Origin: Pseudomonadota bacterium
GTDB taxonomy: Bacteria; Campylobacterota; Campylobacteria; Campylobacterales; Sulfurimonadaceae
Length of the DNA stretch: 64,000 bases
Direction of reading: 5' to 3'
Assembly: GCA_043797085.1 (NCBI GenBank)
Contig: JAZDQA010000005.1
Location: 139,453-203,452, forward strand
Positions 1-64,000 of this stretch are shown here, piece after piece (positions within the stretch are counted from its first letter, which is position 1; every line of letters starts with the position of its first letter). The notes under the pieces are model-generated. The model was given only the letters and a program-made list of their open reading frames with translations. It made no database searches and was not told the DNA's origin. The position numbers and the translations under genes are program-made.

Positions 1-2
1 TA

Positions 3-104
3 TCGACCAAGACAGATCAAAAGATTGCGCAAGGGTTGAATCCAAAACTCGCGTTGCGTGAAGCCAAAGCCGAAGTAGATCGGTTAATGGGCATAACAAA
101 TTAA
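3..104 (+). CDS. 3' end of an upstream CDS (partial, product unknown)
   Basis: Open frame from the window edge (STKTDQKIAQGLNPKLALREAKAEVDRLMGITN*) ending in TAA 20 nt before the next gene. Confidence 0.45.
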   Translation, partial: STKTDQKIAQGLNPKLALREAKAEVDRLMGITN

Positions 105-124
105 ATTTCAATAAAAGAGAGAAA

Positions 125-2878
125 ATGATGGGAATCAAAAAAAGTTTAGTACATCTGATGATAGCAACTGTGTTGCTTTTGGGTAGTGAGAGCAGTGCTG
201 ATAATGCAGCTATCATCCAAGCAATCAAGGCGAATCCTGCTTTGCTTGATTCTCCTCAAGCCAAAGCGATGATGCAAGATGCTAAGGTTCCCGTCGTAAC
301 GACACAGGCAAAAGTAGAAGTTCCTTTAAATGATGTAGTCCAAGAGACTAAGGCAGAAGAGAAAGCCTCTGCTGAAACCTCTGTCGTTGATTCAAGTGGA
401 AATGGGGATGTAAATTCTTTTTACCGTTCACCGCTTAGTCTCGAAAAAAATGACGATTACAGTAAGCGTCTCATTGCTCGTCAAATCAAAGAGAGTCCAA
501 AAACTCTAAAGCGCTATGGTATCGAGTTCTTTAGAAATAAAAATGGAATGGATTTAGCATCATTGCCGGTACCTGAGAACTATAAGCTGGTTCCAAAAGA
601 TGTTTTGAACGTTGTTTTGTATGGTCCGAAATCGGACAATATGAGTTTGACGATTGATAAAGACGGTACGGTGGTTATCCCATCTTTTGGTCCGCTTCAG
701 ATTGCAGGTCTCTCGTTCAGCGAAGCCAAAAAGACGATTTCAGATGCCCTTATAGCGGCGTATCCTAATGTCGGAGTGACCGTCAATATCTCTCAGTTTT
801 CATCGATCCAAGTAACACTCGCAGGTGAAGTGGCTGTCCCCGGTATCTATAATGTGAGTTCGTTTTCAACCATCAAAGAAGCGTTGATCTCAGCTGGCGG
901 ACTCTCTGCCAATGGTTCTATGCGTTCGGTGAGCATCAAGCGTCAAGGGCGTATTTACACAACCATAGACCTTTACTCTATTATCCGAGGAACGGGACGA
1001 AGTGATCCGCTGTTACGTGCCGGAGACATTATCATTGTCCCGATTATGGGCAAGAGTGTCATTATCGACGGAGATGTCAAACGACCTGCCATTTATGAAG
1101 CCAAACAAAATACCAGTATCGCTAATCTCATATCTTATGCGGGCGGAATACAAGCCAGTGCAAGTAAGAACGACATACGTATCACACGATTTGAGAAGAA
1201 TCAAGGGATAAAAATCTTTAATGTTTCGCTCTCAGAATCAGAAAAAATGGTAGCACAGGATCAAGACAAAGTCTATGTTCATGATTTGGACAAGAGTAAT
1301 CTACGGGGAATCACCCTCTATGGGAATGTGATTAAACCGGGATTTTGGCCACTGGCGAAAGAGGGGACTTCATTAAAAGAGTTTTTTGGACGTGAAATCT
1401 CTCACAATACTCTTCGCGGTGTATTTCTCGAAGATACGTATTTCGATTATGCCATCATCAAACGGACCAATAGTAATCTCAAAGAGGAGTTGATCGGGTT
1501 TTCTCTGAGTGATGCTTTGTCGGGAAAAGAAAAAATCTTGCTCAAAAATCGGGATGAATTGTATGTGCTAAATAGTTCAGCCGTAGCTCCGGCTCCTGTG
1601 GTGAAACTATCTGGTGAGTGTGTTTTAAAAGAGGGAGAGTACAAATTTTTTGATAAAATGACATTGGATGCGTTGTTGAGCACAGCGGGCTCGAAGTGTC
1701 TAATCGATAAACAAAAAGTGACGATTGTCTCTCGTGATAAAAAAACATTGCGTCCCAGTGTCCGAGTGGCAGATGCATCGCATAATGCGCCTGTTTATTT
1801 AAATGAATTTGATGAGATTAGTGTTGTCGGATATTACACGACAAATCCAATCTATCAGGCGTCAATCGCGGGTGAAGTGTATAAATCAGGAAGTTATCCC
1901 ATCGCTGACTCTGGTTTTACCATTCGAAATTTGATTCTGGCAGCGGGCGGAATGACGGATAAAGCAAGTAAGGATAAAATCGAGGTTGTTCGATATGAAA
2001 TCATTAATGGCAAGCGTGAGCGTAAAGTTCTATCTCTGTCTCCTGATCTTGCTATGTCCGATAATTCACTTGCACTTTTGCCCTACGATGAAGTCACGGT
2101 CTTTAAAATACCGCAATGGAATGTAAGAAAATCGATTAAATTAGTAGGAAAAGTCAAATATCCCGCTGAATACGCTATCGAAGATGGTGAGACTCTTTCT
2201 GACGTACTAAAGCGTGCAGGCGGATTTACCAATAGTGCGTATGTTGATGGAGCAGTATTTACGCGTGAAGAGTTAAAAGTTCGTCAGCGTGATGGGATGG
2301 AACGTCAAATAAAAGATCTTCAAAGTCGGGTCATGTACATTGCAACACAACCTACTCAAGCAGGGGAGAATGCAGGGGATAAAACACAGTTGGTTACAAT
2401 GCTGGGTTCCTTAAAAGAAGAAGTTCGAAACACACCGTATGTCGGTCGTTTATCGGTTCATTTGAAGAGTGATTTAAGTAAATTTGAGGGGAGTAATTCG
2501 GATATTTTACTTAAAAATGGGGATGTACTTTATGTGCCTGAACGTGAAGACAGTGTTGTAATCCAAGGTGAAGTTCTTAACCCTAATGCGGTTGTTTACA
2601 GTTCTGCAATGTCGGTAAGCGATTATCTCGAAAAATCTGGTGGTCTAAAAGAGAGTGCGGATGAGAGTAATATTTTCGTTGTTCACAGTAACGGCGAAGC
2701 AGAACCATATAAAAGTGGATTTTTTGCCTCGAATGTAGTCGTAGGACCGGGGGATGTTATCGTTGTTCCAATGTATATCAACACCTACAGCGGGATGCAA
2801 TTTGCCAAAGATATTACGGCAATTTTATATCAGTTGGCAGTTTCGGCAGCAGCACTTACGACCATCGGAGCGCTGTAA
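125..2878 (+). CDS. Polysaccharide export protein with multiple SLBB domains (KpsD/OtnA-like)
   Basis: Signal peptide, Poly_export motif (PENYKLVPKD...IDKDG..IPSFGPL), repeated SLBB units (GEV..PG.Y, AGG), followed by a Wzz gene. Confidence 0.88.
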   Translation: MMGIKKSLVHLMIATVLLLGSESSADNAAIIQAIKANPALLDSPQAKAMMQDAKVPVVTTQAKVEVPLNDVVQETKAEEKASAETSVVDSSGNGDVNSFYRSPLSLEKNDDYSKRLIARQIKESPKTLKRYGIEFFRNKNGMDLASLPVPENYKLVPKDVLNVVLYGPKSDNMSLTIDKDGTVVIPSFGPLQIAGLSFSEAKKTISDALIAAYPNVGVTVNISQFSSIQVTLAGEVAVPGIYNVSSFSTIKEALISAGGLSANGSMRSVSIKRQGRIYTTIDLYSIIRGTGRSDPLLRAGDIIIVPIMGKSVIIDGDVKRPAIYEAKQNTSIANLISYAGGIQASASKNDIRITRFEKNQGIKIFNVSLSESEKMVAQDQDKVYVHDLDKSNLRGITLYGNVIKPGFWPLAKEGTSLKEFFGREISHNTLRGVFLEDTYFDYAIIKRTNSNLKEELIGFSLSDALSGKEKILLKNRDELYVLNSSAVAPAPVVKLSGECVLKEGEYKFFDKMTLDALLSTAGSKCLIDKQKVTIVSRDKKTLRPSVRVADASHNAPVYLNEFDEISVVGYYTTNPIYQASIAGEVYKSGSYPIADSGFTIRNLILAAGGMTDKASKDKIEVVRYEIINGKRERKVLSLSPDLAMSDNSLALLPYDEVTVFKIPQWNVRKSIKLVGKVKYPAEYAIEDGETLSDVLKRAGGFTNSAYVDGAVFTREELKVRQRDGMERQIKDLQSRVMYIATQPTQAGENAGDKTQLVTMLGSLKEEVRNTPYVGRLSVHLKSDLSKFEGSNSDILLKNGDVLYVPEREDSVVIQGEVLNPNAVVYSSAMSVSDYLEKSGGLKESADESNIFVVHSNGEAEPYKSGFFASNVVVGPGDVIVVPMYINTYSGMQFAKDITAILYQLAVSAAALTTIGAL

Positions 2879-3816
2879 TGCAAGAAAATATTTCCCAAAG
2901 TGTGATCCAAGAAGACGAGATCGACCTGCGCGAACTGGCTGCGACAATCGGTAAGCATAAGTTTAAGCTCATCGGATTTACCTTGGTTGTTACGGCTATG
3001 AGTGTGCTATGGACATTGAGTAAACCTAATATTTACCATTCTCAAGCAGTGTTGGTGCCACAAGTGGAATCTAAATCGTCGATGGGCGGTTTGGGTGCAT
3101 TAGCCGGATTAGCGGGAGTCGATTTGGGCGGGGGGGAGATGCTGCCCGATAGTGCATATCAACTGTATTTGGATGATTATCAGTGGATGCGGAATTTTTT
3201 ACTCCAATCAAAACTATTTGAACGCCTTAATGCAGAAGATGCAGATAAAAATTACCGTTTTGTACTGGGAATAGATACCTTTTACCGTCTTAAGAAAGGT
3301 TCTCCCAATGAGGATTCTGAAGCAATGAGTCCGGATAAAAAAGAGAAGAAACTCTTTGCGACGTATCAAGACATTAAAAGCAAGTTCTCTATTTCGAGTG
3401 ATAAAAAAACCTCGGTTATAACACTCGGGTTCAGTGATTCAGATCCTGTTTTAGCTAAAGATACCGTTTCGTTGTTTTTGAAATATGCGTCAAACTCGCT
3501 TCGGACGAATGAACTAAGTGACATGGAGAAAAAAATTGCGTACTATGATCAGGAACTTCAAAAAACCAATGATCTTTCACTGAAAACCCAACTCAGTCAG
3601 CTAATGTCGGCATTGATCCAAAAAAAGGTTTTAGCGCAATCAAGCGAGTTTTATAATGTAAAGATGGTTACTGCTCCCAGTGTCGCCTATGAAGGAGACA
3701 AAGAGGGACCTAAGAGAGGGCTGATTGTTGCTGTTTCAATGATTACTTCGTTGATCATTGGTATTTTTGGAATCTTTTTTATAGAGTTTATTCGTAGTAA
3801 AAAAGAAGATGAATAG
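2878..3816 (+). CDS. Wzz/FepE-family polysaccharide chain-length determinant
   Basis: N-terminal EDEIDLREL, two TM segments, GGLGALAGLAG motif, C-terminal PKR..I before TM2; start overlaps the upstream stop. Confidence 0.88.
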   Translation: MQENISQSVIQEDEIDLRELAATIGKHKFKLIGFTLVVTAMSVLWTLSKPNIYHSQAVLVPQVESKSSMGGLGALAGLAGVDLGGGEMLPDSAYQLYLDDYQWMRNFLLQSKLFERLNAEDADKNYRFVLGIDTFYRLKKGSPNEDSEAMSPDKKEKKLFATYQDIKSKFSISSDKKTSVITLGFSDSDPVLAKDTVSLFLKYASNSLRTNELSDMEKKIAYYDQELQKTNDLSLKTQLSQLMSALIQKKVLAQSSEFYNVKMVTAPSVAYEGDKEGPKRGLIVAVSMITSLIIGIFGIFFIEFIRSKKEDE

Positions 3817-3874
3817 CTAAAATCAAGCATTTTTACGCTATAATCAGCCAATTTTTAGTTACAAGGGAATAGGC

Positions 3875-5530
3875 ATGGCGTTCGATAACGAAGCGTATGA
3901 AGAAGAAAATTTTGCTGAAATGCTGGAGGCATCGTTCAAAGAGCAAGAATCCACTCGCATTACAGAAGGTGAAGTTGTAGAGATCCAAGAGAGTGATAAC
4001 CGCGCATTGGTCGGCGTTGGTGAGAAACTAGAGGGGATCTTGCCACTCGATGAGATTCGTGATGCAGAGGGAAAACTCCTCTTCAACGTTGGTGATAAAA
4101 TCACCGTTATGGTCATAGGACATTACAATGAGCGTCCTAAAATTTCATATAAAAAAGTGCTTGAACAAGAGAAAACACTAGCATTTATCAATCTTCACAA
4201 AGAAGATTTTGAGTCGGTTGTTATCGAAGCACTGGTTACAAAGAAAAACAAGGGTGGCTATTTGCTTGAAGCAGATGATGTCCATTTCTTCCTTCCTCGC
4301 TCACTTGCAGCGTTCAAAGATACCGATCAAGTCGTTGGTAAAACGATTAAAGCACAAGTGGTCAAAGTTGATCCTGCTGAAGCATCGATTGTTGTATCAC
4401 GCCGCAAGCTTTTCAATGATGAACGCAAACGTAAAAAAGAAGTGATTGATGCATTGATGGAAGAGGGTAAAATCATCCAAGGTACTGTCAAAAAAATCAC
4501 AAGCTATGGAATGTTTGTTGATGTTGGCGGGATTGATGGTTTGGTTCATTACAATGAAATCAGCTACAAAGGTCCCGTCAATCCGTCAAAACTTTATAAA
4601 GAAGGCGATGTTGTAACCGTAAAAGCGATTGCATACGATAAAGACAAGCGTCATTTATCTCTTTCAATCAAAGCAGTTCAATCGGATCCATGGAGAGAAG
4701 TTGAAGAAGCATTGGAAGAGGGCGATACTATTACGGTTACCGTTAGCAACATCGAGCCATACGGTATTTTCGTTGATCTTGGAAATGACATCGAAGGCTT
4801 CTTGCACGTTTCAGAAATCACATGGGACAAAAATATTAAACATCCTAAAGATTATTTGACTCTTGGTCAAGAAATTGACGTTGAAGTTATCGAAATCAAC
4901 TCTAACACACATAAATTACGTGTATCGTACAAGCGTCTTCAGCCAAAACCGTTTGAAGAGTTTATGCGTACATCACGTGAAGGCGATATTGTCAAAGGAA
5001 CTGTTACATCATTGACCGATTTTGGTGCTTTCATCAAAGTTGGCGGTGTAGAGGGATTGTTGCACAATCAAGATCTTTCATGGGATAAAAATGCCAAATG
5101 TAAAGAGACTCTTAAAGTCGGTGATGAAATCGAAGTAAAAATCGCAAAAATCAATACCGAAGATGAAAAAATTTCTTTGAATCGTAAAGCACTCGAAGAG
5201 AGCCCAATCGACAAATTTGCTGCTAATCATAAAATGAACGAAGTGTTAAGCGCAACGGTTCGTGACGTAAAAGATTTCGGTGTATTTGTTTCATTAGAGG
5301 GTGGTGTTGATGCTCTTATCCGTAATGAAGACCTTTTACCATTGACTCCGGAAGAGCTTACTATCGGTCAAGTGATTGAAGCGGTTGTTATGGTTATTGA
5401 TGCTAAGCGTGATCGTATCCGTCTTTCGGTACGTAAACTAGAGCGTATCAAAGATCAAGAAATGCTCAACGAGATTAATGACGATGAGTCAAACAGTCTT
5501 GGTGATTTGATTAAAGATCAATTGAAATAA
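3875..5530 (+). CDS. rpsA: 30S ribosomal protein S1
   Basis: Tandem S1 domains (YGMFVD, DFGAFI, DFGVFV), N-terminal FAEMLE, C-terminal SLGDL. Confidence 0.97.
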   Translation: MAFDNEAYEEENFAEMLEASFKEQESTRITEGEVVEIQESDNRALVGVGEKLEGILPLDEIRDAEGKLLFNVGDKITVMVIGHYNERPKISYKKVLEQEKTLAFINLHKEDFESVVIEALVTKKNKGGYLLEADDVHFFLPRSLAAFKDTDQVVGKTIKAQVVKVDPAEASIVVSRRKLFNDERKRKKEVIDALMEEGKIIQGTVKKITSYGMFVDVGGIDGLVHYNEISYKGPVNPSKLYKEGDVVTVKAIAYDKDKRHLSLSIKAVQSDPWREVEEALEEGDTITVTVSNIEPYGIFVDLGNDIEGFLHVSEITWDKNIKHPKDYLTLGQEIDVEVIEINSNTHKLRVSYKRLQPKPFEEFMRTSREGDIVKGTVTSLTDFGAFIKVGGVEGLLHNQDLSWDKNAKCKETLKVGDEIEVKIAKINTEDEKISLNRKALEESPIDKFAANHKMNEVLSATVRDVKDFGVFVSLEGGVDALIRNEDLLPLTPEELTIGQVIEAVVMVIDAKRDRIRLSVRKLERIKDQEMLNEINDDESNSLGDLIKDQLK

Positions 5531-5534
5531 AGAT

Positions 5535-6011
5535 ATGCGAAAAGCAGCATACTGGCTATTTCCGTTAATAGCCATTTTCGTTGCTGTATTTATTGTTGTC
5601 TTTATGATCCAAATCAATCCGACTCCTTCAGCGATTGCGCAGGAGAGCGACTCTCATAAAAATTCTGATGAGACGAACGTGAGTTCATCTAGTTGGATGA
5701 ATGGATTGCATTTAACAAAAGAGAAAGAGTATTCCTATCCGATTAACGAAGTGGTTATCGAAATGGATGCTCAATCAAGCGTAGCAAAATCTCATAAGTA
5801 TCATTTAACGGTACTTTTGAAGGATTCGTATGAGTTCTTTTGTTTGAAACAAGAGCTTAAAAATACGGATCTTTCCTATCTTTTAAATCAAGAGGGAAGC
5901 GCAATGAGTGTTGATATTGACTCAGATGATTACAATGCACTCGCAAATCTCCTCTTAAAACTAAAAACCTATCAAATTTCGGCGACACTTTCGCCGCTCA
6001 AAGAGGACTAA
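5535..6011 (+). CDS. Membrane-anchored hypothetical protein between rpsA and serA
   Basis: N-terminal TM helix; tightly spaced in the rpsA-serA run. Confidence 0.75.
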   Translation: MRKAAYWLFPLIAIFVAVFIVVFMIQINPTPSAIAQESDSHKNSDETNVSSSSWMNGLHLTKEKEYSYPINEVVIEMDAQSSVAKSHKYHLTVLLKDSYEFFCLKQELKNTDLSYLLNQEGSAMSVDIDSDDYNALANLLLKLKTYQISATLSPLKED

Positions 6012-6015
6012 TCCA

Positions 6016-7605
6016 ATGGAAAAATTTAAAATTGTCGTTTGTGATCATATTCACGAAGAGGGTTTAAATCTTCTTCGTAATGACGATAAAATTGAAATGA
6101 TTTTTGCTGCTGACATGGACAAAACAGCATTACTTGATGTCATTGCGACAGCGGATGTTGCTATTACTCGAAGTTCAACCGATGTGGATGATAAATTTAT
6201 CCAAGCAGCTCGCGGCAAACTCAAAGCAGTCGTTCGCGCAGGTGTGGGCGTTGATAATGTAGACATTCCGGGATGCTCAAAAGAGGGTATTATCGTTATG
6301 AACGTTCCTACAGCAAATACGATTGCAGCGGTTGAGCTAACGATGACTCACATGCTCTCATGCATGCGTATGTTCCCGTATTCTCATGATCACCTCAAAA
6401 ACCAGCGGGTTTGGAAGCGTGAAAAATGGTACGGGTATGAGCTAAAAGGTAAAAAACTGGGTGTTATCGGTTTCGGTAACATCGGAAGCCGTGTCGGTAT
6501 CCGCTCTAAAGCATTTGAGATGGATGTTATCGCGTATGACCCATACATTCACCCATCCAAAGCAACCGATGCCGGTGCTAAATACACCACGAATTTTGAA
6601 GATATTTTGGCGTGCGATATTATCACGATTCATACGCCAAAAAACAAAGAAACAGTTGGAATGATCGGTGCGGATGAAATCGCAAAAATGAAAGACGGTG
6701 TGGTTTTAATCAACTGTGCGCGCGGTGGATTGTACAGCGAAGATGCTCTTTATGACGGTTTAAAATCAGGAAAAATCCGTTTTGCCGGTATCGATGTATT
6801 TGACAAAGAACCTGCAACGGATAACAAGCTTTTGGATTTGGATAACATCTGTGTCTCTCCGCATTTGGGTGCAAATACGTTTGAATCTCAGTTGGGGATT
6901 GCTCTTGAAGCAGCGCAACAAGCGATTGAAGCGGCAAAAGGAATCGCGTATCCTCATGCACTTAATCTTCCGATCGATGAGTCTAAAATACCTTCTTTTG
7001 TTAAACCGTTCCTCGAAATGGGACAAAAAATCGGCTTTTTAGCGTCTCAGATCAATCGTGCTCCAATCGTTTCAATCAAAGTAAGCGGACGCGGTGATAT
7101 TGCTCAATACGTCACATCTTTGGCTACTTTTGTAACCGTTGGTGCGTTGGCAGAGACATCAGGTGAAACGATCAACTACGTAAATGCTGATTTCGTTGCT
7201 GCTGAACGTAACATCAAAATCGATACGGAAGAACTTCCTGAAAGTCCGGTGTATAAAAACTTGGTAACCGTTCGTTTGACGACCGATAAAGACGTTATCG
7301 AAATCAGCGCAACGATGTTTAACGATGATGTGCAGCGCATTGTTGACATCAATGGTTTTGGTGTTGATGTTGAACCAAAAGGAAATATGATCCTTTTCAA
7401 AAATACGGATGTACCGGGTGTTATCGGACAAGTCGGCACATTGCTTGCTGCGCATGAAGTGAACATCGCTGATTTCCGTCTCGGGCGCAATAAAAGCAAA
7501 GAAGCATTGGCGGTTATCATCGTTGATTCTCCTGTCAGTGAAAAAACACTTAAAGAACTTTCTGCACTAAACGCATGTATTAGCGTCTCTTACGCACGAA
7601 TTTAG
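6016..7605 (+). CDS. serA: D-3-phosphoglycerate dehydrogenase
   Basis: RAGVGVDNVD, GFGNIG Rossmann motif, NCARGG, SPHLGA, C-terminal ACT domain (DVPGVIG). Confidence 0.97.
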   Translation: MEKFKIVVCDHIHEEGLNLLRNDDKIEMIFAADMDKTALLDVIATADVAITRSSTDVDDKFIQAARGKLKAVVRAGVGVDNVDIPGCSKEGIIVMNVPTANTIAAVELTMTHMLSCMRMFPYSHDHLKNQRVWKREKWYGYELKGKKLGVIGFGNIGSRVGIRSKAFEMDVIAYDPYIHPSKATDAGAKYTTNFEDILACDIITIHTPKNKETVGMIGADEIAKMKDGVVLINCARGGLYSEDALYDGLKSGKIRFAGIDVFDKEPATDNKLLDLDNICVSPHLGANTFESQLGIALEAAQQAIEAAKGIAYPHALNLPIDESKIPSFVKPFLEMGQKIGFLASQINRAPIVSIKVSGRGDIAQYVTSLATFVTVGALAETSGETINYVNADFVAAERNIKIDTEELPESPVYKNLVTVRLTTDKDVIEISATMFNDDVQRIVDINGFGVDVEPKGNMILFKNTDVPGVIGQVGTLLAAHEVNIADFRLGRNKSKEALAVIIVDSPVSEKTLKELSALNACISVSYARI

Positions 7606-7620
7606 GTTTTTGCAGCGACG

Positions 7621-10551
7621 ATGAACACAGAAGAGATAGGGGCACTTTTACAGGATAAAAGCAAGCTCCTCTCTGAAACGTATTTCGAGCTTCAGCGTGC
7701 TTGTGAAGCCAAATATGGACCCGATACCCTCGTCATCATCGAAATAGGCTCTTTTTTTGAAGTCTATGAGGTCAATAATGAGTTTATGAAAATTGGCAAA
7801 GCGAAAGAAGTTGCTGAATTTCTGAACATCCAGCTCACCCGTAAAAATAAAACCATACTTGAAAACTCTCTCCAAAATCCTCTTTTAGCCGGTGTTCCCA
7901 GTGTTTCCATCGAACGCTATCTTAGCCGTTTGGTTCAGTCGAAAAAATATACGATTGTTCTTGTACGTCAGCAAGGCGAACCTCCTCATGTTCGTCGTTA
8001 CATCTCAAATATCATCTCTCCCGGTACAAATTTTGATTACATTGCCGAACCCAGCGAAAACTACATCGCCTCGTTACTAATCGATCAAAACAACGGGGTG
8101 TATTCGGTTGGTTATTCGGCTATTGATGTTGGTACTGGAAAAACGCTTATCAATGAGATACATGGGTCACGAGAGGATAAAACGTATGCACTGGATGAAG
8201 TATTTAGTCTCTTACAAAGTTATCAAACTTCAGAAGTGGTGGTGACGTTTTGTGACTCACAGATCGATGAAGAGGAAGTCAATCGCTATTTAGAGCTTAA
8301 AAGCCATCACCGAAGCATTAAAAACGAAAAGCGGCTTCGTATTGATTACCAAAATGAACTGTTTGGGCGAATTTATCAAATCCGTTCTCTTTTAAGTCCG
8401 ATAGAATATCTCGATATGGAACGGTATGCGTATACGTCGGAATCGTTGGCGGTGTTGATTCATACGATCATCGATCATGACCCTGCTATCATCGAAAAGA
8501 TGAACCGACCGACGTTTTTGGGAACAAACCGTTATATGTATTTGGGGAATAACGCATGTGAACAGTTGGGAATAATTTCACGTGATCACGATGAGATGAC
8601 GGTGCTCAAACTCATCGATAAAACCTCTACGGCGATGGGGAAACGGCTGTTACGCGAGCGGCTTTTAAATCCTATTTGTGATGCTAAACTTCTCGAAGAG
8701 CGGTATGATTTGATCGAAAAGATGACCGATCACATTTCCCCACTGGAGAGCAAGCTCAAAGAAGTCTATGATTTGGAGCGAATCTTGCGTCGTCTGAAAC
8801 TGGGGAAGCTTCATCCCTACGAGTTAGCGTATTTTCACGCTTCGTTATGTGCTGCTGAGAGGTTGTTTACGGATGCGGATATGCTTGGAATCAGCTATGA
8901 TAAAGCCAGTGCGCAAGAGTGTGCATTATGTGCATCGGAGCTGCGACGAATTTTTGTCATCGAAGCATGTGCTAAATTTCGGCGAGATCAGGTGGATGTT
9001 AATCTTTTTAACGAGGGTATTGATCCTGCTATCGATGCACTTGAACGACTTCAAAATACCAATGAGCTTAAGTTGCAAAGCATCATCGAACACATCGATA
9101 CATTTTTCGATAACGGCAGCGGCTATGCCTCTATCGGATGGCTGGAGAGTGAGGGGTATCACCTGCTGATGACCCGTAACCGTTATGTGAGCATTGAAGA
9201 AAATCTCCATAACAGCTTTTTTACGTTAGAGGGGAAGCACCATTTTTTCCGCGATTTTCAGATACGAAAACTCAAAACAACCGTCAAACTTTCCTCTGCG
9301 TTGCTGGATGAACTCTCTATCGAAAATGCGGGGGCAAAATCGAGAATGCTTGCCCAAGTACGCGAACGCTATCAAGAGCATTTGGAAGGGTTTGAAAAGA
9401 GATTTTCGCACTCCATCGAGCATCTTATCTCTTTTTTGGCGGTGGTGGATGTTTCACTGAGCGGTGCCAAGTGTGCCATGCAGTATCGATATGTTCGTCC
9501 CCAAATCGTTTATGATGTCCCTAAGGCATTTATCGAAACGGTAGGATTGCGTCATCCGCTCATCGAATCGCGAGAAGAGAACGGTATTTTTATCCCCAAT
9601 GATCTTTTTTTGGGGTCTATCGAACAAAAAAGTTTCGAGGAGCATACGACGATTGAGGCATCAAAGGGAGAAGATGTTAAAGGGGTGCTTCTCTATGGGA
9701 TTAACTCCAGCGGAAAGTCCTCATTGATGAAAAGTATCGGCTTGGCAGTGGTGATGGCACAGGCGGGATTTTTTGTTCCGTGTGCGATGATGCGATTTTC
9801 TCCCATCGATAAGTTACTGACTCGTATCGTCTCCAAAGACAATCTCTACAAAGGACTTTCGACGTTTGCGGTGGAGATGCTCGAACTACGGAATATTTTT
9901 AACCGTGCGACGGAAAATACCCTGATTTTAGGAGATGAAATCAGTCATGGTACAGAGACAGAATCAGCATTGGCTATTGTTGCCAGTGCAATTTTAAGGC
10001 TCAAAGAGTTAGGAAGTTTGTTCATTTTTGCAACGCATTTACATCAGCTCTCATCACTTAGCGAGATCGAAAAAGCCAAAGGGATTGTATTGCTTCATTT
10101 GGGTGTTTATTACGATGAAGCCAGTGACAAACTGGTGTATGACCGTAAACTAAAAAGCGGAAGCGGAAGCACTCTGTATGGACTGGAATTCGCAAAATCC
10201 CTCCACATGGACGAAACCTTTATCCAAAAAGCATACGAAATCCGTGGACGTATTAGGGATAATGGTCACGATGCTTCGTTGCTAAAACGAAACAAAAAGA
10301 GCCGCTACAACAGCAAGCTGTATCTGACAAAATGTGCACTGTGTGATGAAGCGGTCGATGAAGTGCATCATATTATCCCACAAGCGAATGCAGATGAGGG
10401 CGGTTCAATCGGACATTTCGGGATGAATCATCGCTATAACTTGATCCCATTGTGCGCCAATCATCACCGCCTCGTTCATGAAGGGAAAATCGCCATTCAC
10501 GGATTTGTGATGAGCGAAGAGGGATTACGGCTTAGTTATTCACAAACCTAA
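7621..10551 (+). CDS. MutS-family protein with C-terminal HNH endonuclease (MutS7-like)
   Basis: GSFFE mismatch-binding motif, Walker [30 protein letters not shown]-terminal CxxC...VHHI...NL..LC.NHH. Confidence 0.9.
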
Positions 10552-10564
10552 AGGGATACCTCCA

Positions 10565-12499
10565 ATGACTGAATCACAAATATACGATACATTAAAGAAT
10601 GATGGCTTTTTAATTACCCCTTATTGCTCTTTTGGACTGACTGAAACTCCTTCGATCGATTTTTTCCCTATTGCACTCAAAATAGAGTCTGATAAGGTAG
10701 TGCATAAAAGCAATTTTGGTGCGGTCAAGCTCAATATTAACTCGATGGAAGCACTCGAAGATGCCAAAGCTGAGATTATTGCCAATATACGAGCCAAAGA
10801 TGTACTTCTCGATGCGACTGACCGATTTATCGCAACTCAGATGGTCAGCGGTATCGAACTGTATGTGGGGCTTGTGGACGATGATATATTTGGTAAAACC
10901 ATTGTCTTTGGGATGGGTGGTGTATTTTTAGAACTCTATAAAGATGTTTGTTATATCGATATTTATGCGGATGAGGCAGAGATACAACGCGCTATTGGAC
11001 TGACTAAAATATCCAAAGTCTTTGAAGGTTTCCGGAGTTTTGATTTTAGCATTAATACCGCTGTTACATTTATTCGGCGTGTCCAAAACTTTGCCAAGGC
11101 TAATCCTGACATTATAGAACTCGATTTTAATCCCGTTATACTGACCAAAGAAGGGTTGAAAATTGCCGATGCCCGTATCAAAAAAGGGGAACCAAAACCT
11201 GAAAAATTGGGAACGTTACGAGAGAATAGACCTCCGTTTTTTAGTAACGAAAGGGTTGTTCTCATCGGTGCCTCTTCAGATCCAACCAAAGTCGGTTATT
11301 CTATCGCCAAAAATTCTCTGAGTTATGGCGGTGAACTGTTTTTTGTGAATGCCAAGGGGGGTGAACTTTTCGGTAAAAAACTTTATACGAGCATTGCGCA
11401 CATAGAGGGAGATATTGATACGGCGGTTATTATGATCCCCTCAAATACTGTTATAGAGTCTATTAAAGAGTTAATTCCCAGAAATCTTAGAAATCTCATT
11501 ATCATCTCTGCAGGGTTTAAAGAAACGGGGGATAATGAGTCTGAACAGCTCATTGCAACGCTGAGTAAAGAGCACAATTTTAATGTAATCGGTCCCAACT
11601 GTTTGGGGTATCTCCATGGTGCTGAAAATCTCAATCTAACGTTTGGGATTGATGGATTAAAAAATGGAAACTTGGCACTTCTCTCCCAATCGGGTGCTGT
11701 ACTGTCTGCCCTTATGGATAAAGCGTATGATGCGGGAGTCGGTTTTTCCCATCTCGTCTCGTGCGGTAATATGGTGGATTTGGACTTTGCAGAGATGATC
11801 GATATGCTCAACCGTGAGGAGACGTGTGAAACTATCTCGATCTATGCCGAAGGGATACAAAACGGCAAAGAGTTTTTACGAGCGATTCGGGAAAGTCAAA
11901 AGAAAATCTACATCTTTAAAACAGGGAAATCCGCACAGAGTAAAAAAGCGGCTTTTTCACATACGGGCAATCTCAGCGGAAATTATGCGATGTTTAAAGG
12001 GCTTATCGAATCGGTGGGGGCAAAGATAGAGGAGAATATCGAGGCACTTTTGTTTAACCCTTCCAATGAAGTCAATAGTGTTTTAATCGTTACCAATGCC
12101 GGCGGTCCTGCTACGATCTTGACCGATTATATCATCGATCAGGGTAAAACGCTTTATACACTTAGCGACGCTGAACTCAATGCACTTAATGAAGTGCTTC
12201 CTTCCAACTGGTCCAAAAATAATCCCGTGGACATTATCGGGGATGCAATGGCAAACCGATATGAAAAGACACTGGAAGTGGTGAGCAAATTCAAGGGGGT
12301 TGATTTGATCTATCTCCTCATCACCCCTCAGCTCATGACAGACACGCTTGCCATCGTACAGTTGTGTGAGCGAGAGTGGGGCAAAAAGATATACCCGATA
12401 CTTTTGGGCGGTCATGAGATGGAAGAGGCAAAAAATTATCTCCGAAGCCGACAAAAGCTTTTTTTCAAAACCCTTCAATCGGCAACGTCGTTTTTATAG
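10565..12499 (+). CDS. Acetate/acyl-CoA ligase (ADP-forming) family, ATP-grasp domain fused N-terminal to the CoA-binding domain
   Basis: LKI..HKS and ELDFNP..IADAR (ATP-grasp), then IGAS, GPNCLG, SQSGA, SHTG, TNAGG, NNPVDIIGDA. Confidence 0.88.
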   Translation: MTESQIYDTLKNDGFLITPYCSFGLTETPSIDFFPIALKIESDKVVHKSNFGAVKLNINSMEALEDAKAEIIANIRAKDVLLDATDRFIATQMVSGIELYVGLVDDDIFGKTIVFGMGGVFLELYKDVCYIDIYADEAEIQRAIGLTKISKVFEGFRSFDFSINTAVTFIRRVQNFAKANPDIIELDFNPVILTKEGLKIADARIKKGEPKPEKLGTLRENRPPFFSNERVVLIGASSDPTKVGYSIAKNSLSYGGELFFVNAKGGELFGKKLYTSIAHIEGDIDTAVIMIPSNTVIESIKELIPRNLRNLIIISAGFKETGDNESEQLIATLSKEHNFNVIGPNCLGYLHGAENLNLTFGIDGLKNGNLALLSQSGAVLSALMDKAYDAGVGFSHLVSCGNMVDLDFAEMIDMLNREETCETISIYAEGIQNGKEFLRAIRESQKKIYIFKTGKSAQSKKAAFSHTGNLSGNYAMFKGLIESVGAKIEENIEALLFNPSNEVNSVLIVTNAGGPATILTDYIIDQGKTLYTLSDAELNALNEVLPSNWSKNNPVDIIGDAMANRYEKTLEVVSKFKGVDLIYLLITPQLMTDTLAIVQLCEREWGKKIYPILLGGHEMEEAKNYLRSRQKLFFKTLQSATSFL

Positions 12500-12507
12500 G
12501 TTGTGCT

Positions 12508-13944
12508 TTACGACGAGCAGCTCAGCTTTAGATTCTGATTTTGAGGCGGTGTGACTCCTGCGTAGCGTTCAAATTTTTCGTGTTCATCATACGGATTTTG
12601 CGCTAATAGGAGCAAGTCGTTGACGAGGGTAAAATCGTTTTTTTCGGCTAAGTCGATGGCTTCTTGGAGAATGTAGTTTTTGAGAATGTACTTGGGGTTG
12701 ACACGAAGCATCTGTGCGTGGCGGACAGCCGTCGTGGAAGTATTATTTTCTAAGCGCTTGTCATAAAGATCAAGCCATTCGTTCAACTGATTAGGAGCTA
12801 GCGTGAGGGAGAGCAAGGGAGCTCTATCTCCGTTATAACGGCTTAAAGTTCGAAAGAATGGAGTCATATCGATACGTCCGTTCTCCATCACAGTAAAAAG
12901 TGAACGGAGTAATTCTCCATCGTTTTCCTCTGCACTTTCCAGTCCCAGTTTTGCTCTTAACAGCTCCATGAGGCGGGTTGTAAAATACTCTCCGTATTTT
13001 TCGAGCTCTTTTTCCATCTTTTCTTGCGTGATGAGAGGAGAGAGGGCGCGTCCCAGTTGTGAGAGATTCCAATATCCGATACGAGGCTGATTGTCAAAAC
13101 TGTAACGCCCTTCATTATCCGTATGGTTGCAGATGTAACCGCTCTCGAAAGTATCCATAAAAGCAAACGGACCGTAATCGATGGTGATACCGATAGCGGA
13201 CATGTTATCGGTATTCATTACACCATGGTTAAATCCAACCGATTGCCAATGGGCAATCATGTGTGCGGTACGTTTGATAATTTCACCAAACATTTTTGCA
13301 TAAGCATCTTCAGTGTCAAGTAGATGAGGAAAAGACTCTTTGAGTAAAAAATCGGCGAGTTTTTCGAGCTTATCATGCGCGTTGGTGTGAAAAAAGTATT
13401 CAAAACTTCCAAATCGTATCCATGAGGGGGAGAGTCGTAAAACGATAGCCCCACGTTCCCAACTCTCTCTAGCTACTTTTTCATCGGAGCTGATAATAGC
13501 CAGTGCGCGAGAGGTCGGTATTCCCAATCCATGCATTGCTTCACTCATCAAATACTCACGTATGGAAGAGCGCAAGACAGCACGACCGTCACCTTGACGT
13601 GAATAGAGGGTTTGTCCAGAACCTTTGAGCTGTAGATTCCAGCCATTATTAGAGCCTAAGTTAATCGCACGACCATCACCCAAACGAGGGACATAATAGC
13701 CAAACTGATGACCGGAATAACACATAGCAAAGGGGCGTGAGCCTTCCAGCAAAGTTGTACCATTGAGTAAAGATTCCAATTCTTTACTATCAATTTTATC
13801 GGGATTTAAACCTAGAAGGTTGAGTGCATCGTTATTAAGACTGACGAGAGTTGGATTTTTTAAGGGTGTTGGATGCACTTCATGGTAGAAAATCGGATCA
13901 AGATCAAGATAGGGAGCGGTGAGGGTTAGGTTTGATAATTTCAT
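12508..13944 (-). CDS. selO: Protein adenylyltransferase SelO (YdiU)
   Basis: YSGHQFG, LGDGRA, QLKGSG.T.YSRQGDGRAVLRSSIRE, HGVMNTDN, IDYGPF, C-terminal SCSS. Confidence 0.95.
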   Translation of the reverse strand: MKLSNLTLTAPYLDLDPIFYHEVHPTPLKNPTLVSLNNDALNLLGLNPDKIDSKELESLLNGTTLLEGSRPFAMCYSGHQFGYYVPRLGDGRAINLGSNNGWNLQLKGSGQTLYSRQGDGRAVLRSSIREYLMSEAMHGLGIPTSRALAIISSDEKVARESWERGAIVLRLSPSWIRFGSFEYFFHTNAHDKLEKLADFLLKESFPHLLDTEDAYAKMFGEIIKRTAHMIAHWQSVGFNHGVMNTDNMSAIGITIDYGPFAFMDTFESGYICNHTDNEGRYSFDNQPRIGYWNLSQLGRALSPLITQEKMEKELEKYGEYFTTRLMELLRAKLGLESAEENDGELLRSLFTVMENGRIDMTPFFRTLSRYNGDRAPLLSLTLAPNQLNEWLDLYDKRLENNTSTTAVRHAQMLRVNPKYILKNYILQEAIDLAEKNDFTLVNDLLLLAQNPYDEHEKFERYAGVTPPQNQNLKLSCSS

Positions 13945-14006
13945 GCTAAGAGTTTTACCTCAAAAAGATAAAACCCATAGGTGTGAATTAAAGAAGTTTA
14001 TTTTTT

Positions 14007-15809
14007 TTAGGAATTTAATACAAATTTTTTCTCTTCACCTTCACGTCGAAGAGAAACTTTCGTGACTGTTCCATTGGGTGAAAGAGTATATTTTTGGGAT
14101 GTTTTAGGATCAACAAATAAAATCTGCGTGTGACCGTTATAGCTGCCGTTATGGTTGATTGTGGCGTGTAAGTCAGCATCATACAGTTTATTGAGCGCAT
14201 CTTCAATCGTGTGGATGTGATCTTCATGCTCTTTGATGACGATTTGTTCTTCACCAAGTTGCGAAAGAGCAAATTTGAATTGTTGTACGCGAACCATATC
14301 TGCTTTAACAGGAAGCTGATGATGTGCTATGGCTTCTTTTATTTTCAGTTGAGTTTGTTTGATACGATTCATTTGTTCTTTTAGCGCGAGCTCTTTGCCT
14401 AGAAGTTCTTTGCCTTTATTCTGAATATGGAGATTTGCTTTTTTTAATTCCACTTCAAGGGTGTTGATTTGTTCTTCGTATGAAGGGATTGCACGAGGAT
14501 TGATGATGAGATTATTTCCCTCACCAACAATTGTATTAATCGTAATAGAGTTAAGGGCGGTAATTTTAGCGTTGGAATAAAGAATATCGATTGTGACATG
14601 ATTGGCGATAATCTCGCCTCCCATCATTTTACTGACATGAACGGTATGGGCTTCTATTTTCCCCGCTTCTAAAATTTCTATCGTCGCATTTTTAGCTTTT
14701 AAATCACCTCGATGGAGATGAATCGTGGCATTTTCTTGGACTTCAATAAGTGATTTTTTATGGGTTTGCGCTCCGATGGTGACATCACATGCCTGAATTT
14801 TTGTGTTGCTTCCTACGGTACCTTGGACATCTAGGGTTTGAACGTCGATATTGACTCCTGAACCAACCGCATCTTTAGTCTTATCTTCATGGCTTATTTT
14901 GACATGAATATCTTTGTCGCTTCCAGCTTCTATCGAGCCTGTGTCTTTGAAGCTTGCATGTTTTAGATGAAGTTCATGTGCGATGGAAAAAATGCCATTG
15001 ACACGTTGGACGAAGCCCGATTGTGTAGCATAGAAACGAATAGAGAGGGTATCTTCTTCGGCTCGTATCGTTTTGTGGTCGATGGTAATGGCTTTGGCAT
15101 AGCGAATAAGAGGCTCACCTACGTGGAGAAATTCCCCTGTACAACTGCGTCCATTACGTCCATTGACGGCAAAAATATACTCAAAGATCAAATCATCAGG
15201 CAAAACCCCTTCAATAAGATTATTGACATGTGCCTTTGTTTTATAATGAAGTATTACTGTGTCATTTATCGGTTGTATCGGGGGAAAGAAACGTGTGACA
15301 CCCATTCGATACGGTTCTTGTAATCTTCCTTCTTTTTGAATCTTGAGAAGTAGTTGATTGATTTGGCTGTCAAGGTCACTTTCTGTGATACCGATAAGCA
15401 AGCCTGCACGAAGTTTTTTGGCACGAATTTCTTTTTTGATGTAATCTTGAATCCCTTTTTTCAGAGGGATGATGGAAGAAGGGTCAATGACTATAATGGC
15501 TTTTGTCTTGTTTTTATCCGATGCTAAAGTCAAATGAAGATCAAAATGCGGATGCGGTTGTAAGGGATGAATGATAATCTGATATTCTTGTCGAACTTCA
15601 AAAGGAGAAGCTCGTATTTCAACCTCAGTAGTTACTTCCTCTAGTCGTGAAGCATCTAAAATACGCCACTCTTCGTCCACAGTTCCCCGATAGTAGGTGT
15701 GATAGGAGAGGAGATCAAATCCGATTTTTTCAATCGGAATCCCCGCATCCTGTGCTGCTTGTGTTAATGCAGTGTTGACATTTGATGTCGTTATTTTAAA
15801 GGCTTGCAC
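14007..15809 (-). CDS. Flagellar assembly protein A (FapA/DUF342)-like protein
   Basis: Beta-helix-like small-residue repeats followed by a coiled coil; resembles Campylobacterota FapA. Confidence 0.65.
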   Translation of the reverse strand: MQAFKITTSNVNTALTQAAQDAGIPIEKIGFDLLSYHTYYRGTVDEEWRILDASRLEEVTTEVEIRASPFEVRQEYQIIIHPLQPHPHFDLHLTLASDKNKTKAIIVIDPSSIIPLKKGIQDYIKKEIRAKKLRAGLLIGITESDLDSQINQLLLKIQKEGRLQEPYRMGVTRFFPPIQPINDTVILHYKTKAHVNNLIEGVLPDDLIFEYIFAVNGRNGRSCTGEFLHVGEPLIRYAKAITIDHKTIRAEEDTLSIRFYATQSGFVQRVNGIFSIAHELHLKHASFKDTGSIEAGSDKDIHVKISHEDKTKDAVGSGVNIDVQTLDVQGTVGSNTKIQACDVTIGAQTHKKSLIEVQENATIHLHRGDLKAKNATIEILEAGKIEAHTVHVSKMMGGEIIANHVTIDILYSNAKITALNSITINTIVGEGNNLIINPRAIPSYEEQINTLEVELKKANLHIQNKGKELLGKELALKEQMNRIKQTQLKIKEAIAHHQLPVKADMVRVQQFKFALSQLGEEQIVIKEHEDHIHTIEDALNKLYDADLHATINHNGSYNGHTQILFVDPKTSQKYTLSPNGTVTKVSLRREGEEKKFVLNS

Positions 15810-15814
15810 GTGCG

Positions 15815-17524
15815 TTAAGGCTCGATAATAGAAACGGCTTTGCGTTCATGAAAACTAAAATGTTTTTCCAGATTTGAGTTGTCCAATAAGACAGGGACAA
15901 CAATCAAGGAAGCGACTACCGCTGCAATGGTACCAAAAATGAGCGAAACACCCAATCCGCCAAATACCGCATCACTTGCCAGAAGTGTAGACGCTAGAAT
16001 GATCGCTGCTGCGGTGAGGAAAATGGGTTTGGCTCTTGTTGCTGCTGCATAAGCAATCGCCTCTTTTTTGTGCATCCCTTTATCGACCATCAGTGATTTG
16101 GTAAAGTCAATGAGCAAAAGTGAATTACGTGAACTGATACCGATGAGGGCAATAAATCCTATGAGCGAGGTTGCGGTTAGGAAAAAAGTATCCGCCGTAA
16201 ACAAGTCCATAATAAAGTGACCAAAAAGTACCCCTACGATGGAGAGAAAGCTTCCAAGCAAGATGATTCCGCTAAGAACAAAGCTCTTATAATAAATAAC
16301 CATCAATAAAAAGATAAGGACGAGTGCCGCGATAAAAGCACCGCCTAAATCGACAAAGGTATCGAGAGTAACTTCCATCTCACCGTCCCAAATCAATTCA
16401 TAACGTTCTTTGGATTTTTTGTCGATGAGTTCGAGATTGAAAAGACCGATTTTATGAATCTCATACTCATCTGTAAAGGTATCTAACATAACGTTACGTG
16501 CATCCATAAGAGGATAAACTTGGGAAACCATATCGGTTTCTGCTAACACATTCGTCATTTGGTGGAGATTTTTCGTCACAATCATCGGATTGGATTTTAC
16601 CGATACGATTTCAACGACTTCGGTGAGAGGAATCATCATTCCCATGCTGTTCATCAGTTTTAGACTCGAAAGTTTAAGAGAGATTGCATTGAGATCTTTG
16701 GAGCTGAATTTTTTACTTGCAGGGTCAAGAACCAAGAAAATAGGGATCTGCTCAGATACTTCCGAAGAATTTTTAACGGCAATAGACATACCTTCAAATG
16801 CAAGGTATAAAATATCATTGACGTGTTTGATGTCTAAACCTGAGCGGGCAATTTTATCGCTGTTGACACGTACTTCGATCTTTTCAAAAATTTCATCTTG
16901 CATGATATCAATATCAACAAGTCCTTTTGTCTGTTCAAAGACACCTTGTACACGTTGGCTTAGATGTCGAATACCGGATGCATTATTGCCGTATACTTCT
17001 GCCACGATAGCGGCCATCGTTGGAGGACCTGCGGGCGGTTCAATGAATTTGATATTGGTTTGAGGGATGATGCTCTCGCATTGTTTTTGTATCTCTGGAC
17101 GAAGACGCTGCACCATCATGTATGAAGGTTCGGAACGGTCGTGTTTTTTGGTAAGATTAAGAACGACTTCCGCAACATTTTCAGAATTTTTGAAATGAGA
17201 GCCTTTGATAAGTCCTGCAAAATCAAGCGGTGAACCTGAACCTAAAAAGACTTCCATATCGAGTGCTTCAGGCTCTTTTTGAAGAATAGTGGTGACACAC
17301 TGGCTAACGCGCTGGGTTTGCTCGATCGAGCTTCCGCTTGGGAGATCAATGTAGACCGAATAGGTATCGTTGTTTTTTCCGGGGAGCATTTTTGCCATGA
17401 CAAGTTCCGTTGGTATCATCGCAATCGAGAGGATAAATGCAGCGAGCGTCAGCCAAAGAAACAGCTTTTTTTTAGACGGAGAATTAAGAACAGCCAATAG
17501 ATAATTTTCAAATTTTTGATACAT
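15815..17524 (-). CDS. RND efflux transporter permease, C-terminal half
   Basis: EPPAGPP, GEMEVT, IGFIALIGI..RNSLLLIDF, RAKPIFLT motifs. Confidence 0.88.
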   Translation of the reverse strand: MYQKFENYLLAVLNSPSKKKLFLWLTLAAFILSIAMIPTELVMAKMLPGKNNDTYSVYIDLPSGSSIEQTQRVSQCVTTILQKEPEALDMEVFLGSGSPLDFAGLIKGSHFKNSENVAEVVLNLTKKHDRSEPSYMMVQRLRPEIQKQCESIIPQTNIKFIEPPAGPPTMAAIVAEVYGNNASGIRHLSQRVQGVFEQTKGLVDIDIMQDEIFEKIEVRVNSDKIARSGLDIKHVNDILYLAFEGMSIAVKNSSEVSEQIPIFLVLDPASKKFSSKDLNAISLKLSSLKLMNSMGMMIPLTEVVEIVSVKSNPMIVTKNLHQMTNVLAETDMVSQVYPLMDARNVMLDTFTDEYEIHKIGLFNLELIDKKSKERYELIWDGEMEVTLDTFVDLGGAFIAALVLIFLLMVIYYKSFVLSGIILLGSFLSIVGVLFGHFIMDLFTADTFFLTATSLIGFIALIGISSRNSLLLIDFTKSLMVDKGMHKKEAIAYAAATRAKPIFLTAAAIILASTLLASDAVFGGLGVSLIFGTIAAVVASLIVVPVLLDNSNLEKHFSFHERKAVSIIEP

Positions 17525-19116
17525 TAGTGAGCCTCTGTAGGATGTTGAGGTTTTTTGAGCAATCGTATTGCTAAATAAGGAGTAAAGATGTAAGCAACAA
17601 AGAGCGATGCAATAAGTGCGACAGGGACATTGGCAGGGATTGGTTTCATAAACTGACCCATCATCTGACCAACAAATGCCATAGGAACCATGGTCAAAAT
17701 AATCGCGAGAGTGGCAATGTTGGTAGGTGCTCCAATCTCATCGGTGGCTTCAACCATCAGCTGATCTGCATCCCTTTCATGTGCGTTGGGGGCGTGAAAA
17801 TGGCGATGGATATTTTCAATAACGATAATAGCAGCATCGACCAGTAATCCAAGACTCAGCAAGAATGCAAAAAGGGTGATACGGTTAATCGTTTGACCTG
17901 TCAGATAGGCGATGAAAAGAGTAATCGCCAAAATCGCCGGAACGGTAAAGGTCACGATAAGCGACTCTCTCCATCCCAAAACAAAGGCAAGTAAGATAGC
18001 GATAATCACGATGGAGAGCAAGAGGTGAAAGACCAGCTCATTAACCGCTTCATTCGCGCGTTCACCGTCATTTCGGGTAATCACGTAGTGAATCCCTTGA
18101 GCTTCCATAAGCGATTTGTATTTGGTCAGCTCTGATTTAACGGCATCGGCGATGATGACGGAATTTGTCCCTTGCAGTTTTGAAACAGTTAGGGTCACTT
18201 GATCTTTGAGAGGAGAGAATTTGCCATCGCTTCCTTTGACACTCACAAGTGCGGATTTGAAGTTTTGTATGTCTTGCCCTGAAGTAACGGTGGCAACATC
18301 ACGCAAATAGATAGCAGAACCGCCGTATTGTGCAACGATAATGTTTCCGACATCGTCAACACTTTCAATCGCATTTTTGACCCCGATCATCACAATCTCA
18401 TTTGCCTCTGTTTTCCCTTTTATTTCAGGAACATTGTACGAGAGAGCTTGGATGGATTGGACGATTTGTCCCAGTGAGAGATTGTAACCTGAGAGGCGAT
18501 TAATATCGACTTGGACATTAAACTGATGTTTTTTTGCCCCCTTGATATCGGTAACAGCGACGTTAGGAAGACCGTTGATATGGTGCTGTATGAATTTGAC
18601 ACGGTCATAGAGAATAGTAGGATTGATAGCCGGATTATTGGAGTAAAAAGCGACGGATACGATGGGAATATCGACGTCAATGTCGAGAGGTTTGATAATC
18701 GGCTGCATTGCACCTTTGGGGAGAATGCCCATATTTTGCATAATTTTGTCATATATTTTAAGGTTGGAGTCCTCTTTTGCTTCACCTATAAAAAAAGCGG
18801 CATTGATGACGGCAACATTATCCATCGCCATTCCGTGGATGCTTTCAATCCCTTTTACTTCTTTGAGTTTACGCTCTAGGGGTTTGACAATAACATTTTC
18901 AATCTCTTTTGCCGTCGCACCGGGCATGGCAATGATGACGGTTGATCCACTGACCACCATTTGAGGGTTTTCTTCACGCGGCATGAGCATGAGGGCAATG
19001 TAGCCGATAATGATGAGGAATATTCCTAAAATCGGGGTAAGCGGATTGCGTAAAAAACCAAGAGCGAGTTTTCCTGCAGAATCTTTGGGATGATAAGGTG
19101 TGCTATGAGACATCAA
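17524..19116 (-). CDS. RND efflux transporter permease, N-terminal half
   Basis: PREENPQ, PGATAKEIE, LGLLVDAAIIVIENIHR motifs; stop overlaps the next start (TAATG). Confidence 0.88.
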   Translation of the reverse strand: MMSHSTPYHPKDSAGKLALGFLRNPLTPILGIFLIIIGYIALMLMPREENPQMVVSGSTVIIAMPGATAKEIENVIVKPLERKLKEVKGIESIHGMAMDNVAVINAAFFIGEAKEDSNLKIYDKIMQNMGILPKGAMQPIIKPLDIDVDIPIVSVAFYSNNPAINPTILYDRVKFIQHHINGLPNVAVTDIKGAKKHQFNVQVDINRLSGYNLSLGQIVQSIQALSYNVPEIKGKTEANEIVMIGVKNAIESVDDVGNIIVAQYGGSAIYLRDVATVTSGQDIQNFKSALVSVKGSDGKFSPLKDQVTLTVSKLQGTNSVIIADAVKSELTKYKSLMEAQGIHYVITRNDGERANEAVNELVFHLLLSIVIIAILLAFVLGWRESLIVTFTVPAILAITLFIAYLTGQTINRITLFAFLLSLGLLVDAAIIVIENIHRHFHAPNAHERDADQLMVEATDEIGAPTNIATLAIILTMVPMAFVGQMMGQFMKPIPANVPVALIASLFVAYIFTPYLAIRLLKKPQHPTEAH

Positions 19117-19121
19117 AACTC

Positions 19122-19907
19122 CTAATTTAATTCAACAGTAGCGTACATTCCAGGGTAGACGGTTTGTTTTGCGCTAAAGGAGACTTTGATTTTAAACGTA
19201 TGGGTCATAGGATTAGAGCTTGGGACAACAGAGCTGATGGTTCCGATTCCCACAAAACCTGTTGAAGGAATTGAGACTTTTACTTTTTTACCGATAGGAG
19301 CCATTTTTAGAGCACTTTCTGCCACTTCTACTTCGATTTTAAGAGTCGATAAATCGGACAATACGATTGCAGGCATCCCTGGCATTGCCATTTCGCCTAC
19401 TTTGATGTTTTTAGAGATTACTACTCCGTTGTTTGGAGCTTTGATTTGTAAATATTGGTATTGATTGGTAACTTCTTTTTGGCGAGCTTTCGCTTGAGAG
19501 ACTTGGCGCTCGGAAATCTTGATCGTATTTCTAAGATTTTTTTCGGCAAGTTCAAGATTTTCAAGTTCATAACGACTTACCATGTCTTGTTGGTACAAGC
19601 GACGGTGGCGTTCAAGATTCACTTTGAGATTTTCATACTGATTTTGATACATTTGTTGCGCCAACTCTGCTTGAGCGATACCCATCTCTACTTGGGTTTT
19701 AGCGGAATCGATTTCGCGTGAATCAATTGTATAAAGCAAATCTCCTTTACGAACACGTGAACCCTCAGAGACGTTTACCGAGGTGACAAAGCCCATATTA
19801 CGACTGGTAATCATTTTTTGGTTGTCGGAGATAATGACACCGGAAAGAATAAGCCCAGCTGCGTTTAAAGCTGCACCTAGGGCGAGAAGAGAGAAGATGA
19901 TTTTCAT
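19122..19907 (-). CDS. RND periplasmic adaptor (membrane fusion protein)
   Basis: Lipoyl half-motifs (V.EGSRVRKGDLL; IKAPNNGVV) around a coiled coil; PGMYATV. Confidence 0.9.
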   Translation of the reverse strand: MKIIFSLLALGAALNAAGLILSGVIISDNQKMITSRNMGFVTSVNVSEGSRVRKGDLLYTIDSREIDSAKTQVEMGIAQAELAQQMYQNQYENLKVNLERHRRLYQQDMVSRYELENLELAEKNLRNTIKISERQVSQAKARQKEVTNQYQYLQIKAPNNGVVISKNIKVGEMAMPGMPAIVLSDLSTLKIEVEVAESALKMAPIGKKVKVSIPSTGFVGIGTISSVVPSSNPMTHTFKIKVSFSAKQTVYPGMYATVELN

Positions 19908-21274
19908 TGATTGGCTCCATAGCTTAGTTTTTCAAGGGCAAAAATACGTTCATTTCGTTGATTTTTAACCATTTGAAGATTGATAATTTTTTCGATTTGC
20001 TGAGATTGTTTGATGATAAGATCACTCATCGATGTGAGATTCTCACGATAGCGTCCTTCATAACTTTTATAGATTTGGGTTGAGAGGTTGAGTTCTTTTT
20101 CCAAACTTGCTACTTGATAGTCCAAGCTTTCGATTTCGGTTTGGATTTTGTCATACTGGAGGGCAATCCCTTTTTTGGCGAGTTCCACTTCGGTTGACGT
20201 TTTAAGATGATCAATCCGTGCCTTTTCCAGAGTATGTGCATCAATTCCGCCGTTGTACAAGTTCCAGCTTAGACGTGCGCCGATCGTGTAGGCAGCATGG
20301 TCGCTGAATTTTCCTAAAAACGTATTGTCAGCACTGGATGCTTCGGCAAATGCACCCACAGTCGGAAGATAAGGAGCCGTTGCCACATCAAGCATGGAGG
20401 AGCGAATTTTCAATCCATGAGAGGCTTTTTTGAGGTCACTGTTATTCGCGATAACATCCGCTTCTGTAATTGCAGCAGAAGCACGATCATCTGAAGGTGC
20501 TGCTATGTCGGTAACTTTTTGGTTTAGGAGAAAGCTTAAATAGTGGTAGAGAAGTTTTTTGTTGGCTTGCATTTCCAAAATCATCCGATCGACATTTGCT
20601 TTTTTGGCTTCGACTTCGAGTAAATCAACTTTTTTGGCATATCCTTCTTGCAACATCTGCTTTGTTGTGGATTGCAATGTTGCGATGTTTTTTTGAATCA
20701 CTTGTAATTTTTCAATAGAGTGATTGAGAAGAGCCATATCGTAGTAGCTTTTTCGGGTTTCGTAGATTTTTTCTGCTGTTACCTTGGTGGTGTCAAGCTG
20801 TTTGATCTTTTCCATCTCTTGAGCTATTTTTTCATAACTGCCCAGTTTCCCACCCGTATAAAGGGGAACAGCGTAAGTGAGCTTGCTTTGAAAAAAGTTT
20901 TGGTAGCCGGGGTAATTTAGATTTTTAGGTGGTGTTACATAATCTGGTCCACTAGGATTAGCAGTACTGGCCATAAATTCTTGAGCCCCGAAATCCCCAA
21001 ACGTAGCTTCGCGTGAACTGAGTTTAAATCCAAACACATTTCCTGCATCATTGGAGCGGATAACATTTTGAGTAAAATCAAGCGCACCATAACTGTAACC
21101 TTGAGAAAGGGATACATCATTTTGTGCGTTTTTAGCTTCCAGCGAGGCTGCTTTTATCTCTAAATTTTGTTCTTTAAGCAGTGAAATCGCCTCATTTAGA
21201 GACAATGGAGCTGCACCGAGGTTGAGAACACTTAGAAGTAACGCAAGTGTTAATCGTTGTGTGGGAGATGCCAT
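19904..21274 (-). CDS. TolC-family outer membrane protein
   Basis: Signal peptide, PLYTGG and WNLYNGG motifs, first gene of the RND operon. Confidence 0.88.
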   Translation of the reverse strand: MASPTQRLTLALLLSVLNLGAAPLSLNEAISLLKEQNLEIKAASLEAKNAQNDVSLSQGYSYGALDFTQNVIRSNDAGNVFGFKLSSREATFGDFGAQEFMASTANPSGPDYVTPPKNLNYPGYQNFFQSKLTYAVPLYTGGKLGSYEKIAQEMEKIKQLDTTKVTAEKIYETRKSYYDMALLNHSIEKLQVIQKNIATLQSTTKQMLQEGYAKKVDLLEVEAKKANVDRMILEMQANKKLLYHYLSFLLNQKVTDIAAPSDDRASAAITEADVIANNSDLKKASHGLKIRSSMLDVATAPYLPTVGAFAEASSADNTFLGKFSDHAAYTIGARLSWNLYNGGIDAHTLEKARIDHLKTSTEVELAKKGIALQYDKIQTEIESLDYQVASLEKELNLSTQIYKSYEGRYRENLTSMSDLIIKQSQQIEKIINLQMVKNQRNERIFALEKLSYGANQ

Positions 21275-21459
21275 TGGGAGAAACCCTCCTTGTGATTTAT
21301 TTGTGATACTTATAGCTTAGATAAGATAATTATACTATTTACAAGTTTAAAAGAGTCAAAATATTCATAATCTACCTAAGATGATACCATAAAAATATGA
21401 GGGTTTGATATTCAAAGCCAATTAGGGTAAAATTCGGATAATTATATACAGGGGAAGAC

Positions 21460-22026
21460 ATGGCAACCATCGGAATGGGCGATATCAAAAAAGGGGTACG
21501 CCTCGAAATCACGGGTGTACCGTACAGAGTAGTCGATTTTCAACACGTTAAACCGGGTAAAGGGGCAGCATTTGTCCGTTGTAAAGTTAAAAGTTTTTTA
21601 AACGGCAAAGTAGTTGAGAAAACGATTCATGCCGGCGATAAATTCGAGGTTCCTAATATCGAACACAAAACCATGCAGTATTTGTATGATGACGGTGAAA
21701 TGCTTCAGTTTATGGACAACGAGAGCTTTGAACAATTAGGTCTTACTTATGAGCAATGTGAAGATGCGAGCAAATGGATCAAAGACGGTACAAATGTTCA
21801 AATCATCTTGCACAACGGCAAAGCAATCAGCGTTGACGCTCCTGAAATCATGGAACTTAAAATCGTTGAAACACCACCAAACTTCAAAGGTGACACATCA
21901 AGCGGTTCTAAAAAACCTGCAACGCTTGAAACCGGCGCTGTTGTACAAATCCCTTATCACTTGCTTGAGGGTGACATTATCCGTGTTAACACCGTTGAGG
22001 GTGAATACATGGAAAAAGTAAAATAA
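21460..22026 (+). CDS. efp: Elongation factor P
   Basis: [27 protein letters not shown]. Confidence 0.98.
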
Positions 22027-22035
22027 ATCTTCTCT

Positions 22036-22064
22036 ATTGCGGATACTCTCCGCAATCTATTTTC
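22036..22064 (+). terminator. Rho-independent terminator after efp
   Basis: Hairpin ATTGCGGA-tactc-TCCGCAAT followed by T-rich sequence. Confidence 0.65.
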
Positions 22065-22152
22065 GCCTTTCTTCTTAACTTCAGTACCATCATAAATTAT
22101 TCAATACAGACTAAAGTTCAAACTAAATATAATTGTCAAAAAGGAGTTTTGA

Positions 22153-22719
22153 ATGCCAAAAGTTCTAATCCCTATTGCAACAGGTTTTGAAGAGATCGAA
22201 GCGGTGAATATCATCGATGTATTGCGTCGAGCGGGTATTGAAGTGATTATGGGTGCATTGGATGAGCATATGCTGGTCAAAGGTGCTCACGGTATTACGG
22301 TGCAGTGCGATCGTGTCATCACAGGTATCAGTGCGGATGAGCTCGATATGATCGTTCTCCCCGGCGGATGGGGCGGAACAAAAGCTCTTGCGCATGATGC
22401 AGCCGTTCAATCGCTTTTAAAAGAGATGGATGGCGCAGGGAAAAATATCGGTGCAATCTGTGCTGCTCCGTATGCCCTTTATACGGCGGGTGTTCTTAAA
22501 GAGGGATACACCTGCTATCCAAGTGTTGAAGATGAGATAAAAGTCGCTGGATATAAAGGGGATGAAAGTGCTGTGGTTCAAACGGACAACATTATGACCT
22601 CTCGCGGTCCTGCAACAGCAATTTGTTTTGGTTTGGCTATCGTTAAAAAGCTGACGGGTGATGAAGCGTATCATAAAGTTCGTGGCGGTTTGCTGGCAGA
22701 ATATTGTGAAAAAATATAG
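22153..22719 (+). CDS. DJ-1/ThiJ/YajL family protein
   Basis: GFEEIEA, LPGG, AICAAP, TSRGP. Confidence 0.92.
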   Translation: MPKVLIPIATGFEEIEAVNIIDVLRRAGIEVIMGALDEHMLVKGAHGITVQCDRVITGISADELDMIVLPGGWGGTKALAHDAAVQSLLKEMDGAGKNIGAICAAPYALYTAGVLKEGYTCYPSVEDEIKVAGYKGDESAVVQTDNIMTSRGPATAICFGLAIVKKLTGDEAYHKVRGGLLAEYCEKI

Positions 22720-23452
22720 TCTTATTCTTTTGAGCGTGTTGAGTTTCACTGCTTATGCTGAGGTGCATCTTTCTTCATCTGAAAATTTGACGCAAGAAAA
22801 TGCCATCCAATATTGTCGTGATATTGGTATAGGATGGAGGGCGCTGTCTATCCGCGAGTTGTATGAACTTTCTGAAAATATTTCCTTTAATACAGAGTTT
22901 AGCTATTGGTCGGGGATGAAAATCATTTCCGGCAATGCTATTACCGGAACGGGAAGTGAGGGTGATGGCGGAGTGATTGAAGTGCTGGGATACAGTTTTT
23001 TCCCAAAAGAGCGCAACATTACCCTGTCCCCTCCAACGAAAAAAATTGCTGCTGCGTGTACCAATCTCCTTGAGAGTAAACAAATACATGACTATCATTT
23101 AACGCCTCAAGGGACGGAAGATAAAGGTTCAGATCTGCTGTGGCATTCACTTAATGCGACGGATAAGCAACGAAAATATACGTATGAATCAGCCAAAGAG
23201 ATGTGCGAGAATTTAAGCCTGAATGGACGGATTTGGCGACTTCCTACGGCGGATGAACTGTACGGCATCGTTGATACTGCTTTTATCCGTCCGAGTGTGG
23301 ATATGAAATTTTTTGGTCCTATGATGCACCGTTACTACTGGACGAGTGACACGCTCAATGAGCACGAAGCGTATGCGGTCGGATTTAAGCTAGGTTCCGT
23401 TGCTACGGTTGTTAAAACTGAGTCAGCGTATGCACGATGTGTGAGTGAATAA
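22706..23452 (+). CDS. Secreted DUF1566 (Lcl) domain protein
   Basis: Probable GTG start at 22706 gives a signal peptide; two Lcl-like repeats (A..YC...WR, WRLPT.DEL, YWTS, ARCV). Confidence 0.78.
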   Translation: MKKYSLILLSVLSFTAYAEVHLSSSENLTQENAIQYCRDIGIGWRALSIRELYELSENISFNTEFSYWSGMKIISGNAITGTGSEGDGGVIEVLGYSFFPKERNITLSPPTKKIAAACTNLLESKQIHDYHLTPQGTEDKGSDLLWHSLNATDKQRKYTYESAKEMCENLSLNGRIWRLPTADELYGIVDTAFIRPSVDMKFFGPMMHRYYWTSDTLNEHEAYAVGFKLGSVATVVKTESAYARCVSE

Positions 23453-23466
23453 ACATTTAATGACTA

Positions 23467-23563
23467 TAATATTCGGGTGAGTCAAAAAAACTCATATCCA
23501 GCGAGGATCTAAGCTTAAAATTTAACTAAAGCAAGATAAAGTTTGGAGAGTATAGAGACTTGA
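23467..23563 (-). pseudogene. Remnant of the 5' part of the lasso ABC transporter gene
   Basis: 23467-23504 matches 32311-32348 (37/38) and 23505-23563 matches 32669-32727 (54/59), aligned by eye. Confidence 0.85.
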
Positions 23564-23642
23564 TGTTTGCACGATTCAATTTCAATTTCTGTCAATAATA
23601 GTATAATTTTTCCGATTTATTTAAATAATAACAAGGAAGCCA

Positions 23643-23918
23643 ATGTTGGACGAGAATGCAGCAATTATCCGTAAAAATGAGGTTATATTTTCAGAGATGG
23701 ATGGAGAACTTGTGATGATGGATCTTGATAAAAACAGCTACTTCGGGTTGAATGCTGTCGGTAAAGAGATTTGGGAGCTTTTATCCGAAGCCAATACCAT
23801 CGGCGGATTATGTGCAACATTGATGCAAAAATACAATGTAGATTTACAACGCTGCAAGCAGGATGTTACCGCTCATGTTGATAAAATGGTAGAAGTCGGC
23901 ATCGTTAAGACTATTTAA
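23643..23918 (+). CDS. Lasso peptide RiPP recognition element (B1/PqqD family)
   Basis: 91 aa with EMDGELVMMD...YFGLNAVGKEIWELL...Y.VD...C..DV; directly upstream of the cyclase. Confidence 0.93.
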   Translation: MLDENAAIIRKNEVIFSEMDGELVMMDLDKNSYFGLNAVGKEIWELLSEANTIGGLCATLMQKYNVDLQRCKQDVTAHVDKMVEVGIVKTI

Positions 23919-23952
23919 CAGCTTAAATACTTTACAAAGGATTTGACCATAT

Positions 23953-25860
23953 ATGGGATCATTTTATTTCATTCAACATTTTATAACTGTTTCGGCAGAT
24001 TCCATCGCCGATACACTGTTTGAAGCGGTAAAAAAGTATCCTCATGATCACGCGGAACGTTTGGTGGCAAATGAGATTGCCATGGGGCGATCGGGTATGC
24101 ACTGCTATACAAAAACGAACCCCAAAATAGATAATTTTACCCTGAGCGTCGATGGCAACTGTTTTTATCTGGTGGGGGATATTCGTCTTGATAATCGGTC
24201 TGAGTTAATCGAGAGATTAGAATTATCTTCCGATGTATCGTGGTCGAATGAAGAGATTATTCTCTGTACGTATCTGCAATTCGGGGAAGATTTTGCCGAT
24301 TATCTGTTAGGCGATTTTGCATTTGTCCTTCATCATCTCGAAACGGGTATGACGTTGGCAGTGAGAGATCATTTGGGGGTTATCCCTCTGTATTATCATG
24401 CAAATACCGATTTTATTCTTATCAGTGATACGATCGAGGTGATACTATCTCATCCGAGTATCGATCATGGGATAAACGATAACGTAGCGATGGAATTTCT
24501 CGTAGCGGGTCATGTTCACAACCAAAGAGAGACTTTTTATACCGTTATCCAAAAACTCCCCCGTGCTACTCAAATCCGTTTTAACGATCCAGTACTCATC
24601 TATCACACCTACTGGAATAGCGATCATATTCCCCCCTTACACTATGAGAGTGAGGCGGAGTACATCGATCATCTCCAAGATCTTTTGGAGAGGGTGATTA
24701 CGGATCGGCTCAAAACTTCCTGCCAGAGTGCGGCCCATCTCAGCGGCGGTCTTGATTCCTCCGTTATCGCGGTAGCGGCAGGGCGTGAAGTTAAAAAAGG
24801 CGGCGGAGTTTTTTACACCTACAACTGGTGTAAACCAGAGATAGGGGATGATCCCGATTATCACGAGTGGGCAGATGCTAGATCTATCGCACATGAGGAG
24901 GGATTTATCCACTCCGAGATTGATTACACCACCCGATCAGCGATAGGGGAATTACTCTCTCACAATATCGCGACCTCAGGAACAACGATGTTCGAGTATG
25001 AACAGCTGGTATTACCGCTCGCCGCAGAGCAGGGGGTGAAGATCATCTTCTCCGGTTTCGGCGGAGATGAGATGCTCACGATGCGCTTCAAAAATACCCA
25101 TATCGATCTGATCCGTAAAGGGAAGTTTTACCGTGTATGGAGAGGATTAGAAAACGAGATGGCACCGAAGGTAAAACTCAAAACGCTCCGCCTCTTCAAA
25201 CGGTTCATGCGTCTGCTCTTCAAAAGTATCATCCCTCAGCGGCAAAGGGAGTGCAAAGTCTGTGAAACACAAATACGCAAATTTTCCAATGCCCTCTCGA
25301 TCCTCCATCCAGAGTATACGGAGATGCTTAACATAGACGATTTTTTTTCATCCGCTTTTGCTCAGGTCGATACGATTCATGCAATGCAGCATAGCTATTT
25401 AAGTATGGGATACCATCAAGAGCGGATGGAGTGCTGGAATATCATGGGAAAAAAACAGGGAGTCATCTATGTTTACCCCTATCTCGATAAACGGATCGTC
25501 GAATTTGCCCTTTCTCTGCCTGAGAAGTTTTATTTTAAACACGGCGAGAGCCGATACCTCTATCGGCGCGCGGTGGGTGAGTTTTTACCTCGCGAACTTC
25601 TGGATAAACAAAAACCCCCTGAGTCATTTCGGGTTCGACATATATTAGAACGGATCAATGAAGCGCTCAGTGATCAAAAGATAGAGGAATATGTGAACTT
25701 TCGCGAATCACCTTATATCGATACCTCTGCATGGCGTCAAAAATACGATGAACTTCAAATACGCATACGGGAGAATCCAGAGGATATCATAGTTCTTTCT
25801 GCACTTGCCGCATTTAAAAACAGCGCTTTATTCTTTTTTTTAAGGAAAAATGACGGATAA
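23953..25860 (+). CDS. Lasso peptide macrolactam cyclase (C protein, asparagine synthetase-like)
   Basis: RLDNR, LLGDFAF, RDHLG, LSGGLDSS, SGFGGDE, YPYLDKRIVEF; lacks the N-terminal catalytic Cys of AsnB; flanked by RRE and precursor. Confidence 0.92.
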   Translation: MGSFYFIQHFITVSADSIADTLFEAVKKYPHDHAERLVANEIAMGRSGMHCYTKTNPKIDNFTLSVDGNCFYLVGDIRLDNRSELIERLELSSDVSWSNEEIILCTYLQFGEDFADYLLGDFAFVLHHLETGMTLAVRDHLGVIPLYYHANTDFILISDTIEVILSHPSIDHGINDNVAMEFLVAGHVHNQRETFYTVIQKLPRATQIRFNDPVLIYHTYWNSDHIPPLHYESEAEYIDHLQDLLERVITDRLKTSCQSAAHLSGGLDSSVIAVAAGREVKKGGGVFYTYNWCKPEIGDDPDYHEWADARSIAHEEGFIHSEIDYTTRSAIGELLSHNIATSGTTMFEYEQLVLPLAAEQGVKIIFSGFGGDEMLTMRFKNTHIDLIRKGKFYRVWRGLENEMAPKVKLKTLRLFKRFMRLLFKSIIPQRQRECKVCETQIRKFSNALSILHPEYTEMLNIDDFFSSAFAQVDTIHAMQHSYLSMGYHQERMECWNIMGKKQGVIYVYPYLDKRIVEFALSLPEKFYFKHGESRYLYRRAVGEFLPRELLDKQKPPESFRVRHILERINEALSDQKIEEYVNFRESPYIDTSAWRQKYDELQIRIRENPEDIIVLSALAAFKNSALFFFLRKNDG

Positions 25861-25888
25861 TAGTAGCAATTAATCATAAAGGATCCCT

Positions 25889-26029
25889 TTGGAAACCCCA
25901 TACAGCAGTGTTCAAGAGGCAAAGTTAGAGTGGAGCCAGCCGAAACTGGTCGAATTGGATGTCAATCAAACGGAAAGTGCTTCGCTTTCTTCGCCGGTTG
26001 AAGGTCCGTGGAGTCATCCATTTAGCTGA
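25889..26029 (+). CDS. Lasso peptide precursor (A), 46 aa: METPYSSVQEAKLEWSQPKLVELDVNQTE-SASLSSPVEGPWSHPFS
   Basis: Hand-translated and absent from the ORF track. SD AAAGGA then TTG start; leader WxxPxL motif; LDVNQT with Thr at -2; core Ser1 and Glu9; C-terminal Ser. Confidence 0.9.
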   Translation: METPYSSVQEAKLEWSQPKLVELDVNQTESASLSSPVEGPWSHPFS

Positions 26030-26039
26030 TAAAAAAAAG

Positions 26040-26117
26040 AGTATCCAAATTTAACCATCACCTCTCGATAAGCAGAGGTGATCCAATCTATTTGCTCAGG
26101 TATGTGAATATCCTTAT
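26040..26117 (-). repeat. Degenerate copy of the sulfotransferase 3' end
   Basis: Ungapped 64/78 match to 29007-29084; translates as KDIHIPEQIDWITSAYREVMVKFGY versus KDILTSEQIDKITSAHREIMGKFGY. Confidence 0.85.
26057..26082. terminator. Hairpin between the convergent precursor and UnbUV-like genes
   Basis: Perfect 9-bp inverted repeat ATCACCTCT-8nt-AGAGGTGAT. Confidence 0.5.
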
Positions 26118-26128
26118 TCTCTCATCGC

Positions 26129-29005
26129 CTATTCATACCAAATATGAACAGCTCCTTTTGTTAGATGCGTTATTTTTTGAGTAGTACCGTTTGGCCAGGT
26201 TACTTCCATCATTTCAGGGGAATCGTTTTCTTTGATACCAAAATGAAGACGATAGGGCTGTGCACTGTCCCAGCTACCGCCTGAGCGAATTTCTTGCACT
26301 TGTTTACCTTGTTTGGTATATAAAATGATGCGGCTACCGACTCCGTAATAGTTACCAGATTTACTTCGCAGTTCTACGGAAATACTATCACCTCCATGAT
26401 GATTTTGATAATACTTGGATGACTCGAATACTGTATTCACCACGATGTCACCATCACCATCGTTGTCAAAATCGGCGATCATGACTCCACGGCTATCTGA
26501 GACTAGATCCAAACCAAGGAGTTTTGTTTTATTGAAAAAATGAATCTTCTGGGATTTTGACACATTTGTTTTATTGATTAGCATTGCATTCGGTATTCGA
26601 GTTAAACCTAACTCTGCTCCAGTAGTGATGTAAAGATCCAATAAGCCGTTATTGTCGATGTCATAGGGGTATGCAGCCCAAGACCATCCTGTAAAGATAG
26701 CATCATTGTCAACTAAAACATCATGATAATTTCCTTGAGTGTCACGTTTTAGCAAGATGTTTCTATTGACCCGTTTAGGGAAACGCTCGGCATGGTATTT
26801 GTTGGCGTTTGGATTAATATTTGAAATATTATCCGGCATCAAACGTCTTTTGCAGACTTGTTGTTCTCCGATATTTTGGATTTTATCACATTCACGAGGA
26901 TCATTTAAATCCATACCTCTATGTTTAGCCTGTGTTTCATAACAAATGTCTCGTACATAGTTGTTTGAGATTAAATCGCAGTTGAAATGTCCTGTGTGCA
27001 GGTTATTTCGTATTAATTGAAACTCACGACTGATGATGTCTTTACGGATATCGGGTTGACTGAGTACTTCTTTGAATCTATTGTTTTGGTATTGTACGCT
27101 ATTTGAAATACAGTTTTCCCAGAGCTCAAATGTTCCGTCGTTGTCGAAATCACCGCTTAAATAACTCATACTTGAATTACTATTGTAAGGAATTTTATTT
27201 TTATCGATGAGACGGAATCGATGTTCTTCATCTCCTATCAGTGTTAAAGTGGGTTGTAGATCATTGGCCAACATAAAATCAACATGACCGTTTTGATCCA
27301 AATCGCTAAATAAAGCAGTCATCCCTGCATACTCATTTTGGGTATCGGGCATATAGTGTATCGATTCTTCTCTCCATCCCTCTTTGCTGCTGATCCATAG
27401 CTGATCGTTCATTCCATTACTTTTTAAAAAACCGGATGTCCGTCGTTTGTCGCTGTAAAAATCTCGATCATAAGCAATATAAATATCTAAAATTTTATCC
27501 TTATTGAGATCATATAAAGCGATTCCACCCGTCACGCTGCGTTTATACCCGTAAAATTGAAAAGAAGGTTTGAATTGTTTTTTAATAGAATCAAAGAGGT
27601 AGATTTGATGTTTTTGAGGCTTGTTCACATATTGATTTTTTAGCAGTATCATATCCAGATAAGTATCATTATTGAGATCAGCCAGCGCTATATACTCGAT
27701 GTTAGCAGGGATATTTTTTCCAAACAAATCGAAGGTAGCATCGATAAAACCGTGATTCTTTGTTCCGAGGTAGCATCGTAAAGGGACTCCTGTTTTTGCC
27801 ATAACAATATCCAGTATTCCGTCGTGATTGATGTCCCCCGCCGCTAATGGACTGTGATGAAGAAATTCCCATCCAAGTTCTTTGCGTGTTATGTGTGGCA
27901 AATAGGATTTGAAAGCAGTATCACGTGTCTCAAATGTTGGATGCGGATTCGTTTCCTTTTGTAAAGGCATTGTGATTATGTGGGAATGATTCCATTGAGT
28001 TTTGTAGAGGCTTTTATTTTCGTCACTCCAAATATTTATCCCGGATGGCACAGGAATTTCATTTTGGTAACGTGTATGTTCGTGTTGAGATGATCTGTGA
28101 TTAGAACTGGATTCAAGATTGCGTATATAATTGTAGTTCGAAAAATAAGTCACTACGATAACCATTAGTTCGAATATAAGTATGATGACAATAGTTTTAT
28201 TTAAATATCGACTTGATTCTAAATTACGGAGCCATGGCACAGTTAATGTCAATAAAAAGAGGGATAAAAACATATAAATTTCACGTGCACCGAAAAAAAG
28301 CTCAAGAATAAGAGGTAAAATAGCGATTGATATCGCAAAGAAAATTTGTGTTGCATAGCGATCAGGAGAGGTTCGGGGATCGGTAAGCATAAAAAACATA
28401 AAGAGCAAAAAACTCCCTGAAATCAGTAAATGAAAAATTTCATAGATATTATGCGTGATGAATAAGTAGGTTACTAGAGCATACGTTAGGATAAAAATGA
28501 CAGGGATAAGAACTCTGTGCACTTTAATGGTGATATAAATTCCAAGAGACATCATAATGAGGCCAAGCCACCATAAGTCACCCCATTGTTCTGGGGTTGT
28601 ATAAGTTTGATAAGGGAAAAACATTAATCCTATGACAACAGCGACATTGGATGGATTAAGGAAGTGTTTACTTCGGATTATTAGCCAGTGTTTTTGCAGA
28701 AGTGCTACGAGTATAACGATAAAATAAATATAAAGATCACTGGTACGAAGCATAAATGATATGCCTAGCGCAGTGCTGACGGCAGAAAAAGAGAAAAAAG
28801 TGAGTGCTTTATTTTTAATATACAAAAGTGTATGCTCGACCAAGATAGCAAAAGTGACGATGGCACCGATCTCGATCCACCGGATCGGGAGATTTAAAAC
28901 TATTTTTCCAATCAGCATTAGTAAAATGAGATTAAACATTTGGAGACGTTGTATTGTATTGGTCTTAGAGTTGATGTTTGGTTTCAAATGTAAAATATTA
29001 TTCAT
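26129..29005 (-). CDS. Fusion of an RnfD/UnbU-like membrane domain with FG-GAP repeats and an ASPIC/UnbV domain (CRTAC1-like)
   Basis: N-terminal multi-TM region with HFLNPSN and FMLTDPRTSP; repeated D-x-N/D-x-D-G..D motifs; C-terminal YGVGSRI...SGGSWDSAQ...LHFGI...VTWPNG. Confidence 0.8.
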   Translation of the reverse strand: MNNILHLKPNINSKTNTIQRLQMFNLILLMLIGKIVLNLPIRWIEIGAIVTFAILVEHTLLYIKNKALTFFSFSAVSTALGISFMLRTSDLYIYFIVILVALLQKHWLIIRSKHFLNPSNVAVVIGLMFFPYQTYTTPEQWGDLWWLGLIMMSLGIYITIKVHRVLIPVIFILTYALVTYLFITHNIYEIFHLLISGSFLLFMFFMLTDPRTSPDRYATQIFFAISIAILPLILELFFGAREIYMFLSLFLLTLTVPWLRNLESSRYLNKTIVIILIFELMVIVVTYFSNYNYIRNLESSSNHRSSQHEHTRYQNEIPVPSGINIWSDENKSLYKTQWNHSHIITMPLQKETNPHPTFETRDTAFKSYLPHITRKELGWEFLHHSPLAAGDINHDGILDIVMAKTGVPLRCYLGTKNHGFIDATFDLFGKNIPANIEYIALADLNNDTYLDMILLKNQYVNKPQKHQIYLFDSIKKQFKPSFQFYGYKRSVTGGIALYDLNKDKILDIYIAYDRDFYSDKRRTSGFLKSNGMNDQLWISSKEGWREESIHYMPDTQNEYAGMTALFSDLDQNGHVDFMLANDLQPTLTLIGDEEHRFRLIDKNKIPYNSNSSMSYLSGDFDNDGTFELWENCISNSVQYQNNRFKEVLSQPDIRKDIISREFQLIRNNLHTGHFNCDLISNNYVRDICYETQAKHRGMDLNDPRECDKIQNIGEQQVCKRRLMPDNISNINPNANKYHAERFPKRVNRNILLKRDTQGNYHDVLVDNDAIFTGWSWAAYPYDIDNNGLLDLYITTGAELGLTRIPNAMLINKTNVSKSQKIHFFNKTKLLGLDLVSDSRGVMIADFDNDGDGDIVVNTVFESSKYYQNHHGGDSISVELRSKSGNYYGVGSRIILYTKQGKQVQEIRSGGSWDSAQPYRLHFGIKENDSPEMMEVTWPNGTTQKITHLTKGAVHIWYE

Positions 29006-29838
29006 CAGTATCCAAATTTCCCCATTATCTCTCGATGAGCAGAGGTGATTTTGTCTATTTGCTCCGAGGTGAGAATATCCTTATATCCTCCCGTTTTACC
29101 TGATCTAAAAAAGCTCTTCGATTTCGTCGGTTTTTCACGGAAACTTTTTGCCTCTTCTTGTTTTTTCAGCTCCTCAAAACTCGAAAATCGGACTGCTTTA
29201 GTCAGACGATCGGGATCGATCTCAAATCCCATAAACTCCAGCATTTCTTGAAACGTCTCATAGGGGTGTGATAGCATATCCTCATACCGCATCACATGAA
29301 CCCTAAGCGGTGAATCGATCCAGCTGCGCACATGGGACGACCAATCCAACAATCTCTGAGGGAGCTGATCGGCGAGCGTTTTTTCCGAAAGGGCGATGGT
29401 AAATGACTCCTTATTGATGTTTGCGTAAGTTTTAGAAATATCTTTCCCCCCGTGTGCGGCGTAGGAGACTGCTACGTCCATAGGATTACGCAGGATATAA
29501 ATCACCCCCTTGGTCACCAATGCAGGAAAGAGCGGTTCTCCAACACTATTGAGAGTATAAGCATCATGAACTTTGATGTAATAATCACGTGTTGCATGAG
29601 CCATCAGCTCCTCATACAAGCGAGGCTGAAAGAGCCGTATTTGCTCCTCGCTCATGTCCGAGGAGGGGAGACACAGCAGATCATCAAATGTCTCGCGGTT
29701 ACTCGCGATACCATCGGTTTGCAGAGCATTGATGTCAGCTGGTTCATCGCTGTTTACGAGATAGTTTGTGATGAGAGCACGGGTCCAGGTATTACCGCTT
29801 TTGGGATACGAAGCGAGCCAGTAGATACCGTGACTCAT
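29005..29838 (-). CDS. PAPS-dependent sulfotransferase (Sulfotransfer_1)
   Basis: 5'-PSB ASYPKSGNTW, 3'-PB RNPMDVAVS, RYEDM, FFRSGKTGG. Confidence 0.93.
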   Translation of the reverse strand: MSHGIYWLASYPKSGNTWTRALITNYLVNSDEPADINALQTDGIASNRETFDDLLCLPSSDMSEEQIRLFQPRLYEELMAHATRDYYIKVHDAYTLNSVGEPLFPALVTKGVIYILRNPMDVAVSYAAHGGKDISKTYANINKESFTIALSEKTLADQLPQRLLDWSSHVRSWIDSPLRVHVMRYEDMLSHPYETFQEMLEFMGFEIDPDRLTKAVRFSSFEELKKQEEAKSFREKPTKSKSFFRSGKTGGYKDILTSEQIDKITSAHREIMGKFGY

Positions 29839-30740
29839 CGCATATCTTTTTCGATGATGTCGGCGAGTTCACGAAGGGAGTTTTTCTCTTTGGGGCGGAT
29901 AACACGTTTGACGATGTGATCCTGCGCTAGTTTGGAAGAGAGGATAAAATGCTCTTTTCGTATCGGCAGATGCTCCAGAAACTTTTTACGATAGGTGTTG
30001 TTTTTAAGGACGGAGAATTTTTCTATTCCGTTGATCTCTTCGAGTACAATCTCCTCTTTGGTATGAGTAGAGAGGATATACATGGAGTGTAAAGCAAGAG
30101 GTGTATCATGAAAATGCTCAAAGGTCGGAACAGCAAATTTATCAAGTTCTGGACGAATTTGGCGTAATCCCTCGGTATTTTGATCCAGCATTACAGCACT
30201 TTGGTGCCACAGTTTGGTTTGGGGATAGGAGGGGAGAGCGGTAATTTTTTGATTCTCTCCATCCCAATACAATGCGATCGTATCATCGGAGAGTTTTTTG
30301 TAGCCTCTACGGATAAACTCCTGAGAAAGGGTACTTTTTCCCGCACCCGAAACTCCGGCAAACAGTACAGCCCCCTTGGGGGTTGCAATCGCGCTGGCAT
30401 GGAGTGTGAGATACCCCCTTTGCTGCAACAACGCTCCGATAGCTGAGCCAAATAAAAATAATCGTATCTCATCTTCGGTGCAATCATGCTCCTTTTCGAT
30501 AATAATCTCATTACCGTTACGTACTAAAAAAGCTCCAATCGTCGGGAGTCTCATGATAAGTTCAGCCTCATTTGCCTCAAAAGTAGGGCCGTGATTAAGA
30601 GTATTTTCCAACTTTTTGGGTACATCGCCATACCGGATATGGACCGAGGAGAGAGCCTTGGCTTCGTCTGCTGTGATGGGAACGAGTTCAGGTGCGATAA
30701 ATGGTGTCTCGAAATGGAGACCAAAAGCTTTATAATCCAA
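29835..30740 (-). CDS. HPr kinase-like lasso peptide kinase
   Basis: LHASAI, Walker A GVSGAGKST, LSDD; TTG start after AAGGAA; lasso context. Confidence 0.88.
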   Translation of the reverse strand: MDYKAFGLHFETPFIAPELVPITADEAKALSSVHIRYGDVPKKLENTLNHGPTFEANEAELIMRLPTIGAFLVRNGNEIIIEKEHDCTEDEIRLFLFGSAIGALLQQRGYLTLHASAIATPKGAVLFAGVSGAGKSTLSQEFIRRGYKKLSDDTIALYWDGENQKITALPSYPQTKLWHQSAVMLDQNTEGLRQIRPELDKFAVPTFEHFHDTPLALHSMYILSTHTKEEIVLEEINGIEKFSVLKNNTYRKKFLEHLPIRKEHFILSSKLAQDHIVKRVIRPKEKNSLRELADIIEKDMR

Positions 30741-30893
30741 GAAATTCCTTAAAAATAATCTATATTCAGAGTATCCTATATATTAAAAAAAAGTATACCT
30801 GCTTTAGAGCTAAAGTACCTTGAGCCGAAGTAACAAATTGGATTAAATAGAGCAGATTGTTCCATTTTGCTTTATATGCCTGGTGCTGCTATC

Positions 30894-32732
30894 TCAAACA
30901 TGGATATTTTCTATCTGCTGTTTCCATGATTGGGCATATTTGCCATCAAGAGACATCAATGATTCATGAGTGCCGGACTCTATCACTTTTCCCTGATCCA
31001 TCAGGTGGATAATATCGGCTTTCATGGCAGTAGTGAAGCGGTGTGTGATAATGACCGCTGTTTTATTTTTGGCAAGCTCCATAAAGCGCTGAAGCCAGTC
31101 ATTTTCCGCCCATGAATCCATCGCACTGGTCGGCTCATCGAGGATAATAAAAGGGGCCTTACGGAAAAAAGCCCGTGAAAGGGCGATCCTCTGCCACTCT
31201 CCAGTACTGAGATCTTCCCCACCGAACTGTCTGCCCAATCGGGTGGCATACCCCTGTTTCAGCCGTGATATCGGCCCATCAGATCCCCCTTGGTAGGCTG
31301 CATTATCGATCTCCTCCTGAAGAGGTACACGGCTCATATCCCCAAGGGCGATGTTTTGTGCGGCGGTCGCTTCGTATTTGACCGGTTCTTGAAAGAGGAC
31401 AGTTGTGTACCGGTGCAGCATATCGGGAGAGAACTCTCTAAAATCGGAACCGTCCAAGGTTATCTTCCCTTCTTGCGGATCGTAAAAACGGTTGAGAAGT
31501 TTGATGAGGGTACTTTTACCCGCACCGTTTGTACCCACAATCGCTACCGTTTTCCCAGCAGGGATGGTCAATGAAAAATTGCTAAGAGCCCATCGTGCTG
31601 TATGGGGATAGCGGAAGGATACATTCTCGAACCGGATTTCATCGGTTAGAAATTGGGGAGATGCAAGGGTTTGGTTGGATTCAAGAAGTTTGGGGCGGAT
31701 ATCGAAAAAATCAAACAAATTTTCCAAAAATGTAATATTTTTGTACACTTCCCCGATATCGCGCAGCAGTGTTTTCATCATTTTTTGACCCTGATTGAAT
31801 GCCTGATAAAACAGGACCAAGTCCCCCATTGAAGCCTTACCTTCTAATGCCTGTATAAGCATCCACCCAACTGCCACTGCTACAACGGCAAGTCCGAGTA
31901 TTACAACAAAAATCTCAGAGATCACTTCATCGCGTATTAATTTGATATGTTCAGTGCGCAGTTTAGTTTTGAGCAGAGTGAATTGATTTTTGAAATACTC
32001 TCCTAGCTTAAAAAGGCGAATCTCGGCCGCAGTCGATTGGTGAGTGATAATCCAATCATAGTAATTGGTTTTTCGTACTGTTGCAGTATTTTTGGTACGC
32101 CAGTGATGGAAACGGATCGTGTGGCGGATGACTAGGAGCAAAGCTGGAAATGTTCCCAGTAGCAGAAGTAACGGTAGCCACCATGCATAGGGTAACAGCA
32201 GTATCAACATTCCAAGGAGTGTAATGCCCGAACGGGTAAGATTACCGATATTTTCCAACAGGGCTAAGGGACGACTCATCGCATCGATACGGGCACGATG
32301 GAGCTTGTCGTAATATTCGGGCGAGTCAAAAAAACTCATATCCAGCGAAAGGGCCTTGGAGTGTATTTGATCGTAAATGGAGTCACTGATGAGTTCGCTC
32401 TGAACCGTCCGTATCCATTTGGTGATCGTATTCAGAAGCTCATTGAGTACCATCAAAAATACCATCAGCGTAATGGTAGGCATAACGGGCTGCATACTCT
32501 CCCAACTCTTGTATTCACCCATCGCCGCAGTAATGCCGTCGATCAGAGGTCCCATCAGGTAAACGATTGCTGCGGGTATGATCCCCTGCAGTATCAGCAG
32601 TACCATCCAAAAAAACGACCACCATCCCGACGCGTTCCAAATTAGTCTAGCGGTACGAGAGAGATAGGGGATCTGAGCTGAAAATTTAACTAAAGCAAGA
32701 TGAAGTTTGGAGAGTGTAGACACTTGAGACAT
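30894..32732 (-). CDS. ABC exporter, fused permease and ATPase (lasso D protein)
   Basis: TM domain; GTNGAGKST, LSTGEWQRIALSRA, ILDEPTS. Confidence 0.93.
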   Translation of the reverse strand: MSQVSTLSKLHLALVKFSAQIPYLSRTARLIWNASGWWSFFWMVLLILQGIIPAAIVYLMGPLIDGITAAMGEYKSWESMQPVMPTITLMVFLMVLNELLNTITKWIRTVQSELISDSIYDQIHSKALSLDMSFFDSPEYYDKLHRARIDAMSRPLALLENIGNLTRSGITLLGMLILLLPYAWWLPLLLLLGTFPALLLVIRHTIRFHHWRTKNTATVRKTNYYDWIITHQSTAAEIRLFKLGEYFKNQFTLLKTKLRTEHIKLIRDEVISEIFVVILGLAVVAVAVGWMLIQALEGKASMGDLVLFYQAFNQGQKMMKTLLRDIGEVYKNITFLENLFDFFDIRPKLLESNQTLASPQFLTDEIRFENVSFRYPHTARWALSNFSLTIPAGKTVAIVGTNGAGKSTLIKLLNRFYDPQEGKITLDGSDFREFSPDMLHRYTTVLFQEPVKYEATAAQNIALGDMSRVPLQEEIDNAAYQGGSDGPISRLKQGYATRLGRQFGGEDLSTGEWQRIALSRAFFRKAPFIILDEPTSAMDSWAENDWLQRFMELAKNKTAVIITHRFTTAMKADIIHLMDQGKVIESGTHESLMSLDGKYAQSWKQQIENIHV

Positions 32733-33226
32733 TAGTGAGCCTCATTGATCGAGGAAAATACGGAGACAACGGTAAAATTTCGGTGCCCTGAAGCTCCGCA
32801 GAGGATTTTAGAACCGTTTCGCAACCATGCATGAGCTTTTAGACCATTACCCCCTTCTTCACGCGCTACACCCAGATAAAGATTCCATCCCAGTCCCCTG
32901 CGACGAAGCATCCGCTGCGCCGCAATCGCTTGAGGAAGGCAGACACTCTCCCATGGGGTATAACGCACGGCCCGTGCAATCGCATGTGCTATTTTGAGCG
33001 CTTTAGCATCAGACTCTGCTTCTTTCAATGGATCGTTCTTGTCGATCAATGTTCCCAAAGTCGGGGCAATACGTTTAAAGGGGATAAACGCTACTGAAAG
33101 TCGTGCAACTCCCAGAAAGTATGCCGCTTCGAAAAAAAGGATTTTATCGGCGGCGGGAAGACGGTGCCATGCGGTGAGTTTGTGTTTTAGGACTACAAAC
33201 GGATTTTTACTCATCACCATCTCCAC
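32732..33226 (-). CDS. Lasso peptide leader peptidase (B2, transglutaminase-like)
   Basis: PWESVCLPQAIA (Cys), LGV, AHAWL (His); start uncertain among nearby Met codons. Confidence 0.93.
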   Translation of the reverse strand: MEMVMSKNPFVVLKHKLTAWHRLPAADKILFFEAAYFLGVARLSVAFIPFKRIAPTLGTLIDKNDPLKEAESDAKALKIAHAIARAVRYTPWESVCLPQAIAAQRMLRRRGLGWNLYLGVAREEGGNGLKAHAWLRNGSKILCGASGHRNFTVVSVFSSINEAH

Positions 33227-33464
33227 TTTTAAAGAAGAGATAGTATCAAGAATTTCCTGAGTACATCATTGCAGAAAGATTCTGTTTGGGGCTTGCGTAT
33301 TAGAATTCTCAATAAAGTTTTAAATCTATGATAAAATTTTAGGAGCAACGGGATGTTGACGCAGAATTCTGAAGAAGTATTTGGCAAACTCCAAGTGGTG
33401 TGATTAATCGAAATATCATGAATATAAAAAACGGTCTGCGTAGATGTAAAAGGGAAGAATAGCA

Positions 33465-34697
33465 ATGATAAAACACGACGAGAATTATATTCAGCAAGCA
33501 TTGTTGACCTTTTTAAGAGATGATATTGCGCAAAATGCATTGCCCAATTTGCTAATGATAGAGTGGGAAGAGCTCATTGTATTGGCAAAAAAACAGCATG
33601 TTGCTGAATATCTTTATTATCATCTAAAACAAAACCATCTTTTAGAGTTAATTCCTAATGAGCAAAAAAATATGATGGCTGAATCATTTAAGAAACGAAC
33701 ATTTCGAAATCTTGCACTTATGGCGGAATTTCATAGGGTTGTGAATGTATTGCATCAACATCATATCCCCGTAATTGCTCTTAAAGGGCTGCATCTGGTA
33801 GAATCGGTTTACCCTCATATCGCGACACGATTTTTTAGGGATTTGGATGTGCTAGTTCCGATACCTCATGGGAGAGAAGCGTATAACTGTGTTTTAAACA
33901 TGGGATATAAGAGTGATAAAAAACTCACTGATTTGGATTTTTCCTTTCAATATCACAACCACTTTGATCAGCTTATCCATACAAAAAACAAAACCGTGCT
34001 GGAAATTCATGGCTATATTTCTAAAGATTTTAAAAATGATGCACTGCTATTATGGGAAAATGCGATTGCAAGCACCAATAAAGCACACCATCATTTAACC
34101 TTGGACTTGGAAGATTTATTGATACATTTGTGTGTTCACATCAGTCATGGAGATCTGTTTAAAATTGACTTGAGACACTATCTTGATATCTATTTAGTCC
34201 TCCAAAAATATAAAGAAGCGATCCATTGGGATAAAGTAATACAGCGGTCGCAAGACAGGGGGTGCTTTGGTGGTGTGGCTATCGTGCTTACTATCGTTGA
34301 ACAACTCTTTCACATCGATATTTCGGAAACATTCACACACAATATTCAAAATAATGAGAAGGCAAAACAAACAATAAAATATGCCCTAGAATTTTTATGG
34401 ATGTATGATAGATCCTCAAAAGGGTATAAGGAGTACAAAACAAAAGTACCATTGCCGCATCACAATGGTTCTTTCTTTAAAAAAGGATTGATGAGACTTT
34501 TTCTGAATAAAGAGGAGCTTGCATTTAACTATTCCTTGGACAAAAACTCATTCAAAGTTTATTTTTATTATCCTGTCCGCTTTATAGATTTAGTACGAAA
34601 ACATTCTAAAACAACACTTCAAAATCAGATTGTTCAAAAAAACAAGAGTTTTATCGAAAAAACAAAATACGTCAATAATTATCTTTTGAACGTTTAG
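33465..34697 (+). CDS. Nucleotidyltransferase family protein (lasso-associated, NTP_transf_5-like)
   Basis: LKGLHL...YP....R...DLDVLV, LEIH, HLCVH, YLDI. Confidence 0.87.
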   Translation: MIKHDENYIQQALLTFLRDDIAQNALPNLLMIEWEELIVLAKKQHVAEYLYYHLKQNHLLELIPNEQKNMMAESFKKRTFRNLALMAEFHRVVNVLHQHHIPVIALKGLHLVESVYPHIATRFFRDLDVLVPIPHGREAYNCVLNMGYKSDKKLTDLDFSFQYHNHFDQLIHTKNKTVLEIHGYISKDFKNDALLLWENAIASTNKAHHHLTLDLEDLLIHLCVHISHGDLFKIDLRHYLDIYLVLQKYKEAIHWDKVIQRSQDRGCFGGVAIVLTIVEQLFHIDISETFTHNIQNNEKAKQTIKYALEFLWMYDRSSKGYKEYKTKVPLPHHNGSFFKKGLMRLFLNKEELAFNYSLDKNSFKVYFYYPVRFIDLVRKHSKTTLQNQIVQKNKSFIEKTKYVNNYLLNV

Positions 34698-34751
34698 ATA
34701 TCAGTATTTTTATAGGTATAATGTAAACATTAATGGAAGAAGGATTTATGT

Positions 34752-35660
34752 GTGAATGAACAACGGTTAACTCACCTTAAAACTCTCGAGGCAGAATCGA
34801 TTCATATACTGCGTGAAGTGGTTGCGGAGTTTGAAAATCCGGCGATGCTCTACAGTGTTGGAAAAGACTCCTCTGTCATGCTGCATCTGGCTCAAAAAGC
34901 TTTCTACCCCGCTTCCCCTCCATTTCCCTTAGTCCACGTTGATACGATGTGGAAATTTAAAGAGATGATTGAGTTTCGAGACAGTCGAACGAAAGAGCTG
35001 GGGATGGAATTGATTGTTTATACCAATCCAAAAGGTATTAAGATGAATATTAGCCCTTTTGAACACGGCTCCGCTGTACATACCGATATCATGAAAACCG
35101 AAGGGCTCAAGCAAATGCTCGATCTCTACAAATTTGATGCACTGCTCGGTGGAGCACGACGGGATGAAGAGAAAAGTCGGGCAAAGGAGCGTATCTACTC
35201 TTTTCGAGATGAATTTCACCGTTGGGATCCGAAAAATCAACGTCCGGAGTTATGGAATATTTACAATAGCCGTCACCATAAAGGTGAAAGTATCCGTGTT
35301 TTTCCTCTTTCGAACTGGACGGAGCTTGATATTTGGCAATATATTTATCTGGAACAAATAGCGATTCCAGAACTCTATTTTGCCAAAGAACGTGACGTTG
35401 TCGAATACGGCGGAACAAAAATTATGGTAGATGATGAGCGCATGCCTGAGAGCTTGCGAAAATCGGCTAAAAAAGAGAAAGTTCGTTTTCGAACGCTTGG
35501 ATGTTATCCGCTGACAGGTGCTGTAGAATCGACTGCGACAACCCTGAGTGAAATTATTCAGGAGATGCTGCTTGCCAAAACCTCTGAACGTCAAGGGCGA
35601 GTGATCGATAATGATTCTTCCGGATCGATGGAGAAAAAAAAGATCGAAGGATATTTCTGA
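34752..35660 (+). CDS. cysD: Sulfate adenylyltransferase subunit 2
   Basis: [49 protein letters not shown]. Confidence 0.97.
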
Positions 35661-37105
35661 TGGCTCATCAATCAGAACTGATTTCCCAAAACATCGAGCA
35701 ATATCTCAAAGAGCATGAGAATAAGGAGCTGCTGCGCTTTATTACGTGCGGCAGTGTCGATGACGGAAAAAGCACCCTAATCGGGCGTCTTTTATACGAC
35801 TCAAAAATGATTTTTGAAGATCAGCTTGCCGCGATTCAAAAAGAGAGTAAAAAAATGGGAACGCAAGGGGATGATATTGATCTTGCATTACTGGTTGACG
35901 GCTTGCAAAGCGAACGTGAACAGGGAATCACCATCGATGTTGCCTATCGCTATTTTTCGACTGACAAACGTAAATTTATCATTGCCGATACTCCCGGACA
36001 TGAACAATACACCCGTAATATGGCAACAGGTGCTTCGACGGCAGATTTGGCAATTATTCTTATTGATGCACGCTACGGTGTACAAACACAGACCAAACGC
36101 CATACCTATATCGTCAATTTGATGGGGATTAAACATATCATTGTGGCTATTAATAAAATGGATTTGATCGGTTTTTCAGAAGAACGTTTTGAGGAGATTC
36201 AGCAAGAATATCAAGTTTTTGCACAGGAACTTGGGATTCAAAATCCTCTATTTATTCCGATTTCGGCACTAATGGGTGATAACGTCGTTAATCCAAGCGA
36301 TTTAATGCCATGGTATCAGCGAGATCCTTTAATGAAGATACTCGATACTATCAATATCGGATATGATGCCAACCAATATCCAACCATGTTTCGATTTCCT
36401 GTGCAATACGTGAACCGTCCAAATCTTAATTTCCGTGGCTTTTCTGGATCGATCGCTTCTGGAAGTGTCAAAGTAGGCGATGAGATTACGGTACTTCCCT
36501 CAGGAAAAACCACACGGATTAAATCAATCATACCCCCAGCCATAGCTAATGGAACACAACAATTAATGACGATTGATGAAGCTTATGCTCCAATGGCAAT
36601 CACGCTGACAACCGAAGAAGAAATTGATATCAGCCGAGGGGATATGATCGTTCATTCCAGCCATCTTCCGAGAATTTCTAACAGTCTTAAAGTAATGATA
36701 GTTTGGATGGATGAAGAACCAATGATTCCGGAGCAAAGTTATTACATCAAAACCTCTACCTCATTAATAAACGGAAGTTTTAAGCATATTAATTACAAAG
36801 TCAATGTAAATACCTATGAAAAAGTATATGTAGAGAAATTGCAGCTGAATGACATTGCTTCATGTAAAATGGTATTGCATCGCCCAATAGTTGCAGAACC
36901 GTACAGTCTTAACCGCTTTACGGGTAGATTTATCATCATAGACCGTATGACTAACAATACAGTGGGAGCTGGGATGATCGTGGACGTGAGTCGCCGAGAG
37001 CATGAAAAGATTATCGAAACCAGTAGAGAATATATAAAAGAGGAAATCGAATTGAACGCTTATGTCCGTAAACATTTTCCAGAGTGGGGATGCAAAGCAA
37101 TCTGA
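35660..37105 (+). CDS. cysN: Sulfate adenylyltransferase subunit 1
   Basis: [47 protein letters not shown]. Confidence 0.97.
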
Positions 37106-37830
37106 TGTACAGAGAAACAAATATTCGTACTATCGCTAAAGGATTTAGCTGGCGCTTTTTTGCAACTGCGACAACTGTCCTTATTGTGTATCTTTTTTTT
37201 GGTCGTCTCGATCTCGCGATTGCTGCGGGTATTTTAGAAACGTTTTCAAAAGTGTTACTCTACTATGGCCATGAGAAATTATGGCAACGTGTCCGATGGG
37301 GGAAAAAGAAAATTGAGCCGTTTAATTTATGGTTTACCGGTTTGCCACTGTCAGGTAAAACTACTATTGCTGATTTGGTATATGAAAAGCTCAAAAAATA
37401 CGATATCCCTATGGAGAGAATCGATAGTAAGGATATCCGTGAACTGATACCAGATATCGGGTATACGCGTGAAGATCGGAACCGTCACATGCATCGTCTT
37501 GGACATCTTATAAAGACCTTGCAAAATAATTCCATTTCGACAGTGGCCTCTTTTGTATCTCCTTATCGTGAATCTCGTAAAGCAATACGTGAAATGGTCA
37601 AAAATAATGTTATTGTGTACGTCAAAGCCGATATTGAAAGCTGCAAGCAGCGAGATTATAAAGGAGTATATATTAAAGCACTCAAGGGAGAACTTCAAAA
37701 TTTTTCAGGTATCAATGATGTGTATGATGAACCACAGCATGCTGAGATTACGATAGATTCTGATGAAATGAGTGCAAATGATGCATCCGATAAAATTGTT
37801 CAATACATTAAAAAGAGATATATCAAATGA
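37105..37830 (+). CDS. Adenylyl-sulfate kinase-like protein with N-terminal DUF2061-like membrane domain
   Basis: Likely start at ATG 37105 overlapping the cysN stop; K..SWR...YYGHEKLW domain followed by WFTGLPLSGKTT, SFVSPY, RDYKG.Y. Confidence 0.85.
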   Translation: MYRETNIRTIAKGFSWRFFATATTVLIVYLFFGRLDLAIAAGILETFSKVLLYYGHEKLWQRVRWGKKKIEPFNLWFTGLPLSGKTTIADLVYEKLKKYDIPMERIDSKDIRELIPDIGYTREDRNRHMHRLGHLIKTLQNNSISTVASFVSPYRESRKAIREMVKNNVIVYVKADIESCKQRDYKGVYIKALKGELQNFSGINDVYDEPQHAEITIDSDEMSANDASDKIVQYIKKRYIK

Positions 37831-38426
37831 TGAGTTCACATGTAGTATGGCATGATCACAGTGTATCCAAAGCACAACGTTCATTACAAAAAGACCAAAA
37901 ACCTTGCATATTATGGTTCACAGGTCTCAGTGGTTCTGGAAAATCGACTATAGCTAATGCATTAGATGCCAGATTTGTTGAGATGGGCAAACATACTTAT
38001 TTACTCGATGGTGACAATATCCGTCATGGACTAAATTGTGATTTAGGCTTTAGTGATAATGATCGTATTGAAAATATTCGGCGCATTGGAGAGGTAAGTA
38101 AACTTTTTGTTAATGCGGGATTGATCGTGATAACTACCTTCATCTCACCGTTTCAAGCCGACAGGAAGATGGTTCGTGAATTGGTAGACGAGAGCGAGTT
38201 CATCGAAATATTTATAGATACAACACTGGATATATGCGAATTACGAGACACAAAAGGGCTATATAAAAGAGCGAGAGTCGGTGAGATTGTAAATTTTACC
38301 GGTATTGATTCCCCTTATGAGCCACCAAATAATCCTGAAATCCATATAAAAACAGAGGTAAGTGATATTACAGAAGCGGTTGAGAAAATTCTTGCTTATC
38401 TTGTATTAAATGGGTGGAACCTCTAA
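37827..38426 (+). CDS. cysC: Adenylyl-sulfate kinase
   Basis: WFTGLSGSGKST, LDGDNIRHGL, ENIRR, FISP, FTGIDSPYE. Confidence 0.96.
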   Translation: MMSSHVVWHDHSVSKAQRSLQKDQKPCILWFTGLSGSGKSTIANALDARFVEMGKHTYLLDGDNIRHGLNCDLGFSDNDRIENIRRIGEVSKLFVNAGLIVITTFISPFQADRKMVRELVDESEFIEIFIDTTLDICELRDTKGLYKRARVGEIVNFTGIDSPYEPPNNPEIHIKTEVSDITEAVEKILAYLVLNGWNL

Positions 38427-38615
38427 GAACCACTTTTTCCGTAGTATAAATTTCTTTGATTCACAATTCATATATCAAACTGTAGAAAGACTTTGTATAT
38501 TTGGCTGCAATCATTGATTGGCACAGCAAAAAAATGTGGGGATAATAGTATTATTATTTAGAAATTATATTCTTTAATAGAAATCTTAGGGTAATATAGT
38601 TTTATTCTTAATATT

Positions 38616-39893
38616 ATGGAGAATCTTTTGAATCACGATACAACTATCAATGAAAATGCACTAAACTACCATGAATTTCCAAGTCCGGGTAAAGTCGCTA
38701 CCCAAATCACCAAACCATTTGCTTCTCAAAACGACCTGAGTCTGGCTTACACTCCCGGTGTTGCGGCTCCGTGTTTGGAAATCCAAAAAAATCCTGAGGA
38801 TGCCTATCGTTATACCTCCAAAGGCAATCTTGTGGGGGTTATTTCCAATGGCACGGCGGTATTGGGACTTGGAAATTTGGGTGCGCTTGCGTCGAAACCT
38901 GTTATGGAAGGGAAAGCCGTTTTATTTAAAAAATTCAGCGATTTGGATGCGTATGACATCGAAGTGGATGAAACCGACATCGAGCGTTTTTGCGATGCGG
39001 TAGAGGCTATTTCTCCGACGTTTGGGGGGATAAATCTCGAAGATATTAAAGCGCCAGAGTGTTTTGAGATCGAGAGACGGTTGGTTGAACGGTTGAATAT
39101 TCCTGTAATGCACGACGATCAGCACGGCACGGCAGTGATTTCGAGTGCGGCTATTATCAATGGATGTTTATTGACATCACGTGAGCTTGATAACATATGT
39201 GTGGTGGTAGTCGGTGCGGGTGCAGCAGCGATTAGTTGCGCCCGTCTGTATCGATTTATGGGGGTTCAAACTATCTTTATGAGTGATTCAAAAGGGCTTA
39301 TTCATGCAGGACGAAGTGATTTGAACGAACAAAAAAGAGAATTTTTGGCACCTGTTGGGATGACGCTTGACGATGCATTTATCGGGGCAGATGTCGTGGT
39401 AGGGTTATCTAAACCGGGGAGTTTTACCATAGAACATATTATGACAATGGCACCTGAACCTATCATTTTCACCCTAGCCAATCCTACTCCTGAAATCTTT
39501 CCAGAAGATACGAAAGCAGCTCGACCCGATGCGATTATCGCCACGGGTCGAAGTGATTTCCCCAACCAAGTGAACAACGTTCTCGGTTTTCCTTTTATTT
39601 TTCGTGGAGCGATGGACGTACGGGCACGTATAATTAATACCGAGATGAAAATGGCGGCGTCTCACGCACTCGCACAACTGGCTCGTGCTGAGATTCCAGA
39701 ATACCTAAACGAAATTTATGGAATGAAGCTGACATTTGGAAAAGAGTACATCATTCCCAAACCTTTCGATAAACGCCTGATCGTCGAAGTCTCCGCCAGT
39801 GTCGCACAGGCTGCTGTGCAAAGCGGTGTGGCACAAATCGCATCGTTTGATTTAGAAGAGTATAAGCGTGAGTTAGCTACACGTTTGAGCTAA
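38616..39893 (+). CDS. NAD(P)-dependent malic enzyme (no PTA domain)
   Basis: LAYTPGVA, NGTAVLGLG, PVMEGK, NLEDI, HDDQHGT, GAGAA, ATGRSDFPNQVNN. Confidence 0.93.
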   Translation: MENLLNHDTTINENALNYHEFPSPGKVATQITKPFASQNDLSLAYTPGVAAPCLEIQKNPEDAYRYTSKGNLVGVISNGTAVLGLGNLGALASKPVMEGKAVLFKKFSDLDAYDIEVDETDIERFCDAVEAISPTFGGINLEDIKAPECFEIERRLVERLNIPVMHDDQHGTAVISSAAIINGCLLTSRELDNICVVVVGAGAAAISCARLYRFMGVQTIFMSDSKGLIHAGRSDLNEQKREFLAPVGMTLDDAFIGADVVVGLSKPGSFTIEHIMTMAPEPIIFTLANPTPEIFPEDTKAARPDAIIATGRSDFPNQVNNVLGFPFIFRGAMDVRARIINTEMKMAASHALAQLARAEIPEYLNEIYGMKLTFGKEYIIPKPFDKRLIVEVSASVAQAAVQSGVAQIASFDLEEYKRELATRLS

Positions 39894-40008
39894 AAACTCG
39901 CTATAATGCGGCTATCAAAACGGAAAATTCCGTAAGCCGCTAAATATCTGCACTATTTAATAACCTTGCATTGTTTGTCTGCTTGAACCACCCAAAGGAA
40001 ACTTATCA

Positions 40009-41340
40009 ATGTTATTTTCAGACTTAAAACTATCCGCACCGATTTTAAAAGCGGTCGCTGAAGAGGGTTATACAACCCCCACTCCCGTACAAGCGCAAGC
40101 TATTCCGTTTATTTTAGAAGGGCGTGATATGCTCGCAGGTGCCCAAACGGGTACGGGTAAAACGGCAGGATTTACGTTGCCGATGTTAGAGATTCTCTCT
40201 CGCAAAGTACACAACCCAAAAGCACCACGACACGTGCGTGTTCTTATTTTAACTCCGACACGTGAGCTTGCAGCTCAAGTGGGTGAGAGTGTTAAAACCT
40301 ACGGAAAGCACCTTAAATTTAAAAGTGCGATCATTTTCGGTGGTGTTGGTATGCAGCCTCAAGTTTCAGCATTGCGTCAAGGTGTTGATATCGTGATTGC
40401 AACTCCAGGACGTCTTCTTGATCACATGTCACAGGGAACCGTTGATTTGCGCAATGTAGAGATGTTGATTCTCGATGAAGCCGACCGTATGCTGGATATG
40501 GGATTTATTAAAGACATTCGCCGTGTTATTTCAATACTGCCACAAAAACGACAAAATCTTCTTTTCTCAGCGACCTATTCGGATGAGATCAAGACATTAT
40601 GTGAGTCGATTTTGCGCAATCCTGCTATCGTGGAAGTAGCGCGTCGCAATACTTCAAGCGAACTGGTAACACAACGCGTTATCTTGGTAGACTGTGCCAA
40701 GAAAAGTGCTTTATTCGGTCATTTGGTCAAAGAAAATAACTGGGAACAAGTTCTCGTATTTACCCGCACCAAACACCAAGCCAATAAACTCTCCGATTAT
40801 CTCCAAAAAATCGGTGTTTCTTCAGCGGCGATTCATGGTAATAAAAGCCAAGCGGCACGTACCAAAGCGTTGAGTGATTTTAAAGCGGGTGTAGTCAAGA
40901 TCCTTGTAGCAACAGACATTGCAGCACGTGGTTTGGATATCGATCAGCTTCCTCATGTTGTCAATCTCGAATTGCCAAACATTGCGGAAGATTACGTTCA
41001 CCGTATCGGCCGTACCGGACGTGCGGGTAATGAGGGTGAAGCAATCTCTCTCGTGTGTGTGGATGAATATGATTACCTAAAGGGAATCGAACGTCTTATT
41101 AACCGTAAATTGGATCGTGATATTATCGCTGGTTTTGAGCCTGATCCCTCTATCATGGCAATGCCAATCGTCCAAGGACGTGGCGGCGGAGGCGGTCGTG
41201 GAAACAGCGGCGGAGGTCATTCTCCAAGCGGTAAACCTCAAGGGCAAAAGCGTGATAGCGCTAGACGCAGTGAGCCAAATCGCGGTGAAGGCCGCAGCAA
41301 CAGCCAACGACGTGAAGACAGCCGAGGACGCGGTAGATAA
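40009..41340 (+). CDS. rhlE: DEAD-box RNA helicase (RhlE-like)
   Basis: [33 protein letters not shown]-rich tail. Confidence 0.88.
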
Positions 41341-41346
41341 TTTTTT

Positions 41347-41802
41347 ATGAAAATACTCGTCGATGCCGATGCGTTCCCCAATGCACTCAAAGAGGTACTG
41401 CTTCGCGCGGTACTAAAGCGTCAAATTCCCACCCTTTTCATCGCCAATAAAAACATCTCCATCCCTAATGTCCCATATGTCTCCATGCACGTTGTTCCCC
41501 AAGGACCCGATGAAGCCGATCACCGTATCGCACAGCTTTGTGAGCCGCAGGATTTGGTGATTACCGCTGATATTCCACTGGCAGATCGTATCGTCACGAT
41601 TGGAGCAATAGCGCTCGATCCGCGCGGAACGATTTACGATGAGAACAACATCAAACACCTTCTCGCAATGCGTAATCTGATGGAAGAGTTACGAAATTCC
41701 GGTGAAATCACGGGCGGTCCATCAGCAATAGGGGCTAAAACAGTGCGTGAGTTTGCTGATGGACTTAATAAGCTGTTATCTCGAAAAGCTTGTTTTTCGT
41801 AG
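41347..41802 (+). CDS. YaiI/YqxD family protein
   Basis: MKILVDADAFP, DEAD..I, VITADIPLA, LRNSG..TGGP. Confidence 0.92.
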   Translation: MKILVDADAFPNALKEVLLRAVLKRQIPTLFIANKNISIPNVPYVSMHVVPQGPDEADHRIAQLCEPQDLVITADIPLADRIVTIGAIALDPRGTIYDENNIKHLLAMRNLMEELRNSGEITGGPSAIGAKTVREFADGLNKLLSRKACFS

Positions 41803-41874
41803 CTTTAGGGGGTTGCAAGGGACAATCTGTCCATGCCGCCAAATGGGCTTTGCTCATTTGGTGCGTAATATCAA
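41779..41874 (+). repeat. Dispersed structured repeat, copy 1
   Basis: Shares TTTTTCGTAGCTTTAGGGGGTTGCAAGGGACA and GTGCGTAAxATCAA with 58849-58944. Confidence 0.85.
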
Positions 41875-43245
41875 ATGAAAAATGGAGAAAAAATGGTTGA
41901 AAATATATTAGCGAATTTAGAACGTACCAACTGCGCCATGGACGGGACGTTTATTCAAGCAGTGAGTGAAGTGCTGCATTCGTTAGATCCGATTCTCCAA
42001 AGTGATACACGATACCAAACGTATGCGATTTTAGAGCGTCTTATTGTCCCTGATCGTGAAATTCGTTTTAAAGTTCAATGGTTGGATGACAATAATAACG
42101 TTCACATCAACAATGGTTATCGCGTACAGTTTAATAATGCCCTCGGACCGTATAAAGGGGGACTTCGTTTCCATAAAAGTGTTGATTCCGGGGTACTGAA
42201 ATTTTTAGCATTTGAGCAGATTTTTAAAAATTCTCTGACTGGATTACCCATAGGCGGTGCCAAAGGGGGATCGGATTTTGACCCAAAAGGGAAGAGTGAT
42301 TTCGAGATTATGAAATTTTGTCATGCTTTTATGCGAGAGCTTCATCAATACATCGGTGCTCGTGTGGACGTTCCTGCCGGTGATATTGGCGTAGGTACTC
42401 GTGAAATCGGGTTCTTATTTGGAGAGTATAAAAAAATTACACGTAACTACGATGGGGTTCTCAGCGGAAAGCCGTATGCGTTTGGGGGGTCATTGATGCG
42501 TCCGGAAGCAACGGGATACGGGGTAGTTTATTTTACAGTGGAGATGTTAAAAGAAGAGTTCGGCGATTCGCTGTGGGGTAAAGTATGTTGTGTGAGCGGT
42601 GCTGGAAATGTGGCATTGCATACGATTGAAAAGCTTCAATATTTCGGTGCGAAAGTGGTCACGTGCAGTGACAGTGAAGGATCTATTTATGATCCAAACG
42701 GCATTGATCTTCTTTTACTGAAAAGTCTCAAAGGCAATGGAAAACGGTTGTCGCTGGAAAACTATATGCAGCAACGGTTTGATTGTATTTACACTAAAAA
42801 AGAAGACTATCCTTCTAATGGACATGCTGTTTGGAGTACTCCGTGTTATGCGGCGTTTCCATGCGCAACCCAAAATGAGTTAACCTTTAACGATGCGGTC
42901 ACACTGTTAAACAATGGTGTCCGCACAGTAGTGGAGGGGGCAAATATGCCGACCGTTCCTGAGGCTATTGAAGTATTTCAGGCAAACGGAGTTTTGTTTG
43001 TACCGGGAAAAGCTGCTAATGCAGGCGGGGTTGCTGTGAGTGAGTTTGAAATGTCTCAAAACGCATCCATGGAAAAATGGGATTTTGAAAAAGTAGACCG
43101 TAAACTTAACGAGATTATGTGTCAAATATACAAGCGGGTCTCTTTAACGGCAAAAGAATACGGACGTGAACGAAATTTTGTGGATGGGGCGAATATCGCC
43201 GCGTTTAAACGACTTTCCGAAGCAATGATACTAGAAGGAGTTTAA
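41875..43245 (+). CDS. gdhA: NADP-specific glutamate dehydrogenase
   Basis: GPYKGGLRFH, GGAKGG, DVPAGDIGVG, RPEATGYG, EGANMP, KAANAGGV; start may be 41893. Confidence 0.95.
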   Translation: MKNGEKMVENILANLERTNCAMDGTFIQAVSEVLHSLDPILQSDTRYQTYAILERLIVPDREIRFKVQWLDDNNNVHINNGYRVQFNNALGPYKGGLRFHKSVDSGVLKFLAFEQIFKNSLTGLPIGGAKGGSDFDPKGKSDFEIMKFCHAFMRELHQYIGARVDVPAGDIGVGTREIGFLFGEYKKITRNYDGVLSGKPYAFGGSLMRPEATGYGVVYFTVEMLKEEFGDSLWGKVCCVSGAGNVALHTIEKLQYFGAKVVTCSDSEGSIYDPNGIDLLLLKSLKGNGKRLSLENYMQQRFDCIYTKKEDYPSNGHAVWSTPCYAAFPCATQNELTFNDAVTLLNNGVRTVVEGANMPTVPEAIEVFQANGVLFVPGKAANAGGVAVSEFEMSQNASMEKWDFEKVDRKLNEIMCQIYKRVSLTAKEYGRERNFVDGANIAAFKRLSEAMILEGV

Positions 43246-43320
43246 TGATTAACATCCAATTAACATATATTTATCGAAGTGCGACTACAATTGCACCAAT
43301 CTTATCACGACAGGTCCCGA

Positions 43321-46300
43321 ATGAATAAACTTTACTCTTTATTGAGCTCCATGAAAACGATGGCGGCTTTAATGCTACTCTTTGCAATCACCATCGGTTA
43401 CGCTACCTTTGTTGAAAATGATTACGGAACGATGAGCGCAAAAGCGGATATTTACAATGCCCGTTGGTTTGAAATACTGTTGGGATTATTGGCGCTCAAT
43501 CTCACGTTGAATATCCTTAAATTTAAAATGGCGCGTAATGGGAAATGGCTTGTATTTACCTTTCACGTCGCATTTTTGATTATTCTTATCGGTGCTGCCG
43601 TGACTCGTTATATGGGTTATGAGGGGGTTATGCACATCCGTGAAGGTCAAAGCAGTGATGTTATGGTCAGTGCTGAACCTTATGTGATTTTTGATGTTGA
43701 GACGGGAGGTAAAACGTATAATTTTAAAGAACCGCTCTATCTCTCTAACCGCTCACAGAATCATTTTGATCGTGTGTTGTCCTTGGATAACCAAGAAATC
43801 ACGGTTAAACTGGAAAATTACATGGGTAATGCACATTATGAAGCCGTTGCAGATCCTAAAGGTTCTCCGATTCTAAACATGATGATTACCGCAGGTGCTG
43901 GCGGAGAACAAGTGAGTCTCAAGCAAGGTGATTTTTATGAAGCAAATGATGTTGTGATTGACTTTGGATCGGGTCAAACGTTCCAAAAACCAGTGATTGC
44001 TTTGAGCGTAGAGGGGGATAAAGTGGTTATGAATACTCCCGTTAACCTTAATGCATTAAACATGGATACCCAACAACCACATGCGATAACAGCCGGGAAA
44101 AATGTTCTAACGAATCGGACTCTTTTCCAAACCTCGCAAAGCGGTTTTGTATTGCGTGCATTCTTGCCCAAAGCATCTATGAGTCTCGTTTCACAACCCT
44201 CTAAGGGACCAAAAGTACAGGGTCAAGATGCCCTTACCCTAAAAGTGAGCCATGGTGATAAAAGCGAAAACGTTGTTGTTCTTGGGTCAACAGGTGTTGT
44301 GGGTGAGAGCTCAAGCGTTGTGCTCGATGATATTCGCGTGAAGGCATCCTATGGATCGATTGAGCGAAAATTGCCGTTTGCAATTGTCTTGAATGATTTC
44401 CAATTAGAGCGCTATCCGGGTTCAATGTCACCCGCATCGTACGCCAGCGAAGTGACCCTAGTGGATCAGCGTGCAGGGATTAAAATGCCGTTTCGTATCT
44501 ATATGAACCATATTCTTGATTACCAAAATTTTCGTTTCTTTCAATCTTCATATGATCAAGATGAATTAGGAACCGTTCTATCGGTCAATAAAGATCCCGG
44601 TACGTTGATTACCTACATCGGATATTTGTTATTGGCAATAGGGATGTTTGGTGTATTAATTGTCAAAAATGGCCGCTTCAATGGATTGAGCGAAAAACTC
44701 AAAAAGCTGGATGCTCAAAAAATGGCCGCCTCGTTCGCCTTGATAGCAATGATGTTTATGGGTACAAACTCTCATGCTGTGGAGAGTGAAAATCCCGTTA
44801 TACAAACAGCAAAAAGTTTTGATGCGGCTCATGCCGATAAATTTGGTCATTTGGTCGTACAAGATTCCAGCGGTCGAATGAAACCGCTCGATACTCTTTC
44901 CAATGAGATTTTAGCAAAGTTAAGCCGGAATAATGAAGTTTTAGGACTCTCTCCTAATCAAGTTATTTTGGGGATGATGCTTCGCCCTGATGCGTGGCGC
45001 GAGATTGCGATGATCAAACTTGGGGATAAAGAGATTAATAAACTCATTGGACTTCCTGAAAATGCAAAAACAGCGGCATTTTCACAATTTTTTGAATTTC
45101 CCGATGATATAACGGGCTACAAATTAGCACAATTGGTCGATGAAGCCACACGAAAAGCTCCGGGTAAACGGGATAAATTTGATAAAGCATTATTGCAAGT
45201 CGATGAGCGTGTCAATGTTGCGTATATGGTTTACACCGGATCTTTGATTCAAATGTGGCCAAGAGCGAATGATAAAAACAATAAATGGAATGCAACCATC
45301 GAAGCGCTTCAAACTCTTGAACCCAAAGATTCTGAAATGGTACGCATGATGGCAGTAGGATATTTCAGTGCCGTTGATGCTGCGCTTAAAAGTGGAGATT
45401 GGAGTGCTGCGGATAAAGCATTGGCGATGATTGACAAATACCAGCATTTTGCAGGGGCGAGTGTTTATCCTAGTGAGAGTAAACTTGCCGTAGAAGTTTT
45501 TTACAATAAAAGCAATATTTTTGAACAACTGTGGCCTTTGTATTTTCTCGTAGGCTTTATCTTGTTGATTTTATCGTTTGTGAAAATTTTGAAACCTGAT
45601 TTCAAGTTAGACTTTTTTAGCAAAGCGACATTGGGGTTATTGGTTCTCTTCTTTTTGGCACATACAGCAGGTCTTGCAATGCGTTGGTACATCTCAGGTC
45701 ACGCACCATGGTCAAACGGGTATGAATCGATGATCTACATTGGATGGGCGACAGTGTTAGCCGGATTTATCTTCTCAGGTAAATCGCCGATGACCTTAGC
45801 CGCGACTGGGATCTTAACCGGTCTTATTTTGTTTGTTGCTCATCTTAACTGGATGGATCCTCAAGTGACCAATCTAGTACCCGTACTCCAATCGTACTGG
45901 TTGAGTATTCACGTTTCGATGATTACGGCGAGTTATGGTTTCTTGGGGCTTGGGGCGTTACTTGGGATGATTACTCTCATCTTGTTTATCCTCAAAAATC
46001 CAAAGAATCAAGCGCGTCTGAACTTGGCGATCAAAGAACTTAATGCGATCAATGAGATGAGTCTTATGATCGGATTGGTTCTTCTCACCGTCGGTAACTT
46101 CCTCGGAGGCGTTTGGGCAAATGAGAGCTGGGGACGCTACTGGGGCTGGGATCCAAAAGAGACATGGGCCTTGGTCACTATCTTGGTCTATGCGGTAGTT
46201 ATCCACCTTCGTATGATTAAGGGTGCATATAATGATTATGCATTCAGCGTTATTTCATTGCTGGCATTTACATCAGTATTGATGACCTATTTCGGTGTAA

Positions 46301-46431
46301 ACTACTATCTAGCAGGGATGCACTCGTATGCCAAGGGTGATCCTGTACCGGTACCGGATTTTGTTCCTTGGACGTATGCTGTAGTCGCAATTGTTATTGC
46401 AATGGCGTATCCGAAACGCAATACAAACTAA
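43321..46431 (+). CDS. ccsA: Fused system II cytochrome c biogenesis protein CcsBA
   Basis: ResB-like region (YMNHIL, RFFQSSYD) and WWD domain WANESWGRYWGWDPKETW, GMHSYA; ATG 43321 preferred to GTG 43279. Confidence 0.93.
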   Translation: MNKLYSLLSSMKTMAALMLLFAITIGYATFVENDYGTMSAKADIYNARWFEILLGLLALNLTLNILKFKMARNGKWLVFTFHVAFLIILIGAAVTRYMGYEGVMHIREGQSSDVMVSAEPYVIFDVETGGKTYNFKEPLYLSNRSQNHFDRVLSLDNQEITVKLENYMGNAHYEAVADPKGSPILNMMITAGAGGEQVSLKQGDFYEANDVVIDFGSGQTFQKPVIALSVEGDKVVMNTPVNLNALNMDTQQPHAITAGKNVLTNRTLFQTSQSGFVLRAFLPKASMSLVSQPSKGPKVQGQDALTLKVSHGDKSENVVVLGSTGVVGESSSVVLDDIRVKASYGSIERKLPFAIVLNDFQLERYPGSMSPASYASEVTLVDQRAGIKMPFRIYMNHILDYQNFRFFQSSYDQDELGTVLSVNKDPGTLITYIGYLLLAIGMFGVLIVKNGRFNGLSEKLKKLDAQKMAASFALIAMMFMGTNSHAVESENPVIQTAKSFDAAHADKFGHLVVQDSSGRMKPLDTLSNEILAKLSRNNEVLGLSPNQVILGMMLRPDAWREIAMIKLGDKEINKLIGLPENAKTAAFSQFFEFPDDITGYKLAQLVDEATRKAPGKRDKFDKALLQVDERVNVAYMVYTGSLIQMWPRANDKNNKWNATIEALQTLEPKDSEMVRMMAVGYFSAVDAALKSGDWSAADKALAMIDKYQHFAGASVYPSESKLAVEVFYNKSNIFEQLWPLYFLVGFILLILSFVKILKPDFKLDFFSKATLGLLVLFFLAHTAGLAMRWYISGHAPWSNGYESMIYIGWATVLAGFIFSGKSPMTLAATGILTGLILFVAHLNWMDPQVTNLVPVLQSYWLSIHVSMITASYGFLGLGALLGMITLILFILKNPKNQARLNLAIKELNAINEMSLMIGLVLLTVGNFLGGVWANESWGRYWGWDPKETWALVTILVYAVVIHLRMIKGAYNDYAFSVISLLAFTSVLMTYFGVNYYLAGMHSYAKGDPVPVPDFVPWTYAVVAIVIAMAYPKRNTN

Positions 46432-46471
46432 TTCCCCGTTCGCCCTGAGCGTGGGGTGAACAAAATTCATA

Positions 46472-46601
46472 CTATTTTTTATTCAATCGTGCTTGCAGTG
46501 CATCCAAACTTTTGATCGTTTCAGCATCCAATGTAATCACGGATACACTTACTGTAATTCCCACCTCTTTTAGCCAGTAGACATACAGATCATTAATCAT
46601 C
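46472..46601 (-). repeat. Duplicated 3' end of the HD-GYP gene
   Basis: 125/130 match to 47195-47324. Confidence 0.93.
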
Positions 46602-46631
46602 CTCGTTCCCAAACAGGAGTTTGGGAGCGAG
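46602..46631. repeat. REP-like palindrome at the insertion junction
   Basis: CTCGTTCCCAAAC-agga-GTTTGGGAGCGAG, a 13-bp stem with one G-T pair. Confidence 0.7.
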
Positions 46632-46732
46632 AAATCATTTAAAGAAATAAGAAATAGAGGTATTCAATCTTCACTTTTAAAGCACGTGAGGCGTAGGTAA
46701 TTGGAAGAAACAGAGACGAACTGAATTAAAAT

Positions 46733-46796
46733 ATAGAAACTGGGATGGATACCGTGTCTACCCTAAAGGGCACGTGAAGTACGGATGACAAAGCAA
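46733..46796. repeat. Imperfect direct repeat, copy 1, flanking the small-peptide module
   Basis: ATAGAAA-TGGGAT..TA.CGTGTC..TA.CCTA.AGGGCACGTGAAG.ACG...AAAGCAA shared with 47119-47181. Confidence 0.75.
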
Positions 46797-46867
46797 ATAC
46801 GATATGCCAAAAAAATAAATTTTATTGAATATAGAAACTATTACTGAATGATTGAAAGACAGGGGGG

Positions 46868-46886
46868 CAAGGGGATAAACCCCTTG
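46868..46886 (-). terminator. Hairpin just downstream of the 19-aa ORF
   Basis: Perfect inverted repeat CAAGGGG-ataaa-CCCCTTG. Confidence 0.6.
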
Positions 46887-46893
46887 GCTATAC

Positions 46894-46953
46894 TCAATTG
46901 AGCATAGGTACAAAAATGCACAAAAGCAGTAATGCGGTTACTAGCTTATCCAT
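46894..46953 (-). CDS. Putative small hydrophobic peptide MDKLVTALLLLCIFVPMLN (candidate Ibs-like type I toxin)
   Basis: Hand-translated; SD-like AAGGGGG 7 nt before ATG; hydrophobic core; structured leader and downstream hairpin. Confidence 0.65.
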   Translation of the reverse strand: MDKLVTALLLLCIFVPMLN

Positions 46954-47073
46954 AAAGAACCCCCTTCGTGTTAAGTCTTTGGAGGGCAAAAAAAAAGGTC
47001 AAGGGGTAATTAATCCCTCGACCTTAATTGTACCGCTCCATTGACTTAACAGGAAAGTGTAACCGCAAGAAGA

Positions 47074-47082
47074 ATTGTACCA
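47074..47082 (-). promoter_or_regulatory. Extended -10 promoter for the small-peptide transcript
   Basis: Minus strand reads TGGTACAAT (TGn-TAcAAT), preceded by a T-tract. Confidence 0.55.
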
Positions 47083-47118
47083 CAAAAAATGAATAGAGGT
47101 CGCCAATTAAATTTTAAA

Positions 47119-47181
47119 ATAGAAATGGGATAGGTATCGTGTCGTATCCTATAGGGCACGTGAAGCACGATATGAAAGCAA
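47119..47181. repeat. Imperfect direct repeat, copy 2
   Basis: Similar to 46733-46796. Confidence 0.75.
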
Positions 47182-47194
47182 GTAGTTAGTTATT

Positions 47195-48922
47195 CTATTT
47201 TTTATTCAATCGTGATTGCAGTGCATCCAAACTTTTGATCGTTTCTGCATCCAATGTAATCACGGATACACTTACTGTAATTCCCACCTCTTTTAGCCAA
47301 TCAACATACAGATCATTAATCATCGGCAGTTCATTATCTTTTCTAAAGAGGATAAAATCATCCCCTTGAAAACGTATAACCGGCAATTTAGGATACTTCT
47401 CTTGCAATATCTGTGCGTAATGTTTGAGAAGATCATCCCCTTTATCCCATCCATAGGATTTGTTAAATTGACTGATGTTACCTAGATTAATCAGCCATAA
47501 TTGTTTGTATTGAGTAAAATCAGGCTCAAAAAAGAGAAAATTGAGATAAGACGATGTATAGGCACCAGTAAGGGGATCTTTGTAAAAATAGGAGAAGCGT
47601 TCCATCTCAAGCTCTGTTGTAGGACGTTGAGAGTGGTTCGCTTCGAGTGAGATATCATTGAGTGCTATGAGTGCCGCATCGACGATATCCGCACGAAATT
47701 GTGTCCGACAATTAGTATTAAGTTCAAGCATTGATTCCTTTAATGTCTTTCGCCCTTTGTAAATACGGTTTGTTGTCATCGCGTCAAAACAATCTGCTAT
47801 GGCTAAGATTTGCGAGTTTAATGGGATTTCCTCTCCTTTTAGCCCAAAAGGATAGCCGCTACCATCGATACGCTCGTGATGGTAACGGATGATTTGAGCG
47901 ATGGAGGCAAAAATCTCTACTTTACTCAGAAGTTTATAACTGGCATTGACATGTTCTTCGATAAGTTTTTTCTCGAGTGGTTCCAAGCGACCGGGTTTGA
48001 GTAATATTGAGTCAGGAATCGCAACTTTCCCGATATCGTGCAAAACTCCTGCTCTGTATATCTCTTCTTGTATTTCCTCACTAAATCCCATCTCTTTAGC
48101 GATCAGCCGTGAATATTCACCTACGCGTTTTCCATGTCCTGCAGTATAGTTATCACGTTGTTCGATCAGAGAAACGAGCGAAAAGAGGTTTTGTTCATAG
48201 AGGTCAATTTTTTCACTGATACGCTCATTAGAATTGCGGTATCCCCAATACAAACCGCTTAATCCTAATATCCAAATACACACACTTATTAGGATATTTG
48301 GACGTATTCCTGAGGTAAAAATTTCATTGTATCGGCTTAGCGGTATTTCTATGGAGAGACCGCCTCGAACATCTCCGAGTTTGTATCCTTGGTCTTGATG
48401 ACATTTCATACATTGCTGATCGATAAAAAATGGTCTCATATACTGCAAACTGTCATTAGCGGTTATTCTATGGACATCCGTACGTGTGGTTTCAATCCGT
48501 TTTAAGGCTTCAGCCTCCCATTCGCTAGGATCATTGTGAGGATTGAGAAGTTTGAGGCTGGTTAAATGTCCTTGTATGCCGGAATGTTGTGTGTATAACT
48601 CTGAGATTTGTCTCAGTGCGTAGGCAGGATTAAAAAGAGTGAGCTGTAAACCGTTGGTAGTATTTACATCACGATTTTTAACATGTAGATAAGGATTCGG
48701 TCGAGAGTTGTTTTGATCGGCAATAACATATACACCACCCTTGGATGAAATCCAAGAGCGAAAGGTTAAATCTTTATTGATACTGGTGCGTGCTTCGAGA
48801 AGGGCTAATGAGTTGATAACGCGGTTTTTTTGAAATATCATAATGGCAATAAAAAAAGCAATTAAAATAGTCCATGCTACTGCTAACAGGATAAAAACTT
48901 TTGCTAATTGCCGTTTTTCCAG
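47195..48922 (-). CDS. HD-GYP phosphodiesterase with periplasmic c-type heme sensor (DUF3365-like) and degenerate GGDEF domain
   Basis: CMKCH heme motif, LHDIGK, HHERIDGSGYP, IADCFDAM, C-terminal QGDDF. The frame extends upstream of ATG 48841 through a TM helix to a CTG at 48922 (start uncertain). Confidence 0.88.
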   Translation of the reverse strand: MEKRQLAKVFILLAVAWTILIAFFIAIMIFQKNRVINSLALLEARTSINKDLTFRSWISSKGGVYVIADQNNSRPNPYLHVKNRDVNTTNGLQLTLFNPAYALRQISELYTQHSGIQGHLTSLKLLNPHNDPSEWEAEALKRIETTRTDVHRITANDSLQYMRPFFIDQQCMKCHQDQGYKLGDVRGGLSIEIPLSRYNEIFTSGIRPNILISVCIWILGLSGLYWGYRNSNERISEKIDLYEQNLFSLVSLIEQRDNYTAGHGKRVGEYSRLIAKEMGFSEEIQEEIYRAGVLHDIGKVAIPDSILLKPGRLEPLEKKLIEEHVNASYKLLSKVEIFASIAQIIRYHHERIDGSGYPFGLKGEEIPLNSQILAIADCFDAMTTNRIYKGRKTLKESMLELNTNCRTQFRADIVDAALIALNDISLEANHSQRPTTELEMERFSYFYKDPLTGAYTSSYLNFLFFEPDFTQYKQLWLINLGNISQFNKSYGWDKGDDLLKHYAQILQEKYPKLPVIRFQGDDFILFRKDNELPMINDLYVDWLKEVGITVSVSVITLDAETIKSLDALQSRLNKK

Positions 48923-48971
48923 AGGAACTACCTTATACTAAAAAGTGTTAGTATACGATAGTATCGCGTTA

Positions 48972-50087
48972 TTATTTAAACCACCCTTTTACTTTTTCAA
49001 ACGTTGATTCGAAAAGAGACTCATGCGGTTTGGATTCGATTCCGAAACTTGCTTGCAGTTTTTGCAAAAGTTCTTCTTGTTCTGTTGTGAGACGAGTAGG
49101 GTAGGTGAGGGTGATTTGGGCGATCATGTCTCCTTTTCCTCGACCGTGTACATCAGCGATTCCTTCACCTTTAAATCGGTAATGCTGTTTGTCTTTGGTT
49201 CCGGTTTCCAGTTCCAACGTCACTTCGCCATTGAGTGAGGGGATAGTAATATCTTCGCCCAAAACTGCTTGGGTGAAAAAGATGGGAACTTCGAGATAGA
49301 CGTCATTGCCATTGCGGATAAAGTGGCTGTCTTCTTCTACCTCAAAAGTGACGTATAAATCTCCTCGTACACCGCTTTTTCCCATATTCCCGCGTCCTGA
49401 TACACGCAAGCGGTTACCGTTATCGATACCTGCCGGAACTTTTACGGTCACTTTTTCTTTTGTTTCCGTATAGCTTTTTCCTTTACAGTCGGTACATTTC
49501 TCACTTGCCATTGTCCCCTCACCATGACACGCAGGACAGGTTTGTGAGAAGGTCATGAACCCTTGACGAACGTACACTTGCCCTTTACCGCCGCATTGGC
49601 TGCAACTGGTGACTTTTGCGTCTTTTGCACCGGTTCCTTTACAAGTTTTACACGAAGTTTTAGCGCTGAAGGTTACCTCTTTTTCGCATCCGAAAACGGC
49701 TTCTTTGAAGCTGATACGCATCTCCACACCCATATCGAGCTGAAACTTATCGCTTGGAGCACGAGATTGACGACTTCGACCACCGCCTGCAAAGCCATTA
49801 AACATCTCTTCGAAAACACTTCCAAGATCATCAAATCCGCCACGGCTACGTCCGCCACCGCCTTGTAAGCCTTCTTTACCATAACGGTCATAGACAGAGC
49901 GCTGTTGCTCGTCGCTGAGGACTTGATACGCTTCGTTACAGAGTTTGAACTTGTGTTCTGCGGTAGCATCGTTGGGGTTACGGTCAGGGTGGTGGAGTTT
50001 TGCCATTTTACGGTAGGCTTTTTTGATTTCGTCTCCGTTAGCATTTTTGGTAACTTCTAAAATTTCATAATAACTCAAATTTTCCAT
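48972..50087 (-). CDS. dnaJ: Chaperone DnaJ
   Basis: J domain with HPD, G/F-rich region, four CxxCxGxG-type repeats; start placed at MENLSYY (50087). Confidence 0.97.
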
Positions 50088-50170
50088 GCATAATCTCCAA
50101 AATTTTTTGCGAATTATACCACAGCTTACTTGAGTCACAAAGACTAAAGATATTTTGCTACAATAGCGGC

Positions 50171-50740
50171 ATGAAACGTTCCCTAGAAAAATTTAATCGC
50201 CTTGTCGATGCCCTCCAGCAATTACCAACTATCGGACAAAAATCGGCGACACGTCTTGCGTACCATTTGGTGATGCACGATACTTTTGGTGCTCTTAAAC
50301 TTGCGCATGCTATCGAAAATGCTGTTACCAGTTTAAAAAAATGCCGCTCGTGTGGTGGTTTAAGTGAAGATGAACTGTGTGCTATTTGCAGTGACGAGCA
50401 TCGGAATCATGAAGTACTTTGTATTGTTGAAAATGCTAAAGAGATTTTGATGTTTGAAGAAAATGCCCTTTTTGACGGGCGTTATTTTGTCCTTGATTCT
50501 TTGGAAGAACTGGATATCGCACATCTTCGTGCCATCATCAACAGTGGGATAAAAGAGGTGATTTTTGCCCTTACTCCCTCCATCGCTAATCAAGGAGTGA
50601 TGCTCTATATCGAAGATAAGCTAATGGAGTGCGATGTACGATTTAGCCGTATCGCGCAGGGAGTTCCTACGGGCGTGAGTTTGGAGAATGTGGACATTCT
50701 CTCGCTGTCTAAAGCACTTGAAGATCGGGTTAGTATTTAG
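50171..50740 (+). CDS. recR: Recombination protein RecR
   Basis: [13 protein letters not shown], CxxC...CxxC zinc finger, [10 protein letters not shown]. Confidence 0.95.
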
Positions 50741-50847
50741 TAGCATTGTTCATTTCTGACAAGATATTTTTGTTTTTTTGTTTTTAGTTAAGTTTATATT
50801 AATTGTATTATAAATAAACTATAATATGAAACATTAAGGATTTTGTT

Positions 50848-52419
50848 ATGAAACACGCAAAAATGGTAAGGGTTTTCCCTTATATCCTCTGTAGTCTTCT
50901 ATTGAATGTTGCTTATGCTGAAAACAGTGTACGGATCGATAATGATTTATACTTCCAGCATAATAATATTTCTGGTAACACTTCTAGTTCAATACTTACG
51001 AATGGTTTGACCTATTATGATGTCTTGTCACTCTATACGAACGGTAATCTTGCAGATTATACATACAGTCTAAATGTTGGTGTCAGATTAACAGATGATC
51101 AGCGAAAAGATCTTAAAAATGTTTCTCTATATATGTTGTCTGGACAAATAAAAAATGACGAGCAAGTGTTGGACTTGGGAGATTATTTTAGATCTTACTC
51201 TAAATATTCTATGAATTCAGGACTTAAAGGTGTGGCGTATACATATAGCAGTACGACAGGTGACACAATAGATGTTTTATATGGAATTGCTTATCCAAGA
51301 TGGGATAGTTTCTGGAACAATGAAGTTGAATCAACAAAACGGAAAGTTTACGGGGCGCGTTACAGTAAAAAAGTTAATGAGGAACTTACTGCTGGTATAG
51401 ATGTAGTTAAAACGGATGACAGTAACGAGGTGGTAGCCAATATTCCTCTTTATAAAACAACACTTTTGACTGTAAATTCTACCTATAGACCGATACCTGG
51501 ACTAAAGCTCTATGGAGAATATTCATTTTCAGAAAATGAAACAAGTGGAACTGGTGTCATAAAACAAAGTGGCGGGGCACTTTTTTTGCAGGCAGTAGGA
51601 AATAAAAATCCAAGTCGTGTTCAATTAGAATATGAGAGAGTCTCTCCTGATTTTAAAACACTAACAGGGTCAGGAACTCCTGATAGAGAAAAAGTAAAAG
51701 GAACCTGGCGATATAAAATGACGGATAAAATAACGTTTAATACAGGAATGTTATGGTTCAGAGATAATTTAGATGGAGATCAAGTAAATACTACGAATAC
51801 CTATAGACCTAACATAGGATTTACGTTTAAAGAACTTTTTGACAGACGTTATGCAGTTGTTGATCTAAATTATAAATTAAACAATATTGATAGTGGAGCT
51901 ACTAAAACATCCGATGATATGTATGATATGAACTATCGAGATAGATTCGGTATTGTTTATTCTGATATTAGTCTTGGCTACAATGTTTATGACATTAGCA
52001 ATAACGTGAGATATCAGAATGAATTTCGCTTCAATACAGCATTTAATACACGTCACACCTATGAAAATTTCGTCTTGAAGCCGTCAGTAATCGTAGGCAT
52101 ATTGGACATGAATGATGAGCTTACCAACAATGGAAACAATCAGTATGAACAGGCTGCATTGGGATTAGGACTGGATATCCCGAAACAAAACATTTCCTCA
52201 AATTTTAGAATCGGTAAAAATAGATCGACAAGAGATATTGGTGATAATATGGATTATGTGTTCAGTTCGTTAGACCTCTATTGGAATGTAGGCAAGGTAG
52301 ATCAATTTAGTAATATAATGATCTACTGTAAAACATTTCTCAATGACTACCAATACACGACATTGGCAAACAACTACCGAGAAGAAAGCATTACTCTCGG
52401 TGCAAAATTCTCATTTTAA
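50848..52419 (+). CDS. Predicted outer membrane beta-barrel protein
   Basis: Signal peptide, Y/N/D/G-rich amphipathic strands, C-terminal beta-signal ITLGAKFSF. Confidence 0.72.
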   Translation: MKHAKMVRVFPYILCSLLLNVAYAENSVRIDNDLYFQHNNISGNTSSSILTNGLTYYDVLSLYTNGNLADYTYSLNVGVRLTDDQRKDLKNVSLYMLSGQIKNDEQVLDLGDYFRSYSKYSMNSGLKGVAYTYSSTTGDTIDVLYGIAYPRWDSFWNNEVESTKRKVYGARYSKKVNEELTAGIDVVKTDDSNEVVANIPLYKTTLLTVNSTYRPIPGLKLYGEYSFSENETSGTGVIKQSGGALFLQAVGNKNPSRVQLEYERVSPDFKTLTGSGTPDREKVKGTWRYKMTDKITFNTGMLWFRDNLDGDQVNTTNTYRPNIGFTFKELFDRRYAVVDLNYKLNNIDSGATKTSDDMYDMNYRDRFGIVYSDISLGYNVYDISNNVRYQNEFRFNTAFNTRHTYENFVLKPSVIVGILDMNDELTNNGNNQYEQAALGLGLDIPKQNISSNFRIGKNRSTRDIGDNMDYVFSSLDLYWNVGKVDQFSNIMIYCKTFLNDYQYTTLANNYREESITLGAKFSF

Positions 52420-52428
52420 GGATCAAAA

Positions 52429-53715
52429 ATGAAAAATAAAATAGCTTTTTTACTGATCGGTTTTTTGTTTATTTTAGCCCCTTCATTGGAGGCAAAATGG
52501 TGGATTTTCGGAGGTTCTGAAGAAGAAGTCGGTTTTGATTATCTCTATATCAATAGTTTATCGTTTGATGATATTGATAAAGAAGCTGTCTTACCAAAAG
52601 AGAGTCTTGATAAAGGATATTTACATATCAGAGGAAAAGCAAGAACGGGAAAAAATGGAGTCGGTGCTGTTAGCGTTTCATTGGATGGTGCTAAAACATG
52701 GGGAAAAGCTAAGTTCGAAAAAGATGGAGGATTTGATTTTTCTTTTGAACCTAATTTTTCACAGTCCTATGATGTTTATGTAAAAGTGATTGATACAGCT
52801 GGTAAAGCAAATGAAATTGACAACAGCCATATAAAGATCAGTTTCAGTGATTCGGATTATCGCTCGTTGATTGCGGAGACCATTAATAAGCTCAAGAGTT
52901 ATTATGAAAAAGAAGATGATGTGGGTTTCATGCAGTATGTTGACCGAGCCTTTGAAGGTGATGATATGACTTTGGAGAGAGCATTACGTAAAGATTTCTC
53001 TGCATTAGAAAATATACGAATCAATTTTACGTTAAGCAGCGTAGCATTTTCAAACAATCACTACTATGCCTCTGTGTTATTTAACCGCACGGTCACTTCT
53101 TCGAGTACAGGCAAAACATATAGCGACAGCGGAGTAACCGAGTTTACTTTTTCCGTCGGTGAAAAAGCTGCAATGCTTTTATCGATGAAAAATCCGTTAA
53201 TTTTTGGATTGACCTATGCCGCTGATGTGGCGACAGGAACTGTTGTCACTGCTCAAAACAATACCCAGTTTTTAACCATCAGTGATAGCGGAACGGTAGC
53301 TGAAAGCACTTTAGCCGATATTATGAATAATACGACCAGTAATGATTATGTGACGAGCGGAACCTTTTACCTTGAAGCCAGCTGTACTCCGCCATGTAGC
53401 AATGCAGACGGCTTCAATTTTACCAACGATGAAAAAACATTTCTGATTAGTGATAGCGAAGTTTATAAAGAATCCAATCTGCTCTGGGGGAATAACGGCG
53501 CTCAGGTACAAAACCTAGGTGTAGTTGCTTTTAGCGGAACTACTGTGCCAGATATCGGATATGGAGGTAATGTAAGTATGGCGACACTTAATGATGTTAT
53601 AGCCGTGAGACTCTCTAACAATACCTATGCTCTTTTAAGAATTTCAAACATTGCAGGTGCAAGAGTTTATTTTGACTATAAATATAATCCTGACGGGTCA
53701 AGAGTCTTTCCATAA
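52429..53715 (+). CDS. Secreted protein with Ig-like domain and putative NTF2/SnoaL-like domain
   Basis: Signal peptide; VSVSLDGAKTW..A Ig-like motif; YEKEDDVGFMQYV..F helix pattern. Confidence 0.6.
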   Translation: MKNKIAFLLIGFLFILAPSLEAKWWIFGGSEEEVGFDYLYINSLSFDDIDKEAVLPKESLDKGYLHIRGKARTGKNGVGAVSVSLDGAKTWGKAKFEKDGGFDFSFEPNFSQSYDVYVKVIDTAGKANEIDNSHIKISFSDSDYRSLIAETINKLKSYYEKEDDVGFMQYVDRAFEGDDMTLERALRKDFSALENIRINFTLSSVAFSNNHYYASVLFNRTVTSSSTGKTYSDSGVTEFTFSVGEKAAMLLSMKNPLIFGLTYAADVATGTVVTAQNNTQFLTISDSGTVAESTLADIMNNTTSNDYVTSGTFYLEASCTPPCSNADGFNFTNDEKTFLISDSEVYKESNLLWGNNGAQVQNLGVVAFSGTTVPDIGYGGNVSMATLNDVIAVRLSNNTYALLRISNIAGARVYFDYKYNPDGSRVFP

Positions 53716-53737
53716 TAGAGATATGTAAAGGATATTT

Positions 53738-56650
53738 ATGAAAATCGCTTTACGTATAGCTACTATTTTATTTTTGTTTTTCTCATCGATGTCTGGGGAC
53801 GATACAAGTGCGGATATATGGAGAAAAATCGACGATTTAGAGAAACAAAAACCTCTTTTATCAGAGACCATAAACTATTGTAACGAACAAATTCCTATCG
53901 CTCAGAAGACAAAAAAAGATGTTGATGAATATGGCCAAAAGATGCAAGAAGTAGTCTCTAGCAATATTGATAAAACACTTAAAAGCGGTGCTTTAAATAC
54001 ACTTTTAGAAGTACATGGTTCCATTAATGGCGGCAAACTTGTCGAAATGGGAGCATGGCTTGTAGGAAAAGGTATCGGCATCGAAATGGACAAAAGTAGT
54101 ACGTTTGGCGGTCAGTCTTATACCAAACAAAAAATCGAAGGTATTTCAAAAATCCAAAAAAATATGACAAACGAGTTGGACAAACTGTACAAAATCAGTA
54201 ATTCGTCTGATGAAGCAATGACGTCGTATTACAATAAATACGGAAAATATGCAGATGAATTTGAAATTGGAGACGTTGGAATTTTTACGCAAAGAATGCG
54301 GCTTATTGTTGAACAATCGAGTACTTCGAGTCAATCATTGGATGAATTGCTTGAGAATTTAAGTAGAACTTTAGAAGATACCCAGCGTGAGTTGAATAAT
54401 GTAGACCAACAAATCGAGATGTTAAAACAACAGCTAGAAGACCTACGTAAGCAGGATAAAAATATAAATATACAATTGCCAAAAGCTCCTGAATTGAGTG
54501 AAAAAGAAGAAAATGCTGCAATAATTGTACCGAAAAAGCAACCTTCTATTTCAATTCCCGGTTTGCCATTGGGATGCAAAGAAGTTTATAAAGATTTAGA
54601 AATATCTATCGTAATAACAAGCACATTGAGCTCTATCGAAAATAATGCACAGCAGTCTCAAAATACCATGAATGAATATATTTCAAAACGAAATGAAGCA
54701 TTAAGTAGGTATCTTGAAGAAGCTATAAAAAATATTGATGAGATCAATAAAGTAGAAGCCTTATCTCATAAATATCGCCAATATGTTTTGAGTGGAAGTG
54801 ATCTTGCTAATATTAAGCAAGGACACTATCCACAAGGAGCGACATTTGCTAAGTTTATAGCAGAAACGACTGCATGGAATCATGAATTAATGCGAATTAA
54901 AGCTAAGAAAATAACCTCGCAGAAGAGCTTGGCAGATTCACTCATACGAGCCATACCAAGCTCTTATGATGAGCTTATTTCTCAGGAAATGGCTAATATT
55001 GGTTCATTAAAATATGCTCACGCACATATAATTGATGAATGCTACATTCAAAAAAAATCTTTAATCATTGCCAATGAACAATCTCCTGGAAGTGAAATAA
55101 TTGACACAATTAAAGGTATGAAGCACTCGTTGGATGTTGAAATACAGCAGAATGAGCGTTTACTAGAAGAGATGAAAACGGAGCATCCAAAAGTTGTTTC
55201 ACAGTTGGAGCGGTATTTTTCCAAGCGACGTTCTGAGATGAGAGAGGAGATGGATTTTTATGAAAAGCGGATCAGCAAAAAAGAGGCTTATGAAAATCAG
55301 CTTATAGTAATAATCGATAAACTTCAATCAAGGTATAAAAATGGGAATTTTACTATCGTAGATGGGAATGGATTTAAAAATTATCAATTAAATGTTGATG
55401 TTGTTTCAAAAGAAAATCTCTGTGCCCCTGTCCGTGAAATTAAATCTATACTTTCTTCAAATAATGTTCAAGGAATAATCTCTCTCGAAAAACAGATTAA
55501 AGGGATGTTGGAGTTGAGCTATATTTATAGTGCACCAGGACTTCCCTCTGCAGCATATTTTGAGTATGAAAGAGATTTAAAGAGTATTGAAGTACAGCAT
55601 GCACAACATACTACAAAATATATTGAGGCAATGAATACATATATAAATAGTAGATCAAATCTGCAGTCTATTGATGAATTAACAGCTAGTAATAGCTTTA
55701 TGCAGCTAGGAATGTTTTATCCAAAATCTGGGTTTTACGAGTTGTATCAGAAATTAGTAAAAAGTTCAGCTAGGATTAGAAGTGGACTTGTAAATCTTCG
55801 AGTAGAAATTAATGGTGCGCTTATTTTGCCGAAAATTCATAACGAAAAAGATAAAGAATTGCATGAATATTATGATCACGAAATAAAAGAGTTTAAAGAT
55901 AATTTTGGGTGTCTTCCTCTTGATTATCCTTTGAGTAGAGGTATTATCGAAGAATTTGATGCGCTTAAAGTACTTCTTGCTAAAGTCAAAAATAGACCAA
56001 CTTTTCTTGATGGGGTGTCAATGTTCCGTGAAGTCTCAGCTCTTAAAGTTAAAGTGTCGAATTTTACTATTGATACGGAAAATGTGGCGCAATACATGAT
56101 AACCTACACATCTATCAAAGACGAACATACCAAGTACCATACACTTATAAATGAAACGTACAAAGAGGATCTTTTATCTAGCGATAAAACGGCTTTAAAT
56201 AGAGTATTGATAGAGATTGATGAAATGATGCTGGCACATGATAATGTGATGAGTAAGCTCCAGTCAGGCTCACAGCAAAAGGAAGTTGAATCGCTTTATG
56301 TGAAGTTTGCAGAGTATTATGCTAATAAAAATCTTTCTGGGCTCATGAATTTATTGTCCGATCAGTGGATGAGCAGCAGTGATGGTACCACATTGATGGA
56401 TTTGGAAAATACACTGAGCAATAGTTTTTCCATCTTCAATGAGATCAAATGCCAAATAGGATCTATTAATATCGAGTCAGCTGGAATGCACAAATACCGT
56501 GTTAATTATACAATCACGATAGAGGGATTTAATTATGAAAATGACATTAAGCACGTAGAAAAATCATCTGTCAGCGAAGAAGTAGAATTTATAGATGGAA
56601 AAGCAAAAATAGTCAAAACTCTCAATGGGAAGTATTGGACAACAAGATAA
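53738..56650 (+). CDS. Large secreted coiled-coil protein with putative C-terminal NTF2-like domain
   Basis: Signal peptide, heptad repeats, C-terminal LY.KF...Y..KNL.GLM.LLS.QW pattern. Confidence 0.6.
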   Translation: MKIALRIATILFLFFSSMSGDDTSADIWRKIDDLEKQKPLLSETINYCNEQIPIAQKTKKDVDEYGQKMQEVVSSNIDKTLKSGALNTLLEVHGSINGGKLVEMGAWLVGKGIGIEMDKSSTFGGQSYTKQKIEGISKIQKNMTNELDKLYKISNSSDEAMTSYYNKYGKYADEFEIGDVGIFTQRMRLIVEQSSTSSQSLDELLENLSRTLEDTQRELNNVDQQIEMLKQQLEDLRKQDKNINIQLPKAPELSEKEENAAIIVPKKQPSISIPGLPLGCKEVYKDLEISIVITSTLSSIENNAQQSQNTMNEYISKRNEALSRYLEEAIKNIDEINKVEALSHKYRQYVLSGSDLANIKQGHYPQGATFAKFIAETTAWNHELMRIKAKKITSQKSLADSLIRAIPSSYDELISQEMANIGSLKYAHAHIIDECYIQKKSLIIANEQSPGSEIIDTIKGMKHSLDVEIQQNERLLEEMKTEHPKVVSQLERYFSKRRSEMREEMDFYEKRISKKEAYENQLIVIIDKLQSRYKNGNFTIVDGNGFKNYQLNVDVVSKENLCAPVREIKSILSSNNVQGIISLEKQIKGMLELSYIYSAPGLPSAAYFEYERDLKSIEVQHAQHTTKYIEAMNTYINSRSNLQSIDELTASNSFMQLGMFYPKSGFYELYQKLVKSSARIRSGLVNLRVEINGALILPKIHNEKDKELHEYYDHEIKEFKDNFGCLPLDYPLSRGIIEEFDALKVLLAKVKNRPTFLDGVSMFREVSALKVKVSNFTIDTENVAQYMITYTSIKDEHTKYHTLINETYKEDLLSSDKTALNRVLIEIDEMMLAHDNVMSKLQSGSQQKEVESLYVKFAEYYANKNLSGLMNLLSDQWMSSSDGTTLMDLENTLSNSFSIFNEIKCQIGSINIESAGMHKYRVNYTITIEGFNYENDIKHVEKSSVSEEVEFIDGKAKIVKTLNGKYWTTR

Positions 56651-56733
56651 GTAATACGAGAGTAAGTTTGGAAAATGTGGACATTCTCTCGCTGTCTAAA
56701 GCACTTGAATATCGGGTTAGTATTTAACCTCAG

Positions 56734-58392
56734 TTACCAAGGCAGTGTGAAGCGCTTTTCCTCTTTACCGTGAATAACATAATAGAGCTCGTAATAATGA
56801 TTGACGATGGTTTTGAAACGAGCCAAGCTTGGTTTTGTGGTGGCAAAAAGAAGATGATCGCCATCGTTTAAAACCGTTGACTCATCGGGTAACAGGATAA
56901 ACACTTCTTTATTGCGCATTAATCCCAGTACGACGATTTCAAGATCTTGACCGTCTTTGTAGGGATTGTTGATCAGTTGTCCTAGGGTAACGGGAGTATG
57001 TGCGAGAAACTGGCTGAGTGCATACATCGTATTTTTATTAATTGTCATTTCCAGCAGTGCGGGTCGTTTGTTGACTTTATCTGTGATGGTAAGCAACGTG
57101 TTCATCAGCTTTTCTTTGTTAAACACTGAAATACCTTCGATGAAATTAAAGGTCATAGGGCGATCGATATAGTTGTATCCATCGAGTGCCGCGATTTGAT
57201 CAAGGACAAAAATTTTATCAACACGAAGATGGGAAAATAAACTTCGTTCTTCCAGTTCATTTTCTCGAACGATTGCAAAAATCGTTGGATTAAGAGAACG
57301 TGCGGTTGCAATAATAGAGAGATTGATCGCATCATCATTGGTTCCGGCAATAATGCAGGATGCTTCTAAAATTCCTGCTTCAAGAAAGAAATCTTGGTCA
57401 GAAGAGACTTTTTCATGAATTTCTTTGTTGATGTCCAAATAGGTGTAATTGATTTTATTTTTATCCAAAGTATTTTGGATGGTCTTTCCAAATCGTCCGC
57501 GAGAACACACAATGTATTTTCCTGTAGGAAGAACATCACTTTTACTGACGTGTAAATTCCCCCCTTGTACCCAGTTCAAAAGATTAAAAAGATAAGGTGA
57601 TTTAAGAGCGAAATCAATGCGTTGAGCAATGATAGAGAAAATATCAATAACATGGTTTACGCCGATATTGCTGAGATTTTCACCTCCATGCCTAACCCCT
57701 GAACGTGCGATGATCTCTAAATTTTCGTTTAGGATTCTGGCACGTACCGAGATTTTGAGATTGAGCTGATCATCATCGAAAAGGGTCACGATAAATTTAC
57801 ATTTTGGAGATTGAACACCGGACGATTTAAGAACATCTGTCATCGACGCATCTGCAACAATAGCAGGGATAGAAGGCATGTAAAGTTCACTTTGGAGTGA
57901 TTCGATCTTTTCTACATTTTTATCGATGACAACAATACGGTAGAGGTTATCGTTCGTCAATCGGTCGATCAGAAGTTTTCCCGCATCGGTATAGCCGCAG
58001 ATAATGATAAAGTCTTGACTCAGATGGCGTACTTTACGTCGGAAGGTATTCATTTTAATGGCATATAAAAACATTTTGTCTTGGAGCAGAGCAATGATGG
58101 AACCCAAAGCGTAAAGCCATGCGGGAACCGTTGCATAAATCGTTAGAAATACGACAATGCGTTGAGGATAACTAAAAGGATAGGGGATCTCTCCAAAGCC
58201 AATGGTGGTTGCGGTATAAGCAACGATGTACATGGCATCAAAAAAAGATAAATGGGCGGGATTTCCCTGAGCATCGATTCCCGGCACGATGGTTAAAAGG
58301 ATAACCGGAATAGCATGGGCAATATTCAAAATAATGAGGGGAGCCCTCATTTTTCGTAAAAAAAGCCAGATAGAGGATTCGTTCGTCATCAA
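56734..58392 (-). CDS. Potassium channel protein with RCK/TrkA domains
   Basis: Selectivity filter TTIGFGE between TM helices, IICGY NAD-binding RCK domain, second RCK domain. Confidence 0.88.
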   Translation of the reverse strand: MMTNESSIWLFLRKMRAPLIILNIAHAIPVILLTIVPGIDAQGNPAHLSFFDAMYIVAYTATTIGFGEIPYPFSYPQRIVVFLTIYATVPAWLYALGSIIALLQDKMFLYAIKMNTFRRKVRHLSQDFIIICGYTDAGKLLIDRLTNDNLYRIVVIDKNVEKIESLQSELYMPSIPAIVADASMTDVLKSSGVQSPKCKFIVTLFDDDQLNLKISVRARILNENLEIIARSGVRHGGENLSNIGVNHVIDIFSIIAQRIDFALKSPYLFNLLNWVQGGNLHVSKSDVLPTGKYIVCSRGRFGKTIQNTLDKNKINYTYLDINKEIHEKVSSDQDFFLEAGILEASCIIAGTNDDAINLSIIATARSLNPTIFAIVRENELEERSLFSHLRVDKIFVLDQIAALDGYNYIDRPMTFNFIEGISVFNKEKLMNTLLTITDKVNKRPALLEMTINKNTMYALSQFLAHTPVTLGQLINNPYKDGQDLEIVVLGLMRNKEVFILLPDESTVLNDGDHLLFATTKPSLARFKTIVNHYYELYYVIHGKEEKRFTLPW

Positions 58393-58396
58393 GGTA

Positions 58397-58774
58397 TCAG
58401 CGTTTCAATAATAAGGTTTCACCAACGAATAATGAGACAGAGATAACATTAGCCACCAACGCTCCTGTGGCGAGAGAAACGACGATAGTAAAAAGTTCAG
58501 GAGTCATGACGCTGGTCATGTTGACAATACCCCAAACCGATGCGGCAGCAATGAGCTGTAAATCGGCAACAAAACTTGTCGCGAGCAATACCGAGCCTGT
58601 TTGGGTCTTATCCCCAAGTTTCATAATGGTGGCAATGAGATTGACGACAATAGCAGCTACAAGCTCATAGACGCTGTGATACGCGATAACGTCAATATCT
58701 CCCACTACAAACCCAAAGTTGAGCGTTAATGCAAGGATAATAAAAAAACCTGAGATGACTTTTTCTGAATTCAT
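58397..58774 (-). CDS. Small membrane protein upstream of the K+ channel (DUF6394-like)
   Basis: Four TM segments, LALTLNFGF and ADLQL motifs; 4 nt from the channel gene. Confidence 0.7.
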   Translation of the reverse strand: MNSEKVISGFFIILALTLNFGFVVGDIDVIAYHSVYELVAAIVVNLIATIMKLGDKTQTGSVLLATSFVADLQLIAAASVWGIVNMTSVMTPELFTIVVSLATGALVANVISVSLFVGETLLLKR

Positions 58775-58848
58775 TGAATATCTCCTAAATTAAATTGAGA
58801 ACTGATATTACACACTTTTTGTAAGAAGAGTGTCAAACATCCCGAAAT

Positions 58849-58944
58849 TCTCGAAAAATTTATTTTTCGTAGCTTTAGGGGGTTGCAAGGGACATTTGTC
58901 CCTACCACTGAAACGGATTTATTCGTTTTAGTGCGTAACATCAA
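58849..58944 (+). repeat. Dispersed structured repeat, copy 2
   Basis: Matches 41779-41874 with conserved hairpins. Confidence 0.85.
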
Positions 58945-58991
58945 GTAAAAAGGAAATTGTATATTAAATTTCCTTTTGTACTGCAAGCGTT

Positions 58992-60245
58992 TTAGGAAAC
59001 GGGGTTATCAATAATTTTTTCAGCGGTTTGATTCAGACGAATCAATCCCGCACCGGTGTAGACATTACGAGGATTCCACAGTATCCATCCGCAGCTTCCG
59101 AAATCATCACTGGCTCTGATTTGATCACGAATCTCTTTGTCCCCGTATACACGACGGTCAAACGCATAATCTTTAAACGCTTGGAGCCATGGACGGTAAC
59201 ATAACGGAGAGTTGCCTGATTTTAAAAGAGCTTTGTCCAGAGAGTGTTTGACAATCTCATAGTTGGCTTTTACCGGATTTGGAAAGCCGGGAATTCCTGC
59301 ATTAAATCCGCTTGGATAGAGCATTGGTGAGAGATAATCGACGTATGGGGCGAGGGCATCGACGCGCTGACCGATTTCGATGTCAGCATCATGCCAGCTG
59401 ACATAGCCGAAAATATCGGCAGAGATAAAGACATTATACGGTGTTAAACGTGTACGCGCTGTTTCCAAAAATCCTGCAATTGCTTTGACCCGATTGGCTT
59501 GAGTATTTTCGACAGAAAATTTAATCCCTTTTCGATCGGGAAAGCGGACGTAGTCAAACTGTACTTCATCAAATCCTGCTTTTGCCGCATCAGCAGCAAT
59601 GTCGATGATGTAATTATAGGGTTCTTTGTGCGAGGCATCTATCCAATACAAGCCCTCTTTGTCTTTGAATAATGTTCCATCGGTTTTTTTGACTCCGTAT
59701 TGCGGGTAAGCTGTGATATAAGGGGTGTCTTTAAACGACACAATGCGTGCAATAACGTAAATCCCTTCTTTATGAAGATCTGCAACGAATTTTTTGATAT
59801 CTTTGAATAAAATGACCTCTTGAGCACCGATTTTATTGGCGATAGGATTGGCGGTTTTAAAGGCGATTTGTCCACGATCCATTTTAATATCAATAACGAG
59901 AGCGTTAATTTCCGTTGTGCGGATCAAATGCTTGGCATTTCCCATAAGTTTACTGCTGGTCGCACCAAAACTTGATAGATAGAGCGCTTTTGGAATGAAT
60001 CGGCTTAGATACATTTTCCCGCCGGTTACGTAAAACTTACGTTCATATCCAACGGCTCGAACACCGATAGTCGTAGCCGTGGGAACACTGAATGAACCGT
60101 TACTGTCACTTCGATACTCTTTAGTGCCTGAAATAATAATGGCATTTTCAATCGGTTTTAAAGTTGCCTTGTCATAGATGGTTCCTGTGACCATAGCACT
60201 CCAGCCTAAGGTAATGGTGAGTGCTAAAAATACGAATGCTTTCAA
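58992..60245 (-). CDS. Secreted putative glycoside hydrolase (DUF4015-like) with N-terminal carboxypeptidase-regulatory-like domain
   Basis: Signal peptide; NALVIDIK, IARIVSFKD, GFDEVQFDYVRFP, PMLYPS, RPWLQAF, WNPRNVY. Confidence 0.82.
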   Translation of the reverse strand: MKAFVFLALTITLGWSAMVTGTIYDKATLKPIENAIIISGTKEYRSDSNGSFSVPTATTIGVRAVGYERKFYVTGGKMYLSRFIPKALYLSSFGATSSKLMGNAKHLIRTTEINALVIDIKMDRGQIAFKTANPIANKIGAQEVILFKDIKKFVADLHKEGIYVIARIVSFKDTPYITAYPQYGVKKTDGTLFKDKEGLYWIDASHKEPYNYIIDIAADAAKAGFDEVQFDYVRFPDRKGIKFSVENTQANRVKAIAGFLETARTRLTPYNVFISADIFGYVSWHDADIEIGQRVDALAPYVDYLSPMLYPSGFNAGIPGFPNPVKANYEIVKHSLDKALLKSGNSPLCYRPWLQAFKDYAFDRRVYGDKEIRDQIRASDDFGSCGWILWNPRNVYTGAGLIRLNQTAEKIIDNPVS

Positions 60246-60374
60246 TGGGTTTCCTCTGGAATAGTCTTATCGCGCAATAGTAGCAAAAAATGAGCCATTC
60301 TAAGTACAATAATGTTAAAATTATAAATATTATTAATTTAGTGTTTTTTCCATGACGTTTAAAAAGGGGCTAAT

Positions 60375-61748
60375 ATGCCATTCACACAGTTAAATTCCAA
60401 CTTAAAATCAGCCATTGCGACATTAGGGTATACCGTACCTACGCCGATTCAAGTCAAAGCGATTCCGCTCATTTTACGCGGGCGCGATATTTTGGGCGCG
60501 GCACAAACCGGTACGGGAAAAACGGGAGCGTATGCGTTACCGATTCTGCAGATGATGGGAAATACCAATCCGAATGAACTTGCTCGTGTCAAGATGCTCG
60601 TGTTGGTTCCGACTCGTGAACTTTCCGAGCAAATCACATTGGCTATCCGCTCGTTTGCTTTGGGTTCGGATCTTCGGATTCTTAACATTTCAGGCGGAGT
60701 CAATATGACCAAGCAAGTTGCATCGTTGGAAAAGGGTGCAGACATCATTATAGCGACTCCCGGACGATTAATCGAGCTGAACAAGCAAGGGCATATTCCC
60801 CTCTCGAAAGTCCAATTTCTTGTTCTTGATGAAGCCGATACGATTTTGGACATGGGTTTTATTCGAGAAGTGGAGCAAATTATCGATTTGTTGCCTCAAA
60901 AACGACAGACTGTTTTATTCTCCGCAACGATGACGGGTTCGGTTAAAAAGCTCAGTGAAAAAATTCTTAACAAGCCGATGTTGGTAGAAATCGACAATCT
61001 TTCCCCTGCGGATTTGACCATTCGTCAGATTGTTCATCCGGTTGAAAAAGAGCAAAAAAGTGAGCTTTTATCGTATCTTATCGGTTCAAATAATTACCCG
61101 CAAGTCTTGGTTTTTACCCGTACGAAAGCTGCTGCGGATGAAGTGAGTGATCATCTTCGTTTAAGCGGTCTGGAATGTGCCACCATCCATGGAGACAAAA
61201 AACATGGTGCGCGTGATCGAGCTTTGAGTGATTTCAGAGAAGGTAAAGTGAAAATTCTCGTTGCTACGGATATCGCTGCACGCGGACTGGACATCGAAGA
61301 TTTGGGCGTTGTTATCAACTACGACATCCCCCACATCGCGAGTGATTATATCCACCGTATCGGACGAACAGGGCGTGCAGGAAAAGATGGCGTAGCCATC
61401 ACCCTTCTTTCAACCCAAGAACATATCTCATGGAAAAAAATCGAAACGATGCTTGGCAAACAGCCTGAGCGTATAGTGGTAGCGGGATTTGAACCTCCTG
61501 CAATCCTTGAATCGAAAAAAACACATGGAAAAAGTATGTCCAAAGATGGCGAGAAAAAAGCTAAAACTGATGGAGCATTTGGGAATAAGCGCAAAAAAGC
61601 GCCCGTTCAACCAAAGTTCATCGGTAAACGCGGACCGCGTGTCGCACGAGAAGAGCCTGTTGAAAAGGCAAGCAGTACAGGCAGAGGAAGTGCCTTTGGC
61701 AATACCAAAAAACCTTCACCGAAGAAATCAGGCGGACGGGGGAGATAA
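60375..61748 (+). CDS. DEAD-box RNA helicase
   Basis: [30 protein letters not shown], basic tail. Confidence 0.93.
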   Translation: MPFTQLNSNLKSAIATLGYTVPTPIQVKAIPLILRGRDILGAAQTGTGKTGAYALPILQMMGNTNPNELARVKMLVLVPTRELSEQITLAIRSFALGSDLRILNISGGVNMTKQVASLEKGADIIIATPGRLIELNKQGHIPLSKVQFLVLDEADTILDMGFIREVEQIIDLLPQKRQTVLFSATMTGSVKKLSEKILNKPMLVEIDNLSPADLTIRQIVHPVEKEQKSELLSYLIGSNNYPQVLVFTRTKAAADEVSDHLRLSGLECATIHGDKKHGARDRALSDFREGKVKILVATDIAARGLDIEDLGVVINYDIPHIASDYIHRIGRTGRAGKDGVAITLLSTQEHISWKKIETMLGKQPERIVVAGFEPPAILESKKTHGKSMSKDGEKKAKTDGAFGNKRKKAPVQPKFIGKRGPRVAREEPVEKASSTGRGSAFGNTKKPSPKKSGGRGR

Positions 61749-61772
61749 TCTCTCCTTTTAACGTGCTCTATT

Positions 61773-62195
61773 ATGCTGCAAATTTCCCACACCGTTAGTA
61801 TCCCCGACTCTGAAATCGAGATAACCGCTATCCGCTCCCAAGGCGCAGGCGGGCAAAATGTTAATAAAGTCTCCACCGCGATCCATCTACGCTTTGACAT
61901 TAACGCCTCCTCACTTAGCGATTTCTACAAAGAACGCCTGCAAGAACTCACCGATCACCGTATTACGAAAGACGGTATCATCAACATCAAATCCCAAGAA
62001 TCGAGAAGTCAAGAAGAGAACAAAGAAGCGGCGTTAGAGAGGCTAAAAGAACTTATCAAAAGCGTCACAATAATCCAAAAAAAGCGCAAAGCGACCAAAC
62101 CGACGAAGAATTCGCAGAAACGTCGGATGGACAGCAAGACGAAGCATGGGAATATTAAGAAAATGCGGGGGAAAGTTGATAAAGGAGAGGGGTAA
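61773..62195 (+). CDS. arfB: Alternative ribosome rescue factor ArfB (YaeJ)
   Basis: RSQGAGGQNVNKV, RSQ..N, basic C-terminal tail. Confidence 0.94.
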   Translation: MLQISHTVSIPDSEIEITAIRSQGAGGQNVNKVSTAIHLRFDINASSLSDFYKERLQELTDHRITKDGIINIKSQESRSQEENKEAALERLKELIKSVTIIQKKRKATKPTKNSQKRRMDSKTKHGNIKKMRGKVDKGEG

Positions 62196-62211
62196 GTTTC
62201 ATGCTGATACC

Positions 62212-62415
62212 TCACCACGTAAATACATTGCGAGGGTAAAACATCCTCATGAGAACAACTATACCAAATAGTATACCGACATGACTCCACTCGTATGTAG
62301 CTCCGATGATCAAAATAGTCACTGTATAGAGTGCCATTACCGCTAAAAACCATCCGCTGAGTAAAAGTATAAACAACCCTATGACACGGCATATCGTTCC
62401 GAGTGAGTTGCTCAT
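62212..62415 (-). CDS. Small membrane protein
   Basis: 67 aa, two hydrophobic segments, start overlaps the upstream stop. Confidence 0.6.
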   Translation of the reverse strand: MSNSLGTICRVIGLFILLLSGWFLAVMALYTVTILIIGATYEWSHVGILFGIVVLMRMFYPRNVFTW

Positions 62416-62984
62416 CGTTGCTCCTTTAGTGCTTTAATGATCGCTTGGATTTGTCGGCGGTGGATAAAGGTGTGCATGTACATAAACGAGCTCCAGTCGA
62501 AGTTGTTGAACGAGTAGAACCACGGATGGGGTTTGGTCATTTTGGAGTGGTGCTTCGGCAATGCGTTGAAAAAAGTTTTGTACTCATCGATAAAGGCTTT
62601 AAAGTCATCGAGTGTACCGGAACGGTTGGCGAACGGTTTTACCCCTGCAATTGTGACGATTTCGCTGTATTCTCTCTCCTGTGAGAGGGCGGTAATAACC
62701 TCCATCACTTTTCGCCCCGTGATACAGAGGTGCTCAATCACCATGTTAAGGGAAAACTGGCGTGAGTGATCTTCGATGGCGAAAGTTTTATCGATAACGA
62801 CTTGTTGTAGCCTCTCCTCTTCATGCAACTCCTCCAAAAGAGAGATGATGATACGTGCTTCGCGTTTTAAAAGCCAAAAAGCGATTTGCCATGTAAAAAA
62901 TGTCCGTACCATCGGAATCAACAATAGTCGTATGAGTAAAAATTCTCCTCGCGGCAATCCATCGCCCGGTTTTCCCTGTACCAT
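62412..62984 (-). CDS. DinB-like protein
   Basis: FS..MVIEHL, HPWF, H...HRRQI metal-binding His pattern. Confidence 0.75.
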   Translation of the reverse strand: MVQGKPGDGLPRGEFLLIRLLLIPMVRTFFTWQIAFWLLKREARIIISLLEELHEEERLQQVVIDKTFAIEDHSRQFSLNMVIEHLCITGRKVMEVITALSQEREYSEIVTIAGVKPFANRSGTLDDFKAFIDEYKTFFNALPKHHSKMTKPHPWFYSFNNFDWSSFMYMHTFIHRRQIQAIIKALKEQR

Positions 62985-63047
62985 AATAGCTCCTCACCCA
63001 ATCAGATAGGTGCATGGTAGTATCAATCTTCTAAATTAAATCTTAAA

Positions 63048-63067
63048 ATTAGTGCAATTGCTCTAAT
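63048..63067. promoter_or_regulatory. Candidate TetR operator
   Basis: Imperfect palindrome ATTAGTGCAATTGCTCTAAT between the divergent DinB-like and TetR genes. Confidence 0.5.
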
Positions 63068-63116
63068 ATATAAAATATTATTCGTAATAAGACTCTAAAT
63101 ATGGTAGAATTTTCCC

Positions 63117-63767
63117 ATGATAAAGCCAAAAAAAATAACGACCAAAGAGCGGATTAAGAACACAGCCATAGAACTGTTTAATGCCCATGAATCACTCTCT
63201 ATCACGACCAACCATATCGCTAAAGCAGCGGGAATTTCTGCGGGAAATCTCTATTACCATTACCGCAACAAAGAGGAAATCATCCGAGAAATTTATTCGG
63301 ATATGTCACAACGGATGGAATTATCAAGAAGTTTTGAAAAAATAGTTAGTTCCGATAATCCCTTGAGGGTATTGGATGAATCGCAAGAGCATTTTGGGGA
63401 TATGTTTTGGGAATACCGATTTTTTATGCGGGATGCTCCGGTGTTAATGGCACTCGATAGTGAGTTAAAAAGGGTGTTTGTGGCCAATCAAGAGAAGCGG
63501 ATTAATCAGATAACAGGGTTAATTAGATTCCTTATCAGCGAAGAAATTTTAGAAAATATCGCCAAAGAGGATATACCCCTGCGTGCCAAGCTCTATTGGT
63601 TTGTTACGGCGTATTGGCAAGTGTTTGCCTCGATGGATGGCGAAGTGAGTCGTGAGTCGATACGGGAGACGAAAGAGACGATGTTTAAAATTCATATCGC
63701 CCCGTTTTTATCAGAAAAAGGGCGAAGGATGATGGGCATGATGGATAAAGAAGAAAAGGGGAGATAA
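63117..63767 (+). CDS. TetR/AcrR family transcriptional regulator
   Basis: TKERI...A.ELFN...TTNHIAKAAGISAGNLYYHYRNKEEI HTH. Confidence 0.93.
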   Translation: MIKPKKITTKERIKNTAIELFNAHESLSITTNHIAKAAGISAGNLYYHYRNKEEIIREIYSDMSQRMELSRSFEKIVSSDNPLRVLDESQEHFGDMFWEYRFFMRDAPVLMALDSELKRVFVANQEKRINQITGLIRFLISEEILENIAKEDIPLRAKLYWFVTAYWQVFASMDGEVSRESIRETKETMFKIHIAPFLSEKGRRMMGMMDKEEKGR

Positions 63768-63785
63768 CCATTGATGTCTAATTAA

Positions 63786-64000
63786 GGGACTGTTCAGAAT
63801 TCTGTGTCAGCATCTAGTAGTTCCTAAAATTGTATCATAAATTTAAAGCGCTATCGAGTCGTCCCTCGAAATGGATACTGAGCTGAGAGATCGTCAAGCT
63901 CCAGTTTCGGATTGGCATTGTCCATTTTTTCTGCGCATTTTGAATTCCCATAAAAAGTAATTTCAACAAGCTGTCATCGTTAGGGAAAGCGGCTTTTGTC
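63786..64000 (-). mobile_element. IS256-family element, terminal part running off the window
   Basis: Minus-strand frame 63999-63835 encodes [16 protein letters not shown]...[10 protein letters not shown]...[10 protein letters not shown], typical of IS256 transposase C-termini; IR-like end GGGACTGTTCAGAATTCTGTGTCAG at 63786. Confidence 0.85.

Follow-up and report, generated by a model that had tools for sequence, protein, structure and literature searches.

Paeninodin has a ring of nine residues, and it is encoded in Paenibacillus dendritiformis by a cluster comprising PadeA, PadeK, B1, B2, C, and D. The DNA analyzed here, a stretch of 64,000 nucleotides (hereafter the window), carries a related gene set in a Campylobacterota-type genome, whereas the host of paeninodin belongs to the Bacillota. 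The two precursors are alike in the Trp-x-x-Pro at position −15 and the Thr at position −2. Split B1 and B2 genes, an HPr-kinase-like gene, and a core ending in Ser are also common to both systems (PMC8498205, PMC9266682, PMC13381572). They differ in gene order, which in the window is B1-C-A with B2-D-K on the other strand, and in the core, which is shorter in the window (17 aa), Ser-rich, and starts with Ser. In addition, the window adds a sulfotransferase and a PAPS module.

The pseudomycoidin cluster of Bacillus pseudomycoides (psmA, K, C, B1, B2, N, D) resembles that of the window in containing both a kinase and an uncharacterised NTP transferase (PMC6993621). Both cores end in Ser; that of pseudomycoidin is phosphorylated and then hexosylated, and the decoration may, by the proposal made there, act as a lock for the thread (PMC6993621). 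A sulfotransferase is not among the genes described for the psm cluster, and the word has no occurrence in the available text of PMC6993621, whereas the window contains such a gene. SyanA and SyanK of Sphingobium yanoikuyae, a proteobacterial system for a polyphosphorylated lasso peptide, were compared by description only. The likeness lies in a kinase-bearing cluster, a Gram-negative host, a gene order unlike that of Firmicutes, and a C-terminal Ser (PMC8498205, PMC9266682). The precursors of the two phyla are described as sharing little beyond the terminal Ser (PMC8498205), yet the window leader resembles the paeninodin type.

An HPr kinase and a sulfotransferase beside lasso genes were noted bioinformatically by Letzel et al. 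(2014; PMC4289311), with the role stated as unknown, and likewise by Zhu et al. (2016), as reported in PMC8498205. The window shares this pair with those clusters, which come from Firmicutes or anaerobes, and it differs in the 4-nt gene overlap, the duplicated cysDN, and the two APS kinases. The clusters for linear polyphosphorylated peptides (LPP) have an RRE along with an HprK-like kinase, an NTP transferase, an MsbA-like exporter, and a related leader motif in common with the window (PMC13381572). However, they are described with a SipW-like signal peptidase, YxxP leaders, and no cyclase (PMC13381572). No signal peptidase family was found among the Pfam matches of the 17 neighbouring ORFs in the window. 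LPP membership (SipW-like signal peptidase I, no cyclase, YxxP) was rejected, as a cyclase, B2, and a WxxP leader are present.

According to Popov et al. (2026; PMC13381572), the first-position Trp is nearly invariant in paeninodin-like precursors, while Tyr is found in other lasso and LPP leaders; the leader Trp of PbaA is at −15 (PMC13381572). W15 of the window peptide is likewise at −15, and its cluster combines an HprK-like kinase with a C-terminal core Ser. Residues 13–29 matched positions 2–18 of the 30 positions of profile NF033524 (“paeninodin family lasso peptide”; E 0.0013, 18.4 bits). This score is under the curated cut-off of 27 bits, and thus the peptide is paeninodin-like only and was not filed as a family member. 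The same profile matched five of the eight aligned relatives (best E 1.8e-5). The resemblance to paeninodin-type leaders claimed in the first-pass annotation, which had been made from the letters alone, was therefore borne out by a sub-threshold match and by the Trp position of PbaA. Judged by its genes, the window peptide is paeninodin-like in leader and tailoring set. The kind is already known, that is, a paeninodin-like lasso precursor in a kinase/nucleotidyltransferase/sulfotransferase cluster, and this ORF is a further member. Its value is that the substrate of a complete lasso-peptide cluster is pinned down, so the mass of the product becomes predictable and searchable. No characterised lasso peptide from Campylobacterota was found in the literature searched, where only surveys mention both terms.

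The precursor gene and its neighbours

The features of the locus are listed below in window coordinates.

23602–23607, + strand: TATAAT, a −10-like hexamer ahead of B1 (a hint only)
23643–23918, + strand: B1, PqqD-type RiPP recognition element, 91 aa (PF05402, E 4.2e-18; NF033536, 76.2 bits)
23953–25860, + strand: C, lasso macrolactam cyclase, 635 aa (Asn_synthase, E 6.3e-32; NF033535, E 1.6e-68)
25856–25861, + strand: GATAAT, a −10-like hexamer overlapping the cyclase stop codon (a hint only)
25878–25883, + strand: Shine-Dalgarno site AAAGGA, 5 nt ahead of the TTG
25889–25975, + strand: leader, codons 1–29, with W15-x-x-P18-x-L20, T28 (−2), and E29 (−1)
25976–26026, + strand: core, codons 30–46, SASLSSPVEGPWSHPFS; Glu9 codon at 26000–26002, stop at 26027–26029
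26057–26082, listed on the − strand by the terminator scan: 9-bp hairpin between the convergent precursor and 958-aa genes
26129–29005, − strand: 958-aa membrane protein with an RnfD/NQR2-like N-terminal part (PF03116, E 3e-11), FG-GAP repeats, and an ASPIC/UnbV end
29005–29838, − strand: PAPS-type sulfotransferase, 277 aa (PF00685, Sulfotransfer_1, E 2.8e-28)
29835–30740, − strand: HPr-kinase-like kinase, 301 aa (TIGR04355, E 8.4e-9, and PF07475, E 3.1e-5, both under cut-off)
30894–32732, − strand: D, ABC exporter, 612 aa (PF00005, PF00664)
32732–33226, − strand: B2, lasso leader peptidase, 164 aa (NF033537, 95.1 bits, cut-off 33)
33465–34697, + strand: NTP_transf_5 nucleotidyltransferase, 410 aa (PF14907, E 1.4e-46), divergent from B2
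34752–38426, + strand: PAPS supply module with CysD-like and CysN-like genes and two APS kinases

The translation of the 46-codon ORF at 25889–26029 (+), with the TTG first codon read as M, is METPYSSVQEAKLEWSQPKLVELDVNQTESASLSSPVEGPWSHPFS. The ORF, the TTG, the AAAGGA, and the spacer of 28 nt between the cyclase stop (25860) and the TTG had been claimed in the first-pass annotation, and all of them were confirmed at this position. An in-frame TAA is located upstream at 25877–25879, which leaves the TTG as the sole possible start, whereas the relatives described below start with ATG. The gene is the third in the order B1-C-A and lies directly behind the cyclase. The exact 46-aa protein is already on record in a large protein collection, so it has been called by at least one gene caller.

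A lasso precursor is recognized as a small ORF beside an Asn-synthetase-like cyclase and a B-type leader peptidase (or split B1 and B2), and such neighbours are present here, with B2 6.7 kb off on the other strand. The motif for RRE binding is defined as [Y/W]xxPx[L/V/I/F/A] (PMC13381572), and Thr at −2 is described for lasso leaders (PMC4289311; also PMC10368454). The window leader contains both, its motif reading W15-S-Q-P18-K-L20. The core (S30–S46) has six Ser, no Tyr, and Glu9 as the single acidic residue, which falls within the range of Asp or Glu at core positions 7–9 that serves as ring acceptor. The WxxPxL, the Thr at −2, the Glu at −1, the Ser and Tyr counts, and Glu9 thus read in the translation as the first-pass annotation had given them. 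Its call of a lasso precursor also agreed with the two genes upstream, whose PF05402 and NF033535 matches identify a PqqD-type B1 and a lasso cyclase.

The solved chains nearest to B1 were 9x90_B, a lasso peptide biosynthesis PqqD family chaperone (E 6.9e-9), and then TbiB1 (E 3.4e-8). The NF033535 score of the cyclase (231.9 bits) is under the 525-bit cut-off of that profile. B1, the cyclase, B2, the exporter, and the kinase-like, sulfotransferase, and nucleotidyltransferase genes are all intact. B2, D, the kinase, and the sulfotransferase are on the opposite strand to the precursor, behind the gene of the 958-aa protein, which had no homologue in the related lasso loci by blastp. The start of the sulfotransferase gene overlaps the end of the kinase gene by 4 nt. 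The segment 26030–26110, which includes the hairpin, folds at −16.4 kcal/mol (z −2.73). A tblastn search of the whole assembly found a second cysDN pair on contig C7 (75 and 57% identity) and no APS kinases other than the two beside the window cluster, one of which carries a DUF2061 membrane domain.

A 103-aa ORF upstream of B2 (33229–33540, −) was judged spurious; it has no family match and overlaps the start of the nucleotidyltransferase gene. Just upstream of the lasso genes, a 264-aa protein with a hydrophobic N-terminus and an Lcl C-terminal domain (22658–23452, +; PF07603, E 1.3e-20) is encoded, for which no link to the lasso cluster was seen.

The groundwater metatranscriptome X1 holds 82% of the sampled words of 23600–26130, and 21 of the 22 pieces of its contigs on this stretch were at least 99% alike. 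One contig of 939 bases covers 25868–26806, including the whole precursor ORF, with zero differences. These data are assembled contigs, which carry no information on strand, start, or level, and carried-over DNA may contribute; the precursor ORF is present in the RNA library, which falls short of transcription from the + strand. Little or no X1 cover was found at about 26812–33321, with gaps at 25399–25676 and 25827–25867. Depth was 28.4 for the contig over the precursor versus 2.5–3.5 for fragments of the 3′ half of the cyclase gene, although contig depth and holes cannot rank genes. Libraries X10 and X11 yielded no contigs on the stretch, and library X2 yielded only short pieces with unlike flanks.

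The left end of the contig over the precursor (25868) is exactly 7 nt after GATAAT. Likewise, the B1 contig has its left end, flanked by adapter letters, at 23614, exactly 7 nt after TATAAT. A position 7 nt after [TG]ATAAT is found at 0.1% of window positions. It is possible that 23614 and 25868 are the transcription starts of B1-C and of the precursor gene, respectively, and GATAAT at 25856–25861 is a hint that the latter gene may have its own promoter.

Related peptides in other genomes

Two Sulfurovum records (L006 and L005) contained cyclases 44–45% identical to that of the window, and a small ORF with the same leader directly follows each of them (10226–10372 in L006 and 3108–3260 in L005). 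The first-pass annotation had made its call depend on conservation next to homologous cyclases, and homologous small ORFs do adjoin such cyclases. In total, nine related peptides were found inside the lasso gene sets of seven other genomes. The ten distinct peptides compared were those of the window, L006 (to which the peptide of G682 is identical), L005, G024 (a, b, and c), G375, G136, G679, and G373. The genome G024 belongs to the same genus as the window. Two of its precursor genes stand in tandem, followed by B1-B2-D and divergent from a pair of kinase and sulfotransferase genes, and a third precursor gene precedes another cyclase. The relatives in G375, G136, G679, and G373 were added by profile searches. 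For the G136 peptide, no cyclase was detected in the available 19.8 kb up to the end of the contig.

K12, P18, and T28 are invariant in the alignment of eight rows, and the cores diverge; a conserved leader with divergent cores is the pattern typical of RiPP precursors. Across the ten peptides, the Pro and the Thr at −2 were always kept, and each core had an acidic residue at position 7–9, which was Glu9 in seven. Eight ended in Ser, the exceptions being L006 (Ser-Ala) and G373 (Ser-Gly).

The exporter and B2 of the window were 91 and 79% identical to the G024 proteins by blastp. However, the window cyclase was only 23–24% identical to the two cyclases of G024, against 44–45% to those of Sulfurovum. 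This suggested that the window cluster is a mosaic formed by module exchange between lasso clusters. A homologue of the nucleotidyltransferase (43% identical) adjoins the exporter in L006.

The precursor family is rare. A search of the large protein collection with the peptide returned only the peptide itself and no close orthologue, and the PDB sequence search with the precursor had 0 matches. Searching 61 relatives with the single peptide gave weak matches, among which that in G024 (E 0.021) is real; others came from a 233-aa frame of G039 (E 0.127) and an 852-aa frame of G026 (E 0.433). With a loose threshold of E ≤ 0.1, the profile search at the family level matched 18 of 353 genomes, own genome included, and besides that genome the matches in G024, G375, and G136 are real. 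The weak matches L012, L013, L014, and L017 contained nothing lasso-like by the motif regex. Only one of the 65 other genomes of the genus had a relative, and in an even draw of the phylum four of 401 genomes matched at E ≤ 0.01, again including the own genome.

Some of these loci had unusual organizations. The locus in G024 (L029; C38:105500–125400) is a super-locus in which, within 20 kb, three precursor genes and two cyclases are accompanied by three kinase-like genes and one sulfotransferase, by one B1 and two B2, and by an exporter. In G373 (L032/L033; C1, about 1257996–1260095), the cyclase frame runs without a stop into precursor-like sequence, giving an open frame of 699 aa that ends in a leader and a core with Glu9 and has Gly as its last residue. 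This frame may be a cyclase-precursor fusion, or an internal ATG may serve as the start of the precursor. In L006, a second B1-like gene, together with a kinase-like gene (12864–14140), was found 2.5 kb beyond the Sulfurovum precursor gene, and they may belong to a second peptide system of the lasso or linear phosphopeptide type.

Proposed maturation and tailoring

We propose, with a probability of about 0.8, that the ORF encodes, as gene A, the precursor of a class II lasso peptide of the paeninodin-like type, which would be matured by the neighbouring enzymes. B1 would bind the leader through W15-x-x-P18-x-L20, and cleavage by B2 behind Glu29 would be directed by Thr28 at −2. For ring closure, the cyclase would then link the Ser1 amine of the core with the Glu9 side chain, which is proposed because no other core residue is acidic. 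The predicted product would have a nine-residue ring and an eight-residue tail, GPWSHPFS. While the precursor is still linear, its C-terminal Ser17 would be phosphorylated by the HPr-kinase-like enzyme, as described for PadeK, ThcoK, and SyanK, and the nucleotidyltransferase may, like PsmN, attach a hexose to this phosphate. With PAPS from the adjacent module, the sulfotransferase may transfer sulfate to the hydroxyl of a Ser or to an appended group, since the core has no Tyr. Finally, the ABC transporter would export the mature product. The calculated mass of the cyclised core is 1752.8107 ([M+2H]2+ 877.4126), and it would become 1832.7771 with HPO3, 1832.7675 with SO3, 1912.7339 with both groups, and 1994.8299 with phosphate and hexose; the phosphorylated and sulfated forms would lie 9.5 mDa apart.

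The topology of the product could be different. The Ser1-Glu9 ring may form in a branched-cyclic, unthreaded peptide, or the peptide may be threaded only via a bulky C-terminal decoration, and Trp12, His14, and Phe16 would then not be plugs. The tail has only eight residues behind a wide nine-residue ring, and pseudomycoidin, the product of a related kinase/nucleotidyltransferase cluster, was unthreaded when isolated in its wild-type form, with the C-terminal phospho-hexose proposed as the lock (PMC6993621). However, the tail contains three bulky residues (W12, H14, and F16), and we consider this alternative to the threaded lasso rather unlikely.

Lasso kinases have been described as phosphorylating the linear precursor rather than the folded lasso, at the C-terminal Ser and in some cases more than once (PMC8498205, PMC9266682), and PsmN-type NTP transferases as adding one or two hexoses onto the C-terminal phosphate, perhaps as a thread lock (PMC6993621). 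In the kinase alignment, His was kept in five of six rows, and GxGKST and SDD were kept. These residues are consistent with the His-Lys-Asp-Asp motif named for lasso kinases (PMC9266682). Kinase-like genes were found beside lasso genes in L027, L029 (three), L006, L033, and L034, with a fragment in L005, and they adjoin the lasso genes in every complete related locus. A correlation between a C-terminal Ser and the presence of a kinase was looked for and rejected: kinase-like genes are also present in the non-Ser loci L006 and G373, which leaves no contrast between presence and absence, so the link of Ser and kinase rests on published biochemistry.

Another explanation accepts the precursor as real but assigns the kinase, sulfotransferase, nucleotidyltransferase, and PAPS genes to a different pathway, such as that of a surface polysaccharide or of the substrate of the 958-aa protein, and the product would be an undecorated lasso of 17 residues. 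The sulfotransferase and PAPS genes are indeed missing from most related loci, and two peptides end in Ala or Gly despite the presence of a kinase-like gene. Furthermore, no sulfated lasso peptide was found in the literature searched, and sulfation is missing from the many lasso modifications covered by the June 2026 review PMC13352647, with no occurrence of “sulfo” in its available text. However, a kinase-like gene beside the lasso genes is a regular feature of the complete related loci, and most of the peptides, eight of ten, end in Ser. The overlapping kinase and sulfotransferase genes follow B2-D in one strand run in the window, and the same pair is divergent from A-A-B1-B2-D in G024. An undecorated product was therefore regarded as decidedly unlikely.

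With tailoring by the neighbouring enzymes as the preferred reading, the point of interest is the sulfotransferase, with a Tyr-free, Ser-rich 17-mer as its putative substrate. Its nearest solved chains were Teg12 (E 1.9e-14), Teg14, and StaL, enzymes that sulfate glycopeptide antibiotics. Of the loci examined by blastp, the window and G024 alone contained a sulfotransferase, and none of the related ones contained a homologue of cysDN or cysC. The cluster carries its own PAPS supply in the form of the duplicated cysDN and the only APS kinases of the genome. In the two loci that carry a sulfotransferase (window and G024), all three cores are without Tyr, which excludes a Tyr target there, in line with an earlier remark that any sulfation would not be on Tyr. 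For the window core, the candidate sites are thereby narrowed to Ser or an appended group. The role of the sulfotransferase in lasso clusters has been open since 2014–2016 (PMC4289311, PMC8498205), and it is now testable with a 17-residue substrate.

Tentatively, these observations can be joined into a fuller picture, which we regard as possible but on balance doubtful. The cluster would make the first sulfated lasso peptide, a 17-residue Ser1-Glu9 product whose C-terminal Ser would be phosphorylated and then bear sulfate. The sulfate might sit directly on a Ser hydroxyl or be attached through the phosphate or hexose at Ser17, and its donor would come from the adjacent PAPS factory. The host would be a groundwater Campylobacterota of the sulfur cycle, with the gene transcribed in situ from the precursor’s own promoter.

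Gene or chance frame

A generic lasso pattern was defined as Y/W-x-x-P-x-hydrophobic, T at −2, a small residue at position 1, an acidic residue at position 7–9, and a short tail. It was found in six of the 67,982 stop-to-stop frames (≥20 aa) of the own genome, compared with two to six in five residue-shuffled sets. The motif regex was therefore rejected as evidence for a gene, being equally frequent in shuffled frames, and the position of the ORF and its homologues carry the case for the precursor.

A leave-one-out HMM was built from six peptides of other genomes, with the window peptide excluded, and it was run over all 67,982 frames. The window ORF scored 36.1 bits (E 1.2e-8), and the runner-up frame had an E of 2.1. 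Only one lasso cyclase was detected in the whole assembly by tblastn. The single significant HMM match together with the single cyclase makes the ORF the genome’s only candidate substrate for that cyclase. The ORF is short, starts with TTG, and has a pattern expected about four times per genome by chance, but its explanation as a random open frame in the spacer of two convergent genes is close to refuted by the wide gap between the HMM E-values, the syntenic homologues behind homologous cyclases, the good Shine-Dalgarno site, and the fact that the cluster would be left without a substrate. On the strength of these sequence comparisons, the ORF at 25889–26029 is a genuine lasso-peptide precursor gene.
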